Shown: positions 1 to 64,000 of the stretch, piece after piece | How positions within the stretch are numbered: position 1 is the stretch's first letter | How the letters are laid out: every line of letters starts with the position of its first letter | Source: Scenedesmus sp. PABB004 | Lineage: Eukaryota | Length of the DNA: 64,000 bases | NCBI GenBank assembly: GCA_014905635.1 | Contig: JABVCE010000019.1 | Span: forward strand, 248,001-312,000 | Direction of reading: 5' to 3' | Notes under the pieces: model-generated | Told to the model about the DNA's origin: nothing | The model's database searches: none | Seen by the model: the letters and a program-made list of their open reading frames with translations, nothing else | Translations under genes and position numbers: made by a program

Positions 1-758
1 TCGTTCGGCGCGCCGGCAGCAGAGGCTGTGGCAGACGCGGCGCCCCGCAGAGCAGCCGCCGATGCCAGCGCCGCGCTGGACCCAGACGGGCCCGCGCAGG
101 CCGCGCTGGCGGAGGTGCTGCGCAGCGCGCTGGCGGCGCGGTGCGGGTACGAGTTTCGGGACGCTGCGCTACTGCGCCGCGTGGCCGGCCACGTGCTGCG
201 CGTGCTCACGCACGGCGGCGCGGCCCGGACGACGCCGAGGAGGCGCGGCTCCACTTTCTCGGCTTCAGCGTGCTCCAGTTTGCCGCGGCCGCACGCGCGC
301 ACGGCGGCGCGCCGCTGGACGGCTGGGGGCCGCTGGACGGCGCCGGCGCCGGCGCGAGCTGGCCGGCCGTCGCCGCGGCCGCGGCGGGCGGCGGCGGGAT
401 GGCGCCGGACGGCGCCGGCGCCGGCGCCTGGGGCGCCTGGGACGACACGGCGGCGGCGGCGGCGGTGGAGGGCATGTGCCGGCGCAAGGTGTCGCTGTCG
501 ACGGTGCGGCACCGAGCCAAGATGTGGCTGGGCCTGGGGCTGGACCCCGCGCCCTGGGTCGGCCCGGGCGCGCACGTCCTGCGCGTGCGCTGGAAGCACC
601 AGAAGGGCTCCCTCGCGCGCTGCCTGGACCTGCTGGTCGCGGCGGTGTGGCTCGACGGCGGCGGCGGCGACGCGCGGCGCGTCGCGGCGCGCCTGCTCGC
701 GGCCACGCCGCCGACGGGTGTGTGCAAGGCCTGGATACCGGGATGGGCGCTCAAGTGA
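1..758 (+). CDS. RNase III-like domain, terminal exon of a gene entering from the left; catalytic residues degenerate; apparent frameshift near 215-225
   Basis: Frame 1 is open from base 1 and gives GYEFRDAALLRR...LTH; frame 3 continues ARLHFLGFSVL (cf. ERLEFLGDAVL) and LARCLDLLVAAVWLDGG (cf. LADxxEAxxGAxYLD); TGA ends at 758. Confidence 0.6.
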   Translation, partial: VRRAGSRGCGRRGAPQSSRRCQRRAGPRRARAGRAGGGAAQRAGGAVRVRVSGRCATAPRGRPRAARAHARRRGPDDAEEARLHFLGFSVLQFAAAARAHGGAPLDGWGPLDGAGAGASWPAVAAAAAGGGGMAPDGAGAGAWGAWDDTAAAAAVEGMCRRKVSLSTVRHRAKMWLGLGLDPAPWVGPGAHVLRVRWKHQKGSLARCLDLLVAAVWLDGGGGDARRVAARLLAATPPTGVCKAWIPGWALK

Positions 759-770
759 AGCAGTGAGTGA

Positions 771-2716
<1,946 letters not shown>

Positions 2717-2862
2717 GCTGCTGGCGCCGGGGCGCGCGTGCGTGAGGGTGCGCGCGAGCGAGCACTGCGGCGGGCCGCGCGTGCGGCGAGGGACGGCGCC
2801 GGGCGCGGCGGCGGCCGGCGGCGTTTTTGGGGTGAGGGAGGGGGGGGGCTGGCTGGTGGGCT

Positions 2863-3202
2863 GCTGCGCCGCGCGTGCTGGGGCGCGGGGAGCTGTCGCG
2901 GCGGGGGCGTCCGGCCGCGATCTGGGCGCGGCGCGGCGGCGAACGGGCCTGCGGGAGGCGGACGAGCAAGATATTTTTCCAGTGACGCACCGGCGGTCGT
3001 GCGGCGGCGGCAGCCCACACCGCCGCCGCACTGCGCCGGGCGCGCGGCCGGCCCCGGGCGGCGCAGCACGCGCTGCGACCTCCTCCCGCAGCTCACGCGT
3101 CGCGGCCGCCGCCGAGCAGCAGCCGCGGGCGGCGCGGCGCGGGCGCCTGCTGCTGCGCTTGCGCCTGAGCGAGCTCCGCCGCCGCCGCCGCCGCCGCCAG
3201 CC
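2863..3202. repeat. Inverted repeat copy A (~340 bp), reverse complement of 5248-5592
   Basis: GACGAGCAAGATATTTTTCCAGTGACGCACCGGCGG here versus CCGCCGGTGCGTCACTGGAAAAATATCTTGCTCGTC at ~5458-5493; few differences. Confidence 0.95.
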
Positions 3203-3337
3203 GGGCGCCGCCCTCGCCCACCGCGTGCCGCGCGGCCGCCGGGCGCGGCTCAGACCCCCCACGGCCTGCTCCAGCCCCACGGCCGCGCGCGCCAAAACGC
3301 AGCCGCTCCGCGCTGCCGCGTCACACCCAGCAGTGCA

Positions 3338-3762
3338 TCACTTCATCTTGCCCTCGGTGAAGAGCACGCGCCGGTTGACCAGCGGGTCAAACTTCACGCG
3401 CTGCAGCCTGCGCGCCGGCCGGCGGCGGCGGCGCTGTAACGCGCCGCGCCGGCGGCGCGCGGCGGCGGCCCGGGCGCGCGCGCCGCGCGGCGGGGCCAGG
3501 ACGGCTGCGCCGCCGCGCGCGCGCATGCTGGCGCTCACTTGTAGGGCACGTTGCGGGGGTTCTTCTTCGTCACGTAGAAGTAGCCGGTCTGCGCGGTCGA
3601 CACCTGGGGAGCGGCGCGCGGGCGCAGCGGCGGCGGGCGCGCGGTGAGCGGACGCCGAGCGCGGAGCGCGAGCGCCGCGGCGGCGGCTGCGCGGCGCGGC
3701 CCGGCGCGGCGGGGGCGGACCAGCTTGATGAGGATCTGGCCGAGCTTCTTCTTGCCCGCCAT
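3338..3762 (-). CDS. rpl33: Organellar (likely mitochondrial) ribosomal protein L33, 3 exons
   Basis: MAGKKKLGQILIKL|VSTAQTGYFYVTKKNPRNVPYK|LQRVKFDPLVNRRVLFTEGKMK*, typical bL33 motifs. Confidence 0.93.
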
Positions 3763-4224
3763 GCCGCCGCCGCCGGCCGCTGCGCCGCCGCGCGGCCGTG
3801 GCAGGGAGCGGCGCCGCCGGCCGCCGCGCGAGCGCGCGCTGCTCCGCCCCGCCCCGCGCCCGACGCCCGGCGCGCTGCGAATCCCGGTGCGCGCTGGCTG
3901 CGCGGGCGTGGCCGGACGGCCGCGAGCGCGCGCCGCTGCTGCCGCTGCCGCCGCTGCCGCTGCTGCTGTCGCCGCTGCTGCGTGCCTGGCGCTGCGTGCA
4001 AGGCACGGTGGAGGAGGGGCAATGGAGCGATGGGTGAGACGCCGGGAAGGCGTTCAGCGGCGCCGCAGCTAAAACGCGCGGCCGCCGCCGGTTGCTCGAG
4101 GCGCCGCACCGCTGCCGGCCCCGGCCACACATCGCCTCCCACCGCGCTCACGACCTTGCACCGCCCGCGAGCGAACCAGCGCCGCTGCTGCCGCCCGCCG
4201 CAACCGCCCTCGCGAGCGCACGCG

Positions 4225-5357
4225 ATGCTGCCGGCGGCGCCGGCGCTCGTGCTGCCGTGGGAGCAGCAGCAGAAACCACGCAAGCAGCAGCAGCGCAGGC
4301 GGGGACCGCGTATGGAGGCGCGCGCGGAGCTGGTGCAGGCCGTCAAGTGCGCCGCCGCTGCTCTGCGACGTCGCGCGGCGCATGCATGCGCGCCGCCGCG
4401 CGACCCGCCGCCCGCCGCGGCGGGCGCGCAGGTACGGCGCGGGCGCCGCCGCCGGCGTCGCGGTGGTGGCGTGGCTGAAGCGCAAGATCGCTGGCCTCCC
4501 CGTCGTGGGCCTGCTGGCGACGCCCTTCCTCTGTGAGCCGCTGGCAGCGGCGCCGCCCGCCCGGCGCGCGGGGGCGCCACGCCGACCCTCCGCCGGCGCG
4601 CGGCCCGCGCCGCGCGCACGCGGCCCCGGCGCCGCGCCCGACGCGCCCGCCCCGCCCGCCCGGCGCCGTGGGCAGGCCTCATGCCGACGCTGCTGCTGGG
4701 CAGCGCTGTGGGCGCCGCCGTCGTGTTCGGCATCGACGAGGGCGACCCGCTGGCGGTGCAGCACAAGCTGCTGCCCAAGGCGCGCCGCCGCCGCCGCCGC
4801 CATGCGCCCGCGCCAGCTCGCGCCCGCGCCCGCACCGAGCCCGCGCCCGCCGCCACGCCGCGCGCAGGTGCGGCGGCAGCTCTCGCACGTCCACCGCGAG
4901 GCGGCCGCAGCGGCGGGCGAGCTGGGGCGCAGCTTGCAGGACCTGCACGCGCAGCAGATTGCTGCCGCTGAGCGCGCGGCGCGCGAGGTGCGCGCGCCGC
5001 GGCGCACCCCCCGCCCTCGGCGGCCACTGCGCGGCGCCCGGCCTGCGCCGCTGCCGGCTGCCGACGCGCAGCGCCCGCGCCCCTTTGCCGCCGACGCCGT
5101 TGCAGGGTGAGGCGGCGCTGTCGCGCGTGGCCGCGGAGCTGGAGCAGGCCGCTGGCGAGGCGTCGGCCGAGCTGCGCCCGACGGTCGCGCGGCACGCGCG
5201 CCGCGCGGCGCGCCAGCTCGACGCGGCGGCGGGCGAGGCAGATGCCTGGCTGGCGGCGGCGGCGGCGGAGCTCGCGCAGGCGCAGGCGCAGGCGCAGCAG
5301 CAGGCGCCCGCGCCGCGCCGCCCGCGGCTGCTGCTCGGCGGCGGCCGCGACGCGTGA
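4225..5357 (+). CDS. Hypothetical protein with hydrophobic segments followed by an Ala/Glu-rich coiled coil (5 exons; start at 4225 or 4312)
   Basis: Exons join in frame: MEARAELVQAVK|YGAGAAAGVAVVAWLKRKIAGLPVVGLLATPFL|GLMPTLLLGSAVGAAVVFGIDEGDPLAVQHKLLPK|VRRQLSHVH...|GEAALSRVAAELEQ...GGGRDA*. Confidence 0.65.
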
Positions 5358-5592
5358 GCTGCGGGAGGAGGTAGCAGCGCGTGCTGCGCCGCCCGGGGCC
5401 GGCCGCGCGCCCGGCGCAGTGCGGCGGCGGAGTGGGCTGCCGCCGCCGCACGACGCACCGCCGGTGCGTCACTGGAAAAATATCTTGCTCGTCCGCCTCC
5501 CGCAGGCCCGTTCGCCGCCGCGCCGCGCCCAGATCGCGGCCGGACGCCCCCGCCGCGACAGCCCCCCGCGCCCCCAGCACGCGCGGCGCAGC
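5248..5592. repeat. Inverted repeat copy B: last ~35 codons, stop and 3' flank of the hypothetical gene
   Basis: Reverse complement of 2863-3202. Confidence 0.95.
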
Positions 5593-5786
5593 GCGGCGCG
5601 CCCACCGGCCTCAGACGCGCCAACCCGCCGGCCCTCCCGCGCGCCCGCGCAGCCGTGCCGGGAGCGCGTGCGCCTTCGTCGCCGCAGCGAGCGCTTTTCC
5701 ACGCGGCGCGAACGCGCGTGCGGCCACAACTGTTCGTCAGCGCTCCGCGGGCCGCCGGCCAGGACGCGCGCCGCGACCGCCCAGCC

Positions 5787-8700
5787 ATGCGCCTCGCGCA
5801 CAGGACGCGGCGGGCAGGTGCGGGCCGGCGCGGGCGGCCAAGATCGGGCGGCGCATGGGGCGGGCGGGCCCACAACGCTCGTCGCGTTGCTGCTCCCGCG
5901 AGCGGCGTGCGCGGGGGCGCGCGGGCGGGCCCCGCGGGGCGCCATCACGCGCGCCGGACCCTTTGGCGCTCACGGTGCCGCCCTCGCCGCCCGCAGGCCC
6001 GCCGCCGGCGCGCCGGCCCTCGCTGGTCGGGCGGCGCGCCGGCGTGCCGCTGCCGCCGCCGCGCCGGCTCGTCGGCGCGCGTGACGCCGAGGTGGTCGCG
6101 TTCACGGCCGAGCAGCTTCAGCAGGAGAGCCTGGAGGCGGCCGCCGCGCTGCTCGCGGCGGCCGGCGGCTCGACCGCGGGCGCGCAGGGCGCCAAGGCCA
6201 ACAACGGCCACGGCGCCAAGGCCAACGGCAACGGCGCCAAGGCCAACGGCAACGGCAACGGCGCCAAGCCCAACGGCGTGGCCAATGGCAACGGCGGTGG
6301 CAGCCGCGGGAGCTACACGCCCGTCGCCGTCGCGGCGGCCGGCGCGGCCGGCGCCGCCGACGCCACCGCCGGGCGCCACGCGAGCGGCAGCGCCAACGGC
6401 GTGGCCAGCAAGAACGGCAACGGCGCGGCCAGCAAGAACGGCAGCGGCGCGGCCAGCAAGAACGGCAGCAAGAACAGCAGCAAGAACGGCAGCAACGGCA
6501 GCAACGGCGGCAACGGCAGCGACGGCGGCGGCCCCGACGCGCGCGCCGCCGGCGCGCGCGCCGCGGCCGCGGCGGACGCCGCCGCCGCGGCCGCGGCCGA
6601 GGCGGCCGCGGCCGCGTGGGCGGGCGCCGCCGCCGCGCCGAGCCTGCCGGGGCAGCAGCTGTCGTTCACGACGTTTGACTGCGGCGTGTCTGTCAGCATC
6701 AGCCGCGAGCCCGGCGCCGCGCCGTCGGGCGACGCGCGCGCGAGCTGGGACGCGGCCGACGCGGCGACCGCGGCCGCGGCGGGCGCGAGCCCCGCGGCGC
6801 CGCCGGCGCCCGCGGCCGCGCCCGCCGCCGACGGCGCGGGCGAGCCCGGCGGCGCGCCGGCGGGTCAGGGATGCTACTATGTGCGTGTTGAGCTGCCCCA
6901 CAGCTACGGCCCGCAGTGCGTGCTGCACTGGGGCGTAGAGAACTGGGACCTCCCCCGCGCGCGTGCCAGCCGCCGCACAGCGAGGAGGTGCGCGCATGCG
7001 CCGCGCGCGCGCGCGCCGCGCCGCCGTCCGCCGCCCGCCGGCGCCGCTGCGGCCTTGGTGGTCCCCCGCCGAGCCGCCCCGCGCGCGCCCCCCGCCCCCG
7101 CCCCGTCCGCCCGCCGCGCAGGCGGGCGAGCGCGCGGTGCGCACGCCGTTTGGCCCGCTGGGCTCGGTCCCGCTGATGCCCCTGGAGCTCGGCGCGGCGC
7201 TCGCCGCCGCGGAGCGCGAGGCCGCGGCCGCCGCCGCCGAGGGCGCCGCCGCGGGCGCCGCCGAGGGCGGCGAGGGCGGCGCGGCCGCGGCGCCGGCGCC
7301 GGCGCCGGCGCCGGACGCGGCGCCGCCGGCGGCGCCCGAGGGCGCGGCGCTCGGCCGCGCCCTCGCGGCGGCCTATGCGGGCGTGCCCGACGGCACGCCC
7401 TGGGTCGTGACGCTGGCCTTCCCTGACACCCTCTGCCCAGAGCGCCTCGTGTTTGTGGTGCATCAGATGGCGACGCCCGCCAACGAGTGCGCGCGCGCCG
7501 TTTGCTTGCGCGCCGTTTGCTTGCGCGCGCGCTCGGTCGCGCGCGCCCGCGCCGCGGCCGCCGTTGTCCGACCCCGCCCGCCCGTTGGCCGCGCAGGTAC
7601 GAGGACGCGTGGGTGCGCGACCACGGCGCCAACTTCAGCCTCCAGCTCCGCTCGCCCTGCCTGGGCGACCTCGTCGAAGGCGTGCTGGCGGCCGAGGCGA
7701 CCTACGAGCAGTGGGGCCTCCTGCACAGGCGCGGCGGCGGGGCGGCGGGGGGGGGGGGGGGGGGGGGTCGGTCGGTTGATCGCTGTGTCAGCGCCGCCGG
7801 GAGGGCTTTGAGCGGGGGCTCGGGGCTCGTCAGGGGGCCGCAGCGCGGCGGCGGCCGAGCCGCGCGGGTGAGCTGCGGGCGCGAGCGAAGCGGCTGAGCT
7901 GCTCCCCGCACCTCCCCTCCCGCCCGCCCCGCGCAGGCTGCAGCGCGTGCTCGAGCTCCTGGACAATGCCGAGGCCGCCGGTGCGGCGGCGGCTCCCAGC
8001 CCGGGCAGCGGCGGCGCCGCTCCGCCGCGGGCTGCGAGCCTCCTCGCCCCGCGCCCCCCGCCCCCTGCCCTCCCCTCCTCGCCCGCGCGGCCGCTCGCAA
8101 CGCACGGACGCGCGCCGCCCCCCCCCCCCCCCCCCGCCCACCCCGGAACCCCCGCCCGCCCCTCAACCCGTCGCCGCCGCAGGCGCGGCGGGGATGGCGT
8201 TTGTGTTCACGTGGCTCCGCCTCAGCAGCAACAGGCTGCTCGACTGGCAGCGCATGTTCAGCTACCAGCCCCGCGACATCACCTGGGCGCAGCAGCAGGC
8301 GTGCCGCGGTTTAGGGGTTGTGTGTTATAAGGGTTTGAAGGTTTAGGGGGGGCTTGTAGAGGGTTCAGGGCGCGCTGTGTTTCAGCGCCGAGCCCAGCCT
8401 CGGCGGCGCGCCGCGCGGCCGCCCGGGCGGCCGTCAGCGTGCACGCGCGGCTCACATCCCCGCGAGTGTGCTGACGGCCGCCCGGCGGCCGCGCGCGCGG
8501 CGCGCGGTGCGCGGGGGCGGCGCGGCCGCACACGTGCGCGCGCGGCCGTCTGGGCGGCCGTCAGCGACGTGATCGCCGCTTTCAGCGGCGCTCACGAGCT
8601 CACGGCCGCCCAGGCGGCCGCGCGCGCGCGGTGCGCGGGGGCGGCGGGCCGGCGGCACGGCCGCGCGCGCACGCGCGCCGCGCGGCCGCCTGGGCGGCCG

Positions 8701-11496
8701 CCAGCAGGCCAGCATGCTCGGCGCTGAAGCTGTATGCAGCGTCAGCGTGGAGCATGTTGACCTGCTGGCGGCCGCCCAGGCGGCCACGCGCGCTCAGCCG
8801 CGGCGCGCGGTGTGCGGGGGCTGCTGATCGTGAGGCATGGGGCGGGCTGGCAGAGGCGGCCACGGGCGACCCCCCCCCCCCACACACACACACACACGCG
8901 CACGCACACACACACACGTGGCGGCGGCGTGCGCTGAGCTCCCCCCCCCCCCGCAAACCCAACACCCTAAACCTCGCCCATCCCGCCCCGCCTGAACCCC
9001 CCGCGCCTAAACCCTCCCGCGCAGGTCGCTGAGCGCATCGCCGACCGCGCGCGCTCCGCGCCCGACCCCGCCGTGCGCGCGTACTGCCGCGCCGTGCTGG
9101 GCAAGCTCTCGCGCGGCGGCGGCAACGGCGACGAGATCCGGATGGGCATCCTGAACGTGATGCGCGACAACGGCATCCGCGAGGGCAACCGCGGGGTGCG
9201 CGCGGCGCCCGCGCCGCGCGCGCTGCGCGCGCTGCGTGTGTGCGTGCGCGTGCGTGCGGGCTGTGGCCGGCCGTGCGTGCGTGTGGCTGCCGCGCTGTGC
9301 CGCAAGGCCGCGCGCGCGCGGCAGCGCGCCCCCATCACCGCTCCTTTGTCGCAGCCCTGACCCCGCCGCGGCCCCCCTAAACCCTCGCCCGCCGCCCCCA
9401 CAACCCCGCGCAGGGCCTCGATGAGCCCTTCCTGGAGCAGTGGCACCAGAAGCTCCACCAGGCGACCAGCCCCGAGGACGTGGTCATCGCGGAGGCTTAC
9501 CTCGCCTTCCTGCACACCGGGTCGCACGACGACTGGTGGGTTTAGGGGTTGGGGTTTAGGGCCGAGGTTTAGGGGAGGTTCAGGAGAGGTTGAGGGTTGA
9601 AGGGTTCAGGGACGGCCGGGAGCGGCCGGGGTTGCAGTGGGGCCGGGGCGCGCCGGCGCTTTCGGCGCCGCGCTCCGCGCGCGCCTCCTAAAACCCTGCC
9701 CCCGCCCGGCCCCTAAACCCCGCCCGCCCCTAAACCCCGCCGCCAGGTGGCGCGTGCTCGCCGAGAACGGCGGCATCACCAAGGAGCGCATGGAGGCGTG
9801 GGAGCAGCCCATCACGGGTGCGCGGCCGCGGCACCCGTTTCTTGTTGTTTTGTGTGTTTCTTAGTTTTTTTGTTGTTGGCTGTTGCTGCGGGCGCCGCCG
9901 CTGGCCGCTCGGTGCTGCCGGCGCCGCCCGGGGGTGCCGAGACCTACCTGCCTCGCGCAGTTGCGGGCGGTCCTGGCCACCCCCTGGCGGCGCTGGCAGC
10001 ACCGAGCAGCCCGCCGCGCCGCCCACCGCCCACCGCCCCTCGCCTCGGCCGCGTGCCTCTGTCCCTCACCACCGCCGCTGCTCGCCGCCGCTCACCGCCG
10101 CCCTCAAAACCCCGCAGCGCTGCCGATGCACCTGCCCCAGCTCATCCAGCGATCCAGGTGCGGCCCGCGCGCTTTAGGGGGCCCGCTGAACCCTCACGGC
10201 AGGGCTCAGGCAGGGGCCCTGCGGGGAGGCTGCGCCGCCGCGCCCGGGGGCGAGCGGAGCCTGCGCCGCCGCGCTCCACGCACCTCCTCGACGCTAAACC
10301 CTGCCCCCGCCCGCCCTCGCCTGAACCCCAACCCTCACAGCACTACCACTGGGTGCTCAAGGTGAGATGGGCGGCTGCCCGGTGCCGCCTGCGCCTGCGC
10401 CGGCGCAGCACAGCGCAGCGCAGCGCCGGCGCCGCGCAGCGCAGCGCAGCGCAGCGCCGTGCCTCGCCGCCCGGCCGGCGCGGCGCGACGCGCCCCCGCC
10501 CTCTGAAACCGTGCGCCCAAACCCCGCCCCGCGCGCGCGCGCGCGCGCGCCGCAGACCTGCCACTCCGGCGCGGAGCTCGACACGGCGCTGACGTGCGCG
10601 CAGGGCTTCGTGGACCCAGACCTGCGGTGCGGCGCCGCGTGGCGCCGCGCGCCGGCCCACAGGCAGCGCCCGGCGCGGCGCGCCGCTCGACCTGCGAGCT
10701 AGCAGCGGCAGCGCCGCCGCGCTCGTCTGCCTCCCTGAAAAGCCCTGCCGCCCCTAAACCCCGCCCTAAACCCCGCCCCCGCCGCCCCCCTAAACCCCGC
10801 CGCCCAGTTGGCACCTGTATGACCTGCTCGCCAACCGCAACGCCTGGTGGGCGCCCGGCAAGACGCTCGAGCTGCGCCGCCGGCTCAAGCCCTACTGGCA
10901 GGTGGGTGGTGCGGCGTGTGAGGGCTTAGGAGCGTGTGAGGGTTTAGGAGCGCTGAGCGCGTGGGCGCCTCGCGGCTGCCCCCCTCCCGTCCCCTCCCCG
11001 CGCCGCGCTGTGCCGCCGCGCGCGCGCCTCGCTCACGGAGCGCACCAGCTCCGCGCCGCTCCACCACGCACGCCCTTGACACCCCGCCCATGCCGCTTAA
11101 CCCCGCCCTTCAACCCCGCCAGGCCCCTGGGTCGAGCCGCGACCTGCTGCTGCTTGACATCGCGCTCGAGAGCTGGCTGCGCCTCCTGGTGGAGCGCCAG
11201 GACAAGCGCGCGCTCTCGGGGGACGACCTCGTGGAGCTCATGGGCCTCGTGCTCGGCAACGCCGCGCTCACGGTGCGTGGGCGCTGTCATTACTTGTGTT
11301 ATTGTGTTGCTTTTGCGTGTTCTGGGTTGAGGGCTGCGCCTGGTGGAGCTCATGGGCCTCGTGCTCGGCAACGCCGCGCTCACGGTGGGCGTGCGCTGTC
11401 ATTACTTGTGTTATTGTGTTGCTTTTGCGTGTTCTGGGTTGAGGGCTGCGCCTGGTGGAGCTCATGGGCCTCGTGCTCGGCAACGCCGCGCTCACG

Positions 11497-11593
<97 letters not shown>

Positions 11594-14500
11594 CGTGCGT
11601 GTGCGTGTGCGTGTGCGTGTGGGTGTGGGTGTGGGTGTGGGTGTGGGTGGGTGTGGGGCGCGCCGCCGCCGCGCAGTCCGCTGAGCCCCGCCGCGCCGCG
11701 CCCCACCCCGCGCCGCGCGCCGCCGCAGGGCACGTCGGCGGAGCTCGAGCTCGTGTCGGCGCAGTGGGAGGCGGTGCGCGCGTGCGAGGAGCGCTGGAGC
11801 CGCGCGTGGTGCCTCGCCGCGTCGGCCGCGCTCGGGCGCGTGACGCTCGCGCTCTCGGCCTTTGCCGACGAGATCTGCGGCCAGGTCCAGGTGCGGGCGC
11901 GTTGCTCCCCGCGCCGCGCAGCCGCGGCCGCGCAGCCAGCACGGGTGCTGCTGCCGCCGCGACGGAGCTCGCCGCGCAGCGCCGCGCCGACGCACTTCCT
12001 GGCCGCGCCAGCCCGCACTCGCCCTCATGCCACACCTCCTCCCGGCCCTCTCACGCCCCTGAACCCCCGCCCGCCGCCGCCGCCGCCGCGCAGCCGTACG
12101 CGGAGCTGTTTGGCCTGCGCTGCGGCATCCCGCCCGCGCACACGCTCAACTTCAGCGAGGAGGTGGTCCGCGACCAGGCGCTCTTCGTCGGCAGCCTGCT
12201 TGCCGCCGAGCTCGAGCCGCGCCTGCGCACCGCCGCGGGCGCGAGCAGCTGGCAGGTGGTGAGCCAGGTCGCCGCGGCGACGGGCACCGCGGTGCTGCTC
12301 CCCGACCTGCTCGGCGTGCAGGGCGTCGCGTTTGAGGCGCCGACGGTCGTGCTCGCCCAGGTGTGTGCCGCAGGTGTAGGCTCTAGGCCCTCAACCCTGC
12401 GTGCGCCGCCGCGGCTGCTCTGGGCTGCTTTGAGGTTTTCAGGCTTTTGGCGCAGCGCCGCGCCGGCACCTTTTGTTTTTCTTCACGTTGCCTCAACCCT
12501 AAAACCTGAACCCTGAACCCTTCAAACCCACCACGCCCACCGCAGGCCCTGGGCGGCATGGAGGACATCCCTGACGGCGTGGTCGCCCTGCTCACGCGCT
12601 CCTCCACCGACGTGTTGAGCCACGTCGCCATCCGCGCGCGCAGCCAGGGCGTGCTGCTCGCGGGGTGCAGCGACGAGGAGGAGTGGGCGCACCTGCTGGA
12701 GCTCGTGGTGCGCGCCGCGCCGGGGTGCAGGGCCGGGTGCAGGGCGGGCTCGGCTCTGGGGCGGCCCGGGGGCGCCGCGCTGCGCGGCCGGGGCGCTGAC
12801 GGCCCCGGCGCCGCGCCCGCCGCCGCGCCGCCGTCTCTAAACCCCGGACAACCCCGGACCCCCCCCCCCCGCAGGACCAGCACGTGAGCCTCACCGTGGC
12901 GAGCAGCGGTGACGTGATCGCCGCCGCCCTGGACGCCGGCAGCGCCGCGGCGGCCGCCGCCGCGGCCGCCGCGGCCGGCGGCGGCAGCGCGGCCGCGGCC
13001 GCGGCGGCCGCGACCGGCGCCGACGCGCCCGCGGCGCCGCGCGGCGCGCCGCCGCTGCGCACGCTGCCCGGCGCGGCATGGCGCGAGGCGGCGACCGCGC
13101 AGGGCGCGGCGTTCCTGCGCGTGCTGCAGGTGCGCTGCGTGCCGCGCGGCGCGCGCCGCGCGGCGGCGCCCGCCCCAGCCCCACCTCGCCCTCCCTCTGT
13201 GCTCTCCCGCTCCAAAACCCTGACCCCGCCGCCCCCTGCTCAACCCTAAACCCCGCCAGGAGGAGGAGTTTGGCCCGGACGTGGTCGGCGCGAAGGCCTG
13301 CAACCTCGCCACGCTGCGCGCCAAGCTCCCCGACTGGATCGCCGTGCCCCGCTCCGTGGCGTTGCCGTTCGGGACGTTCGAGGCTGTGCTGGCGCACCCC
13401 GCCAACGCGGGCGTCGCGGCGGAGCTCGCCTCGCTGGAGGCCGCGCTCGCGCGCGCCGGCGAGAGCGGCGGCGGCGGCGGCGGCGGGGACGACAAGGACA
13501 ACGCCGCGGCGTCGCCGGTCGCGCTGCTCGCTCGCATGCGGGCGCTGGTGGAGGGCGAGCTCAAGCCCCCGCCCGGCATGCAGCAGGTGGGTTTAACCCG
13601 CAGGAGGCGCTGGCCGTGAGGCGTTCGGGGCCTGGGCGGGCGTGTCGGGAGCGCCGCCCGACAGCCCCCGCCGCGCCCACCCAACCCCCGTGCCCCTCCC
13701 CCTCCCCCGCGGTCGGCGCGCAGATGGTGCACGCTGCCCTGGTCAAGGGGGGGCTCCTGGACGGCGGCGACGGCGCCGGCAGCGAGCACAGCACCGCCAC
13801 CGCCGCCAGCGACGCCGGCAGCGACGGCGGCAGCGACGGCGGCGCCGCGGCGGCCCCCGCCAACGGCACCGGCGCGAGCGGCACCGGCGCGTCCGGCGGC
13901 GCGCCGCTCGCGGCGGGGTCGGGCGCGGCGTGGGCGCCGGAGGACCCCACCTGCCCCGCGTGGGCGGCGTGCTGGGCGGCCGTGTGCGGCGTGTGGGGCA
14001 GCAAGTGGAACCACCGCGCGTGGCTCAGCCGGCGCAGCGCGGGCCTGCCGGAGGAGCAGCTGGCGGTGTCGGTGCTCATGCAGCAGGTGGGTCTGAGGCT
14101 CGGTGGCGGGTCCAGGGCTTTGTGGGTTGCGTGGTGGCGGGGAGGGGTGGGGCTTGGCTGGTGCGGTGCGGTGCGCTGGCTGGCGGTGCGCTGGCTGGCG
14201 GTGCGCTGGCTGGCGGTGCGCTGGTAGCACCCGTCGCGCCGCCCAAGAAACCCTCAAAACCCTGACCCCTCCTCAACCCTCCCAACCCTCCTAAACCTTC
14301 CTCCTAAAACCCTAAACCCTCGCCCCCCCTGTAGGTCCTGCCCGGCGAGTACGCCTTTGTGCTGCACACGGCGTCGCCCTTCAGCGGCGCGCGCGGCGAG
14401 ATGTACGGCGAGCTGGTCTGCGGCCTCGGCGAGAGCCTGGTGCGGCGGGGGTTATGGTCGAGGGCTCAGGCGGCGCCCTTCCTTCCTCCCCCCCCCCTTC

Positions 14501-16074
14501 TGTGCCTGACTCGCTCGCTGCCCCGCACGCGCCCGCCCTCGCCGCCCCGCACGCGCCCGCCCTCGCCGCCGCCCCGCCCCGCCCGCGCGCGCCTCACAGG
14601 TCGGCAACCACCCAGGCCGCCCCCTCGCCTTCAGCGACCGCCCCGACGGCTCCGACCTGCAGCTCCTCGCCCTGCCCAGCAAGCGCGAGGTGCGCCGGGG
14701 CTGAGGGTTTAGGCTAGGCCGGCCCCGCCCTCCGCGCCGCCGCGCCGGTGCCGCCGCCGCCGCGCCTGGGGCCCTCGCGCGCGCCGCCGCCGCCGCTGCC
14801 GCCGGCCGGCCGGCGCGCAGCCCCCGGTCCTCGAGCCCTCGAGCTCAACCCCAGCGCGCTCAACGCCCGTTAAACTCCTAAACCCTGAACCCCAACCGCT
14901 AACCGCCGCCGCCGCACAGGGCCTGTACGCGCCGCCCGGCGGCACGCTCATCGCGCGCAGCGACACGAACGGCGAGGACCTGGCCGGCTACGCCGGCGCG
15001 GGCCTGTACGACAGGTGCGGCGCGCTGTGTTGCGCTTGATTGATTGCTTGTTTATCTGGTTGTTTGTCTGTCTGTTTTGATTGTTCGATTGCCGGCGCGG
15101 GCCTGTACGACAGGTGCGGCACGCTGTGTTGCGCTTGATTGTGTCAGCACACGGGGCACTGCTGACCGCGGCGCGCCGCCGCTGCTGCCCCTCCTGCGCC
15201 TCGTGCCGTGTCGTTCTGATGCGCCCCGGCCCCGCCGCTGCCGCCTCAACATCAACCCCTCAACCCTCAACCCTGTCAACCCCCCCGCCGCCCCGCCCGC
15301 CGCGCCCGCCCCGCCCCGCCCGCCCCGCCCCGCCGCCGCGCGCGCAGCATCCCCGTGACGCCGCTGACGCCGCGCTTCCCCGACTATGCGACCGAGCCGC
15401 TCATGTGGGAGGCGCCCTTCCGGCAGCAGCTGCTCGACGGCCTCGTGGAGCTCGGGTGCGCCAGGGTTGAGGCGGGGCCGCGGGCCGGGCAGGTCGCCTG
15501 GGAGGCGGGCCAGGGAGCCGGCGCAGCACCGGGGCGAGGGCACAGGCTGAGCACAGGCTGAGCGCAGACTGAGCAGCGCCGCCGCCGCCGCCGCTACCGC
15601 TGCATGACCCTTCAATCCTAAACCCTGCCGCCGCCGCCGCCGCCGCGTCTCCGCTGCGCAGCTACGCGGTGGAGAGCGCCTTTGACGGCACGCCGCAGGA
15701 CATCGAGGGCGTGTGGCTCGGCGGGCGCTTCGCGGTGGTGCAGTCGCGCCCGCAGGTGCGCCCCCGGGGCGGCGCGGCGCGCGCGGGAGGGGCACCGGCC
15801 GGGGCGGCGCGGCAAGCGGGGCACACGCAGGCCGCCGCGCTGAGCCGGCGCCGCGCCCGCGCCCGCGCCGCGCGCTCCGCAGGTCATGCACGGCTGCGCC
15901 GGGGGCGGCGACGGCGGCGGCGCCGCGGCGCGCGCGTCGTCGTCGGCGGGGCGGCAGCGTGCCAAGGCACTCGCCGCGGCCGAGGCGGCCGAGGCGGCGG
16001 CCGCCGTCGCGGCGGTGCGCGAGGCGGGGCCGGGGCTCGCCGCGGGCAGCGGGGAGTGGGAGTGGGAGTGGTGA
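5787..16074 (+). CDS. GWD: Alpha-glucan water dikinase (plastid), roughly 25 exons
   Basis: CBM45-like LHWGV..W..PP..TPF; GGNGDEIRMGIL; EQWHQKLHQATSPEDVVIAEAYLAFL; phospho-His motif DVLSHVAIRAR; VGAKACNL; VWGSKWN; LVCGLGESLVGNHPG; RSDTNGEDLAGYAGAGLYDS; QDIEG..VVQSRPQ. One 1-nt frameshift in the C-run at ~6952-6956. Confidence 0.95.
8413..8820. ncRNA. Intronic array of three long hairpins (candidate pri-miRNA cluster)
   Basis: Three units, each with left arm GCGGCCGYCYGGGCGGCCGYCAGC and a complementary right arm, enclosing different self-pairing inserts; compensatory changes between units. Confidence 0.55.
11228..11498 (+). repeat. Tandem duplication (~112 bp unit) of a GWD exon 3' end, donor and intron start
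   Basis: GTGGAGCTCATGGGCCTCGTGCTCGGCAACGCCGCGCTCACGGT occurs three times (~11231, 11343, 11455). Confidence 0.95.
11500..11655. repeat. (GT)n microsatellite degrading into (GTGC)n/(GTGTGG)n
   Basis: About 90 bp of pure GT followed by variant units, inside a GWD intron. Confidence 0.98.
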
Positions 16075-16251
16075 GCGCGGCAGGGGGCGGCCGCGCAAAC
16101 CAACGGCGGGGCGGGCGGAGCGGAGGGGAGAGGGCGACGGGGAGGGGAGCGGAGGGCGGGAGTGGCTGCGTGAAGAAGCCAGGGGGGCACAGAGGGGCGG
16201 GACGGGGGGCGCGCGCGTGTGAGGCCGCCGCGCCGCGTGCGTGCGCGGCGC

Positions 16252-16601
16252 GGCGGCCGAGAGAGCGCGCGGCACTCGCTGCGGGGCCCCGGCCGCCTGG
16301 CGCCGTGCCCGAGGGGGCCGGCGCGCGTGCCGCGTGACTTGCCTGGCGGTGGCGGGGGGGGGGGGGGGCATGTCCTTGCTGTGTTGCTGCTGCGGCTACC
16401 CATCCCTGGTGGGGCGTGTGAGAGGGGGTTTAGGTCGCGGCCCAACCCCAGCGCCCCTGAACCCTGAGCGGGCTCGCATATGGTGTGTGTGTGCGTGGCG
16501 AGCCCCCGCGGCGCCGGGGGACGGCGGGGCCTCGCCGCCCCGCCCAGCCCACACACAAACTTGGCTGCGCACGCGGCGGCCCGGCCCTCACAAACCGCAG
16601 C
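16252..16601. repeat. Direct repeat copy A (~350 bp), paired with 20253-20600
   Basis: Shared CCCTGAACCCTGAGCGGGCTCGCATATGGTGTGTGTGTGCGTGGCGAGCCCC and flanks; scattered substitutions. Confidence 0.95.
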
Positions 16602-17401
16602 AGGGGCGCGCGCGCGCGTGCGTGCGCGGGCCGCCCCGCCCTGCATTGCCGCGTGGGCGCCGTGGCACGGCGTCCCTCTGCCGCGCCGCTGCGGGCTCCA
16701 GCAGCCGCCCCTGCTGGCTTAGACACACTGCCTTTGGTCGCCTGCCTCTCGTCTGTCTTGTCTTGTCTTGTCCCATCGTCTGTCTGTTGTTTGTGTTTGT
16801 CTGTCTGTTGTGTTGTTGACCGACCGACGCGCGTGCGTGTGTGTGCTCCCAGGCAAGCCGCGCGCTGTACGTTTGATGATGACGCGCAAGCGCGGCGAGT
16901 CCAGCAGCGACGGCTGCTGCTGCGGCGGCGGGCCCGTGAACCGGGGCGGCGGCGGCGCCCCGGCGACGCAGCGCTGCCCCGCGCTGCGAGGGCAGAGGAG
17001 GGAGGAGGGAGCAGAGGGGAGGGGGAGGGGCGTGCCCCAGCGCCGCGCGGGCGGCGACGAGCGGCGGCGTGGGGGTGGTGTGTGCGCGGGCGCGGGCGAG
17101 AGGGGGCGGCCGCGGCTGCAGCCGGCGCTGGCGCCGGCACCCAGCCGCGGCCCGCACGCGGGCGGCGGCACGTGGTCAAACCATCAACGCATGCACGCGG
17201 GCGGGCGCGCGCCCGGGCAGCCGAGCACTGACTGACGGCGCTGTATGAGCTGAGCCCCCCAGGGCGCGCCGGGGCGTAACGCAAGCTGACCGACCGAGGG
17301 ACCTGATCAACTCACATTCCAGCAGCCGCAATAACCAGGAAGCAGTCAACGCACCCAGCTGCACCAGGGCCCCGGCCGCCACACAAACCGCTCACTCTGT
17401 C

Positions 17402-20068
17402 TCACTCGGCGCCCGGCGCGCGCGCCACACCCGCGGCCAGCGCGCGGCAGACCGGCTTGTGCGCGCGCCACGCAGCCGTCTGGCAGGCGCGGCTGCAGAA
17501 GCGCGCAGGCGCGGCCGACTTGCCGCAGCCCCCGCACACAGTCCCCCGGCCGCGCACCGCCGCCAGCTCGCTGTGCGCGCCGGCCAGCGCCGCGCAGCGC
17601 GGGTTGCAGCACGCGCGCAGCGGCAGCGCGGCGCACACCGCAGTGCACAGCTCCTCCGCCTGCGCGGCCAGCGCGGGGCCTCGCTCCTGCGCCATGGGGA
17701 GCGAGGCCGCGGCTTCCAAGGCGCGAATGGCGAGCTGCGCGGCCAGCTCCACCGACGCCGCGCACAGCTGCTCCTGCTGCGCCAGCAGGGGCTCCAGGCC
17801 CGCGCGCGACGCGTCCGCCGGCAGCGACCCCAGCGCGCGCAGGCGTGTGCCCAGCAGCGCCGCCGCGTCGTGCAGGTCTGCCGCCATGTCGGCGGCAGTC
17901 GCGTGCTGGTGCACCAGCATCGGCTCGTCAAGCACACCAGCTGCGCGCGCGCCACTGCGTCGCCGATGGCGCAGCCAGCGCTCACCACCGCCAGGCACCC
18001 GCTCGCCAGGCCCCGCAGCTGCTCAAGCGGGTCGGCTTCGGCTGCTGCACACGGCGCGGCCTTGGCCGCACACTTGAGCGCCGTGAGCAGGCAGGGGAAC
18101 ACCTCGCGCTGCAGCCGCAGGCCCGCGCCGCCGCCGGTCGTCGCCAGCGCTGGCGCGGCTGCCAGGCTGGGGCCGAGCTGGCGGATGGCGTCGCACAGCG
18201 CGTGGGCTGCACTCAGGGTGCCCCGCTGGCTACCCCTGCCCACCCAGCTCCTGGTTGACGCCTCCAGCAGCCGGCACAGCGTGGAGGGGTCCTGTCGCGC
18301 AAACGCCACCAGCGCCGCGCGGGCTGCGCGGCGGCAGCAGTGGCAGTGGCGGCGAGCGCGGCGTGAGCAAAGTTGAGGGCAGGCAGGCGGGGAGCGCGCG
18401 CCCTCGCCACCAGGCCAGCTGCCGCCAGCGCAGCACGCCACGCACCCTCCGCTCCATAGCTCAACATCAACACTCGAGCACAGTCGATCAGTGCGCTGTC
18501 GTTGGCCCGCGCCAGGTCAGCCTCTGGCTCGTCGACGCGTTGTGTGTTTGCTGCCGCCGCCGCCGCGCAGGGCGAGCTGCCTGCCGCTGGCTCCAGCAGC
18601 GCGGCGGCGACGGGCCGGGCGAGCGGCAGGAACGCCCGCACCACCACCGCCGACGCCGCCGCCACCGCCGCCGCGTGGTCGTCCTGCGCGCCACCCTCAG
18701 AGGCTGGCCAGAGGCGCTGCGCGAAGTTGCCAGCGCAGCGCACACCACACATCAGCACGCGGCGCGTCGGCTGCAGCGCCACCAGCTCCAGCGCCACCTC
18801 CGCAGCCGCGGCAGCCAGCCCGGCGCCGCGTGGCTGCGGCAGGCTGCCGCCGCAGCTGGTCGGCGGCGAGACATCAAACAGGATGGCAACTGCATTGGTG
18901 CTGGACATTACCAGCGCCTCGCTCTGGTCGCCTGGGGGCACGGCGGCGGCGTCCAGCTCCAGCGCGCGCAGCAGCGCGGCGTGCCGCGCTGGCACGGCGG
19001 GCGCGCCGCCGCCGGGGCCGACGTCGCCGCCAGTGGCAGCCGGCCGGCCTCGCTGCGCCTTGTGCAGGTGCGCCGCGCGCAGGGCAAGGTTGGCCAGCAG
19101 CAGCTGCTGCACCGCGGGGTCTGACAGCAGCACGCGCAGCGCCACGTCGGTCACGCTGCCGCGCTCCTGGGCCAGCACGACACTCTGGGCTGTAAACCAG
19201 GCTGCTTTGCGCGCTGCGTCGAGCTCCGGCTGCACCACGACGTTCACGGAGCTGATGGGCGCCCCCGTGAGCGTAGCGATGCAAAACTGGTTGCCAAGGT
19301 GCGCCATGGGGTTGGGGCCGTCCGCGCGCCAGGCGCCGGCGCAGCGCAGCACAGCAAGCGCCAGCCGCGCCACCGGCTGCGCCAGCGACTGCGGTGGGCC
19401 CTCCAGCTGGCCTTCGGTCGGCCAGGCTTTGCGCGCGGCGTATGCCGCCGTCAGCAGCGGAAAAACAGCCAAGCGCGTTGCCGCAAGCTCAGCGCTGCCC
19501 CCCTGCCGCCGCGGCTGCTGCTGCTGCTGCTGCACCTGGGCCTCCAGCTCCGCAGCGTGGGCGGCGCAGGCCGCGGCCAGCGGCGGCAGCATGCCTGCGG
19601 GCGCCAGCCGCCACGCATTCGGTCAGCGGTGGGCGAAGCCGCGCGGACCGCAGGTGCCAGCCGCCGCTGGCGCCGCTCACCCGAGTTCACCACCTCGGCC
19701 GCCAGCTCCGCGAGCGGCGCGCCCAGAGCCCCCAGAGCCCCGCGCTCCACGAATGACAAATCCAGCACCTTGCACAGGACATTGAGCGTGCAGGTGAAGC
19801 CCACGCTGCCGGCCGCCGCCAGGCGCGTCGCCGGCGCCGCCAGCTGCTCCACAGCGCGAGCCACGGCCTGCGCCAGCCGCGCCTGCACGCCGGCGGCCAG
19901 CAGCGCGCGCAGGTCCGCGCACGGCGAGCCACTGCAGGCGCTCGTGAGGCCGCCGAAATAGACAAGAAGCGGCTGTCCGGCGGCGCCCTCCGCCGCGAGC
20001 GCGTCGACGCTGCTCGCGCGCGCGCAGCGGCCGAGCCAGGCCGCCAGCGCCGCGGTCTCGGGCCACAT
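17402..20068 (-). CDS. Chlorophyte-type C-terminal MYND zinc-finger protein (5' end unclear; frameshift ~17945; possibly a pseudogene)
   Basis: C-terminus CCNPRC...CGGCGK...RFCSRACQTAAWRAHKPVC; long Ala/Leu-rich helical region; introns at ~19680-19595 and ~18446-18325 restore frame. Confidence 0.75.
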
Positions 20069-20252
20069 GCTGCCTGGGACTCAAGCGAGGCGCGCTGGAG
20101 GGGGCCGGTGAGGGCCGGAGGCGCCGGGCGGGGCCGCGGCGCTGCCGTCGCCGCCGCCAGCAGCTGCTGCTGCTCGGCGGGCGGGGCCACGCCGCGAGGG
20201 GGCACGGCGAGGTGCAGGCGCGCGGTTCAGGCGGCCTGCCCGGGGCGTGCGT

Positions 20253-20600
20253 GGCGGCCGAGAGAGCGCGCGACACTCCGTGGCCCCCGGCCGCCTGGCG
20301 CTGCGCCCGAGGGGGCCGACGCGCGTGCCGCGTGACTTGCCTGGCGGAGGCGGGGCGGGGGGGGGGGGGGGGGGCATGGCCTTGATGTGTTGCTGCTGCT
20401 ACCCATCCTTGGTGGGGCGTGTGAGAGGGGGTTCAGGCCCAAACCCCAACGCCCCTGAACCCTGAGCGGGCTCGCATATGGTGTGTGTGTGCGTGGCGAG
20501 CCCCCCGCGGCGCCGGGGGACGGCGGGGCCTCGCCGCCCTGCCCAGCCCACACACACACTTGGCTGCGCCCGCGGCGGCCCGGCCCTCACATACCGCAGC
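20253..20600. repeat. Direct repeat copy B (~350 bp)
   Basis: Paired with 16252-16601. Confidence 0.95.
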
Positions 20601-20608
20601 TGGCCGGG

Positions 20609-20613
20609 TTACA
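20609..20613 (-). promoter_or_regulatory. Putative TGTAA polyadenylation signal of the Sas10 gene
   Basis: TTACA on + is TGTAA on -, ~360 nt past the stop; TGTAA is the established chlorophyte poly(A) signal. Confidence 0.5.
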
Positions 20614-20744
20614 ACAGCAGACCTCGCCCGAGCTTTGCCCGGGGCCGACTCCACCGCCGCCGCCGCGCAGTCGCAGTGTGCGCGCCCTCTCTCTCCGCCG
20701 CCCCGCCGCGCCCTGCACCCCGCTCGCCCCGCCGCCGCCGCCGC

Positions 20745-21020
20745 CGCCGGTGGCTCAGCCGAGTCGCGTGCTCTTGGCGAGGCGGGCCTTGATGCTGCCG
20801 CCGCCGGTGGCTCAGCCGAGGCGCGTGCTCTTGGCGAGGCGGGCCTTGATGCCGCCGCCGGTGGCTCAGCCGAGGCGCGTGCTCTTGGCGAGGCGGGCCT
20901 TGATGCCGCCGCCGGTAGCTCAGCCGAGGCGCGTGCTCTTGGCGAGGCGGGCCTTGATGCTGCCGCCGGTGGCTCAGCCGAGGCGCGTGCTCTTGGCGAG
21001 GCGGGCCTTGATGCCGGTCG
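20745..21020 (-). repeat. Five tandem copies (54-57 bp) of the Sas10 final codons plus stop
   Basis: TCAGCCGAG..CGTGCTCTTGGCGAGGCGGGCCTTGATG starts at 20755, 20812, 20866, 20920, 20974. Confidence 0.97.
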
Positions 21021-24000
21021 ACTCGCCCGCGTAGCCGCGCGGCGCCGACGGCGCGTCGCGCACGCCCGCGACCTGGCCCTTGCGCCGCACCACCGCGTCG
21101 GCGTACTTGATGCGGTGCTTCTTGCGGGGGTTCTTCAGGTCCTTGCGCCTGGCGGTTGAAGGGGGTGTTATTGTTGGGTTGTTGTTAGATTGGGGCGTTA
21201 CGTCAGTTGGGAGCGGCGGCGGCGACGGAGGGGTGAGGAGGGGTGCGCCCGGGCGCAGGGTGTTGGCTGGTTGATTGACCCCGCGGCGACGGGGGCGCGC
21301 GGCGCGGTCGATTTGCCAGCCGCGTGCGCTGTGCATCACGGGCGCCGCGCGGGCCAGCCGACGGGCGCGCGGCTGGCGGCGCGGCACGTGATGGTGTGCG
21401 TGCGTGGCGTGCGGCGGCTCGGCGCGCCACGCGTGCACAAGTTCAGCTTCACAACACAAACAAACAAAGAGTCAAACAAACAGACCAACCAACAACATAA
21501 CAAACTAACACAAATGTGCGCGCGCCCACCTGTGGGGCGTGAGGCCGCGGTTCTTCTCGATCTCGTACGTGATCTTGCGCTGCCCAGACGCCGCGGGGTC
21601 GGCCAGCGGCGGCGCGAGCCCCGGCGCGGCGTGCTTCGCGCGCTTGGCCGCCTTGGCCGCCGCGCGCGCCGCCTTGGCCTGCACGGGCGCGGCGTGGCGC
21701 AGCGTTGGCGCGGGTGAGCGGGCGCTGCGACGGTCGCGCCGCCGGCGGCGGCGGCGGGGAATAACTGCGCCGTCCGCGTGCGGCCGGCTGCCCCAGCGCG
21801 CACCTCTGCATACGTCTCGTCCTCCTCGCCCGCCGGCGCGGCGCGCTTGCGCCCGCCGCCGCCGCCGCCGCCGCCGTCGTCGTCGTCGTCGAAGCCGCCG
21901 CCGGCGGCCGCGGCGCGGCGCGCGGCGGTCGCGTCAAACGCGGCGCGGCGCTCGCTGATGGGCTTGCGGGGGATAAGGTCGGCGTCGCCCGAGCGCAGGC
22001 CCTGCGCGCGGCGGCAAGCCGCGACGCGCGGTCGGCGGGCGCGGGCGGTGCGTGCGCGGCCTGCCAGCCGCCGGGCACAGCGCGCGCGGCGCAAGACTGC
22101 CGCCGCCGCCGCCGCCGCGTCACGGCCGCGCACCTTGTCCAGCGACGCGAGGTCGGCGCCAAACTGCTGCCCCGCGCGCTGCTTGCCGAGCAGCGCGCCG
22201 AGGCCGCCGCCGCCGCCGCCGCTCGCCGCGACGAGGTCAGCGACGTCATCGGCAAAGTCGGTCAGGCCCGCCGCGCCCGACAGCCCCGCCCTGCGCCGGC
22301 GCGCGGGGAGGTTGGTGCGTGTCAGCGCCGCAAGCACCGCGCCTCGCAGCAGCAAACAACAAAAACCAAACAACGCGCCGCCCGGCGCCCACGGGGCGTC
22401 CCCTCTTCAGAGACCATTGACCAAAGGCCACAGACCCGGCCCGCACCTGCGCTGCGCCTTGAGCTTGCGCGCCTCAGCCTTGCTGAGCGGCACGCGGAGC
22501 ATGAGCTCCTCCTCCTCCGCGGCGCGTGCCTCGAGCCGCTGCCGCGCGGCGACGGCGGCGGCCGAGTCGAAGCCCGGCTGCTCGTCGCGGACCTCGTCCG
22601 GCGCGCCGGCCAGCTCGGCGGCGAGCTCGCGCATCGCCGAGCTGGGGGACGGCGAGAGCGGGGCGGACGCGAGCGGCGCGGCGAGCGGACGCGCGGTGAG
22701 CAGACAGCGGCCGGCGCGGGGTGCGGCGGCGGGCAGGGCGCGCGGCGGCGCGGCACGCAGATGCGCGGCGCGGCGCGGCGCGCACCTGCGCTGCGCGCGG
22801 CGCTGCGCCTCGCGCAGGCGCCGCATCTCCTTGCCCGACAGGGCGCGGTCCTCCTCCATGGCGGTCGGGTTGAGCCGCGGCGGGCGGTACACGCCGACGC
22901 CGGCCTCTGCAGTGGCGCCGGGGCGGGGCGGCGGTGGCGCGCTCAGCGTCAGCGTCGGCGCGCAGGGCGGGTGCGAAGCACGCGCGCGCTGGGCTGATGG
23001 CGGGCCGCGGCGCGGCGCCCGCCCGCGCCCGCACCCGCCGCCGCGGCGTCGCCCGGGAGCGGGGCCTTGGGGATGAGCCGCCCGGGGCGCGGCCGGTGGC
23101 GCAGCGCGTCGTCGTCGCCGCCGCCCGCGGCGCCGGCGCCGGCGCCGGCGCCGTCGGCGTCGGCCGACGCCTGCGCCGCCGCGGTGGCGCGCAGGAGCTT
23201 GTCGATCTGGTACGCCAGCTGCTTGTCGATCGGCCGCACGCGCTCCAGGTACGCGCGCAGCTGCACCAGCCTGCGGGCGGCGCGTGCCGGGGGCGGCGCG
23301 GCGGCGCAGGGCGCGGGGCGCGGCGTGGGCGCGCGGAGCGCGGCGGGGGCGGGTGCCGCCGACGCGTACAGCATGAAGCCTCGTCATCCTCCGTCCCACC
23401 GTGCCTCCCCCCTGCCCCTTGCTGTCCCCCGCGTGGCGCCTCACCGGCCAATCACTGGGTGGTCCTGCACCGGCCGGCCCTCCGCCTGCGGGGCGCCGAC
23501 GCGCGGAGGCGACGCGCGGCAGGCAGCGGGGCGGCGTCGGAGACAGCGCCTCAGCGCGGCGCGCGCCGCGCCCTTGCTCCGCGCGCCAAGGGCAGTACAA
23601 GGGCGCCGCCACAGGCCCTGATTGCACAGTGTCATTGATTCAACAAACAACAGTTCAATCTGCAACAGTTAAAATCAACAACAGTAAATCAACACTGCAA
23701 TCACCTTGAGCATGAGGTAGGCCACGATGCACATCGCGTACTGCAGCAGCAGCAGGTGCTTCGCCTCCAGGTAGCTCAGCCCCGCCGCCGTCGCGAGCCC
23801 GCCGCCGCCGACCTCGCGCAGCAGCGGCCCGACGCGGCCGCGCACCTGGCGACAACGTGTGTGCGTTTGGGCGGGCGGGCGGGTGAGGGGGAGGTTGCAG
23901 CGGGTCGGGGTGCTGCTGCTGTGGCCGTGGCCGTGGCTGGTAATGGCCGTGGCTGACGCACACACAGCGCGCGCGCCGCACCTCTGCGAGGCAGGCCTTG

Positions 24001-25311
24001 AGCTCCTCCAGCAGCGAGAGCAGCTCCGGCGCGTCGGCCATGACCACCGCCAGCTGCTGCTCTGCGCGGCGGCGGCGGCCGCATGCAGCGGGGCGCGCGC
24101 AAGCGGCGGCCGCGGCGGCGGCGGCGCGTGAGCCGCGGCGGGCAGGCGGCTCGGCTGCAACAGGCAGCCCGGCTGCAACAGCGCGCCGCGCGCCGCGAAG
24201 CGCGTCCGCACGCACCCGCGGTGAGGGAGGCGAGGTCCTTCTCCACTGCCTCAACCGCCACGCCGCCGGGCTGCTGCTGCTGCTGCTGCTCCGCCGCGCC
24301 GCCGGCGCCGCGCCGCCGCGTGCCGGGCGCCGCGGCGCCCGGCAGCGCGTAGTCGTCGTCGGCCGCGCCCTCGAGCGCCTGCGCCTGCAGGCGCCGCACC
24401 TCCTCCTCCTCCGCCGCGGCCGCCTCCTCGTCCGAGCCCTGCGCACACGCGCCGCGGCGTCGGCACGCGCGCGCGCCGGCCGCCGCCGCTGCCCGGCCCG
24501 CCCGGAGCCTGAGCCCCCCTGACCACGCCGCACCTCGGCGTCACCGTCCTGGTAGTACGCCCGCTTGTTCGCGCCCCAGAGCCGCTCGCGCAACCCCGGC
24601 CCAGCCGGCGGCGCGTCGTCGTCGCCGTCGTCGCTACTCTCGCCCGCCTGCAGCCGCAGGCGCTGCTCCAGGAAGCGCGCCTGCTTGGCGACTGCGCGGC
24701 GCGGCGCGGCGCGCCGGCGCGGGCGGGCGTCGGCGGGCGGCCGGCGCCGCGGCCGCGCCGGCTGCCGAAGCCAGCTGCCGCAGGCGCGCGCTGCGTCGCA
24801 CGGTCACTCACGCTGCGCCGACTTGCCGCCCGCCGCGAGCGCCTGCTCCAGCAGCTCCTCATCGTCCTCCTCGCCCTCGCCGCTGCCGTCCTCGCCCTCG
24901 TCGTCGCTGCCGTCCTCGTCCTGCGGCCGCGGCGGCGGCGGCGCGTGAGGACGAGGAGGAGGAGCCGCGCGTGGGAGGCGCGCGGGCCGGCAGCGCCGCG
25001 CGGGCCTCCGCCGGCGCCGCCGGCGCCGGCGGGCCGCCGCTGCCGCCGCCGCCGCCGCGCCGGGCGCGCCTGCCCGCGGCGCGCGCGCTGGGCGCTGGGG
25101 AGCGCCCGCTGCGCCCGTCGCGGCGCACCTCGTCGTCGCTCAGGTCGTAGATGGCCTGCTCATCGAGGCCATCGCTCTCGGGCTCGCGGCCGGCCAGGGC
25201 GACGCGGTCCGCGCCCGCCGCGAAGTCGTCCGCGCCGGCCTCGGGCTCAGAGTCCGACTGCGCCAGCTCGTCCAGCTCCGACCGCGGCGGGGGCGCGCGG
25301 CGCTTGCCCAT
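20974..25311 (-). CDS. Sas10/Utp3 family U3 snoRNP (SSU processome) protein with neuroguidin/Lcp5-like central region
   Basis: Acidic N-terminus, WGANKRAYY, DAPELLSLLEEL, YLEAKHLLLLQY..LMLK, DHPVIGRL, RPIDKQLAYQIDKLL, and C-terminal [32 protein letters not shown]...GYAGESTGIK. Confidence 0.9.
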
Positions 25312-25854
25312 CGTGTGCTGCTGCCGCCACTGGCGGCCGCCCCGGCTGCCGGGCCGGCGGCCGAGCGAAGCGGCCGCGAGACCGCGACGGGCCCCGCCCG
25401 AGCGCGCACGCCGGCGCCCTGGCGCGGCTGGCGCGGCGCGGCGCGCTGCGCGGCGGCTGCGCTCGCTGCTGCGGGCGCTGCTGCGGCAGGGGCGCGCCGG
25501 CGCTGCGTCTCAAAGGACGGCGCGTGAGCGAGAGACTGTGCGGTGAGATGGGGGCGGCGCCATGGCGACGGCGCATGCTCCGGCGGGGCTCCGCTGTGCC
25601 GCCGCTGCGCCCTGCGCTGCCGCCGGCGGTCACGTCCGCTACGCGTGCGCCTGCGCCGGTGACACACTCCTGCCGCAACGCCCGTCGCGACGCCGGTGCA
25701 GCCAGCGGCCACGCCTGGAGGCGGCGGCGAGCAGCAGCGCGCTCGCCCTCTGCCCTCCAGCACAGGCGAGCGAGTTTTGCGCCCACGCCCGGCGCGTCCG
25801 ACGCGCCCAGGCGCCCTTCACATACCCACGGCACGGCGAGCGCGGCCGGTCGCG

Positions 25855-28800
25855 ATGTCCTGGCTCACGCCGAGCCACATCGAGGACGCAGCCCGCGTGC
25901 TGCGCGGCGTGGCGCTCGTCCTGGCGCGCGCCGCGGCGGACAGGTGCGCGGCGCGAGCAATTGACGTGCCAGCGCGCGCGCGCAGGGCGTGGCGGCGCGC
26001 GCGCCGGGCACCGCCGCTCGCTCTGTGGCTGCCGCTGCTCGGCGCCGCCCGCCGCCGCCCAGGCGCCCCCGCGCCCGCCGCCCGCGCCTCCACCCGCCCT
26101 GGCACGCCCCACAGCGCCAGGAGCCGCGCGGCGGTGAGCCAGGCGCACGCGGCGGTCAGCGCAGCGGCGGAGCTCGTCGCGGCGCAGGCGGCGCGCGCCG
26201 CGCAGCCGCCGCACGACGCCGACGCGCCGGCGGCGGGCGCGGCGGCCGCCGCCAGCAGCAGCACGCTGGCGCGGTACCTGTTCCCCGAGACGCTGCGCCT
26301 GGCAGCGGCGGCGGCGCAGGCGGCGCCGCACCGCGCCGGCGCGGCCGCGTGGCCCGGCGGCGCCTGGCAGGCGCCTGCGGTCGACGCGGCGGGGACGCCC
26401 GGCGGGGAAGCGCCGGCGCCGGCCAGCCCGCCGCCGAGCAGTCGCACGGCGCGCAGCCCGTGGCCGAGCCCCTGCAGCCGCAGGCGGCGCCGGCGCCCGA
26501 GCCAGAGCCCGCTTCATCGGCCGCGGCGGCGGCCGAGCAGCGGCGGCAGCAGGAGGAGCAGGAGCAGGAGGCGCGGCGGCTGGAGCAGGCGCGGCAGCAG
26601 GAGCAGCAGGCGCGGCAGCAGGAGCAGGCGCGGCAGCAAGAGCAGGAGCGGCTGGAGCAGCAGGAGCGGCAGCAGGCGCAGGCGCGGCAGCAGCTCGAGC
26701 AGCAGCAGAGACTGCAGGCGGCGGAGGAGCAGGCGCCGGAGAAGCGGGAGCACATAGAGACGTGGATGTCTGGCCATGAGAGCGTGACGACGGCAGCCGA
26801 GGCCAGCGCCGCGCCCGCCGCCGTCGCAGCGGCCGCACCCGGCGGCGCCGCCGCGCCGCCGGCGCAGCAGCAGGCGGCTGCCGAGCCCAAGCGCGTGCTG
26901 CGCGAGCGCCGGTGCGCGGGCGCGGCGTGGGGCCCGCGCGCGCCGGCACCCGCCGCGCCGCTGCGCGCCCGCCGCGGCTCACGCGCGCCGCGCCCTGCCT
27001 GCCCGCCCGCCCGCCCGCTCCCGCCCGAGCAGCGTGCCCTCCACGCAGCTCGGCCGCGCGTTTGGCTTTGCCCAGATGGGCGCGTCGCTGCTGCTCGGCT
27101 CGCTCGCTGACAGCATTGCGCGCCCCTTTGCCGGCGGCGGCGACGCGGGCAGCAGCACGGGCGGCGACGCGAGCGCCAGCGGCGGCACCGGCGGCGGCGG
27201 CAAGGGCCTGTATTCAAACATCATTACAGAGAGCAACGCGGAGCGCCTCGCCAACGCGCTGTGCCGCATGCGCGGCGCGGCGCTGAAGATTGGTCAGATG
27301 CTGTCCATACAGGACGAGAGCGTGGTGCCGCCGCAGGTGTGCGCGTGTGCGGGTGTGGGGCCCGTGGGCGGGGCCTCGACCTGAGCGCGTGGGTGTGGGT
27401 GGGCGTAGGGCGTGGGTGGGCGCTGCGAGCAGCGTCCGTGCTCACGCGCGCGCGCCGCCGCCGCCGCCGCCGCGTGCGCTGCGTGCGCCGCGTGCGCCGC
27501 CGCAGATCCAGGCCGCGCTGGAGCGCGTGCGCGCGGGCGCCGACGTGATGCCGCGCGCGCAGCTCGAGGCGCAGCTTGTGGCAGAGCTCGGCCCCGACTG
27601 GCGGGCGCGGCTGGCCGACTTTGAGGACGCGCCGCGCGCCGCCGCGAGTATCGGGCAGGTTCACGCCGCGACGCTGCACGACGGGCGGCGCGTCGCGATG
27701 AAGGTCCAATACCCAGGTGGGCGTTGGACCCTCGCCGGCGCGGGGCTCAGGGTTTTGGGGGGGGCGGGCGTCGCTCGCGGCGGCGCGCCCGGGCTGTCCC
27801 TGCTCCTGCGCACGCGGAAACGCAGCCCCGCCGCTGAGCCCCCCCTCTCCTCCCTCCCATCCACCTGCCCACCCGCCGCCCACGCCCCCCCTCCCCCCCC
27901 CCCCCCGCCCGCTCAGGCGTCGCGCGGAGCATCGAGAGCGACGTCGACAACCTCATGCGCCTCGTGAGCCTCGCCAACGTGCTGCCGCGGGGAATGTATG
28001 TCGAGAACGCGGTCAAGGTGCGGCGGCGGCGGCGGGTGCTCGGCGCGCTTGGGGTTAAGGGTTTTTGACACACACACTCGAACCGCTGTGAGAGGCGTCT
28101 CACAGCATTCCCTGCTCAAACGAACAGTTGGACGGACGATTTGGCGCCGACACCCCCCCCCCCAACACACACACACACACCACACGCCCAATGCGCTGCA
28201 CCCCGCCGCCCCGCCTCGCCCGCGCGCGCAGGTGGCCAAGCGCGAGCTCGCGCTCGAGTGCAACTACGCGTACGAGGCCGCCGCGCAGGAGCGCTTCAGG
28301 GGGCTCGTCGCCGCCGACCCGGAGCTCAGCCGGGTGCGGCGCGGCGCGGCGCGGCGCGGCGCGTCGCCGCGCAGCGGCGCCGGGGCTCGGCCCCGGGGCG
28401 CGCGGGGGAGGGGCATGCGGCGCGGCGCGCGCCGACGGAAACAGAGCCGCTGTGCCGCCGCGCCCCGCCGCGGCTGCCGCTGCTCCCTAAACCCTGCCGC
28501 TTGCCTGCGCCCCAGGCGTTCCACGTCCCGCGCGTCATCCCAGACCTCTCCAGCCGCCAGGTGCTCACGACCGAGTGGGTCAACGGCGTCACCATCGACA
28601 AGGTGCGCGGGGTTTAGGCGCCGCGCCTGCACCCTGGCCCGCCACCGCGCGGCACGCTAGGGCGAGGCTGCCCAGCTCCGCGCCGCGCGCCCGCCCCGCG
28701 CCCCACGCGCCCCGCAACCGGGCCCGGCGCCGGCGCCGCCGCCGCGCCGGCGCAGGTGGCAGAGCTGGGCCAGGACGTGCGCGACGCGGTCGGCACGCGG

Positions 28801-30164
28801 CTGCTGCGCCTGACGCTCAAAGAGCTCTACGAGTGGCGGTTCATGCAGGCGCGCGGCACGCGGGGTTTTGCGGCCCGGGCGCTCAGGGTTTAGGGCTCAG
28901 GGCTGTTTGGGGCTTGAGACTCGGGGCGCCCGCGCCCATCCACGCTCGCCCGAGCCCGCGCCCGTGCCTATCCACGCTCGCCGCGCCGCCGCAGACCGAC
29001 CCCAACTGGGGGAACTTCCTGTGGGACGGGCAGGCGGGCGTGTTGAACCTCATTGACTTTGGCGCCGCCAAGGAGTACCCCAAAGAGTGAGCGAGACGCG
29101 AGAGGCCAGGCAGCCGCCGCGCCAGGGGGCGCGCGCGCTCGTGACCGCCGGCGCGCCGGGGGCGGCCGGCCCCAGCGCACCGCGCGGCCCGCCCACCCTC
29201 CCACACTTTTTCGCTCACTCTTTCACACGTTGATCTCGCTCACTTCTCACTTGACCCCCGCCAGGTTTGTGGACAGCTACCTGACCATGGTCCACGCGTG
29301 CGCGGAGCGCGACCGCGACACCGTGGTCGACATGAGCGTGCGCCTCGGCTTCCTCACCGGTGCGTGCGCGCGGGGTTCAGGGCTCAGTAGGGCTGCAGGG
29401 CTCACAGGGCTGCGGGGCTCACAGGGCTCTGCCGAGTCGAGGGCCCCGCCGCAGGCCGCCGCGCACGCCGCCCGCGCCCGCGCCGCCGCGCCCGCCACAC
29501 CTGCGCCCGCCGCCGCGCGCGCCGCGATGCGCCTCCAGGCGACGAGAGCGCGGTGATGCTCGACGCCCACACCGAGGCGGGCTTTGTGGTCGGCCTGCCC
29601 TTCGCCACGCCCGGCCTGTGCGCGCCGCCGCGCGCGCTGGCGCGCCCCTGCCCCCCTGCTTGCACGCCCCTGGCCTGCCCCCCCCCCCCCCGAGCTGCCC
29701 GCGTCCACCCCGCTGCGCGCCGCGCCGCTCCGCGCCGCCCTGCCCGTGCAGGTACGACTTTGGCGGCCACAGCGGCATGACGCCGCGCGTGGCGGAGCTG
29801 GGGTCCATCATGCTCAAGCACCGCCTCACGCCGCCGCCGGAGGAGAGCTACAGCCTGCACCGGTGCGGCGGCGGCGGGGGCGCGGGCGCCCGCCTGCGCC
29901 GGCGCGGCGCCGCGCCGCCGCGCCTTGCAGGACGGCGCGCGCCTTGCAGGACGCTGAGCCGCCGCGCGCCGCGCCGCCGCGCCGGCTTGCAGGAAGCTGA
30001 GCGGCGCGTTCCTGGCGTGCATGAAGCTCCGGGCGCGCGTGCCGTGCCGGGACATCTTCATGGAGACGTGGACCGCGGCGCGGCGCGGCGACGGCGGCGC
30101 CGCCGCGGAGGGCGCGCCCGGCGACGAGGGCGCCGCGCCGGCGGCGGCCGCCGCGGCGGGCTGA
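25855..30164 (+). CDS. COQ8: ABC1/COQ8 atypical kinase, mitochondrial (frameshift ~26390-26425 in a low-complexity exon)
   Basis: [102 protein letters not shown]. Confidence 0.95.
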
Positions 30165-30373
30165 GCCGGCGGCGGCGCGGCGCGCGGGACCGCGGCGGGG
30201 CCTGGCGGCGCTGCACCGCCCGGCAACCGCTCGCGCGCCGCACACACGGCGCGCCCGGGCCCGCCGCCGCCAGTCCTGCCAGCCCGTGCAGCAGCCCGCG
30301 CAGCGTCTGGCCATGCGCTGAGGGCACGAGGAGCAACGCGAGGGGGGCGCGAGCAGGACGGGGGGCGACAGAC

Positions 30374-33300
30374 ATGAGCCTGCTGCTCGTGCTGGTGGCG
30401 CACGATGGCCGCACGCTGCAGCTGGACGTGGCGGGCTCCACGAGGTGCGCGGGCGCGTCTGCGCGCGGGGTCGCGACCCCGGGCTCTCCCGGGGCCGTGG
30501 GGCCTGCCTGGATGCCCGCGGAGCAGCCTGGGATGCCCGCGGAGCAGCCTGGGATGCCCGCGGAGCAGCCTGGGAGCGTGCGGGGCGCTGCCTGCGGTAC
30601 CGGCGCGTCCCAGGCAGCCAGCAGCGCGCAGGCGCAGCGCCACGGCTCCGGCCTCGCCATCGCGCGGCATGGCGCCCCGCCCTGGCGCGCTGGGGGCCCG
30701 TCCGGTCAGGAGGACCGCGTGGGCGGCGAGCTTTTGCGCCCCTCTACGCGCATCGCAGCGCCGGCGAGCTCGTTGGGGCCGCCTGGGGCGCTGTTTTCGA
30801 GCAGCGGCGGGTGGCCGCGCACCCGCCGCGCCGCCGCCGCCCAATCCCGCGCCCCGGACGCCGCGCCGCAGGGTGGAGACGGTGCAGGCCGCGCTGGTGA
30901 CGGCCACGGGCATCGCCCTGGCCGACCAGATCGTCATGTGCGCCGGCGCGCGGCTCGACCCGTCGAAGCAGCTGGCGGCGTACAAGCTGCCCGTGGTGCG
31001 GCCCGCGGCCGCGGGCGCGGCCGGGCGCGCAGAGGGGACAGCGCTGCCGTGCGCACGCTCGAGCTGCCACATCAAGCTGCCGTCCTCCTGCGCCTCACGC
31101 TGCCGCCCGCCCGCGCGCTGGCCTGCCGCTGCCGCCGCCGCCGCGCACGCTGCGCAGGCCGACCCCGCGGCCGCGGAGGACCTGCCTGTGTTTTTATACC
31201 ACAAGGCCTTCCTGCGCCCCGGCGCGGAGCCGCCGCCGGCCGAGCCGCTGCCGCTGCAGGACGTCGAGGGTGCGCGCGCGGCACGACGCTGTTCCCCCCT
31301 CACACGCACTCGCGCAGCCGCTCACCAGCTCGCCGCCGGCACCGCACGCCGCCCGCCGCGCGCGCAGTGCCCGGCCTGGCCACGGTCGGCCTGCGCCACC
31401 CGCTCGCCGCGGCGCACAGCCCGCTCATCCGGGCGCTGCCGGACTATGAGGCCCAGTTCACGCAGCAGCTCGCCGAGGCGCGCGCGCACTGGGAGGCGAG
31501 CCAGGCGCGGCTGCACCGGTGCGTGACGGCCGCGCCGCCGCGCCGCCGCACGAGCGAGCAGCACGCCGCCGCGCCGCGCCGCGAGCCGCCGCGCCGCGCT
31601 GCGCTGGACTTTGCCGCGCCGCGCGCCGCCGCAGCTGCCGGCAGCTGATGAGTGAGCAGGAGGTGCAGGCGCGCGCGGCCGACGCGGCGCGGGCCAACGT
31701 GGAGAGCCACTACACCTACATCGCGGCCATGTATGGCGGCTTTGTGGACCGGTGCGCCGCCGGCACGGCGGCGAGGGGTTTGCGGCAGGGCCGGCGTCGC
31801 GCCCGCGGCGCGGGGGGAGGGAGCGCTGACCGGCTGAGCCGCCGCCCGCCGCGCCGCCGCGCGCGCGCAGGTACGTCGCGCAGCACCGGCACCACGCCGG
31901 GCTGCTGGCCCAGTTTGGCGCGCTCACCGCGGCGATGGCGAGCGTGGAGCTGCCGCCGCAGCTCGCGGCGCCGGGCTGGCGCGTGCTGGCCGACCTGCAG
32001 CCCAACCGGTCGCGCCTGGGCGAGTGGCACGAGAGCTGCAGCCGCAGCCACGAGCAGTTTGCCCAAAAGGCGCGGCGCGGGGCGCCCCGCCGGCGGGACG
32101 CCACGCACGGCGCGCGGCGGCGCTCGGCGCCCCGCCGGCCCGGGCCTTGCTCTGCGGGCGGGGCAGGGCGCCGCTGCCGGCCCAGCGCGCGCGCTGCGCC
32201 GCACGCCGGCGCAGGTGTCGGAGCTGGAGGGCGCGTTCCAGGCGCTGCGCTGCGAGGTAGAGGGCCTCTTCCTTCAGGCGCGCCGCCGCCGCCGCGCCAG
32301 CCGGCGGCCGCGCTGCGCGGTTTGATTTGTTTCTTTTGGGTTGTGCTGTCGTGCAGGCTGCCCGGCCAGCAGTCGGACAGGCGCTCGGGCGCGCCCGGCC
32401 GGCGCCTGGGCCCGCGGCGGTCCCGCCGCGCGGTCCCGGCCGCGGTCCCACCCGCCGCCCGCTGCCGTGTCGGCGCAGGCGCCGTCGGTCGACCTGGATG
32501 CGCTGGGGCAGGCGCTGCAGGAGAGCGAGGCGCTCATCGATGAGCAGGGCAGCATCGTGCAGGCACGCGCGGCGCCGCGCCGCGCCACGCCGCGCGGCCG
32601 GCCACGGGCGGTGTTTTGCTGCCTCCGCCGCGCAGCGCGCCGGCTGTCGGCGCCCGGGCGCTGAATGTGCGCGCCTCCCCGCCGCCGCGCGGCGCCGCCC
32701 CCGCGCCGGCCGCCTGCCCGGCCGCCAGGTGCTGGCAAAGGACCTCGCCACGGTGCGGCAGCTGGTGGAGGACGTCGTCGCGCAGCTGGGCGCGAGCGCC
32801 GGCGGCGCGAGCCTCGCGGGCGCGGCGGTGCACGACGCCGCGCGGCGGCGGGTGCGCGCCGGGGGGGGGGGGGCTGACTGCCGCGGCGCCGGGGGGGGGG
32901 GGCAGGCAGCACGCGGCGCGGCGCGGATGGTGCCGCCGCCGCCGCGCCCTCCCGCCACCCCGCCGCCCCCGCCGCGCGCCCGCCGCAGTCGACACGATGC
33001 ACGACCGTCACCTCGCCGCGCTGCTGCCGCGCGTGCGCGCGTGCGACGGCGCCGCGCGCGCGTTCCTGGCGCGCTGCGGCGCGAGCAAGGCGGCGATGAC
33101 GCGCGACGTGCTGCGCCAGCTGCAGGGCATCGCGGCGCAGCAGAGCCGCATACGAGACATGAAGCACCGCCTCGCGGTGTTTGGCGAGGTACTCGGCCGC
33201 CAGGCGGCCGCGCTCGGCGAGCTCCAGGCGGCGGCGCGGTGCGTGCGGGGCGCGGCCGCGCGCGCGCTGCGCCGCGGCCGCCGCCGCCGCCGCATGGGCC

Positions 33301-33692
33301 GCTGGCTGACCGCCCCGCCCGCGCCGCCGCCGCCGCCGCGCGCTCGCCCGCCCGGCGGCGCAGGCTGCCCGCGGCGTACCGCCTCGCGCTCGCCGAGTGC
33401 GCGCGGCGCGCGGCGTGGCAGGAGATGTTTGCCGCGCAGGCGGCGCGGCTCGCGGAGCACTGCGGCCGCATCACCGCCAAGGAGGCGGGCAAGCGCGAGG
33501 CGGTGCGGCGCCAGCTGGAGCGGCACCTCCCGTCCGAGCTGCTCGCGCGCGCGGGCCTGCTCGCGGAGCCGCCGCACTGCTCCGTGAGCGTGCCGCCGTG
33601 CGACGCGCTGCTGCTGCCGGTCACGCCCGCCGAGCTGGCGCGGCTGCCGGCGGTGATCCAGCAGGCCGCCGACGCGGCGGCGGCGGCGGAGC

Positions 33693-33725
<33 letters not shown>

Positions 33726-35261
33726 CGGGCGGCGGCGCGGGCCCTGCGCCCGTGGCAGCCAGTGCCGGTGCCGGCGCCGAGGCGGGGCGGCTGGCGCGCA
33801 CGCGCAGCGGCAGCGGCGACGGCGGCGCGGCGGCGAGCGGCAGCCCCACACCGCCGCGGCGCGCGGCCGGCGGCGGCGCTGACGGCGCCCCGCCCCTGAC
33901 CGCGGCGGCGGGCGCCGGGGCCGCGAGCGTCGCCGCGAGCGGCTGGCTGTCGCGCCCCGGCGAGGCGGCGGCCGCCGCCGGCGGCCTGGGCGGCGGCGCC
34001 GACCTGGCGAGCAACCTGGCGCTGGAGAATGCGCGGCTGCGGGCGGAGCTCGCCGCGATGCTCGCACACGCGGCCGCCAGCGAGCTGGGCGAGGGTGGCG
34101 GCGGCGCACCGCTCGGCGGCGGCCCGTCGCAGCTGGCCGCGTCGCACTTGGCGGCTGGCGCCGGCGCCGTCGCGAGCATCAGCCTCGCCGCGTCTGCCGC
34201 GGGCGCGGCGGTGCCGGGGGTGCCGGCGAGCGTTGCGGCGCCGCTGCCGAGCGTCGCGGCGGCGCTCGCCGGGCTGGAGCGCGCGAGCGCGGAGGGCGAG
34301 GCCGCGGCGGCGGCGCGGCGCGCTCTCGCGCTGGAGCCCGTGCAGGCGGCGCTGGCGGCAAAGGACGAGCTTGCCGCCGCGCTGACGGCGCGCTGCGACG
34401 CGCTCGCGGCCGACGTGGCGAGCTACGAGTCGCGCATTGCTGCACTCGAGGCCCAGCTCGCGGCGCGCTGCGGCGCGGGCGGCGCCGGCGGCGCCCCGGC
34501 GCCCGCGGCGGGCGACGACGCGGCGCGGCAGGAGCCCGGGCCCGCGGCAGGCGCCCCCGCGGCGGGCGGCGGCGCCAGCCCCGCCCGCACGGGCGCCGAC
34601 GGCCCCCTCGCGCAGTCGGTGGCGCCCGTTTTTGTGCTGGACGCCACACGGGCCGCCAGCTTCTTCGCGGCCCCAGCGCCGCCCGCGCTGTCCGCCGGCT
34701 CGCCGACCAAGGCGGGCGGCGGCGACGCGCAGGAGCCGGCCGCAGCGACGGGCGGCGACGCGCCTGCGCTGCAAGCGCCGCCGGCCGGCCCCAGCGCCGG
34801 CGGCGGCCTGGCTGAGCAGGGGCAGCAGATGCAGGCGCAAGAGCAGCTTGGCGGCGGCGGGGACGGCAGCGGTGAGCGCACGCCACCCTCAGTGGCGGAC
34901 GCCGCTCCTGCTGAGCCCGCCGCCGCCGCCAAGCCCGCGCCGCCCGCCGAGGCGACAGCGGCGCCGCTGTCGGCGAGCGCGCCAGACCTGCGCAGCGCCA
35001 GCGACGACGGGGGCGCGGCGGGCTCTGGGGGCGCGCCGCCCCCGGCCTCTGCCGCGCGCCACTCGTGCGACGGCGGCGGCAGCACCGGCGGCGGCGGGCG
35101 GCGGCAGCGCCGGCGGCGGCATCTCAGGGCTGCTGACCAGCAGCGTGCAGCGCCTGTTCCACCGCAGCGGCAGCGGTGGCAGCGGCAGCGGCGGCGCGTC
35201 GCCCGGCGCGGCGTCGCCGCCTGCCAGCCCCGCGGCGGCGCAGCCGGCCGGCGGCGGCTGA
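30374..35261 (+). CDS. ATG11: ATG11-like autophagy protein (ubiquitin-like N-terminus + ATG17-like domain + coiled coil); 3' end uncertain (frameshift ~35095)
   Basis: LVAHDGRTLQLDV...DQIVMCAGARLDPSKQLAAYKLP, VFLYHKAFL, HPL...LIRALPDYEAQF, LMSEQEVQARA, LPAAYRLALAECARR match plant/algal ATG11 N-terminal motifs. Confidence 0.8.
30507..30575. repeat. 21-bp tandem repeat (x3) in ATG11 intron 1
   Basis: GGATGCCCGCGGAGCAGCCTG repeated three times. Confidence 0.95.
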
Positions 35262-35574
35262 CGCCGGGGCGCCCGGGTTGACCTCTGAGCGTCACGCGTG
35301 CGTGTGTACAGCGGCGCCGCGCGTGTGTATTCTAGTGTACTCTCATCACTCATGTTGCGTCTGCTGCGTGGGGTCTGCGCTGGTGCGGCGGCAACCAACG
35401 GCGGCCGCAGACCCCTGCGCCGCCGCTCCCGAGCCCCGCGTCTCTGGCGGTCCCCTTCCGCGGGCGCGTCCCCCATCGCCTCCCCTTTCGCCTCCCCGTT
35501 CGGCCGGCCGATCAGCGTGCAGGACCGCCACCAACAGCGGCAGCAGCGGCGCTCGCACATCTGCTGCAGCGGCC

Positions 35575-36740
35575 ATGGCGTCCCGCCTGCTCCTTGCGCT
35601 CGCCCGGCGGGCGCAGCCGTCCGCCCAGCAGCTCCTTCCCGCCCTGGCGGCGGCGCAGGCCGCGCCGGCGGGCGCATGGGCGGCGGCGGCCGGCGCCGTG
35701 CGGCTGCTGCAGCAGCCGGCGCGCGGGTTTGCGGCTGCTGCCGCGCCGGGCGGCCCCTCCCTGGCGGCGGTGCTGGCCAAGGAGATCAAGCACGAGGCGA
35801 CGGTGTACGAGCAGGACCCGATGGTCAAGGCGGGGCCGCCCGCGCCGTTTGTGCTGAGCGCGACGCCGGGCGACACGGCCGTGAGCCTCACGCGTGACTT
35901 TGGGGGCGAGACGGTCTCGGTCGACTGCAGCGTCAACATGCAGGCGCGCCCCTGAGGGCAGGGGGGGAGGAGGCGCGGCACCGGGTCGGCGCGGCGTTGG
36001 CGCGGCGCGGCGCGGCGCGGCGCGGGAGGCGGCGGCGGCGGCGCGCCGACGCGCGAGTGCGCGCCGCGCCGCGCCCCGCGCAGGAGGGCCTCGCGCTGCC
36101 GCTGGGCGACGACGACGACGACGACTTTGGCGAGGGCGAGGGCGACGAGGCGGCGCTGGACGGCGGCGACGCGGACGCGGCCGACGTGGCGTTCAATGTC
36201 ACGGTCACGCGCGGCGACGCGGCGCTCGTGTTCGAGTGCATCAGCGACGGCACCTACGTGGACATCCGGTGTGCGCCGCCGCAGCGGCAGCTGGCGCGGC
36301 GGCAGGCCGGCGCGGACGCGCGCGCGCGCGCGCGCCGCCGACCCCGGGCCGCTCGCGCGCACTCGCCGGCGCGCCCGCGCGGCGCAGGCATGTGTCGCTC
36401 GAGCCGGCGGGCGGGCTGGAGAGCGAGACCGCGTTCACGGGGCCGGTCTTTGGCGAGCTGGACGACGAGCTGCAGGCCGCGTTCCGGCAGTACCTGCAGG
36501 CGCGGCGGCGGCCGCGCTGCCCCGCGCGGCACGCTCACGCACGCTCCCGCGCGCCTCGCCCCCCCCTCCCCCCCCCCCCCCGCCGCTCCAGCGCCCACGC
36601 GCCGCCCGCTCGCGCCCCGCTGCTGCCAGGAGCGCGGCGTGACGGAGGACCTGGGCGAGTACCTGCGCCACCTGATGTATGACAAGGAGCAGCAGGAGTA
36701 CGTGGCCTGGCTGCGCGGCGTCGCCGCGTTCGTGGCGTGA
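35575..36740 (+). CDS. Mitochondrial acidic glycoprotein (MAM33/p32 family), 4 exons
   Basis: Presequence ending RGFAA; LAKEIKHE; LVFEC; FTGPVFGELDDELQAAFRQYLQ|ERGVTEDLGEYL..KEQQEYVAWL. Confidence 0.92.
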
Positions 36741-38250
36741 GCGCGCGCACGCCAGGCGTCGGCGGCGGCGGGCAGGGGGCGCGCGGTGCTGCAGGCGCAC
36801 GGTTGGGCGCGCCGCGGGGCGGCGGCGGCGGACGCGGCGACCCGGGCGGCCACGGCTGTCGGTGGCGGCGGGCAGGGCGCGCGCTGCGGCTGCACCAGCG
36901 CGTCCGGCCGGTGCGCAGGGGCTGCGCCTCGCCTGCACACGCGCGTTGGATGTGCCGGGCTGCCCGAGTGGCGCACGAGTGCTGAGTTACTTACCGAGTG
37001 TGTCTCCACGGCATGCGCCCCACGCCGCACCCGCGACTCGAGCAGCCACGCGCTGCTGCCGGCAGGGATTCCCGAGAGCACCGCCCCCCCTCCGCATCAG
37101 CACAGCGGCGCGCCACGCCGTTTGGCGCCAGTTTATGCCCCAGCCGGCGCTCCAAGGCTGCAGCTTCCACCCGCTAGCAGCCCAACCGCAGGTTGCGTTG
37201 GAGTGTTCTGGGGCCGCCGGTCACCCGCCCCGGGGACAAGAGCACACGACCGTCCGTCGGAGTCGCGCGCGCGCGCGTGCGCCGTCACGCGCTGAGCCTG
37301 TCATGCAGCACACATGCGTGCGTTGCGCTGTGAAGAGAGCGAGAAGCTTGCCAACCGGCGAGGCACGGGAGGCGCGTGCGGCGCCGCGCGCGCGCGTATG
37401 GCGTTGAGGTTGTGCGAGGCCGAGGCAGAGCTCACAGATATCAAGGGCTGGGGCGCGCCCAGACCCTCCATGTTGGAACAGTCTCCCCCCGTGGTTTTAT
37501 GCAGCAGGACGCCAGCCACCGCGCCCCACGTGCAGCCGCCTCATGCAGCTGCGGCGCCCGCCAGTCTGGCCGCCGCCCCATGCCGCATGGGCGCCGCAGT
37601 GGCCCAGCCGGCACCCCCCTCCCTCCGGCAGCGCCCCCGGTGGTCGAGGCCTTACATGCAAGAAGGCGCGATCCCGCCCTTGATTTGGTGTAGGTGTGAC
37701 AGCAGGAAGCCCTGGCGCATGGGCTGGAGTGTGCCGGCCCGCAGGTTGGGTTGTGGGGCCGCCGCTGGCCGACACGCTGGCAAGGCAGAAGAAGAACGCA
37801 CGACCGCCCCTGAGGCTCAGCCGTGCACGCGCTGAGTGGGTTATGCAGCACGCACGCGTTGCGTGGTGGGGTAAAGAGAGAGCACAAGCAGGCGAGACAA
37901 GCAAGTGATGCGGCGTTGGCGTGTGGCGAGGCGAGGAAGCAACAAAAAGGCGAAGCCCCCCCCCCCCATTCCCTCCCTTTGGGATGGTTGGGGCAGCAGC
38001 AGCACACCTGCTGCCACGCCCCCCCCCCCCCCCCCCGCGCGTGCCGCCGCCGCCGTACGCAGCGCAACTAGAGCCGAGCCCAGCCACCCGTGCAGCGGCG
38101 GGCCGCGGCAGCGCGTGACCAGTGTGGCGGCCGCCCGATGCCCACAGCGCCCCGGGGATGTGCCCCAACGCGTGCCGCCGCCGCTGGGCTCAGCGATGGC
38201 CTGGGGTCCAGGGTCCGAGGCCCTGGACAGCGCCCGGCCGCGCGGCGGCA

Positions 38251-39345
38251 TCAGCCACCCAGGCCGCGCGCCACGGGCACGGCGACAGCCTTGTCGGTGT
38301 TGGTGCCGCCGCCCAGCTGACCATAGTTGTTGTATCCCCAGCACGCCAACGCGCCGGTTTCGAGCAGCGCGCACGTCGTGAAGTGCGCTCCACGCACGGT
38401 GCGCACGCCGGCCAGGCGCGGAGGCGCGGCGCTGGCCGGGTTGGACAGCAGCACAAACGACGACGGAACCAGCGTGCCAGCGTTGCCCGCACCCATGGCA
38501 GAGTTGTCGCCGAGCTGGCTGGTGTAAACGATGGAGGATGAGAGGCTTTGCAGATTCGCCGCGCCCCAGCGCTACACCTCGCCGCCGGCCACCACCGCAC
38601 ACGAGTGAAAGCCGGCCAGGCCTAGGCTGGACACGCCGGTCAGAGCGGTGCCGCCAGAGGTCACGACCGTCACGGGTGATGTGCTACTGACGATGCCGTT
38701 GTTGCCCAGCTGACCCTGAATGCCAGAGCCCCAGCACTGCGTCGAGTTGTCGGCCGCCATAACCACGCAGCAGTGGTCGGGGCCGCACGCTGCGTCCCGC
38801 GTGCCGGCAATGACGGCAGGACGCGGCCCCCAACACTGCGTGGTGCCGTTGGCCAGCAGCGCGCACGTGGTGGTGCCCCCACCGCCGGCGATGCTCGTCA
38901 CGTTGCCTGTCACAGCTGTGACCACGACCGGGGTGTTGCTGTCGGTTGTCGTGCCGTCGCCCAGCCGGCCCTGAGTGCCAGCATTGAAGCCCCAGCAGCG
39001 CATTGTGGTGTCGTTGAGCAGCGCGCAGGTGTGCGAGACGCCGCAGGCGAGGTCGACCACGCCGGTCAGGGTGCCGCCGCTCGCGTCGCGCCACACGGTC
39101 ACAGGGATCGCAGCGTCTTGGGTGCTGTTGACGCCCAGCTGCCCAGATGACCCGTACCCCCAGCACCGCGCGGTGCCGTCCAACATCACTGCGCAGGTGT
39201 GCAACCAACCTCCGCGCACAACTTGCGCATGCCGGTGAGCAGCCTGCCGTCCACGTCGATCACAGTGACGGGGACTTTGCTGCCAGCCAGAGCTGTGGAG
39301 TTGATGCCCAGCTGGACGACGCGCCACGCCCTACGAACGGCTGCA
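38251..39345 (-). pseudogene. Intronless RCC1/BLIP-II repeat fragment with in-frame stop and frameshift
   Basis: Repeats such as GWLHTCAVMLDGTARCWGYGSSGQLG and GVSHTCALLNDTTMRCWG; in-frame TAG at 38572-38574 with the same frame continuing to 38251; frame change at ~39215. Confidence 0.8.
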
Positions 39346-40087
39346 GCGGCGGTTGGACCACGGAAGGTTGTTTCACAAGGGCCGACTGCCCGCCTCAGCG
39401 CTGCCACCGGCGACCGTCAGGTCTCCCTCACAATGCAGGCCCTGCGCTCACTGCCGCCGCCGCCGCCGCCGCGGCCGCCGCCGCTCACTGCGCGCCGCCG
39501 CCGCCGCCGCCGCGTCTGTGAGGCCGGGCAGCTTCTTGTAGCACTTGATCTTCGCTGAACGTCAAGCCGCCCTTGCCCGGCCGCCCGCTGCGGCAGACGG
39601 GCGGCGGCGCACGTGAGTGAGCGGCGCGGGCAGAGGCTGCAGCACGCGCAGCACGCGCACATGCCGCCAGCCCGCGCGATGCACCGATGGCCGCCGCTCA
39701 CCGAGACTCTCGCCCGTGAGCACTCGCGCGCGGCGCGGGCGCGGGGCAGCTCGCGGCTGGCTGGCCGCCCGCGCCGGGCGCGATCGCGCCGTGCAGAGAG
39801 GCGCGCACTGCATGGCAGCGTGCCGCCACCGCCGCTGCCCTGGCTGCCCTGCATCGTCTTACCGCCCGCGGCCGCCTCGAGGGTCAGCTGCCGCCGCCGC
39901 CGCCGCCGCCGGGCCCAGGGCGGAGAGGGTCCGGAACCCGCGCGCGCCGCTCAAAAGCCGCCGCCGCCGGCTCGGTCGTCGTCGCCACCGCGCCGACAGC
40001 TCGCCCTCCGACCCGCGCCGTGCGTTTACCGCCACCCCGCGCCCTCCCTTCCACGCGCGCTCGCGCCGTGAGCAGCAGCAGCAACCG

Positions 40088-43000
40088 ATGGCAGACGCGC
40101 AGGAGCTCGGCAGCATGCCGCAGGACATGGACGCGGACATGGACGCGGAGTATGACTTTGAGGACAAGGAGGGCGTGCCCAAGGACCTCAGCGTGAGCGG
40201 ACCGCGCGGGAGCGGACCGCGCGGGAGATGCTTCGAGAATCGGTCGCGGCCAGCAGCCCACGCCGGCGTGATCGTGATCGCCGCGCGCCCGTGTGAAGCG
40301 CCGCCGTGGCAGCGTCCTGCCGCCGCAGCCTGCCGGGCCAGCGCCGCCACGCGGGCGCCCGCCAGCGCTGCACCGACGCCGCAGCGCGCCGGCTCAGTCG
40401 CAGCGGCCGCCGCCGGCCGCGTGCAGGGCGACGGCGGCTGCGTCAAGACCATCACGCGCAAGGGCGAGGGCTGGGAGACGCCGGAGACGGGCGATGAGGT
40501 GTCGGGTGCGCGCGGGGGGGGGGGGGGGGGGCTGGTGCCGGCTCGCCGGCGGTCACCGCAGCCGCGCCCGCGGCGAAACGTCGCGCGCCCGCCGCCGCCG
40601 CCGCGCGGCGTCACACTACGGCGGCCTCACCACAACTGCCGGCCGCCGCGGCGCAGTGCACTACGTGGGCACGCTGCTCGACGGCACTAAGTTTGACTCG
40701 AGCCGCGACCGCGGCGAGCCCTTCACGTTCACGCTCGGCCAGGGTGCGCCCACCGCGCGGGGCTGGCCGGCCTGCGGGGCCGCGGCGGGGCCGCAGCGGG
40801 GCAGGGCGGCGGCAGGAAGGCGGCAGCGGAGAGCGGCAGCGGCGTGAGAGCGCTCACGCCCCGCCGCGCTGCCGTCCCGCGCGCCGCGCACCGCGGGGGA
40901 CCCCCGAAAGGGCGTGTCATCAAGGGATGGGACAGGGGCGTGGCCACCATGAAGCGCGGCGAGCTCGCCACGCTCGAGTGCAGGGCGGACTATGCGTACG
41001 GGGCGGCGGGCTCGCCGCCGACCATCCCGCCCGATGCGACGCTGCGCTTCGAGGTGGAGCTGCTGAGCTGGAAGTCGGTCAAGGACCTCAGCGGTGCGCA
41101 GCGGGGAGGCAGCGCAGCGCGCCGCGTGCCCAGGGCTTTGGCGGCGCTGCCCCCCCCCCCCCCCCCCCCCCGGGGCTCGGGGCCGCAGCACAGACTCGGG
41201 GAACTGATGAGAGGCGCGCCGACCTGCGGCCGCCCGGCGCGCCCGCGGCGCCCGTGCAGGGGACGGGGGCGTGATCAAAACGGTCGTGTCGGAGGGCCAG
41301 GGCTGGCAGAGCCCCAAGGACGCCGACGAGGTGCGGCGGGCGGCACGCTGCCGCTGCGACCCCGTGCAGCTCGCGGGCGCCACTGCGAGCGACGCGTGCG
41401 TGCGAGCCCCGATGTCCGCCTGCGCCGCGCTGCCGCCGCCGCCGTCGCCGCGTCCAGGTGGTGGTCACGTACACGGCGCGCCTGCGCCCCGCGGCGGCCG
41501 ACGGCGGGGGCAAGCGCCGCACCGCGGCCGAGGCGGGCGCGCCCGTGCTCGCGGCGTCGCCCGACGGCGGCGCCACGTTTGAGCTCGGGTCCGCGCCGTG
41601 CAGCGGCCTGGCCGTGGCACTTAAGGCCATGAAGCCCCAGGAGGCGGCGCTCGTCCTGCTCAGCCCCGAATGTGCGTCCGCGCTGCCGCCGGGCGCCGCC
41701 GCGGGGGCCGTCGCGCCGCGCCGCTGCCGGGGCCGCCGCGGGGTCCTGGCACCATGGGGGTGCTGACGCCGCCACGGACCGCGCCGCAGACGCGGCGGGG
41801 CTGGCGGAGGTGCCGCAGGGGCAGACGCTGGAGGTGGAGGTCAAGCTCGACGCGCTGCACCAGGTGCGCGGCGGCCGCCGCCGCCGCCGCCGCCGCGGCC
41901 GCCGCTGCGCAGCCAGCCCCGGGGGCGCCGCGCCGCGCCGCCGAGCCGCGCGCGGTGGGTCACCCCGCGCCCCCCACCGCGCCAGGTGTCGACCCCCGCG
42001 CCGGGCGTGTCCAAGAAGTGCCTGTCGGTGCCGGAGGGCAACTACATGAAGCCCAACGACGGCAGCAAGGTGCGTTGGTAACACACAAATGACGTCATAC
42101 CAGGAAAAACTGACGAGCACTCGGCCGCGGGGGCACGCGCCGTCCTCACGCGCCGCGGCGCGCCGGGGCGCGCCACGCAGGTGGTGCTGCTGGTGGCGAC
42201 CAAGTCGGCCGACGGCGCGACCGTGTATGAGGCGGAGCGGGAGGTGGAGTTCACGACAGACGAGGAGGCGGTGCGCGGGCGAGGGAGGGGGCCGAGGCGG
42301 GGGCAGAGGCGGGGGCCGAGGCGAGGCGGGCGCGCAGTGCCCCGGGCGGCCGGTGGCGCGCCGCCGACGCCCCGCCGCCGCTGGGGGCCGTGCCCGCGCG
42401 TGCGCGCGCGCAGGTGCCGGAGGGCCTGGAGCTGGCGGTCGGGGACATGCGGGCGGAGGAGGTGGCGGTCGTTACGGTGACAGACGCCACGCTCGTCACG
42501 CCGCCCGAGGGTGGGTGCATGAACGCCCCCGCCGCCGCCGCGGGGGCTTGCCGCCGGTCGCCGCGCGGGCCGCGTGCGCGGCCGCGCGCCCGGGGCCGCC
42601 GTCGGTTCGTTGCCGCGCCTCACGCCGCCCGGCGCTGCGCGTGCGCGCCGCCGGCTGGCCGCAGGCGCAGTCGCGGGCGGCGGCGTGCCGGCCGGCGTGG
42701 GCGCGGTGCGGTACGACGTGACACTCAAGAGCTTCACCAAGGCCAAGGAGAAGTGGGAGATGAACAACGCGGAGAAGGTGCGTGTTATTTTTGTTACTTT
42801 TGGTTGTTATCTTGTCACTTGGTTAGCAGGGAGAGCCCCGGAAGGAGCCGTGCTTCTCGCGCCTGGCCGCGCGCGCGCCGGCCGCCGCCGACCCGCGCGC
42901 CCTTCGCCGCGCGCGCGTGCCCGCAGCTCGCGTCGGCGCTGTCGCGCAAGGGGAAGGGCAACGCGGCGTTCAAGGCGGGCCGGCTCGCGCGCGCGGCGCG

Positions 43001-44007
43001 GCAGTACGCGGCCGCGGTCGAGGCCGCGACGTCCGTGAGCGAGCGCGACCTGGCGCCCAACCCCGCGGCCGACGAGGCCGGCGGTGAGCGCGCCGCGCCG
43101 CGCCCTGCGCCGACGCGAGCCCGCGCGCCGGCGCCGACGCTGCACCGCGCACCGCGGCGCCGCGCCGCGCACGCGCGCCCGCGCTTACGCCCGCCGCCGC
43201 CGATGCCGCTGGCGCAGGCCCCAGCACGGCCAGCCTGCTGAGCGAGGCCAAGGAGGTGAAGAAGGCTGCCGCCAACAACTGGGCGGCGGTCGAGCTCAAG
43301 CGCCGCAACTGGGCCGAGGCCGCGAAGCAGGCTACCAAGGCACGGCGCCTGCTGCTGCCGCGCCGCGCTGCGCCGCGCCGCGGCGGCGCGCGGCGCGCGC
43401 TGTCCTTCCGCCGCGCCGGCCGTGCTGACCGCCCGCCGCGCGCGCGCGTCCGCGTCGTCCGCGCCCGCGCGCGCCTCTGCGCAGGTGCTGGAGCTGGACC
43501 CCTGCAACGTGAAGGCGCTCTACCGCCGTGCCAGCGCGCGCATGGGCCTGTCGGAGCTGCTCGAGGCTGAGCTGGACGTGAAGGCCGGCCTGCTGGTCGA
43601 GCCGGACAGCGCCGACCTCGCGGCCCTGCACCGCCGCCTCAAGTGCGCGCGCGCGGCGGGCGAGCGCGGGCGGGCGGGCACGGGCAGGCGCAGGGCGCCG
43701 CGGGCGGGGCGCGAGGGCCGCGGCGGGCGCGGGCGCGGGGCAGCGCGCGGCGCCAGCGAACCGGCCGCCGGGCGCCGCTGCCGCTCGCAGGGTGGCGCTG
43801 CGTGAGCTCAACAAGAAGGAGGCCAAGCTCTATGGCAAGATGTTTGCAGCGCTCGGAGCGCCGGGCAAGGCCGGCGGCAGCGCCGCGGCGGCTGAGGCCG
43901 ACGCCGCGCCGGCGCCGATGGAAGCGGAGCCGGCCGCGCCCGCGCCCGCGTCCGCGCCCGCGCCCGCGGCGCCCGCGGCGTCGCCGGTGGTGCACGCCGC
44001 CGCGTGA
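40088..44007 (+). CDS. Multi-FKBP + TPR peptidyl-prolyl isomerase (FKBP62/ROF1-like)
   Basis: [108 protein letters not shown]. Confidence 0.95.
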
Positions 44008-44196
44008 GCGCGCGTGCGCGGCGAGGGGCCGGCGGCGGCGGCGACTGGGGCGGCCAAGGCGCTGAAAGTGTGTCGGTGGCGGCTCTGGGGTGGCGGCGGC
44101 GCCGCGCTGTGGTGCACAGGCGTGTTTAGGCAGGCGTGAGGGGGTCGGTGGGCCGCGCGCGCGGTCGTGCGGGCGAGCGAGCGAGGGGCGAGTCCA

Positions 44197-45235
44197 GAGA
44201 GAGGCAGGCGGCGGCGTGGGCGGCTGCGAGGGGCCGGGCGGTGTTGCGGCAACCGGCGCTCTCCCCTTCGGACCTTCGCCCCTTCACCCCACGCACCGCT
44301 CAGCGGTGCGCGCGCGTTGCAGCCGGCGGTCATGACCGCCAATTGATCAGTCTCACAGATGCCGCGCGGCCAGGTCATGGCCTGAATAAGCTTTGATTGG
44401 ATCAATCAAAGTCGCGACAGGGTGCTTTGCCGCTGCCATCAGCAAGACACAGCGCAAGAGATGAAGGCAGTGCTCCAGTTCATCCGGCCGCGAGGGCCGG
44501 GGTGCGTCGCAGCCGCGCCGGCCCGAGCTTAGGCGCCGTTCACAGTGCCGTGGCAAGTGCCGTGCAGCGTGCCCGCGAACAGGACTCCTTTCCCACCCCA
44601 ACTGGCAATGCGCTGGCCCAAGAGAGGACGCACAGTCAGGGGTTCACAGAGTTGTTCACGCGTTGCCGCCCGCGTCGCCGCCGCACTGCGCCGGAACGCG
44701 CGCCGCGGCCGCTGCGCCGGTGTACATGTAGCGAAGCCGCAGGCTTTCGCACGTGAGCGTGGCAGCGCCGCGAACACGCGCGCCGTCGGTGCCCGCGCCC
44801 CGCGCGGCCGTGCTCGTGTCCGACTCGCCGTGGGCGTTGAACGTGACCACGCCCTCCACCCACACGGGCGCGCCCGGCGCCAGCGCGCGCAGCGTGGGGG
44901 CCTTGGCCACGAGGTGGTCCAAGCCGGGGCCCATGGCCACCTTGGCGACGACCGCCGCAGTCACACCGCCGCCCTCGACGGCGTCAAAATGCACCTGCGC
45001 GCGCGGGACGGCCGTGAGCGGGCGCGGGCTCGGGGTGGGCCACAAACCCTCGTCGCCGCCGTCCCCAATCCCCCCCCCCCCCCCCCCCCCCAAACCCCGC
45101 GGCGGCCGCACCTCAAAGCTCTTGTCATGAAGGCTGGCGCCTAGCCGTAGCCGTCCAGCAGCTCCGCCAGCGCCAGCCCAAACGGCATACTGCGCAGGCG
45201 CACCGCGAGGCGCACCGCGAGGCGCCGCTGGCGTT
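44197..45235. repeat. Direct repeat copy A (~1 kb): degenerate copy of the last exons and 3' flank of the RCC1/SH3b-like gene
   Basis: Aligns with ~48961-49985; near-identical over ~44277-44785, more diverged beyond, with an in-frame TAG at ~45141-45143 (- strand). Confidence 0.93.
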
Positions 45236-45679
45236 CAGGGGCACCAAGGGCAGTCGGTCGTGGCGGGGGTCGGCGGCGTCACCACACGGCTTCGCTGCGG
45301 CTGGCGGCGGCGGTGCTGCTCTGAGGCGAGAGCGTTGAGGACCTGGAGGCAGGTGTTTAAGCCGCTCAAGTCGTGTAAAAGGCACTGTGCATGTCGGAAT
45401 CCGCCTCTGCCCGTTTGCTGCGCCGACAAGCGTCCAAGGCATGCGCACGCATGCGCAGGGGCTAAGCACGATGCTGCATTTGGGGTTGCGCTATGCGCAG
45501 AGCTCGCGACTCATGCGCTTCGTGCCCTTCGGGCTGCCGGGTGCGGGCAGGGCCAGCTGTCCGTGGCATTAGCGCCAGCTGTAACACTAGCACGAGTGGT
45601 CGCAGCGCGTTGAGGATCCGCGCATCCAGGATAGCGAGCACCACCGCCGACACCTCCGACACCTTCTCACCGCTGCCTC

Positions 45680-47545
45680 ATGGCCCCCCCCTCGCGCGCG
45701 CGGCTGCTGTTGGTGGTTCTAGTCATGCTTGCACTCGTGCTGGGCGCTGCCGGGCACGAGCAAGCCGGATACGGCAGCGGCGGCCGCGGCGGCGGGCCGA
45801 TCTTTCGCATCAGCGGCTTCAAGGACGTCACCGGTGCGCGTGAGGGCTGCCATCGGCAGCCCAATGTCAGAGCTGCCACTGGCGCTGGCGCGGCTCGCCA
45901 ACCGCGACTGTCCTGCCCGCGCGCCGCGCTGCCACGCCGCAGCCTACATCTTTCAGCGCGTGCAGGCGCGCCTGGCCAAACAGCTGAATGTGACGGTTAA
46001 GTACGGTGCGTGAAACAGAGGTGCTGCGCCGCTGCCTGCAGCCGCGCCCGACACTCACGCCAGCGAGCGCCTGCGCGTGCCGGACACCCCCAAACAGTGC
46101 GCAACGCTGACGAGGCGCACGCCGACCTGCGCAACGCGTCCTACTCGCTGGTGCGACGCACGCGGTGGCTTGTTGGATTTGGCCCCAGCCGCCGCCCGCT
46201 GCCGAGCAGCTTGTCCTGTGCTCACTCGCCACTCGCCCGTTCGCGCGCGACATGCAGGTCATGTTTAGCTACGACGATGTGTTGTCGATGGCGCTGCAAG
46301 AGAACTACTCAAACATCGCTGCTGCGTGGCCAGTGCACGGCAGCGGCATGGTGCGGGCAGCTGGGGGGCGCCGCCGCTGCCGCCGCCGCGCTATCGCCCA
46401 TCGCAGCCGCCAGCACGCGGCTGCGACCCCGCCCGTGCCTCGCCGTGCTGCTCGCGCCGCCACGGCTCCAGGCGCTGTGCGGCACGATCAACGTTGGCAG
46501 CGGCAAGGTGCGCGTCGGCATCGACACCAACACGGGTGCGCCTGGCCACGCACCATGGGGGCTGGTTCCCCTGGCTGCCGCCGAGCCGGCCCCTCACCCC
46601 ACACGCCCCACCCTCGCCTAGGCTATGCGCGCATGCTGCGGCAGCAACTGAAGAAGACGCTCAATGCGGCAGACTATGCGGCGATCAACTGGGTTTATGC
46701 TGGCGCCACAAACCTGCGCTACGAGCAGCTCAGGGAAGGCACGCTGGTGTGCGGCCGCAGGGCAGGGCGCGCGGCGCCGCGGGCGGCCTGGGCGCCCCAC
46801 CTGAGCCGTCTGCCTGCCGCCCCGCGCCGTGCTGCCTTGCGCCACGCTAAGGACGCGACACTGCTCAACGTGCCTTTCACGTCCCTGCTGCCCGCCGGCA
46901 TCAGCTGCCGACCGTTCTACCTGGTGACAGGCATCATCCAGGTGGGGCGACGCCGCGTGCGTGTGATGCGAGAGCAGCAGTGCGGGTCGCAGCCTGCGCT
47001 CGACGGCGGCCGCTCAGCACGAGCCGACAAACGGGCTGCCCGCACCCCCCCCCCCCCGCGTGCACGCGCCGGCGCGCGCAGGGCTCGGTTGGCGTGGTGC
47101 AGCGGAGCGCGCTGCGTGATGAGGCGCGCGCGCGCAAGCTCACGACGTTCCTGGGCGCCTTCAAGAAAGAGGTGCTGGGCATGCTGCTCGATCCTGCAAA
47201 CACCAAGCGTGGCCTGGCTGGGTTCTACAACACCACGCCAGAGGTGGCGGCTAGCATCTACACCAGCCTGTGGCAGCCCGACGGTGCGCCACTGCGCGCC
47301 GCCCTGCTGCCTGCGTGCGGGGCTGGTCGAACTCCCGCGGCGCTCACACTGTCTGCTCGCTTCAACCCCCGCTTCGCCGCCGTGCTTCAATGCGTGCAGG
47401 CCTGCTGACCGCTTTCTGCTTCAACGCCACGCGGCTGTCCAACACCGAGTCAATCTTTGCTGCCGACACTGGCATCCCAATCCCCAAGCAGCGCTGGTGG
47501 GTAAAGGACTGGGGCTGCACACACCGCGATGGTACGCTCAACTGA
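45680..47545 (+). CDS. Secreted protein resembling bacterial NMT1/THI5/SsuA-type ABC substrate-binding proteins, 9 exons
   Basis: Signal peptide RLLLVVLVMLALVLGAAG; exons join in frame to VGIDTNT|GYARML...AGATNLRYEQLREGTL|DATLLNVPF...IQ|GSVGVVQR...LTTFLGAF; TGTAA at 47871. Confidence 0.7.
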
Positions 47546-48960
47546 GTGCGCTTGCTTGACGCGCCACGTCGGCCCACAACAGAGCGCAACCCGATTGCAC
47601 CGTGAAGGCGACGCTCTGTTGTTTTCACTGCACTGCCTTGCCTCTTGATCTGCTCTCTGTGGCTGAGACGTCTTGGTACCTTCTGCCACTGCTGTGGCCG
47701 CGGAAGAGTTCGCTGGCATTGATTGTCTTGGACGCCGTCGAACGCGCGCGGCCGCAGTGCGCTCGATTGGCTGCGGCGCACGCAGCACTCGCGTGTTGTA
47801 TGCGGGTTCGTCCGCACGCCCAGTGCGGTGCGCGTCCCAGCGCGCCTGGGGGGAGTTGTGGTGCGGGAGTTGTAAAAGAGTGGTCCCTCTTTTGCGCCTT
47901 TCTGCCCAGCACGGCGTGTGGCCCGCGGGGCCGATGGCATGTGGTTGCGTGGCTGGCAGTGCTGGGAGTGCTCGGCGACGGGGGTGAGCAGACAGAGCAC
48001 ACGTGCACTCACCCGCATGCAAAACGAAGACGGCAATCGCCCAGCTGCATGCGCGTTTGGGTTGGGTTGGGCGTGCTGCGCCGGTGCCGGCATGTGAGGT
48101 ACCAGTGCGAGCCCGCGGATTCGCCAGGCCATGTTGCGGCGGACGACCTGCTCAGCCGATGAATCGTTGCTCTACGTGCTCGGCAGGCGCTGGCCACACG
48201 GTGGCCTGTGGCTGAGGTGCGCGTGCAGAGCACAGCGGCGGCACGGCGGCAGTGGCCGCGCCTGGCGGCAGAGTGCCGCTCCACGCAGCACCCGGCTGGC
48301 GGCGAGCGGCGCCCCCGTGGTGTTTGCACGGCTTGCTGCGTGTGCCGCTGCCTCTGTGCCGTCACTGAGCACGCTGCACTCCCGGGGCGGTTGATGGCGT
48401 CGGACTGGTTGGCGGGGGCGCGCGCGCATTGGCGGGGGTGCTGATCGGCGCCTGCGGGGGTGGTTGGGGTACGGTAGGTCTTCTGGTGGCGGCGGCGGGC
48501 TGCTGAATATTGTTGCTATTGGAGGCAGCGCGCCGCCAAGAGGGTGCGGGTGGGGCAATGGGTGGATGTGGGCTGCTGACCCCGCCGCGCGCAGGTTTTT
48601 GCAGTTTGGGTCCACGTGAGCCCATTAGCCTGTCGTTGTACTTGTACCATGCTCTCTAACTCTGTCCTTTAAGGACGCGTGGCCAAATGCCACGCAAGCG
48701 CTAGGCGTGAGCACTGCCTGGAGTGTTTGCATCCGGCGGCCGGTGTGCAGGCGCGGCCCCATGGTGGCGGCGCGTGGGCAGGATCGCCCCTCCCGGGCGC
48801 GACGCCTAGGACGGTGGTTGGCTGCCCTCGTCGAAGTGACATTGTTATTGTTGAGTGAAGTTGGTGTGGGTTGCACCGGTTTTACCCAATTGTCTCCAGT
48901 CCACACCTCTCCTTGGGGGGGGGGAGCTGAGGTTCCTGCATCACCGTCCCGGCAAGGAGC

Positions 48961-49985
48961 GCAGAGAGGCAGGCGGTGGGGCGGGCGGCTGCGAACAGCA
49001 GCAGCCCCCCCCCCTCGCCCCTTCGCCCCACGCACCGCTCAGCGGTGCGCGCGCGTTGCAGCCGGCGGTCATGACCGCCAATTGATCACAGATGCCGCGC
49101 GGCCAGGTCATGGCCTGAATAAGCTTTGATTGAATCAATCAAAGTCGCGACAGGGTGCTTTGCCGCTGCCATCAGCAAGACACAGCGCAAGAGATGAAGG
49201 CAGTGCTCCAGTTCATCCGGCCGCGAGGGCCGGGATGCGTCGCAGCCGCGCCGGCCCGAGCTCAGGCGCCGTTCACAGTGCCGTGGCAAGTGCCGTGCAG
49301 CGCACCCGCGAACAGGACTCCTTTCCCACCCCAACTGGCAATGCGCTGGCCCAAGAGAGGACGCACAGTCAGGGGTTCACAGAGTTGTTCACGCGTTGCC
49401 GCCCGCGTCGCCGCCGCACTGCGCCGGAACGCGCGCCGCGGCCGCTGCGCCGGTGTACATGTAGCGAAGCCGCAGGCTTTCGCACGTGAGCGTGGCAGCG
49501 CCGCGAACACGCGCGCCGTCCGCGCCCCACGCGCCCCACGCGGCCGCGCTCGCGTCCCACTCGTCGTGCGCGTTGACCGTCACCACCGCCTCGACCCACA
49601 CGGGCGCGCCCGGCGCCAGCGCGCGCAGCGCGGGGGCCTTGGCCACGAGGCGGTCCAGGCCGGGGCCCATGGCCACCTCGGCGACGACCGCCACGGTCAC
49701 GCCGCCGCCCTCGACGGCGTCAAAGTGCACCTGCGCGCGCGTGCGTGCGCGGCGGCAGGACGGCTGTGAGCAGGCGCGGGCGCGGGCCACACGCCCAAAA
49801 CCCTCGTCGTCATCGCCGTCCTGCACCCCAGACCTAAACCCCGCCCGCCGCACTCTTGAACCGCACCTCGAAGCCCTTGGCCGTGAAGGCCGGCGCCTGG
49901 CCGTAGCCGTCCAGGAGCTCCGCCAGCGCCAGCCCAAACGGCATGCGTCGCAGGAGCAGCGCGAGGCGCACCGACGCGCCCGTGC
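48961..49985. repeat. Direct repeat copy B (~1 kb), overlapping the functional 3' end of the RCC1/SH3b-like gene
   Basis: Paired with 44197-45235. Confidence 0.93.
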
Positions 49986-52900
49986 GCAGCCACAGCCCGA
50001 GCGTCGGGCCGCTGCGCTGGTGCACGTAGAGCGTCGCTGGCCGCTCGCCGGCGTCGGACGTGGGCGGGAGGGAGAAGAACTCCCCGAGCGTGAAGTTGAC
50101 CGGGTAGGGCGCGGCGCCGGTCGCGAGCAGCTGCCAGCCGCCGCGCGTGCGCCCCGCCGTCAGCGCGCCCGTGAGGCGCAGCGCGAGCCCGAGCTCCAGC
50201 GGCGCGCGCGCGCGCGCCGGGGGCGCCTCAGGGACGTAGGTCCCAAACGGCAGCGCCGCGCGCAGCGCGAGCGCGGCGGGCGTGAGCGACGAGACGAAGA
50301 GCTGCCCGGCCGCCGTGTACTCGCGCTGGCGCTCGACAGCGTCGGGCGCCGCGCCGTCGAGGGCGCGCGCGAAGTCAAAGGGGTCCCAAGCGCGTGCCGT
50401 TGTGCTGAAGTGCCCGTCCACGCTCAGACCGACCTGGCGCACCATCGCGTGGTGCGTGACCTCCACGTCCAGCCGCCCCGTCGCCGCGGCGCCGCCGCCG
50501 CCGGCCGTCGCAGCGGCGTCGAGCAGCGCCGGGCCGGCGAGGTTGAGGTGTAGTGGCACGCCGTGCAGCGCCCAGAGGAAATCACCGTGGCAGGGGTTGG
50601 CCGCGACGCAAAACGCGCTGTCCGGGATCAGCTGCGCGCGCGGCGGCGCGTGGAGGCGGGCTCAGGGCTTGCCGCGCGCCGTGGCACCCGCTAACGCGCG
50701 GGCTGCGGGGCACGAGCGCCTGGGCCTCACTCAACCCTCAACCCTCAACCCTGAAAAGCCCTGTCCTAAACCCTGAGCTCCTGAAAGGGCCCCTTGCGCC
50801 CCAAAAGCACTCACGTCCATGAGGTCATACAGGAAGCGGCCGTCGGGCCCGGCGAGCCACGGCACCGCGCGGCGAACGAGCGGCTCGAGCCCGCCTGTCG
50901 CGCCGGCGACGCCCCACACAAAGCTCTGGCGCTCCAGCGGCCCCCGCGCGGGACGGGCAGCCCGCGGCAGGAGCGGTAGAGCGCGGCGACCGCGCCCGCC
51001 GCGGCGCCGACGCCCGGCAGGCCGCGCGTCGCGTTGGCCGCGCCGCGCCGCGCGGCGAGGTCGGCGCGCAGCGCGGCGCTCAGCGCCGCGGGCGGGCCGT
51101 CGCGCAGCGCGGCGCCCGTCGCGACGGGGAGGCCGCAGCCCACGTGCGGCCCCGACGGCGCCGGCGCCGCGGCGGTGAGGTAGCGCGCGACGGCGCTGGC
51201 GACGCTCAGGGGCACCAGGTCGGACAGCGCCAGGCGGTCCGCGCGCGCAAAGAGTGTCGCGTTGCCGAGCGGCCCCCAGCTGCCCAGACGCCAGGTCGCG
51301 AGGTCGACGCCGCGCAGGCAGTCCAGGCCCGGGCAGCCGGCAGGCGGCGTGGCAGCCAGGAGCGCGCTCGGCAGGCCGGGCTGGGCGAGCTCGGCGCCGG
51401 GCGCTGCGCGGGGTGCGGGGCGGGGTGGCGGGGTCGGCGCGGCCGGCGGCGCAAAGCAGGCGCGGCGGCGCCAGGCGTCCCGCTGCTGCTAAACCCAGAC
51501 CCCGGGCCTCACCGATGCGCTGGCAGACCCGGCGGCGTCGCACGAGCCACCGCAGGCCCCCGCGGCGCAGGGGAAGGTGCAGGGGCTGCCGGCCGCGAGC
51601 GGCTGCCCGCCGCGGCTGCACTTGCCCGTCGCGGGGTCGCACGTGCGCGGCGCGCGGCAGGGGCCGACCGCGGGGCAGGCGACGCCGGTGCAGTAGTCTG
51701 CGGCGCGGCGGCGCGGGACGGGCTCAGGGCTCAGGTCTCACGGGCCAGGGCTCGGGGCTCGCGACCTCGACCCCGGGCCCCTGAGCTAGCAGCCCCACTG
51801 GACCCCTTGAACCCTCATAGATCCCAACTAAAACCCTTGACGCACCGCAGTAGTGATCCACAAAGTATGAGTGACCGCCCGAGGTCTCGCAGCTGGAGTC
51901 CACCCAGTGCGACCCGCGCGCCGGCGCCGCGACAGGCACCCAGCCCTCGAGCGGGCGCCCGCCGAGCTCTGCGCGCGCGCGCACCCAGCAGTACGGGTCG
52001 GCGGCCTTGTCGGCGCAGCCGCTCGTCTGGCGGCTCGCGTCGCCGTAGTACAGGAAACGTGCGCCGGGGGCGAAGTCCTGGTCTGACAGGCGCAGCGCCT
52101 GGTCGAAGCAGGGGCGCGCAAAGAGCGAGACGCCGGCGACCGGGAACGACCGCACCTGGTGGCAGCCCCACGTCGGCGGGTGCAGCGCTGGGCGGCGGCG
52201 GCGGCGAGAGCGGCGGCGTGAGCCGGAGGGGGGCGGCCGGCGTCGCGGGCGCCGGGCGGCGGGCGCGGCGCGCGGCGCGCACCCTCGCACGCGGCCGTGG
52301 GGCAGCCGCCGACGCGCTCGCCGTCCGCGCCGGCGTCTATCCAACCGAGCTGCTGGTAGCCAGCGCTGTCTTGGTAGCGCACCTGGTGGGGCGGGGTTTG
52401 AGGAGTGCAGGGTTTGAGCAGGGGCCTAAACCCTGGTGCGCCGCACGGCCGCGGCGGCGCCGGCCAGGCCCGCGCGTGCGAGGGCGCGGCGGGGGCGGCG
52501 GCCCTGCACACCATCAGCCACTCGCGCGTTGCGCCGTCGGGCTGCGCCTCGGCCGGCGAGGCGCCGCCGCCGGCGCCGGCGCCGGCCGCGCCCGCCTCGG
52601 CGCACGCGCGGCGCTGCGTGGAATTGGCCACGTAGTCAAACTTGTCGCACTGCTTCAGCAGGCCCACCGCGACGCTGCTGCACGGCTCGGCGACGATCGG
52701 CAGGACGCCCGGCGCCGCGGCGGTACGGCACTCGACGTCGCGCAGCTCCGAGGCTGCGTGCGCGCGGCGCGGGCGCGAGAGCGGGGGAAGGAGCCTGGTG
52801 AGCGCCGCGCGCCCACGGCGTGCGCCAAGCCCTGCGCCTTGCGGTGCGCGCCCTCGTGGCCCCCTCAGCCCACACAGACCCAGGCCCTAGGCCCAGGCGC

Positions 52901-55900
52901 TGCGCCGCGCACCGCACACTCCGACCAGCGCCTCCTGGTCGCCGGCGTCGCCGCCGCAGAACGCGTCGGTGAAGCCGCCGGGCCGCGCCTCGCGGGAGAC
53001 CGGCAGGAAGCCCCTGGCAGCGGCGGCGGCGACGCCGGCAGCAGTGCGAGCGCGTGGGCGAGGGCGCGCAGGCGCATGCGAGTGCAGACAGGGGCGCGCG
53101 GCGTGAGCCGCACCTGAACGTGCGGTCCCCCGCGCGGGCGCTGGTCGCGGCAAACTCCACCTCCGCCCAGCACGTGCCGCCCTGCCCGCCCGCGGCCGCG
53201 GCCGCGGCGGGCGCGCCGCCGCAGGCGCTCGTCTGCGTTGACCGCGCATTGACCAGGGCCACGTGGTCCCCGCGCACCAGCGGCGTGGCCAGCACCGCAG
53301 GCGCGGCCGCGCAGGGCGCGGACCGGAGCACGAGACCCTCCCGCGCGGACACCTGGCGGCAGCCGCCGCCGGCGGGGGCTGGCGGTGGCGCCGGCAGTGC
53401 GGGAACGGGCAGTCAGCGGCGCGCCGGGCGCGCGAGAGGCGGCGGCAGAGTGCACCGCACAGGCTCACGGCCGCGGCGCGGCGCGGCTCACCCCACCTTG
53501 CACCGGGCACTCGGCGGCGGGGCACGAGGCGAGCAGCGCGCCGGCGTCGCAGGCGTCGCTCGTGCGGACCCACCGCCCCCGCACGCCGCCGACGCGAAGC
53601 TCAAGCCAGCAGCCGTCCGGGCAGCTCACGCCCTGCGCGGCACGCGGGCGCGCGGCGTGCGGCGCGGCGCTCAGCGTGCGGCGGCGGGTGCGAGGGCCGG
53701 CACCGGCGGGGCTTGGCAAACACCGCGCGCGCCGCCCCACCTTGGGCGCGCCCTGGGCGGGGATGATGAGCTCCACGCGGCGGCAGCGGGCGAGCGTGGC
53801 GGCCGGCGGCGCGCCGGTGCTGCAGGGCTTGGAGAATACCGGCAGGCCGCCGGCCGCGACGACGGCGCGGCACTCGGTGCGGGGCGGCGCGCCGTCCTCA
53901 ACCATCAGATCACCTGCACGGTGGGCGGTGGGGCGCCCAGGGGCGTGGGCGTGGGCCGCAGGCGCGGCGCGCGGCGCGTGGCGCGGCGCGCTCCCCGCCT
54001 GCCGCCTGCCGCGCGCCGGCCCCTCCGCGTGCTGCGGGCGCGCTAGCCGGGCGGGCGGGGCCCTGCCACCGCGCACCGGGGATGCGCACATAGCCCAGCT
54101 CCCCGTTCTCGTTGGAGCCCCAGCAGCTCACGTCGCCGGCGAACGAGAGGGCGCAGGTGTGGAAGTCGCCGGCCGAGACGCGCGACACGCCCGCGACGCC
54201 CGCCGCCGCCACGGGACCGAGCGGGAAGGACCCGACCTCGCCGTTGCCGAGCTGGCCTGCGGGCGGGCGGGCGGGCGGGCGGGCGGGCACGCTGGTGGGA
54301 GGGGTCGGGACGGCAGGCTCGGGGCCGGCTAGGGCAAGCCCTGGGCGAGCCCAGCTGCGTGCGGCGCGCGCGCGTGCCGGCGGCGCGGCGGCGGCGCGCC
54401 TTGTTCCGGCTCGCCCCAGCAGCGGACGTTGGGCGTCGCGGTGTCGGTCGGCTCGACCTCGAGCGCCGCGCAGCTGTGCGCCCAGCCCGCGGTGACGGCG
54501 GCCACGCGCCCGACGCCCGGCGCGGGCGCGCCGGGGCTCAGCTGCGGCGGCGCGCCCGCCTGCACGGGCAGGCCCAGCTGGCCCTTGTGGTTGTCCTGCG
54601 GCGCACAGAGGGGAGAGTCGGGACGCAGGCCGGCCGCGGCGCGCGCGCGGATGGCGGGCGCGCGGGCGGCAGGCTGCGCAAGGGCCGTGGGCGCAGCGGC
54701 CGCTCACCCCCCAGCAGACGACGCCACCGGATGCGCCGCCAAGGCCGGCGCAGGTGTGGAGGTAGCCTGCTGCAATGTGGATTACGTTGGCCAGCCCGGG
54801 GACCTTGACCGGCGAGAGCCGCTGCTGCGTCGTGCCGTCGCCCAGCTGGCCAAAGTCGTTGGCCCCCTGCGGCGGCGCCGGCGCCGGTCGCGCGCGCGCA
54901 GCGCCGGCGCCCGTCGCGCGGCGCCGCGCTGCGCAGCAGCTCACGCCCGTGCACATGCCCGTGCGCGCGTGCGCGCCCTGGTTGCCGCCCGGCGCTCACC
55001 CAGCAACTCGCGGACCCGTCGGCGTGCGCGACGCACGTGTGGCGGGTGCCTGCGCTCACGGCAACGACGCCCGACAGCCCAGGCACCACCACGGGCGAGA
55101 GCCGATCCTCAGTGGTGCCGTCCCCGAGCTGGCCAAACCTGCGGCGGGGGGGGGGGGGGGGGCTGTGAGCTAGCAGTGTGCCGAGCGGCTCAATGGCGGC
55201 TCAATGGCGGCGTGCCGCTGCGCAGCACCCTGGGGTGCGGCGGCTGCACGGCGGCGGCGGCGGCCGCACCGGTTCGAGCCCCAGCAGCTGAGCGTGGCAT
55301 CCTGCAGCACGAGGCAGCTGGTCGAGTCGCCCAGTGACATGATGTGCCGCGGCAGGGCGCCCCCCGGCGCCGCAGCGGCGGCGGTCACGCCCGGCACGAG
55401 GCGCGGCGTGAGCTGGCCCACGCGCGTGCCGATGCCGAGCTGGCCGTCTGCGCGGCGCGGTGGGCGGGGTGTGGCGTGGTGGCGAGCGGATGCGGATGAG
55501 TCAATGCGCGGGGCAGCCAACTGCGACCGCGAGCGCACGCACGCCCACCCCTGCGCCGCTCGCGCACTCACCCTCGTTGCTGCCCCAGCACGAGACGCTG
55601 CCGTTGGTGGCGACCGCGCAGGTGTGCTCGTTGCCGGCGGCGACCACGACCGCGTCGGTGAGGCCGACGACGGGGTGCGGGACGGGGCTCGGGAGCGTGC
55701 CGCCCGTGCCCAGCTGCCCGCGGCTGCGCGCGCGCACGCAGGCGCGCGCGGGGCGAGCGGGCGGGCAGGCGGGCGGCGCGGTCAGCGCGGCGCGGCAGCT
55801 GGGCGGGGCGGCCGGGGGCCGCGGCGCCGCCGCCGCTCACTCGTTGTCACCGAAGCAAACCGCGCGGCCGCTCTCGAGGACGGCACACTGCGCGGCCGCG

Positions 55901-55986
55901 GAGCGCGGGCGCGCGTGCGGGCGGTCAGCGCTAGCGCGACCCGGCGCTCCGGCGCGGCCCCCAGCCCGCCATCAACGCCGCCCAGA

Positions 55987-56033
<47 letters not shown>

Positions 56034-56748
56034 CGGCAGCGCACCGTGTGCCTGTGGTCGGCCGAGAGCGACACCGCGCGGCCGCCGAGGCGCGTCACCA
56101 CTGCGGGCGTGCGGCGGGACGTGCCGTCGCCCAGCTGATAGAACATATTGTCTGTGTGTGTGGAAGAGGGGGGGGAGGGGCATTGGGATCAGTGAGCAGC
56201 CGAATTCGTGATCCGGGTGGGAGTGGAGCCCTCCCGCGCGCGCGGCAGCGCCGCACCGCCCCAGCAGGTCACCGCCACGCCGGCGAGCGGCGCGGCGCCG
56301 CCGCCGGTGATCGCGCAGGTGTGGTCGCCGCCCGCGGCGACGCGGCGCACGCCGGTCAGCGCCGCGACGAGCAGCGGCGCCGACGAGTCAGCGATGGAAG
56401 GGCTGCCCAGCTTGGAGAAGGCGTTTGACCCCCAGCATACCGCGGAGCCGTTCAGCAGCGCGGCGCACCTGGCGCGGAGGAAGGGAGGGAGGGAGGCGGG
56501 GCGCAGGGGCGGGCGGGAGGGTGGGCCCCGCGGCGCGGCGCGGCGCGGCGCGGTGCCCGCGCGCGAAGGACGCCCCGGCTCACGTGTGGCGGTCGCCGGC
56601 CGACAGGGAGTGCACGTCCCGGAGCCCGGGGACGGTGAGCGGGCGTGCGCTGAACTGCAGGCCCGGTTCGCCCAGCTGCAGGTTGGCGTTGGACCCCCAG
56701 CACGCCACCTCGCCGCCGGCCGCGAGCACGACGCACCTGCACCCGCGT

Positions 56749-56788
<40 letters not shown>

Positions 56789-58357
56789 GGGCATGGACGC
56801 GAGCACGCGCTGCGCGTGCTGCCGCGCAGCGCAGTGCCGCTCGCGTGGCCAGGCTCGACGGCGCTGCCGCACGTGTGGTCGTCGCCGGCGGTCAGGGTGT
56901 GGCGCCCCGCCTCAATCAGCACCGGCCCGAGCCCGACCACCGGCGCCGGCGCGGCGCGGTCCGTGGTGGTGCCGTCGCCCAGCTGGCCCTGCGCGTTGCT
57001 CCCAAAGCAGCTCACGATGCCCCCGGGCGTCGCTGCGGGGCGGGGGCGCGTCAGTGGCCGCACCGGCGTCGCCGGTGGCGTCGCGCCGTCGTGCGCGCGC
57101 GCGCACGCACCGGTGCAGGAGTGGCCGCCGCCCGCGACCGCGGCCGCGACAGGCCCGAGCCCCGGCACCGGCCGCGGACTGGTCTGCGGCCCGCCCGGCG
57201 CGCCGCCGCACTGCCCGTGCGCGTTGCTCCCCCTGCGCGCGCGGCGGCGGCGGCGGTGGGGGCGGTTGCGGCCACGTCGCCGGGAGGGCTTTGACGGCAC
57301 CCCGCCTCACGGCCGTCCGCACCAGCAGTATGCCGTCTCGCCGACCAGCGCCAGTGTGTGCTGCGCGTCGGCCGACAGGCTGGTCGCGCCCGCCAGGCCC
57401 GGCACTGCCACGGCCCCCCTCACCCACTGCGTGCTGTTCACCCCGAGTTGCCCTGCACGCGTGGCGGCGGTCGGGCGGTCGGCTCCCCGCGCGGCGGGCG
57501 GCCGCCCGCTCCGCAGCCGCGCGCGCGCGGGGCGCACCCGCCGAGTTGCCGCCCCAGCACGCCACGCCGCCGTCCACCAGCGCGCAGCTGTCGTAATCGC
57601 CCACGCTCACGGCCGCGACGTGGTGCAGCGCCTCCACCGCGACCGGCGCAGCGCGGTCGGTGACGCTGCCATCGCCCAGCTGGCCTGTGGGGGCGCCGCG
57701 GCACAAGGGCGGCACGAGGGCGTGGCATGTGTTCGGCGTCACCGGCGTCACCGGCTGGGGCGCGCTGCCGTTGCTGCTCCCGGCGGAGCGCCGCCGCGGC
57801 CGCACCGAGCTGGTTGCCGCCGAAGCAGCGCGCCGTGCCGTCCTGCAACGACAAGCAGGTGTGCTGGAGGCCCGCCGACACGCTGGTGATGCCGCCGCCG
57901 GCCAGGTCGGGGACGACCGGCAGCGCTTGGCCGCCGCCCGCTGCGCCCGCTGCCGCCGCCGCCGCGCCTCGCGCTGTGGAACGGGGCGGGATCGGGCGGG
58001 GTCAGCAGCCCACCGCGGTCGGCGGCAGGCGCCTGGTGAGAGCAGGGCAGTTCCCTCTCCAGTCCACCGCATCACGGGCGTCCCGGCGCGCGCCTGGCGG
58101 CGGCGCGGCCACAGGGCACGGCCAAAAGCCACCAACACACGGCCCTAGAAGTCATCCGATGCCGTGCGCGGCGCTCCGACAGCGCGACGCGCGGAGGGCG
58201 CCGCAAAGCGGCGCGGCCAGTCCCGCCGAGCGCCCCGTGCGCCGCGGGCCCTTCCGCGCCCACCCCGGGCCGCTGACGCGCCCAGCGCACCCGTAGCGGC
58301 CAGTGCCGCGATCAGCAGCAGGAGCGCAGCTCCACCTGAGCTTCGCCATGCCTTCAT
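49389..58357 (-). CDS. Large secreted multidomain protein: signal peptide, ~14 RCC1/BLIP-II repeats, ~4 Cys-rich SH3b-like repeats, beta-rich C-terminal region
   Basis: MKAWRSSGGAALLLLIAALAATG; repeated xAGxxHTCA...VxCWGxNxxGQLGDG; units such as REGLVLRSAPC...LVRGDHVALV...CWAEV...GFLP; many in-frame introns; frameshift ~50945. Confidence 0.75.
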
Positions 58358-58738
58358 CGCGGCCGAACGACCTGCTCAGCCGGCGAACCGCTACTCTACA
58401 TGCTTGGTGGCGTTCCAACGGGCCCTAAGAGTGCCCCCCGCGGCACCGGCCCGGCCGAAAGCGCGCGCCGCCGCCGCCACGGAGCGCCGGCGGTTGTGCC
58501 GCGGCGTCGCAGCGGGCCGCCGCCGCCGCCGTGGAGCGAGATCGTTGCCTGGGCGCCGCTCACGCATCACGGCCGCGCCCGCGGCACCGCGCGGCGCCGC
58601 GTCACCGCCGACCCGCTGTCTGTGCAGACGAGCGCCCCGCTCTCTCTGCACAGCCCGCTGCGAACGCCGCACACTGACCGACCCCCAGTCCACGCCTGCA
58701 CAGCGCCCGAGCCGGCAGCGCGTCGCTCGCCCGCGCGC

Positions 58739-61029
58739 TCACGCCACCACCCAGAGGTCCAGCGCGCGGTCGGGCGCCGCCACCGCGGCGCGCGCGACCG
58801 CGTCGGGCGGCGCGCTCGCGACCGCGGCGCAGCGCACCAGCTCCAGGCTGGCCAGGCTGCCGCTGCCGCGCGCGAGCGCCTTGACGCCCGCGAGCGTGAC
58901 GCCGGGCAGCGCGACGAGCACGAGGCGGCGCAGCCGGGGGCAGGCAAACAGCCGCACGAGGCCGCGGTCCGTGAGCTGCGCCGCGCACGCCGCGTCGCCG
59001 CCCGTCGTGGCGCTCGCGCCGGCACCCGCGCCCGCGCCGCCCGCCGGCGGCGCGGCCGCGGCGCCGAGGTGCAGCTCTGTGACGGCCGCAAAGGCGCCGC
59101 CGGGCGCGGCGACGCTGCGCACCGCGTCGCCGACCCACTCGTCGCTCAGGCCGGACAGCTCCAGCAGCGCGAGCGTGGCGAGGCGGGGCAGCGCCAGCAG
59201 CGGCAGCAGGGGCCGCGCGTGCAGCGCCGCGCCCGGCTCGTCGGCCGGGCCGCCCGCCAGCCGCAGGCTGGTCAGGCCTGCGCACGCGCGTGCGTTGCGG
59301 GGCGTGAGGCGGCGGAGCGGGGGCGTGAGGCAGCAAAGCACGCCCGCGGGGCGCCGGCCCGTCGACCGGCGCGCGCTGCGCACCGGTCAGCGACGCGAGG
59401 GCCGCCGCGCCAGCCGCGTCGATTCCCCAGCCGGCAATCTCAAGCGAGAGAAGGCCCGGCCAGGCCCGCCCCAGGCCGCCGAGCTGCAGGGCGGGGCGGC
59501 CGCGCAGGCTCATGCCGGAAAAGACGCCCGCCAGGCCGCCGGCCGCCGCGGCGGCGCCGCCGTTGCGCGGCGCCGTCGCGAGCAGGGCGAGCGCGGTGAC
59601 GCCCGGCAGCGCCGCGCACGGCCCGGCCACGGCGGGCTGCGCGGTGGGCGCGCCCATGGAGACGCGCGCCAGGCGGCGGCAGGCCCGGCCCAGCTCGGCG
59701 AGCGCCGCCGCCGCCAGCGTGCACGGAGCGACGCACAGCGCGGCGAGACCCGGCAGCGCCGCGAGGCGGCCCAGCTCCGCGCTGCCGGCGAGGTCGCAGC
59801 CGGACAGGTCGAGCTCCGACAGGCTCGCCACGCCCGCGGCGAGCTCGAGGCAGCTCAGCGGCAGCTCGGGCATGCCGGACAGCACGAGCCGCGCGAGGCG
59901 CGGCCGCACCGCGGCCGCGATCGCCGCCAGCAGCGCCCCGACCGCGCGCAGCGCGCCGCCGCGCGGCGGCAGCCCCACCGCCGCCAAGCTGACCAGGCGG
60001 CCGCACCTGGCCAGCCCCAGCTCGTCGGCGGCCTGCAGCCGCGCCAGCTCGCTCGGCGTCAGCGCGGCGCCCCCGCCCGCGCCCTCCGGGCCGGCGCGCG
60101 CGTCGGCGGGCGGCGGCAGCCGCTCCAGGTGCAGGGACGTGAGGCTGCTGGCCGCGCCGCCGAGCCGGCCGAGCGCGCCGGGCTCGTACCCGCCGACCGT
60201 CCTCAGCGTGAGGGCCGCCAGCAGCGGCAGCTCCGCGAGTGCGCCTGCCGCGGCGCGTGCGCGGCGGGCGGGGCTGCAGATGGGCGGCGCCGCGGCCGCG
60301 GCCGGCCTGCCCCCGGCGCGCCCGCCTCGCGCGCGCGCCCCCGTGGCGCGCACCCGTGGCGCGCGCCGTGAGCTGCGCATTGGCCTCGATGGTCACCGCG
60401 CTAAGCTGGATGGCGTGCAGGGGGATCGACTTGACGATGAGCGCCAGGTCACACAGCCGGTCAAACACGCGCTGCGGTGCAAGTCAAACGCGCAGCGCAG
60501 CGGGTGTGACAGCGGTGTCGGGGCGGCGCTGTCAGCTGCCGCGCGGCGCGCCGCCCCCGTGCTCCGCGCGGACGCGCACCGCGCACTCCAGGCGCAGCTC
60601 AGTGAGCGCGGGCAGGCGCGGCAGCTCGTGCAGCAGCAGCTCCGCCATGATCTGGCTGAGCTCGTCAAAGGTACGCGGCGCGACGACGACGACGGCGGCG
60701 TGCGGGAAAGCCGCGCCACGGCGCCGCGCCGGCCGCGCCACCGCCGCCGCCGGCGCCGCCGCCGCCACCGGCGCCGGGGCCGCGGGCGCGGGCGCGCCGT
60801 CGCTGCCCGGCGGCCGCGCTGGCGCCGGCGGCGGCGCGCGGCCGGCGAGCCAGCGGTGCCCGAGCCGCAGCTGCACCACGCCCGCGAGCGCGAGCAGGCA
60901 GGCGTGCTTGCAGGACAGCGCGAGCGCGCGGCGGTCGTGCGGGCAGAGGTGCGCGAGCAGGCGGCCCGCCGCAGCGCTGCCCGGCAGAAGCCCCAGCAGC
61001 GCCGGCAAGGCCGCCTCCGCCGCCGCCAT
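58739..61029 (-). CDS. Leucine-rich repeat (RNI-like) protein with F-box-like N-terminus
   Basis: LLAHLCPHDRRALALSCK; LPALTELRL, LTSLHL, LSELDLSGC, LTDRGLVRLFACPRLRRLVL; introns near 60580, 60360 and 59380. Confidence 0.75.
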
Positions 61030-61585
61030 CACCACGGCCCCGCCTGTGTGGCGCTGGCGGTGTGAGTGGGCTGCGGCCGGCCTGCCGGCGCGGCGCGTGC
61101 CTGACGCGCCGCTGCGGCGCGCCCACCTCGCGCCAGCGGCTGTCCGCCCTCTGAGCGCAGGCCGGGGCAGTTGGTGGCACCCTGGGCGGCTCCGCGTGTC
61201 CGTGCGGTCAGCGGCGGCGGCGCGCGCGCGAGCAGCGGCGCGTGGCGTGCGGTGCGCGGCGGCCAGGGCCCTGCGCGTGGCTTTCCGCGGCTGGAAAGGC
61301 CGTTGAAAGGCTCGGCTCGGGCTGGCGCGCGCAGCGGCGCGTCGCGCGGCGCGGTCCAGCGGCGGCGGCGCAGCGGTGGACCGCGGCACGCAAGCGGCGC
61401 AGCGATGTCGCTCAACGTTTCCCGCGCCTCCAGTGCGCTCCGGCCACCGTTTCGCTCGCGCAGTGCAGCGCGCAGCCAGCCGGGAGGGCGCTCGGCCCGC
61501 CGCGCGAGCGGAAGCCAGCACGCGCCCTCGCGCGCCCACGCGCCGAGCGAGCCGCCCCCACAGCTCCAGATCGACTTCACGCACT

Positions 61586-64000
61586 TCACTCGTCGTCTTC
61601 AGGGCCAAACAGCGGGTCCTCGCGCAGCCACTCCTCGGCGGGCCGGCCTGAACGGGCGGCGCGGGCGCCGTCTGACAGCCGCGCGCTGGCCGCAGCCCGG
61701 TTGCGGCGCGCGTCCCCCCGGCCCGCCCCAGCGCCGCCGCCTCACCGATCTCGTCGTCGGTCAGCAGGCAGGCGTCGAGCAGCTCCGTCACGCGCTCGAC
61801 GCGCAGCGACTGGCCGATGAACACCTGGCGCCAGCGGGCGGGCGCCAGGGCAGAGCGCTCGGTGAGGCGCCCGGCGCGGCCAGCCCGGCCGGCAGCGAGC
61901 CAGCCAGGACCGCCGCTGCGCGCGCCGCACCAGCTCCTGCCGCCGGTCGCCGACCTCGGCGTCGTCGCAGAAGTCGGCCCGGATCTGGTCGCGCGTGTCG
62001 GCGTCCTCCGGCCACTCGTCCTCGGGCATCGTGGCAAACCAGGGGTGGCCCGCGCTCAGCTCGAGCAGCAGGCCGCTCGCCGACCACTCCACGACGAGGT
62101 CCGGCATCGAGGCGAGCCACACAAAGCCCTTGGACCTGCGCGCGGGCCGGCAGGCAGGTAGACAGCGGGCGGCGTCAGGCTCGCCCACGGCCCGGCTCTG
62201 CCGGCACGGCCTGGCCGCCGCGCGCTCACCTGAGCAGGCAGCCACCGTCGGTCAGCAGGCGGGCCTGCGACGCGCGGATCTCGCGGCGCGCAGCCTCGAA
62301 CTCCTCCAACCCCTCCCGGGCCTCGTCGTCGTCGTCGCCGTCGTCGTCGCTGCCATCGCTGCTCGCGTCGGACCCCGACTCGCCGTCGCCCTCGGCCTCA
62401 GTGCTGCTCGCCTCAGACTCCTCCTCCTCCTCCTCCTCGTCCTCCTCCTCATCGCTGTCGCCCTCGGGCGGGGCCTGCGCCGGCAGCGCGCACGGCCGCG
62501 GGCGGGCCGGTCAAGCGGGCCGGTCGGGCCTCGGCCTGGCTGATGAGACCCCATGCAGCCCGCCGGACCCAGCCGCGCGCGTGGCGCGGGGCCGCGCGCC
62601 TGCGTGACGCGCGTGAGGAACGCCTGCTTGAGCAGGCCGAACAGGCGCCCCGGGTGGAAGGGGCGGCGCGCGCGGTAGACACATGAAGCGATGCCATACT
62701 CCTCGCTCTCGGGCATGCCGCCGCGCAGCAGCTGCGACAGCGCCGCGGGGCCGCCCGCCGCGGCGCCCGGCGGCGGCAGCGTGCGCAGCAGCGACAGCCA
62801 GCCGGGCGCCTGCGCCGCCTGTTGGTGTGCGCGCGCGAGCGAGCGGGGGCAGCGCAGCGGGTGAGTCCGGGGTCACAGGCCAGCGAGATGAGATGAGCAG
62901 GCGCAGGCCAGCAGCCCCTAGGCCAGGGGCTCATCACGCACGTCCTGCATGCTGAACCGCCCCGTCAGCAGCACCTCGGCCAGCGGCACGTCGCAGCGCG
63001 TCGTCGGCACGAGGCGCGCGCGCGGGTTGAGCGCGGCGAGCTGCGCGGCGAGGCGCGCGGCGCCGGCCCGCCGCGCGGCCTTGCCCCCGGGCAGCAGGTC
63101 GGTCTTGTTCAGCAGAATGACGTCTGACGTCCAAGGCGGGGCCAACCGCGGCAGGCAGGCAGCGCAGGGGCGCGGAGCGAGCGAGTGCGCGGGGGGTCAG
63201 CGTCGCCCCGGGAGCGGCGCGCCGGCAGCCCTGCTGGCTTAAACCCTAAACCTAGAAACCCAGGGCTCCGCGAGCTTTGCACTAGCTCGCGCTCACCCGC
63301 AAACTCGATCTGGTCAAGGAGCAGGTTGGCGATCGTGCGCGCGTCGCCCTCGGGCACCTCGGCGCCGCCGTACCTGTCGCGGCCGGGCGGCGCGTGAGGG
63401 GCAGCGCCGCGCGGTGCGTCGGGGCCGAGCGAGCTAGCGCCGCGGCGGCAGGGCGAGGCAGCGCCTGGGCGGGCCAGGCGGGCGCCGGGCGGCTGGCCGC
63501 AGCGCGCCTGTCCTTGAGCTCCTCAATCGAGTGCAGGTTGTCGGCGAAGGCGCTCGCGTCCACGACGGTCACGCACGTGTCGAGCCGCACAAAGTCGCCG
63601 AGGCTGAGTTCGGCCAGCGGGTCGGCTGCGGCGGCGGGCTCGGCAGGCTCGGCCGCGCCGGGCTTGGCGTCCCCCCGGCCGGCTGCGCAGCGGCCTTGAC
63701 CCACGCGCACGCGCCGTCGGGGCACGCCTCGGCGTGCGCGGCCTGGTTGGCGCGGATCGCGGGCAGCAGCCTGACCAGCGCCGCGCGCGCCTCGGGCGGC
63801 AGCTCGCTCGCCGGCAGCGGGAACGCAAAGGTCTCGGCCACCGCCATCGGCTCGGAGATGCCTGGCGCGGGCAGGGCGAGAGGCAGGCGGCGTCATCGGC
63901 CGGCCGCGGCAGCGGCCGAGGCGGGCGGCAGGGTGGCAGGAGGGGTGCAGCGAGCGCGCAGGCCAACGCCCGCGCGCTGGTTAGCCCCAGGGGATGATGA
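61586..64000 (-). CDS. CobW/COG0523 G3E GTPase (zinc metallochaperone-like), 5' part beyond the window
   Basis: GISEPMAVAETF, LDTCVTVVDA, LLLDQIEFA|DVILLNKTDL, LNPRA, PESEEYGI..YRARRPFHPGRL, RSKGFVWLAS, GDRRQEL|VFIG, LDACLLTDDE. Confidence 0.93.

Follow-up and report, generated by a model that had tools for sequence, protein, structure and literature searches.

The 64-kb stretch of DNA analyzed here (hereafter the window) is, judged by its sequence, that of a 78%-GC alga and not of Chlamydomonas reinhardtii, as its GC content per kb varies between 67 and 83% and the closest named ortholog of the host gene described below comes from Tetradesmus obliquus. The host gene encodes a glucan-water-dikinase and is a starch-metabolism gene of a green alga. 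In one of its introns (Table 1), which the first-pass annotation of the window had taken for the longest of the gene, we found an array of three hairpin units, termed units 1 to 3. The junction of this intron is confirmed by the ortholog P0011 (...TWAQQQ/VAERI...), with the 5′ site CAG/GCGTGC, and a downstream exon carries a match to Pfam PF22973. It is indeed the longest among the 13 introns that were delimited, the remaining 12 being 157-461 nt in length. Once the segment 8376-8935 is subtracted, ~166 nt are left, and 10 of the 12 other delimited introns are 157-245 nt long. Specific end-to-end pairing within the introns was also considered and rejected. Pairing the two ends of the same intron gave a mean duplex energy of -54.5 and no advantage over cross-intron pairs (-55.7) or shuffles (-52.5), indicating that the complementarity of the intron ends is compositional only.

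The three units sit at the positions given by the first-pass annotation, with the arms and cores located at 8412-8790, and the whole hairpins extend over 8406-8500, 8530-8632 and 8672-8796, respectively. They all have the same orientation and repeat the module order of left arm, core, right arm and tail. The arms are terminal inverted repeats of 27-33 nt that are 89-91% complementary or better, and the 18-nt core of each arm, CGGCCGCCYRGGCGGCCG, which had escaped the earlier annotation, is itself palindromic. Searching the window with the arm motif yielded nine matches against 0.15 expected, all of which fall within 8415-8787, and the arm copies are regularly spaced, at 127 and 140 nt from start to start. 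The conserved 17-nt tail GCGCGGTGYGCGGGGGC was likewise recovered, in exactly three copies in the window. The arms and tails share 76-100% identity between units, whereas the cores have no similarity. TRF did not report the array as a tandem repeat.

Both edges of the array carry eroded pieces, tail-like at the upstream and arm-like at the downstream edge. The upstream remnant GGCGCGCTGTGT has a p value of about 0.04, uncorrected for 12 tests. At the downstream edge, the segment 8854-8868 matches the right arm of unit 3 at 14 of 15 positions, with an uncorrected p value of about 0.03.

Table 1. Positions of the intron, the three units and the neighboring features in the window
Feature	Position	Strand	Remark
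Host intron of the glucan-water-dikinase gene	8299..9024	+	GC-AG, 726 nt
Tail-like remnant upstream of unit 1	8369..8380	+	11/12 match to unit 3 tail
Unit 1 left arm	8412..8438	+	94% identical to unit 3 copy
Unit 1 core	8439..8469	+	31 nt; weakly self-pairing, -12.4 kcal/mol, z -1.7
Unit 1 right arm	8470..8495	+	One base shorter than unit 1 left arm
Tail copy 1	8502..8518	+	0 mismatches
Unit 2 left arm	8533..8565	+	33-nt arms, 91% complementary
Unit 2 core	8566..8597	+	32 nt; self-pairing, -20.1 kcal/mol, z -5.0
Unit 2 right arm	8598..8630	+	Inverted-repeat partner of 8533..8565
Tail copy 2	8626..8642	+	0 mismatches
Unit 3 left arm	8679..8705	+	94% identical to unit 1 copy; inverted-repeat arm
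Unit 3 core	8706..8763	+	58 nt; near-perfect inner hairpin around TATG, -41.0 kcal/mol, z -6.8
Unit 3 right arm	8764..8790	+	Inverted-repeat arm
Tail copy 3 (T variant)	8805..8821	+	0 mismatches
Eroded solo right-arm copy after unit 3	8846..8868	+	GCTGGC, then 8854-8868
(CA)n microsatellite with flanking poly-C runs	8881..8917	+	In expanded middle of the intron

The cores have the lengths that the first-pass annotation had assigned to them and, as it had claimed, are mutually unrelated (pairwise local-alignment p of at least 0.06). Its further claim that each of them folds back on itself holds with significance for the cores of units 2 and 3, whereas that of unit 1 pairs with itself weakly, 15 of 200 shuffles folding as well. 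The long stem of unit 3 is also as described, with 54-nt arms of 89% complementarity closed by the 4-nt TATG loop.

Folding of the units as RNA revealed very stable stems on both strands, with energies on the sense and antisense strands of -87.3 and -86.5 kcal/mol for unit 1, -100.1 and -93.8 kcal/mol for unit 2, and -121.5 and -120.1 kcal/mol for unit 3. The corresponding sense z scores are -8.4, -12.4 and -12.5, and none of the 200 shuffles of any unit reached the stability of the real one. The units contain 38, 42 and 52 Watson-Crick pairs, respectively, in addition to 1-2 G.U pairs and 1-5 single mismatches each. Folding of the whole intron, a check proposed by the earlier annotation, gave a z score of -12.9, and all three hairpins are present in the MFE as well as in the centroid structure. 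As single-stranded DNA, the units reach z scores of -9.0, -11.7 and -10.8. In a hairpin census of the 64 kb, unit 3 ranks first and unit 2 second among the best 22 of 205 candidates, unit 1 lying below the threshold for these 22; the array is thus not simply the background of the genome. Altogether, each unit is a palindrome at the DNA level, as are, taken alone, the cores of units 2 and 3.

Such hairpins might serve as Dicer substrates, the intron being a polycistronic precursor of miRNA-like RNAs or hairpin siRNAs, a reading that we regard as rather unlikely. The small RNAs could be selected regulators or a by-product, and the sites of cleavage would be set by the basal stems and tails, which are conserved. 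The plant and algal miRNA criteria of Axtell and Meyers from 2018 reportedly include a foldback stem and a discrete 20-24 nt duplex with 2-nt 3′ overhangs. All three foldback stems are able to hold a 21-nt duplex with few mismatches, and with 38-52 Watson-Crick pairs they are structurally adequate for Dicer. In addition, the arms and tail are conserved far better than the cores, and unit 3 matches miRNA models of Rfam. The best of these matches, to mir-4529, has an E value of 1.8e-08; however, its 50.8 bits fall short of the gathering score of 88 and are nearly equalled on the opposite strand (50.5 bits), and it is therefore taken as a generic hairpin match. Altogether, six Rfam matches with E of at most 10 were obtained in 8100-10200, none of them at its gathering score. 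An intronic snoRNA cluster of the box C/D or H/ACA type was rejected, as no snoRNA model matched at E of at most 10 in the same region and the units are base-paired nearly throughout.

None of the tests that were run favors a function at the RNA level. Among the 27 arm pairs, 23 are invariant and one has a clean compensatory change. Of the covariation between arms claimed by the first-pass annotation, this one double change stands (U-A to C-G in unit 3), whereas in the second claimed case the opposing base is missing from unit 1. The observed arm covariation is equalled by 148 of 500 shuffles and is not significant, and the single clean compensatory change is equally compatible with selection on RNA pairing and with template switching. 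Moreover, the transition mismatches in the units have no sense-strand bias (five G.U versus two C.A). These results lend no support to the intron as a small-RNA precursor, and the composition of the arms counts against it, since self-palindromic arms of ~90% G+C would be unusual for guide RNAs. Likewise, the cores have no match of at least 14 nt in the rest of the window; the check for insert targets there found at best 13 nt at 8381-8393, in the same intron and in opposite orientation.

To our knowledge, no miRNA system has been described in sphaeroplealean algae, and our search for literature on RNAi genes (Dicer, Argonaute) in Scenedesmus or Tetradesmus retrieved nothing usable. There is a precedent in C. 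reinhardtii, in which nine of the high-confidence miRNAs are of intronic origin and are released without need for splicing (PMC4817775). The premise of the first-pass annotation that many Chlamydomonas miRNAs are cut from intronic or UTR hairpins by DCL3 is correct for that species (PMC4817775), but the source alga here is a different one. Were the units paralogous miRNA hairpins, one would expect the small RNAs to come from the conserved arms and not from the variable cores. A natural "shRNA cassette" array, with a fixed basal stem and a 3′ tail as scaffold for three upper stems that are diced into three different small RNAs, appears very improbable to us. Small RNAs may nonetheless be produced from the array.

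The inverted terminal arms are also what a mobile foldback or MITE-like module would have, and such a module could have landed several times in this intron. It could be read in two registers, either as arm-core-arm or as right arm-tail-left arm, the unrelated cores being leftover host sequence in the latter. The second register agrees with the non-homologous cores and gives an internal part, the tail, that is conserved between copies; moreover, new miRNA genes are known to arise from MITE hairpins. However, dispersed copies, a sign of MITEs named in the first-pass annotation, were not seen outside this intron in the 64 kb, where all close matches lie at 8411-8787 and two 3-mismatch matches elsewhere are at chance level. 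A metagenome scan with a 24-nt arm pattern retrieved 22 loci of 61-77% GC that look bacterial, and all 22 have a single arm without a partner; they are treated as chance matches in high-GC DNA. Target-site duplications could not be made out in either register; one of the two has CG runs as flanks, and the other has flanks that are unrelated. The uniform orientation and regular spacing of the units fit better to tandem duplication. In addition, one would not expect cores derived from the host to be palindromic. We consider repeated insertion of a mobile module unlikely.

The persistence of the three hairpins in both folds of the whole intron would also suit a compaction of the long intron by RNA structure under selection, in which ~400 nt are folded away and the 5′ splice site and branch point are brought effectively close. 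If the array and the microsatellite next to it are subtracted, the intron has a size typical for the gene, and another intron of the same gene has the same pattern, with an insertion-like fourth hairpin of ~55 bp that is unrelated to the three units. However, this fourth hairpin folds better on the antisense than on the sense strand (-126.3 versus -117.4 kcal/mol), and neither the folds nor the wobble pairs gave a strand-specific signal. Moreover, compaction would follow automatically from any palindromic insertion, with selection unneeded, and the gene has other introns of 333-461 nt that lack a hairpin of this kind. Selected compaction is very improbable in our view.

We favor, with about an even chance of being right, a local array in which quasi-palindromic, GC-rich foldback repeats enlarge an intron that would otherwise be short and ordinary, their symmetry being maintained by processes at the DNA level. 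The second reading offered by the first-pass annotation, a tandem family of miniature foldback elements, comes close to it, as both strands fold equally, the units are confined to one intron and the edges hold eroded copies. The points counted in favor of the local array are the strand symmetry, the lack of wobble bias, the confinement of arm motif and exact tail to this intron within the 64 kb, the regular spacing, the documented outcome of template switching described below, the edge remnants, the fourth hairpin, the ~166-nt remainder of the intron and a 112-bp repeat elsewhere in the gene. This repeat (2.4 copies, 97% identical, at 11227-11498) indicates that local tandem duplication is active in the glucan-water-dikinase gene.

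We propose that a palindromic unit was duplicated locally to give the array, the symmetry of which would be created and renewed by DNA-level processes acting on the hairpins. Candidate processes are quasi-palindrome correction, in which replication switches template from one arm to the other, and repair acting at the tip of the hairpin; they would copy a change of one arm onto the other. Rewriting of the apex would make each core self-complementary and yet different between units. In the pre-mRNA, the units would fold into three stem-loops of very high stability and be removed together with the intron; small RNAs diced from them, if any, would be incidental and would not explain why the array exists. 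Quasi-palindromes shaped by replication template switching were reportedly described by Loytynoja and Goldman in 2017. Template switching is documented to make perfect stems and apparent compensatory changes without selection (PMC8794818); at the array it is a putative mechanism. Our literature search on GC-rich palindromic intron repeats in green algae retrieved organelle papers only.

Several observations count against this local foldback array, namely the absence of a TRF call and the rank of units 2 and 3 as the top hairpins among the census candidates listed. Moreover, the sharp contrast of arms and tails to cores is not predicted by simple duplication and neutral decay, and requires in addition that the apex was rewritten, that insertions occurred independently or that the arms are under selection. 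If the locus is only a foldback array, it would be a small, clear example of palindromic DNA that lengthens an intron more than fourfold. In that case, symmetry at the DNA level can imitate the "covarying scaffold" signature of structured RNAs, which calls for caution in scans of GC-rich genomes. If small RNAs do arise here, the locus would be a case, in a green-algal lineage other than Chlamydomonas, of amplified palindromes giving rise to hairpin-derived small RNAs.

The array shares features with several known systems. Like MITEs and foldback transposons, which are short, often intronic and form hairpins when transcribed, it has inverted terminal arms, but it differs from them in its tandem arrangement in one orientation and its unrelated internal sequences; dispersed copies were not seen in the 64 kb, and target-site duplications could not be made out. 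Polycistronic miRNA clusters, such as animal mir-17~92 and the plant MIR395 arrays, similarly present several hairpins in a row on one transcript; however, their conserved part is the miRNA duplex known from reads, whereas Rfam models do not recognize the units of the array. In the chlorophycean alga C. reinhardtii, the miRNA hairpins that lie within introns of protein-coding genes, for example that in the cre-miR1157 intron, are likewise long, GC-rich and near-perfect stem-loops (Valli et al. 2016, PMC4817775). They are defined by sequenced DCL3-dependent small RNAs (PMC4817775), whereas the present array is known from DNA and, unlike the cre-miR1157 type, has three hairpins with common arms and tail that fold equally on both strands, in another organism. 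Finally, template-switch quasi-palindromes also have complementary arms and apparent compensatory changes that do not need selection (Monttinen and Loytynoja 2022, PMC8794818). The published cases are single stems backed by ancestral reconstructions (PMC8794818), whereas the mechanism is proposed here for an array of three units with a common tail.

The hairpin array lies in the glucan-water-dikinase (GWD) gene, within a + strand intron at window positions 8299-9024. The closest named GWD ortholog, P0011 of Tetradesmus obliquus, was aligned by tblastn as 19 exon pieces over 7383-15758, most of them 79-98% identical and three only 51-66%, and it reads through the junction as ...TWAQQQVAERI..., which fixes the bounds of this host intron. 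The intron has a GC 5' splice site (8299-8304; CAG/GCGTGC...CGCGCAG/GTC), and no GT-AG alternative keeps the frame at the junction set by the ortholog. The GWD phosphohistidine domain (Pfam PF22973, E 1.7e-14) was matched in a downstream exon, one of four exon translations tested. At 726 nt, the host intron is the longest of the 13 delimited GWD introns (the others 157-461 nt; two stretches of the gene are not resolved into introns), as the first-pass annotation had claimed. With 67-83% G+C per kb in the window, and best protein matches to one exon 48-65% identical with no identical protein on record, the source is, judged from sequence, a very GC-rich chlorophycean alga near Scenedesmaceae, not Chlamydomonas reinhardtii, the G+C of which is roughly 64%.

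The last 70 nt are strongly C-rich in all 13 delimited introns (7730-15662; G-C skew -0.36 to -0.85), and the first 70 nt are G-rich in eight (skew +0.15 to +0.79). TTYAGGG motifs sit close to the 5' ends of three GWD introns and CCCTRAA motifs, possibly of the branch-point region, close to the 3' ends of about nine. Pairing between the two intron ends is compositional and not intron-specific.

Each of the three units consists of a left arm, a core (31, 32 and 58 nt in units 1, 2 and 3, respectively), a right arm and the tail GCGCGGTGYGCGGGGGC. The predicted RNA folds reach -87.3, -100.1 and -121.5 kcal/mol (z -8.4, -12.4 and -12.5), with none of 200 shuffles folding as well as any unit, and unit 3 forms 54-nt arms of 89% complementarity around a TATG loop. 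Folding the host intron in full (z -12.9, 20 shuffles) yields all three stems, in the MFE structure as well as in the centroid. The three hairpins and the long stem of unit 3 noticed at first pass are thus real and statistically strong.

Coordinates of the hairpin arms and of the arm- and tail-like pieces at the array edges
Feature	Window positions	Strand	Match
Unit 1 arms	8412-8438/8470-8495	+	
Unit 2 arms	8533-8565/8598-8630	+	
Unit 3 arms	8679-8705/8764-8790	+	
Tail-like piece upstream of unit 1	8369-8380		11/12 positions
Eroded right-arm copy downstream of unit 3	8846-8868		

With at most one mismatch, the arm motif has nine matches in the 64-kb window, all within 8415-8787, against 0.15 expected; with three mismatches allowed, seven of nine matches fall in the array. 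The tail has 15 matches with at most two mismatches (4.4 expected), and its three perfect matches are all in the array. A gapped self-complement census over the 64 kb placed unit 3 at the top of the best 22 of 205 candidates and unit 2 next; unit 1 fell below the listing threshold, and most other listed candidates are in DNA of at least 88% G+C. Folding energies as low as those of the array also occur in stretches of 93-99% G+C at 6500-7400 and 12900-13180 (for example, -106.7 kcal/mol at 12946-13055), which represent low-complexity pairing with several loops and in part coding low-complexity GWD sequence.

At the center of each arm lies an 18-nt palindrome, CGGCCGCCYRGGCGGCCG, which went unremarked at first pass, so that the array amounts to six copies of one palindromic element in alternating orientation. 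The right arm, tail and left arm of adjacent units are also able to pair.

The cores show no similarity to one another (p >= 0.06), in line with the first-pass reading, and have no match of at least 14 nt elsewhere in the window. The further claim that each folds on itself holds for cores 2 and 3 (z -5.0 and -6.8) but not for core 1, which barely folds alone (z -1.7; 15 of 200 shuffles equal or better). The proposed covariation of the arms fared similarly: among 27 arm pairs over the three units, 23 are invariant, one has a one-sided change, two depart solely by unpaired cells, and one, U-A to C-G in unit 3, is a true double change, whereas the second proposed case faces a missing base in the right arm of unit 1. 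As many as 148 of 500 shuffles reached the observed score; since three sequences give this test little power, covariation is 'not shown' rather than 'absent', and a covarying scaffold is not supported by any test run.

All tests run on the array are neutral or point to the DNA level. The antisense strands fold nearly as well (-86.5, -93.8 and -120.1 kcal/mol for units 1, 2 and 3), and the units folded as single-stranded DNA stand out to the same degree (z -9.0 to -11.7). Of the transition mismatches within stems, five are G.U on the sense strand and two are C.A (G.U on the antisense), a bias that is not significant. It is very improbable that the hairpins are a selected compaction of a long intron, as no strand-specific signal is seen and the effect is automatic with any palindromic insertion. 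An Rfam search (E <= 10) returned six matches, none at gathering score and none to a snoRNA model; the best, to mir-4529 (gathering score 88), had nearly the same score on either strand, 50.8 and 50.5 bits, which is the behavior of a generic perfect hairpin.

The conserved part of paralogous miRNA hairpins is normally the miRNA duplex, so the arms, not the cores, would be the small-RNA product; here the conserved parts are 90%-GC self-palindromic arms, which speaks against a miRNA-like cluster or other substrate of Dicer. In structure the stems would suit such a role, and the precedent invoked at first pass holds for C. reinhardtii, where intronic hairpins yield DCL3-dependent miRNAs independently of splicing (PMC4817775). 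However, the host is a different organism and the array lacks an RNA-specific signal. We regard Dicer processing as rather doubtful; a small-RNA cassette is not supported by any test run, and a putative natural scaffold-plus-payload hairpin cassette is very unlikely.

The arms resemble terminal inverted repeats, as expected of a mobile foldback or MITE-like element. However, the units stand in tandem in a single orientation, no target-site duplications were evident on inspection of the flanks, and dispersed copies were found neither in the 64-kb window nor in the metagenome scan, making this origin improbable. Twenty-two metagenome loci matching the arm pattern, in high-GC, bacterial- and coding-looking DNA, were rejected as chance, each being a single arm with no partner.

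The two edge pieces have p values of about 0.03-0.04, without correction for the 12 tests made. Beyond the array come poly-C runs and a (CA)n microsatellite, and the host intron minus 8376-8935 would be about 166 nt, a typical GWD intron size. A fourth hairpin, whose stem measures about 55 bp and shares no sequence with the array, occupies a different GWD intron (9890-10024) and folds better on the antisense (-126.3 kcal/mol) than on the sense strand (-117.4 kcal/mol, z -9.6). GWD also contains a 112-bp tandem repeat (11227-11498, 2.4 copies, 97% identity); as it begins inside an exon whose ortholog match stops at 11272, it copies the exon end and 5' splice site into the next intron. Two 54-bp tandem repeats lie at 20740-21016 (5.1 copies, 96%) and 26546-26692 (2.6 copies, 82%).

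We put at about even chances that an ordinary short intron was enlarged by a local array of quasi-palindromic foldback repeats, a reading close to the tandem foldback family proposed at first pass. The rival readings, which bear on function or origin, are not all mutually exclusive with it. The sole feature that plain duplication and decay leave unexplained is the combination of conserved arms and tails with non-homologous yet self-complementary cores, for which hairpin-associated mutation would be the most economical addition to local duplication. Template switching between arms during replication would copy changes in one arm onto the other and could produce a perfect stem in a single event, and repeated rewriting of the hairpin tip would leave every core palindromic yet different. 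Independent insertions at the center of an ancestral perfect palindrome could give the same picture. That template switching can imitate compensatory evolution is documented (PMC8794818; see also PMC5453318 and PMC3820800).

Since the miRNA class, which is defined by sequenced small RNAs, fails Rfam, the sole sequence test of membership applied, and the MITE class fails on dispersed copies within the sequence searched, the array is filed as an unclassified hairpin-forming tandem or foldback repeat. The units would form very stable stem-loops in the pre-mRNA and be removed with the intron, behaving as any long inverted repeat does once transcribed. The closest described counterparts are Chlamydomonas intronic miRNA hairpins, MITE-derived hairpins (PMC9641971) and quasi-palindromes shaped by template switching.

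Follow-up and report, generated by a model that had tools for sequence, protein, structure and literature searches.

The locus at positions 45680–47545 (+ strand) of the window, the 64-kb stretch of Scenedesmus sp. PABB004 DNA analysed here, holds an intact gene. It consists of nine exons separated by eight introns, all of them of the GT..AG type. The spliced exons form a 990-nt frame that encodes 329 amino acids followed by a stop codon. The earlier note had described nine exons in one intact frame of about 300 residues; the exons and the frame hold, but the size was underestimated. The introns measure 86–140 nt, with donor sites mostly of the G/GTGCG type, and seven of the eight have a length that is not divisible by three. 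Read-through is possible at intron 6 only. A spliced alignment made with our own script and guided by the relative P0059 returned the identical eight introns found in the manual model. The features of the locus are as follows.

45680–45833, + strand: exon 1, containing the first in-frame ATG after a stop; a signal-peptide-like N terminus (about residues 1–25, 45680–45754), then a Gly-rich linker and the first β-strand motif, F-R-I-S-G-F-K-D-V-T
45943–46005, + strand: exon 2, sequon NVT67
46098–46150, + strand: exon 3, family motif V-x-N-A-D-E-A-H and sequon NAS85
46258–46350, + strand: exon 4, family motifs S-Y-D-D and P-x-H-G, and sequon NYS106
46472–46535, + strand: exon 5, Cys124, which is conserved throughout the family, and the first part of the G-I-D-T-x-T-G motif
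46622–46746, + strand: exon 6, the Y-A-R helix start and the A-G-A-T-N-L-R motif
46747–46851, + strand: intron 6, 105 nt, in frame and stop-free, kept by mistake in the annotated protein (35 residues)
46852–46941, + strand: exon 7, strand D-A-T-L-L-N, hinge motif I-Q(G) and Cys203, a residue of eukaryotic members only
47082–47283, + strand: exon 8, the helical C-terminal part of the fold and sequon NTT264
47400–47545, + strand: exon 9, sequon NAT290, two more eukaryote-only cysteines (Cys288 and Cys321) and, at 47543–47545, the TGA stop codon
47871–47875, + strand: TGTAA, a candidate polyadenylation signal 326 nt past the stop codon

TGTAA acts as a poly(A) signal in chlorophycean algae. It occurs nine times on the two strands of the window, and the copy at 45374 probably marks the end of the upstream gene. 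The database record for the locus, P0001 (hypothetical protein, Scenedesmus sp. PABB004), sits on a 741-kb contig and is an N-terminally short fragment of 218 residues that starts at a methionine within exon 6 and keeps intron 6. The 35 residues contributed by that intron are present in P0001 alone and missing from the 14 other sequences of the alignment. Our gene model corrects this truncated, intron-retaining annotation. A tblastn search with the spliced protein found no second copy of the gene in the window. Judged from its sequence, this is very probably a working gene in the nuclear genome of Scenedesmus sp. PABB004.

The encoded protein opens with two arginines and a hydrophobic run of 13 residues, and its best 10-residue Kyte–Doolittle mean (3.57) falls within residues 11–21. 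The five sequons NVT67, NAS85, NYS106, NTT264 and NAT290 are all present, as had been claimed before together with a signal peptide, for which the hydrophobic N terminus is a good candidate. Of the other eukaryotic rows, five extend as far as the N-terminal motif, and all five have a similar hydrophobic N terminus; export signals were judged throughout from hydrophobicity and orthologues. Several features separate eukaryotic from bacterial members: Cys203 and Cys288 each occur in 11 of 12 eukaryotic rows versus 0 of 81 bacterial rows, Cys321 in 10 of 12 versus 2 of 57, and the sequon at position 264 in 8 of 12 versus 2 of 81. The algal protein contains four cysteines, none of them adjacent. 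Taken together, the algal product looks secreted.

The family is strongly conserved. At least 90% conservation is seen at 71 positions, which make up roughly a quarter of the family protein and include many His, Asp, Glu and Tyr residues. The algal protein retains 62 of the 71, including all polar ones except N219, which is replaced by valine. The near-invariant motif set comprises N-A-D-E-A-H, S-Y-D-D, H-G-G, A-G-A-T-N-x-R, D-A-T-L-L-N-P-P and Y-Q-G, and in our alignments the motifs cited in the earlier note turned out to be these near-invariant motifs of the family.

The coding sequence has a GC content of 63.6% and a GC3 of 82.7%; its introns reach 76% GC, the flanks of the gene 64–67% and the window as a whole 77.3%. 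Two nearby, Pfam-confirmed RCC1 exon stretches have GC3 values of 0.875 (40 codons) and 0.964 (56 codons). The codons are thus less GC-skewed than those of these two stretches, which bears out the earlier observation in part; a screen of neighbouring segments that had been picked for high GC3 was circular and is left out of the comparison. The effect is not specific to the gene: the GC trough extends over about 44–50 kb of the window and includes non-coding DNA, which makes it a regional feature. A Pfam search of 18 long stop-free stretches of the window returned RCC1 only and no transporter genes, so that the reported absence of a permease or ATPase in the window stands for the stretches scanned. 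Rfam detected no TPP riboswitch at E ≤ 1 in 44500–48500 and no match at gathering score in the whole window; a SNORD23-like match (E 0.62) was dismissed as noise.

To assign a fold, we relied on P0059, a 332-residue relative that is 58% identical to the algal protein over 313 residues (residues 11–319 of the latter). The source contigs of P0059 are at most 1540 bp long, too short for a gene this rich in introns, and the sequence is therefore probably mRNA-derived. A Botryococcus protein, P0088, is 51% identical over 327 residues. Both are full-length relatives, and the spliced protein can be aligned with them from end to end. The AlphaFold2 model of P0059, built from 83 aligned sequences, has a pLDDT of 91.2 and a pTM of 0.84. 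It features two α/β lobes joined by a hinge and can be superposed for the greater part of its length on SsuA, TauA, ThiY and Thi5. The top Foldseek matches were 3qsl, 3un6, SsuA, TauA and Thi5 (E 2.5e-12 to 1e-10), and the ESM Atlas feature neighbours of P0059 were NMT1-type clusters in 10 of 10 listed rows, with scores of 0.95–0.97. The combined AlphaFold and Foldseek analysis of this 58%-identical stand-in thus reveals a type-II periplasmic-binding-protein fold, and the likeness to the NitT/TauT (NMT1/THI5/SsuA) group proposed from motif order alone was borne out by both the Foldseek matches and the ESM Atlas neighbours. The ESM Atlas model stored for the truncated P0001 is poor (pLDDT 0.35, TM scores ≤0.34).

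At the sequence level, the link to Pfam NMT1 (PF09084) is transitive only. No match to this Pfam family was found for eight exon pieces, P0001 or P0059, nor at E ≤ 1 for any of 15 family members tested, among which the nearest related hit was a single one to Phosphonate-bd (E 0.018). The sole Pfam match of the eight exon translations, to IBIN, was insignificant (E 0.14) and was discarded. A search of P0001 against NCBIfam gave no match, and PDB sequence searches with P0001 and two family profiles gave nothing meaningful, Thi5 chains included. The connection runs through the distant members P0109 and P0110, which match the family profile at E ~1e-29 and score 24.1 and 24.6 bits, respectively, against Pfam NMT1 (cut-off 20.5). 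P0110 in turn reaches SsuA (3e4r, E 0.0011) as well as the family members P0052 (E 1.4e-16) and P0053 (E 3.8e-15), and its relatives carry precomputed PF09084 matches and are named ABC substrate-binding proteins. This chain, from the family profile via P0109/P0110 to SsuA and to proteins bearing PF09084, establishes homology to NMT1/SsuA-like proteins. We regard the assignment of gene, fold and superfamily as almost certain. It delimits a compact, strongly conserved NMT1/SsuA-like subfamily that current Pfam models overlook.

The subfamily is small. We found 37 representatives among 1.84 billion proteins, and members in 23 of 185,579 prokaryote species, which belong to at least six phyla and come mostly from lakes; cyanobacteria are the largest named group. 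Among 83 clusters and the 37 representatives, the named eukaryotes are Scenedesmus, Chlorella (two species), Botryococcus and Paulinella, with none from land plants, red algae, glaucophytes or Chlamydomonas. This distribution is patchy. A tblastn search of P0058 against 72,556 plasmids and a first metagenome scan, made with P0108, gave no match. In the literature, we found no full-text mention of HT031_005094 and, among the matches listed, no paper on the subfamily. The passages of PMC11839794 examined mention neither NMT1 nor binding proteins, and the terms NMT1, THI5, SsuA and sulfonate are absent from the main text and six supplements of PMC13315243, which deals with horizontal gene transfer in Scenedesmaceae.

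To learn how bacterial members are organized, we scanned 137 ORFs, called with a crude longest-ORF script, within 3.5 kb of the family gene in 19 bacterial loci. An importer permease was found at 0 of the 19 loci, and an importer ATPase likewise at 0 of 19; the sole neighbouring ABC ATPase, at locus L002, has the domains ABC_tran and ABC_tran_Xtn and so is of the ABC-F type. From taxon to taxon these loci have no conserved neighbour, and Rfam found no riboswitches in 20 bacterial loci. An export signal is missing in 37 of 79 rows, mostly from cyanobacteria and Thiodictyon; among the 42 rows whose N terminus is long, 36 have one. About half of the bacterial members lack a signal peptide. Some members carry a fused module linked to the cell surface or to export, namely PEP-CTERM in P0097 and DUF4114 in P0014, P0061, P0063, P0064 and an ORF of locus L007. 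P0062 is fused to an α/β-hydrolase-like domain (DUF676, E 4e-7). A recurrent hydrolase fusion was considered and dropped: the N-terminal domains of P0062 and of an ORF at locus L016 do not align. Given the lack of importer genes at all 19 loci and of a signal in about half of the bacterial members, the label 'ABC substrate-binding protein' is unsupported for this subfamily, and the earlier description of the gene as a domesticated bacterial protein of this type goes beyond the evidence. Judging from these loci, the subfamily is a stand-alone gene in bacteria, outside ABC importer operons.

How might the algal protein work? We propose that its signal peptide directs it to the secretory pathway, where the N-glycosylation sites and the extra cysteines limited to eukaryotic members would come into play. 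The mature protein would be a two-lobed, 'Venus-flytrap' type-II binding protein of the small NMT1/THI5/SsuA-like subfamily. It would reside beyond the plasma membrane (in the wall, the medium or the periplasmic space) and close over one small polar solute, thereby serving solute capture, buffering or hand-over independently of a dedicated ABC partner. A thiamine precursor and a sulfonate had been put forward earlier as candidate ligands. The putative pocket would be lined from both lobes by the near-invariant residues D49, E78, H80, S94-Y95-D96-D97, H117, D139-T140, Y144, R146, T172, R175, N190 and Q214; these residues were placed by secondary structure (strand ends and helix starts), not by coordinates. 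Whether the protein is an extracellular binder rather than an enzyme is, in our judgement, evenly balanced.

The strongest competitor is an enzyme that uses the fold of a binding protein, in the manner of Thi5 (HMP-P synthase), MqnA, MqnD and DszB, and whose substrate would be extracellular in algae and cytoplasmic in cyanobacteria. With export signals missing from 37 of 79 rows and many near-invariant His, Asp, Glu and Tyr residues, an enzyme is no worse a fit than a passive binder. The lack of transporter context at 19 of 19 loci, the arginines that also enrich the 71 near-invariant positions and the hydrolase-like fusion of P0062 point the same way. Against this, 3un6, ThiY, 3qsl, NrtA and 4nmy, which match the structure best, are genuine binding proteins, and other members are fused to PEP-CTERM or DUF4114. 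The four non-adjacent cysteines of the algal protein do not form the cluster motif of Thi5, and the mutually unalignable N-terminal domains of the long fusions P0062 and the L016 ORF weaken the hydrolase argument. We consider an enzyme rather unlikely. A classical prokaryote-type ABC importer component with its permease and ATPase encoded elsewhere in the algal genome is very improbable: the nearest solved structures are of the NitT/TauT type and the annotation of the nearest Pfam-recognized sister subfamily reads ABC substrate-binding protein, but importer genes are missing within 3.5 kb at the 19 bacterial loci, many members have no export signal and no plasma-membrane importers of the prokaryotic, binding-protein-dependent type are known from green-algal nuclear genomes.

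The origin of the gene was addressed by phylogeny and intron positions. All eukaryotic rows group in a single clade with an SH-aLRT of 95, and in a 49-row LG+G4 tree a ten-row set consisting of eight eukaryotic rows and two others has an SH-aLRT of 98. When rooted on P0109/P0110, the eukaryotic clade is nested among bacteria, with the caveat that this root consists of two very long-branched outgroup rows and that deep nodes are weak. Two of the eight introns of the algal gene coincide exactly, in alignment nucleotide and in phase, with introns of the Chlorella-type locus L035: the one after exon 1 (phase 1) and the one after exon 5 (phase 1, in a Gly codon). Two further introns are 1–2 nt off from L035 introns. 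One eukaryotic clade and exact introns common to the Scenedesmus-type and Chlorella-type copies suggest a single ancient acquisition and not a recent one, and since the transfer would be ancient, the lower GC is not the footprint of a recent arrival. The tree and the patchy distribution are best read as signs of bacterial ancestry, and a single ancient bacterial origin appears probable. The bacterial ancestry implied by the earlier claim of horizontal acquisition thus survives; a recent arrival is contradicted by the clade and the introns in common with L035. We envisage one old bacterium-to-eukaryote transfer that would predate the split of the Scenedesmus-type and Chlorella-type copies, with introns gained since.

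Alternatively, the gene could stem from the cyanobacterial ancestor of the plastid by endosymbiotic transfer, followed by vertical descent with many losses. Cyanobacteria are the largest named group of the family, the introns in common show that the gene is old in algae, and a 49-row LG+G4 tree in which the eukaryotic clade and the main cyanobacterial clade were forced to be sisters was not rejected (p-AU 0.21, lnL difference 12). The best trees, however, do not place these two clades as sisters. Moreover, the few eukaryotic carriers and the absence of land plants, red algae, glaucophytes and Chlamydomonas would require many independent losses, and the bacterial distribution is equally patchy. 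A plastid source is therefore distinctly unlikely. We rejected a recent transfer or bacterial contamination of the assembly as scarcely credible: the locus does lie in a GC trough and the family is mainly bacterial, but the gene is interrupted by eight introns of the spliceosomal type that follow the host donor consensus, lies on a 741-kb contig, has a GC3 of 83% and shares intron positions with an orthologue in the Chlorella-type locus, and the trough extends over the non-coding flanks.

Our overall account, that of a secreted two-lobed binder from a stand-alone subfamily, acquired in one old bacterial transfer, has a probability of roughly 0.55 in our estimation. The introns common to the two types of algal copies date the bacterial-to-algal transfer as old, and the candidate signal peptide, the sequons and the new cysteines would make this a clean case of a bacterial gene fitted to the eukaryotic secretory pathway. 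To judge from sequence features, the subfamily is an orphan in bacteria and is probably secreted in several green algae. A more speculative and improbable extension is that the family captures nutrients independently of any transporter, as a module exchanged across domains among the plankton of fresh waters (cyanobacteria, purple sulfur bacteria, methanotrophs, green algae and Paulinella), and that it binds a metal or cationic nutrient. The near-invariant Tyr, His, Asp, Arg and Thr residues at the lobe interface would then bind a metal ion together with a helper anion, or a scarce cationic nutrient. If true, the algal protein would have a cell-surface role like that of phytotransferrin-type proteins and would represent an independent second invention from another branch of the binding-protein fold. 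Should the ligand be a limiting freshwater nutrient, the family would constitute a new extracellular scavenging system that spans domains.

Among known systems, the family resembles the NitT/TauT-type substrate-binding proteins SsuA, TauA, NrtA, CmpA, ThiY and PqqT (PF09084, PF13379 and PF16868). It follows the same motif logic of a strand and then a helix start; in the alignment of P0110 with 3e4r, the family motif D-T-x-T-G-Y aligns with G-S-S of SsuA. A candidate export signal is seen in the algal protein, and roughly half of the bacterial members have one too. In contrast to these proteins, the family shows only ~9–15% identity in structural alignments, remains below Pfam thresholds, has its own near-invariant motif set and combines an ABC operon context in 0 of 19 loci with many members lacking a signal peptide. 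Thi5/NMT1 HMP-P synthase of fungi acts in the cytosol as a suicide enzyme and features a cysteine-cluster motif besides its catalytic Lys/His pair, whereas the algal protein has a candidate signal peptide and sequons. Unlike Thi5, it contains no adjacent-cysteine cluster and has no significant match to the PDB Thi5 chains, and at the algal locus Rfam found no TPP riboswitch, an element that marks thiamine-related salvage genes of algae in an intron or UTR. The Candida albicans Ca3427-type family (PF22384, PDB 2x7p) is fungal and represents a different subfamily with no detectable sequence relation. The closest sequence-detectable outgroup is formed by Aquabacter-type NMT1-family proteins, the relatives of P0109 and P0110. 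They are recognized by Pfam NMT1, are annotated as ABC substrate-binding proteins and differ in the C-terminal third. They reach family members at E 1e-16 to 1e-29 and have the motifs N-A-D-E-A-H, D-T-D-T-G-Y-A-R, A-G-A-T-N-L-R-Y and D-A-T-L-L in common with them.

The coding pieces in the three forward frames of 45000-48300 switch frame at GT..AG boundaries, and the nine exons of the window gene (45680-47545, +) join into a 990-nt open frame encoding a protein of 329 aa.

Exons of the window gene (window positions, strand)
45680-45833, +, exon 1
45943-46005, +, exon 2
46098-46150, +, exon 3
46258-46350, +, exon 4
46472-46535, +, exon 5
46622-46746, +, exon 6
46852-46941, +, exon 7
47082-47283, +, exon 8
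47400-47545, +, exon 9

All eight introns (86-140 nt) have GT..AG ends, mostly with a G/GTGCG donor and a CAG acceptor, and seven have a length that is not a multiple of three. A spliced protein-to-genome alignment (own script, GT donors only), guided by the closest full-length relative, P0059 (332 aa), returned the same eight introns and phases. The intact nine-exon frame proposed in the earlier note is thus reproduced, with its length of about 300 aa corrected to 329, and the five N-glycosylation sequons named there (NVT, NAS, NYS, NTT, NAT) are all present. Long poly-C runs lie upstream of the gene (45067-45092) and within intron 7 (47046-47058). Three of the window's nine TGTAA pentamers, both strands counted, are near the locus (45374, 45580, 47871); the first probably marks the end of an upstream plus-strand gene and the last that of the window gene.

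Exon 8, used as the query of a word-based search, gave a single protein, 'hypothetical protein HT031_005094 [Scenedesmus sp. PABB004]' (218 aa, on a 741-kb contig). This deposited model (46622-47545) is truncated and intron-retaining: its first residue is a Met within exon 6, and intron 6 (46747-46851) is translated into 35 spurious residues that the 14 other sequences of our family alignment lack. It lacks the first five exons, signal peptide included. Two eukaryote-like fragments, P0107 and P0108 (184 aa, contigs up to 63 kb), share its internal Met start and are uninterrupted over the region matching exons 6-9: introns 6-8 may be missing from their genomes, or the proteins may come from spliced models.

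The claim that codons here are less GC-skewed than in neighbouring genes holds in part. Among 18 scanned stretches of the window, only the stop-free stretch 53913-54995 (-) matched Pfam (RCC1 repeats, PF00415, E 5.5e-16); its two repeat stretches, the sole verifiable neighbouring exons, have a GC3 of 0.875 and 0.964, against 82.7% in the window gene (GC of the coding sequence, 63.6%). However, the trough is regional: the low-GC region at ~44-50 kb takes in non-coding DNA, with flanks at 64-67%, introns at 76% and a window mean of 77.3%. Regional troughs (0.67-0.72, window average 0.77) occur at ~44000-50000 and 37000-39000.

Sequence searches of Pfam, NCBIfam and the PDB did not recognize the window protein. 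It is 58% identical to P0059 over 313 aa and aligns end to end with full-length family members. The fold was read from P0059 as this 58%-identical stand-in, using a model built on an 83-sequence alignment (pLDDT 91.2, pTM 0.84).

Structural matches of the P0059 model, with match value
3un6, 26.7
ThiY (3ix1), 25.1
3qsl, 25.0
NrtA, 24.8
4nmy (thiamin-binding), 24.4
Thi5, 24.3
PqqT, 23.9
SsuA, 23.2
TauA, 22.2
MqnA/MqnD-type enzymes, about 19
Other type-II binding proteins, about 15

A sequence bridge is provided by two distant members, P0109 and P0110, which hit the family profile at about 1e-29 and pass Pfam NMT1 (24.1 and 24.6 bits, cut-off 20.5). P0110 also matches SsuA (E 0.0011), and its own relatives, from Aquabacter among others, carry PF09084 and are named 'ABC transporter substrate-binding proteins'. 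Among the ESM Atlas feature neighbours of P0059, all ten matches listed are NMT1-type clusters (scores 0.95-0.97). The assignment to the NitT/TauT (NMT1/THI5/SsuA) fold and superfamily made in the earlier note is therefore right; the window protein belongs to a distinct subfamily that falls below current Pfam thresholds.

When conservation is compared with the secondary structure of the P0059 model, near-invariant residues fall at strand ends and helix starts of both lobes, the places where ligands bind in the binding-protein fold. The window protein keeps 62 of the 71 positions conserved at 90% or more in the family, and every polar one except N219 (V here). We favour, at a probability of about one half, a transporter-independent extracellular binder: the algal protein would be secreted and would hold one small polar solute in the cleft between its lobes. 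An enzyme of the Thi5/MqnA kind is possible but a good deal less probable. A thiamine precursor as the solute gained no backing from riboswitch searches, which were negative upstream of the family gene in 20 bacterial loci and in the algal locus.

The subfamily is small. Among 1.84 billion representatives, an exhaustive phmmer search with the 218-aa database protein brought up no more than 37 proteins at E ≤ 0.001, and a profile search of a 5.8-billion collection gave 83 clusters at E ≤ 0.001 among 8000 candidates scored. Named members are cyanobacteria (Snowella, Microcystaceae, Synechocystis spp., Ca. Synechococcus calcipolaris), other bacteria (Thiodictyon, Methylumidiphilus, a Pseudomonadota MAG) and eukaryotes (Chlorella sorokiniana, Chlorella ohadii, Botryococcus braunii, Paulinella micropora). 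The window protein is 51% identical to the Botryococcus member and about 40-45% to bacterial ones. In a set of 185,579 prokaryote species, each represented by one genome, relatives are encoded at 23 loci, in cyanobacteria, Chromatiaceae, Methylococcaceae, Victivallales, Opitutia, Fastidiosibacter, Desulfovibrionaceae and Burkholderiales; going by their names, these are mostly lake organisms.

Crude ORF calls in 19 of these loci (L013 was too short; L021-L023 were partial matches) gave 137 ORFs within 3.5 kb of the family gene for Pfam scanning. They include no permease, and no neighbour recurs across taxa. The sole ABC ATPase (L002) carries ABC_tran_Xtn, the mark of the ABC-F type rather than of an importer; unrelated solute-binding genes lie nearby in two loci (SBP_bac_11 in L009, SBP_bac_1 in L019). 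Lacking permease, recurring neighbour and riboswitch, the subfamily is a stand-alone gene, an orphan in its bacterial context. The N-terminal motif is reached by 79 rows, a count including a few near-duplicates. In 37 of them, mainly cyanobacteria and Thiodictyon, the first strand is preceded by at most 27 residues, with no hydrophobic segment among them; 36 of the other 42 have a signal-peptide-like segment. In some bacterial members the family domain is also fused to other modules: DUF4114 (Synechocystis clade) in P0014, P0061, P0063, P0064 and the L007 ORF (350-1948), PEP-CTERM in P0097, a beta-propeller-like tail in P0055 and an alpha/beta-hydrolase-like N-terminus in P0062, whose N-terminal domain is unrelated to that of the other long fusion, in L016 (ORF 5762-7861). 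A classical ABC component is very improbable, given that the 19 loci have no importer genes and many members no export signal, and the label 'ABC substrate-binding protein', carried over from the superfamily, is not supported for this branch.

The N-terminus of the window protein has two Arg followed by a hydrophobic run of 13 residues (highest Kyte-Doolittle mean over 10 residues, 3.57), and all five other eukaryotic rows reaching the motif are likewise hydrophobic there. Cysteines and sequons were compared between 12 eukaryotic rows (seven full length, five fragments) and 81 bacterial rows.

Conservation by position (eukaryotic rows; bacterial rows)
Cys203, 11/12; 0/81
Cys288, 11/12; 0/81
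Cys321, 10/12; 2/57
Cys124 (family-wide), 6/8; 75/81
Sequon at 264, 8/12; 2/81
Sequon at 290, 5/11; 3/81

The sequons at 67, 85 and 106 are unconserved (1/7, 2/7 and 2/7 eukaryotic rows). Judged from sequence, the eukaryotic cysteines, sequons and hydrophobic N-terminus would fit passage through the secretory pathway.

In the main tree (91 rows with a length of 250 aa or more, after exclusion of five shorter fragments; quick IQ-TREE, LG+C20, rooted on P0109/P0110), seven eukaryotic rows and P0096 form one clade (SH-aLRT 95) nested among bacterial rows; P0096 is probably eukaryotic, as its many sequons and its signal peptide suggest. Within the clade, three Chlorella sequences group together (100), as do the window protein, Paulinella, P0059 and Botryococcus (99). 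The main cyanobacterial clade (13 rows, 99) sits apart. In a reduced 49-row LG+G4 tree one branch (SH-aLRT 98) sets off ten rows, the eight eukaryotic ones and two others. Forcing eukaryotes and the main cyanobacterial clade together was not rejected there (lnL difference 12, p-AU 0.21), so the donor may have been cyanobacterial, even plastid-related. The Paulinella micropora gene model (P0004, 425 aa, without a ~20-residue internal stretch) falls in the green-algal subclade beside the window protein (SH-aLRT 90, 99), not with cyanobacteria, which suggests alga-to-Paulinella transfer or contamination.

A second metagenome scan yielded two loci, L034 and L035 (63% GC), with exons 70-89% identical to Chlorella sorokiniana P0006. 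On one contig, L034 carries two multi-exon Chlorella-type copies tail to tail, at 1706-3420 (+) and 3832-5482 (-), recalling the C. sorokiniana paralogues P0006 and P0048, also on one contig, one of them named 'NMT1 THI5 like'. Spliced alignment gave L035 about ten introns; a 10-nt micro-exon in the stretch 3066-3300, where the intron after the R-Y-Q codons appears to have a GC donor, is probably an artefact of the GT-only aligner. By pairwise alignment, two of the eight window-gene introns match L035 introns in exact nucleotide and phase: one follows F-K-D-V-T and the other splits the Gly of D-T-x-T-G/Y. Two more are 1-2 nt apart and the remainder differ. Two exact matches are unlikely by chance, as rough arithmetic (8 x 10 introns, about 990 sites) predicts ~0.08 coincidences. 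Intron positions thus indicate that the gene was already eukaryotic and intron-bearing before the Scenedesmus-type and Chlorella-type copies diverged. The earlier note named broad vertical conservation in green algae and plants as a refuting result, and this was not seen: neither the phmmer search nor the 83 profile-search clusters included a land plant, Chlamydomonas, a red alga or a glaucophyte. Either one old acquisition was patchily retained, or the gene later moved from alga to alga and from alga to Paulinella.

Full-text literature searches returned no paper on the subfamily, although bioRxiv supplements, outside their reach, could hold more. The superfamily is already suggested by database names of some relatives, such as 'SsuA/THI5-like domain-containing protein' or 'NMT1 THI5 like'; what is described here is an orphan branch of NMT1/SsuA-like proteins in bacteria and eukaryotes, with a predicted secreted form in algae.
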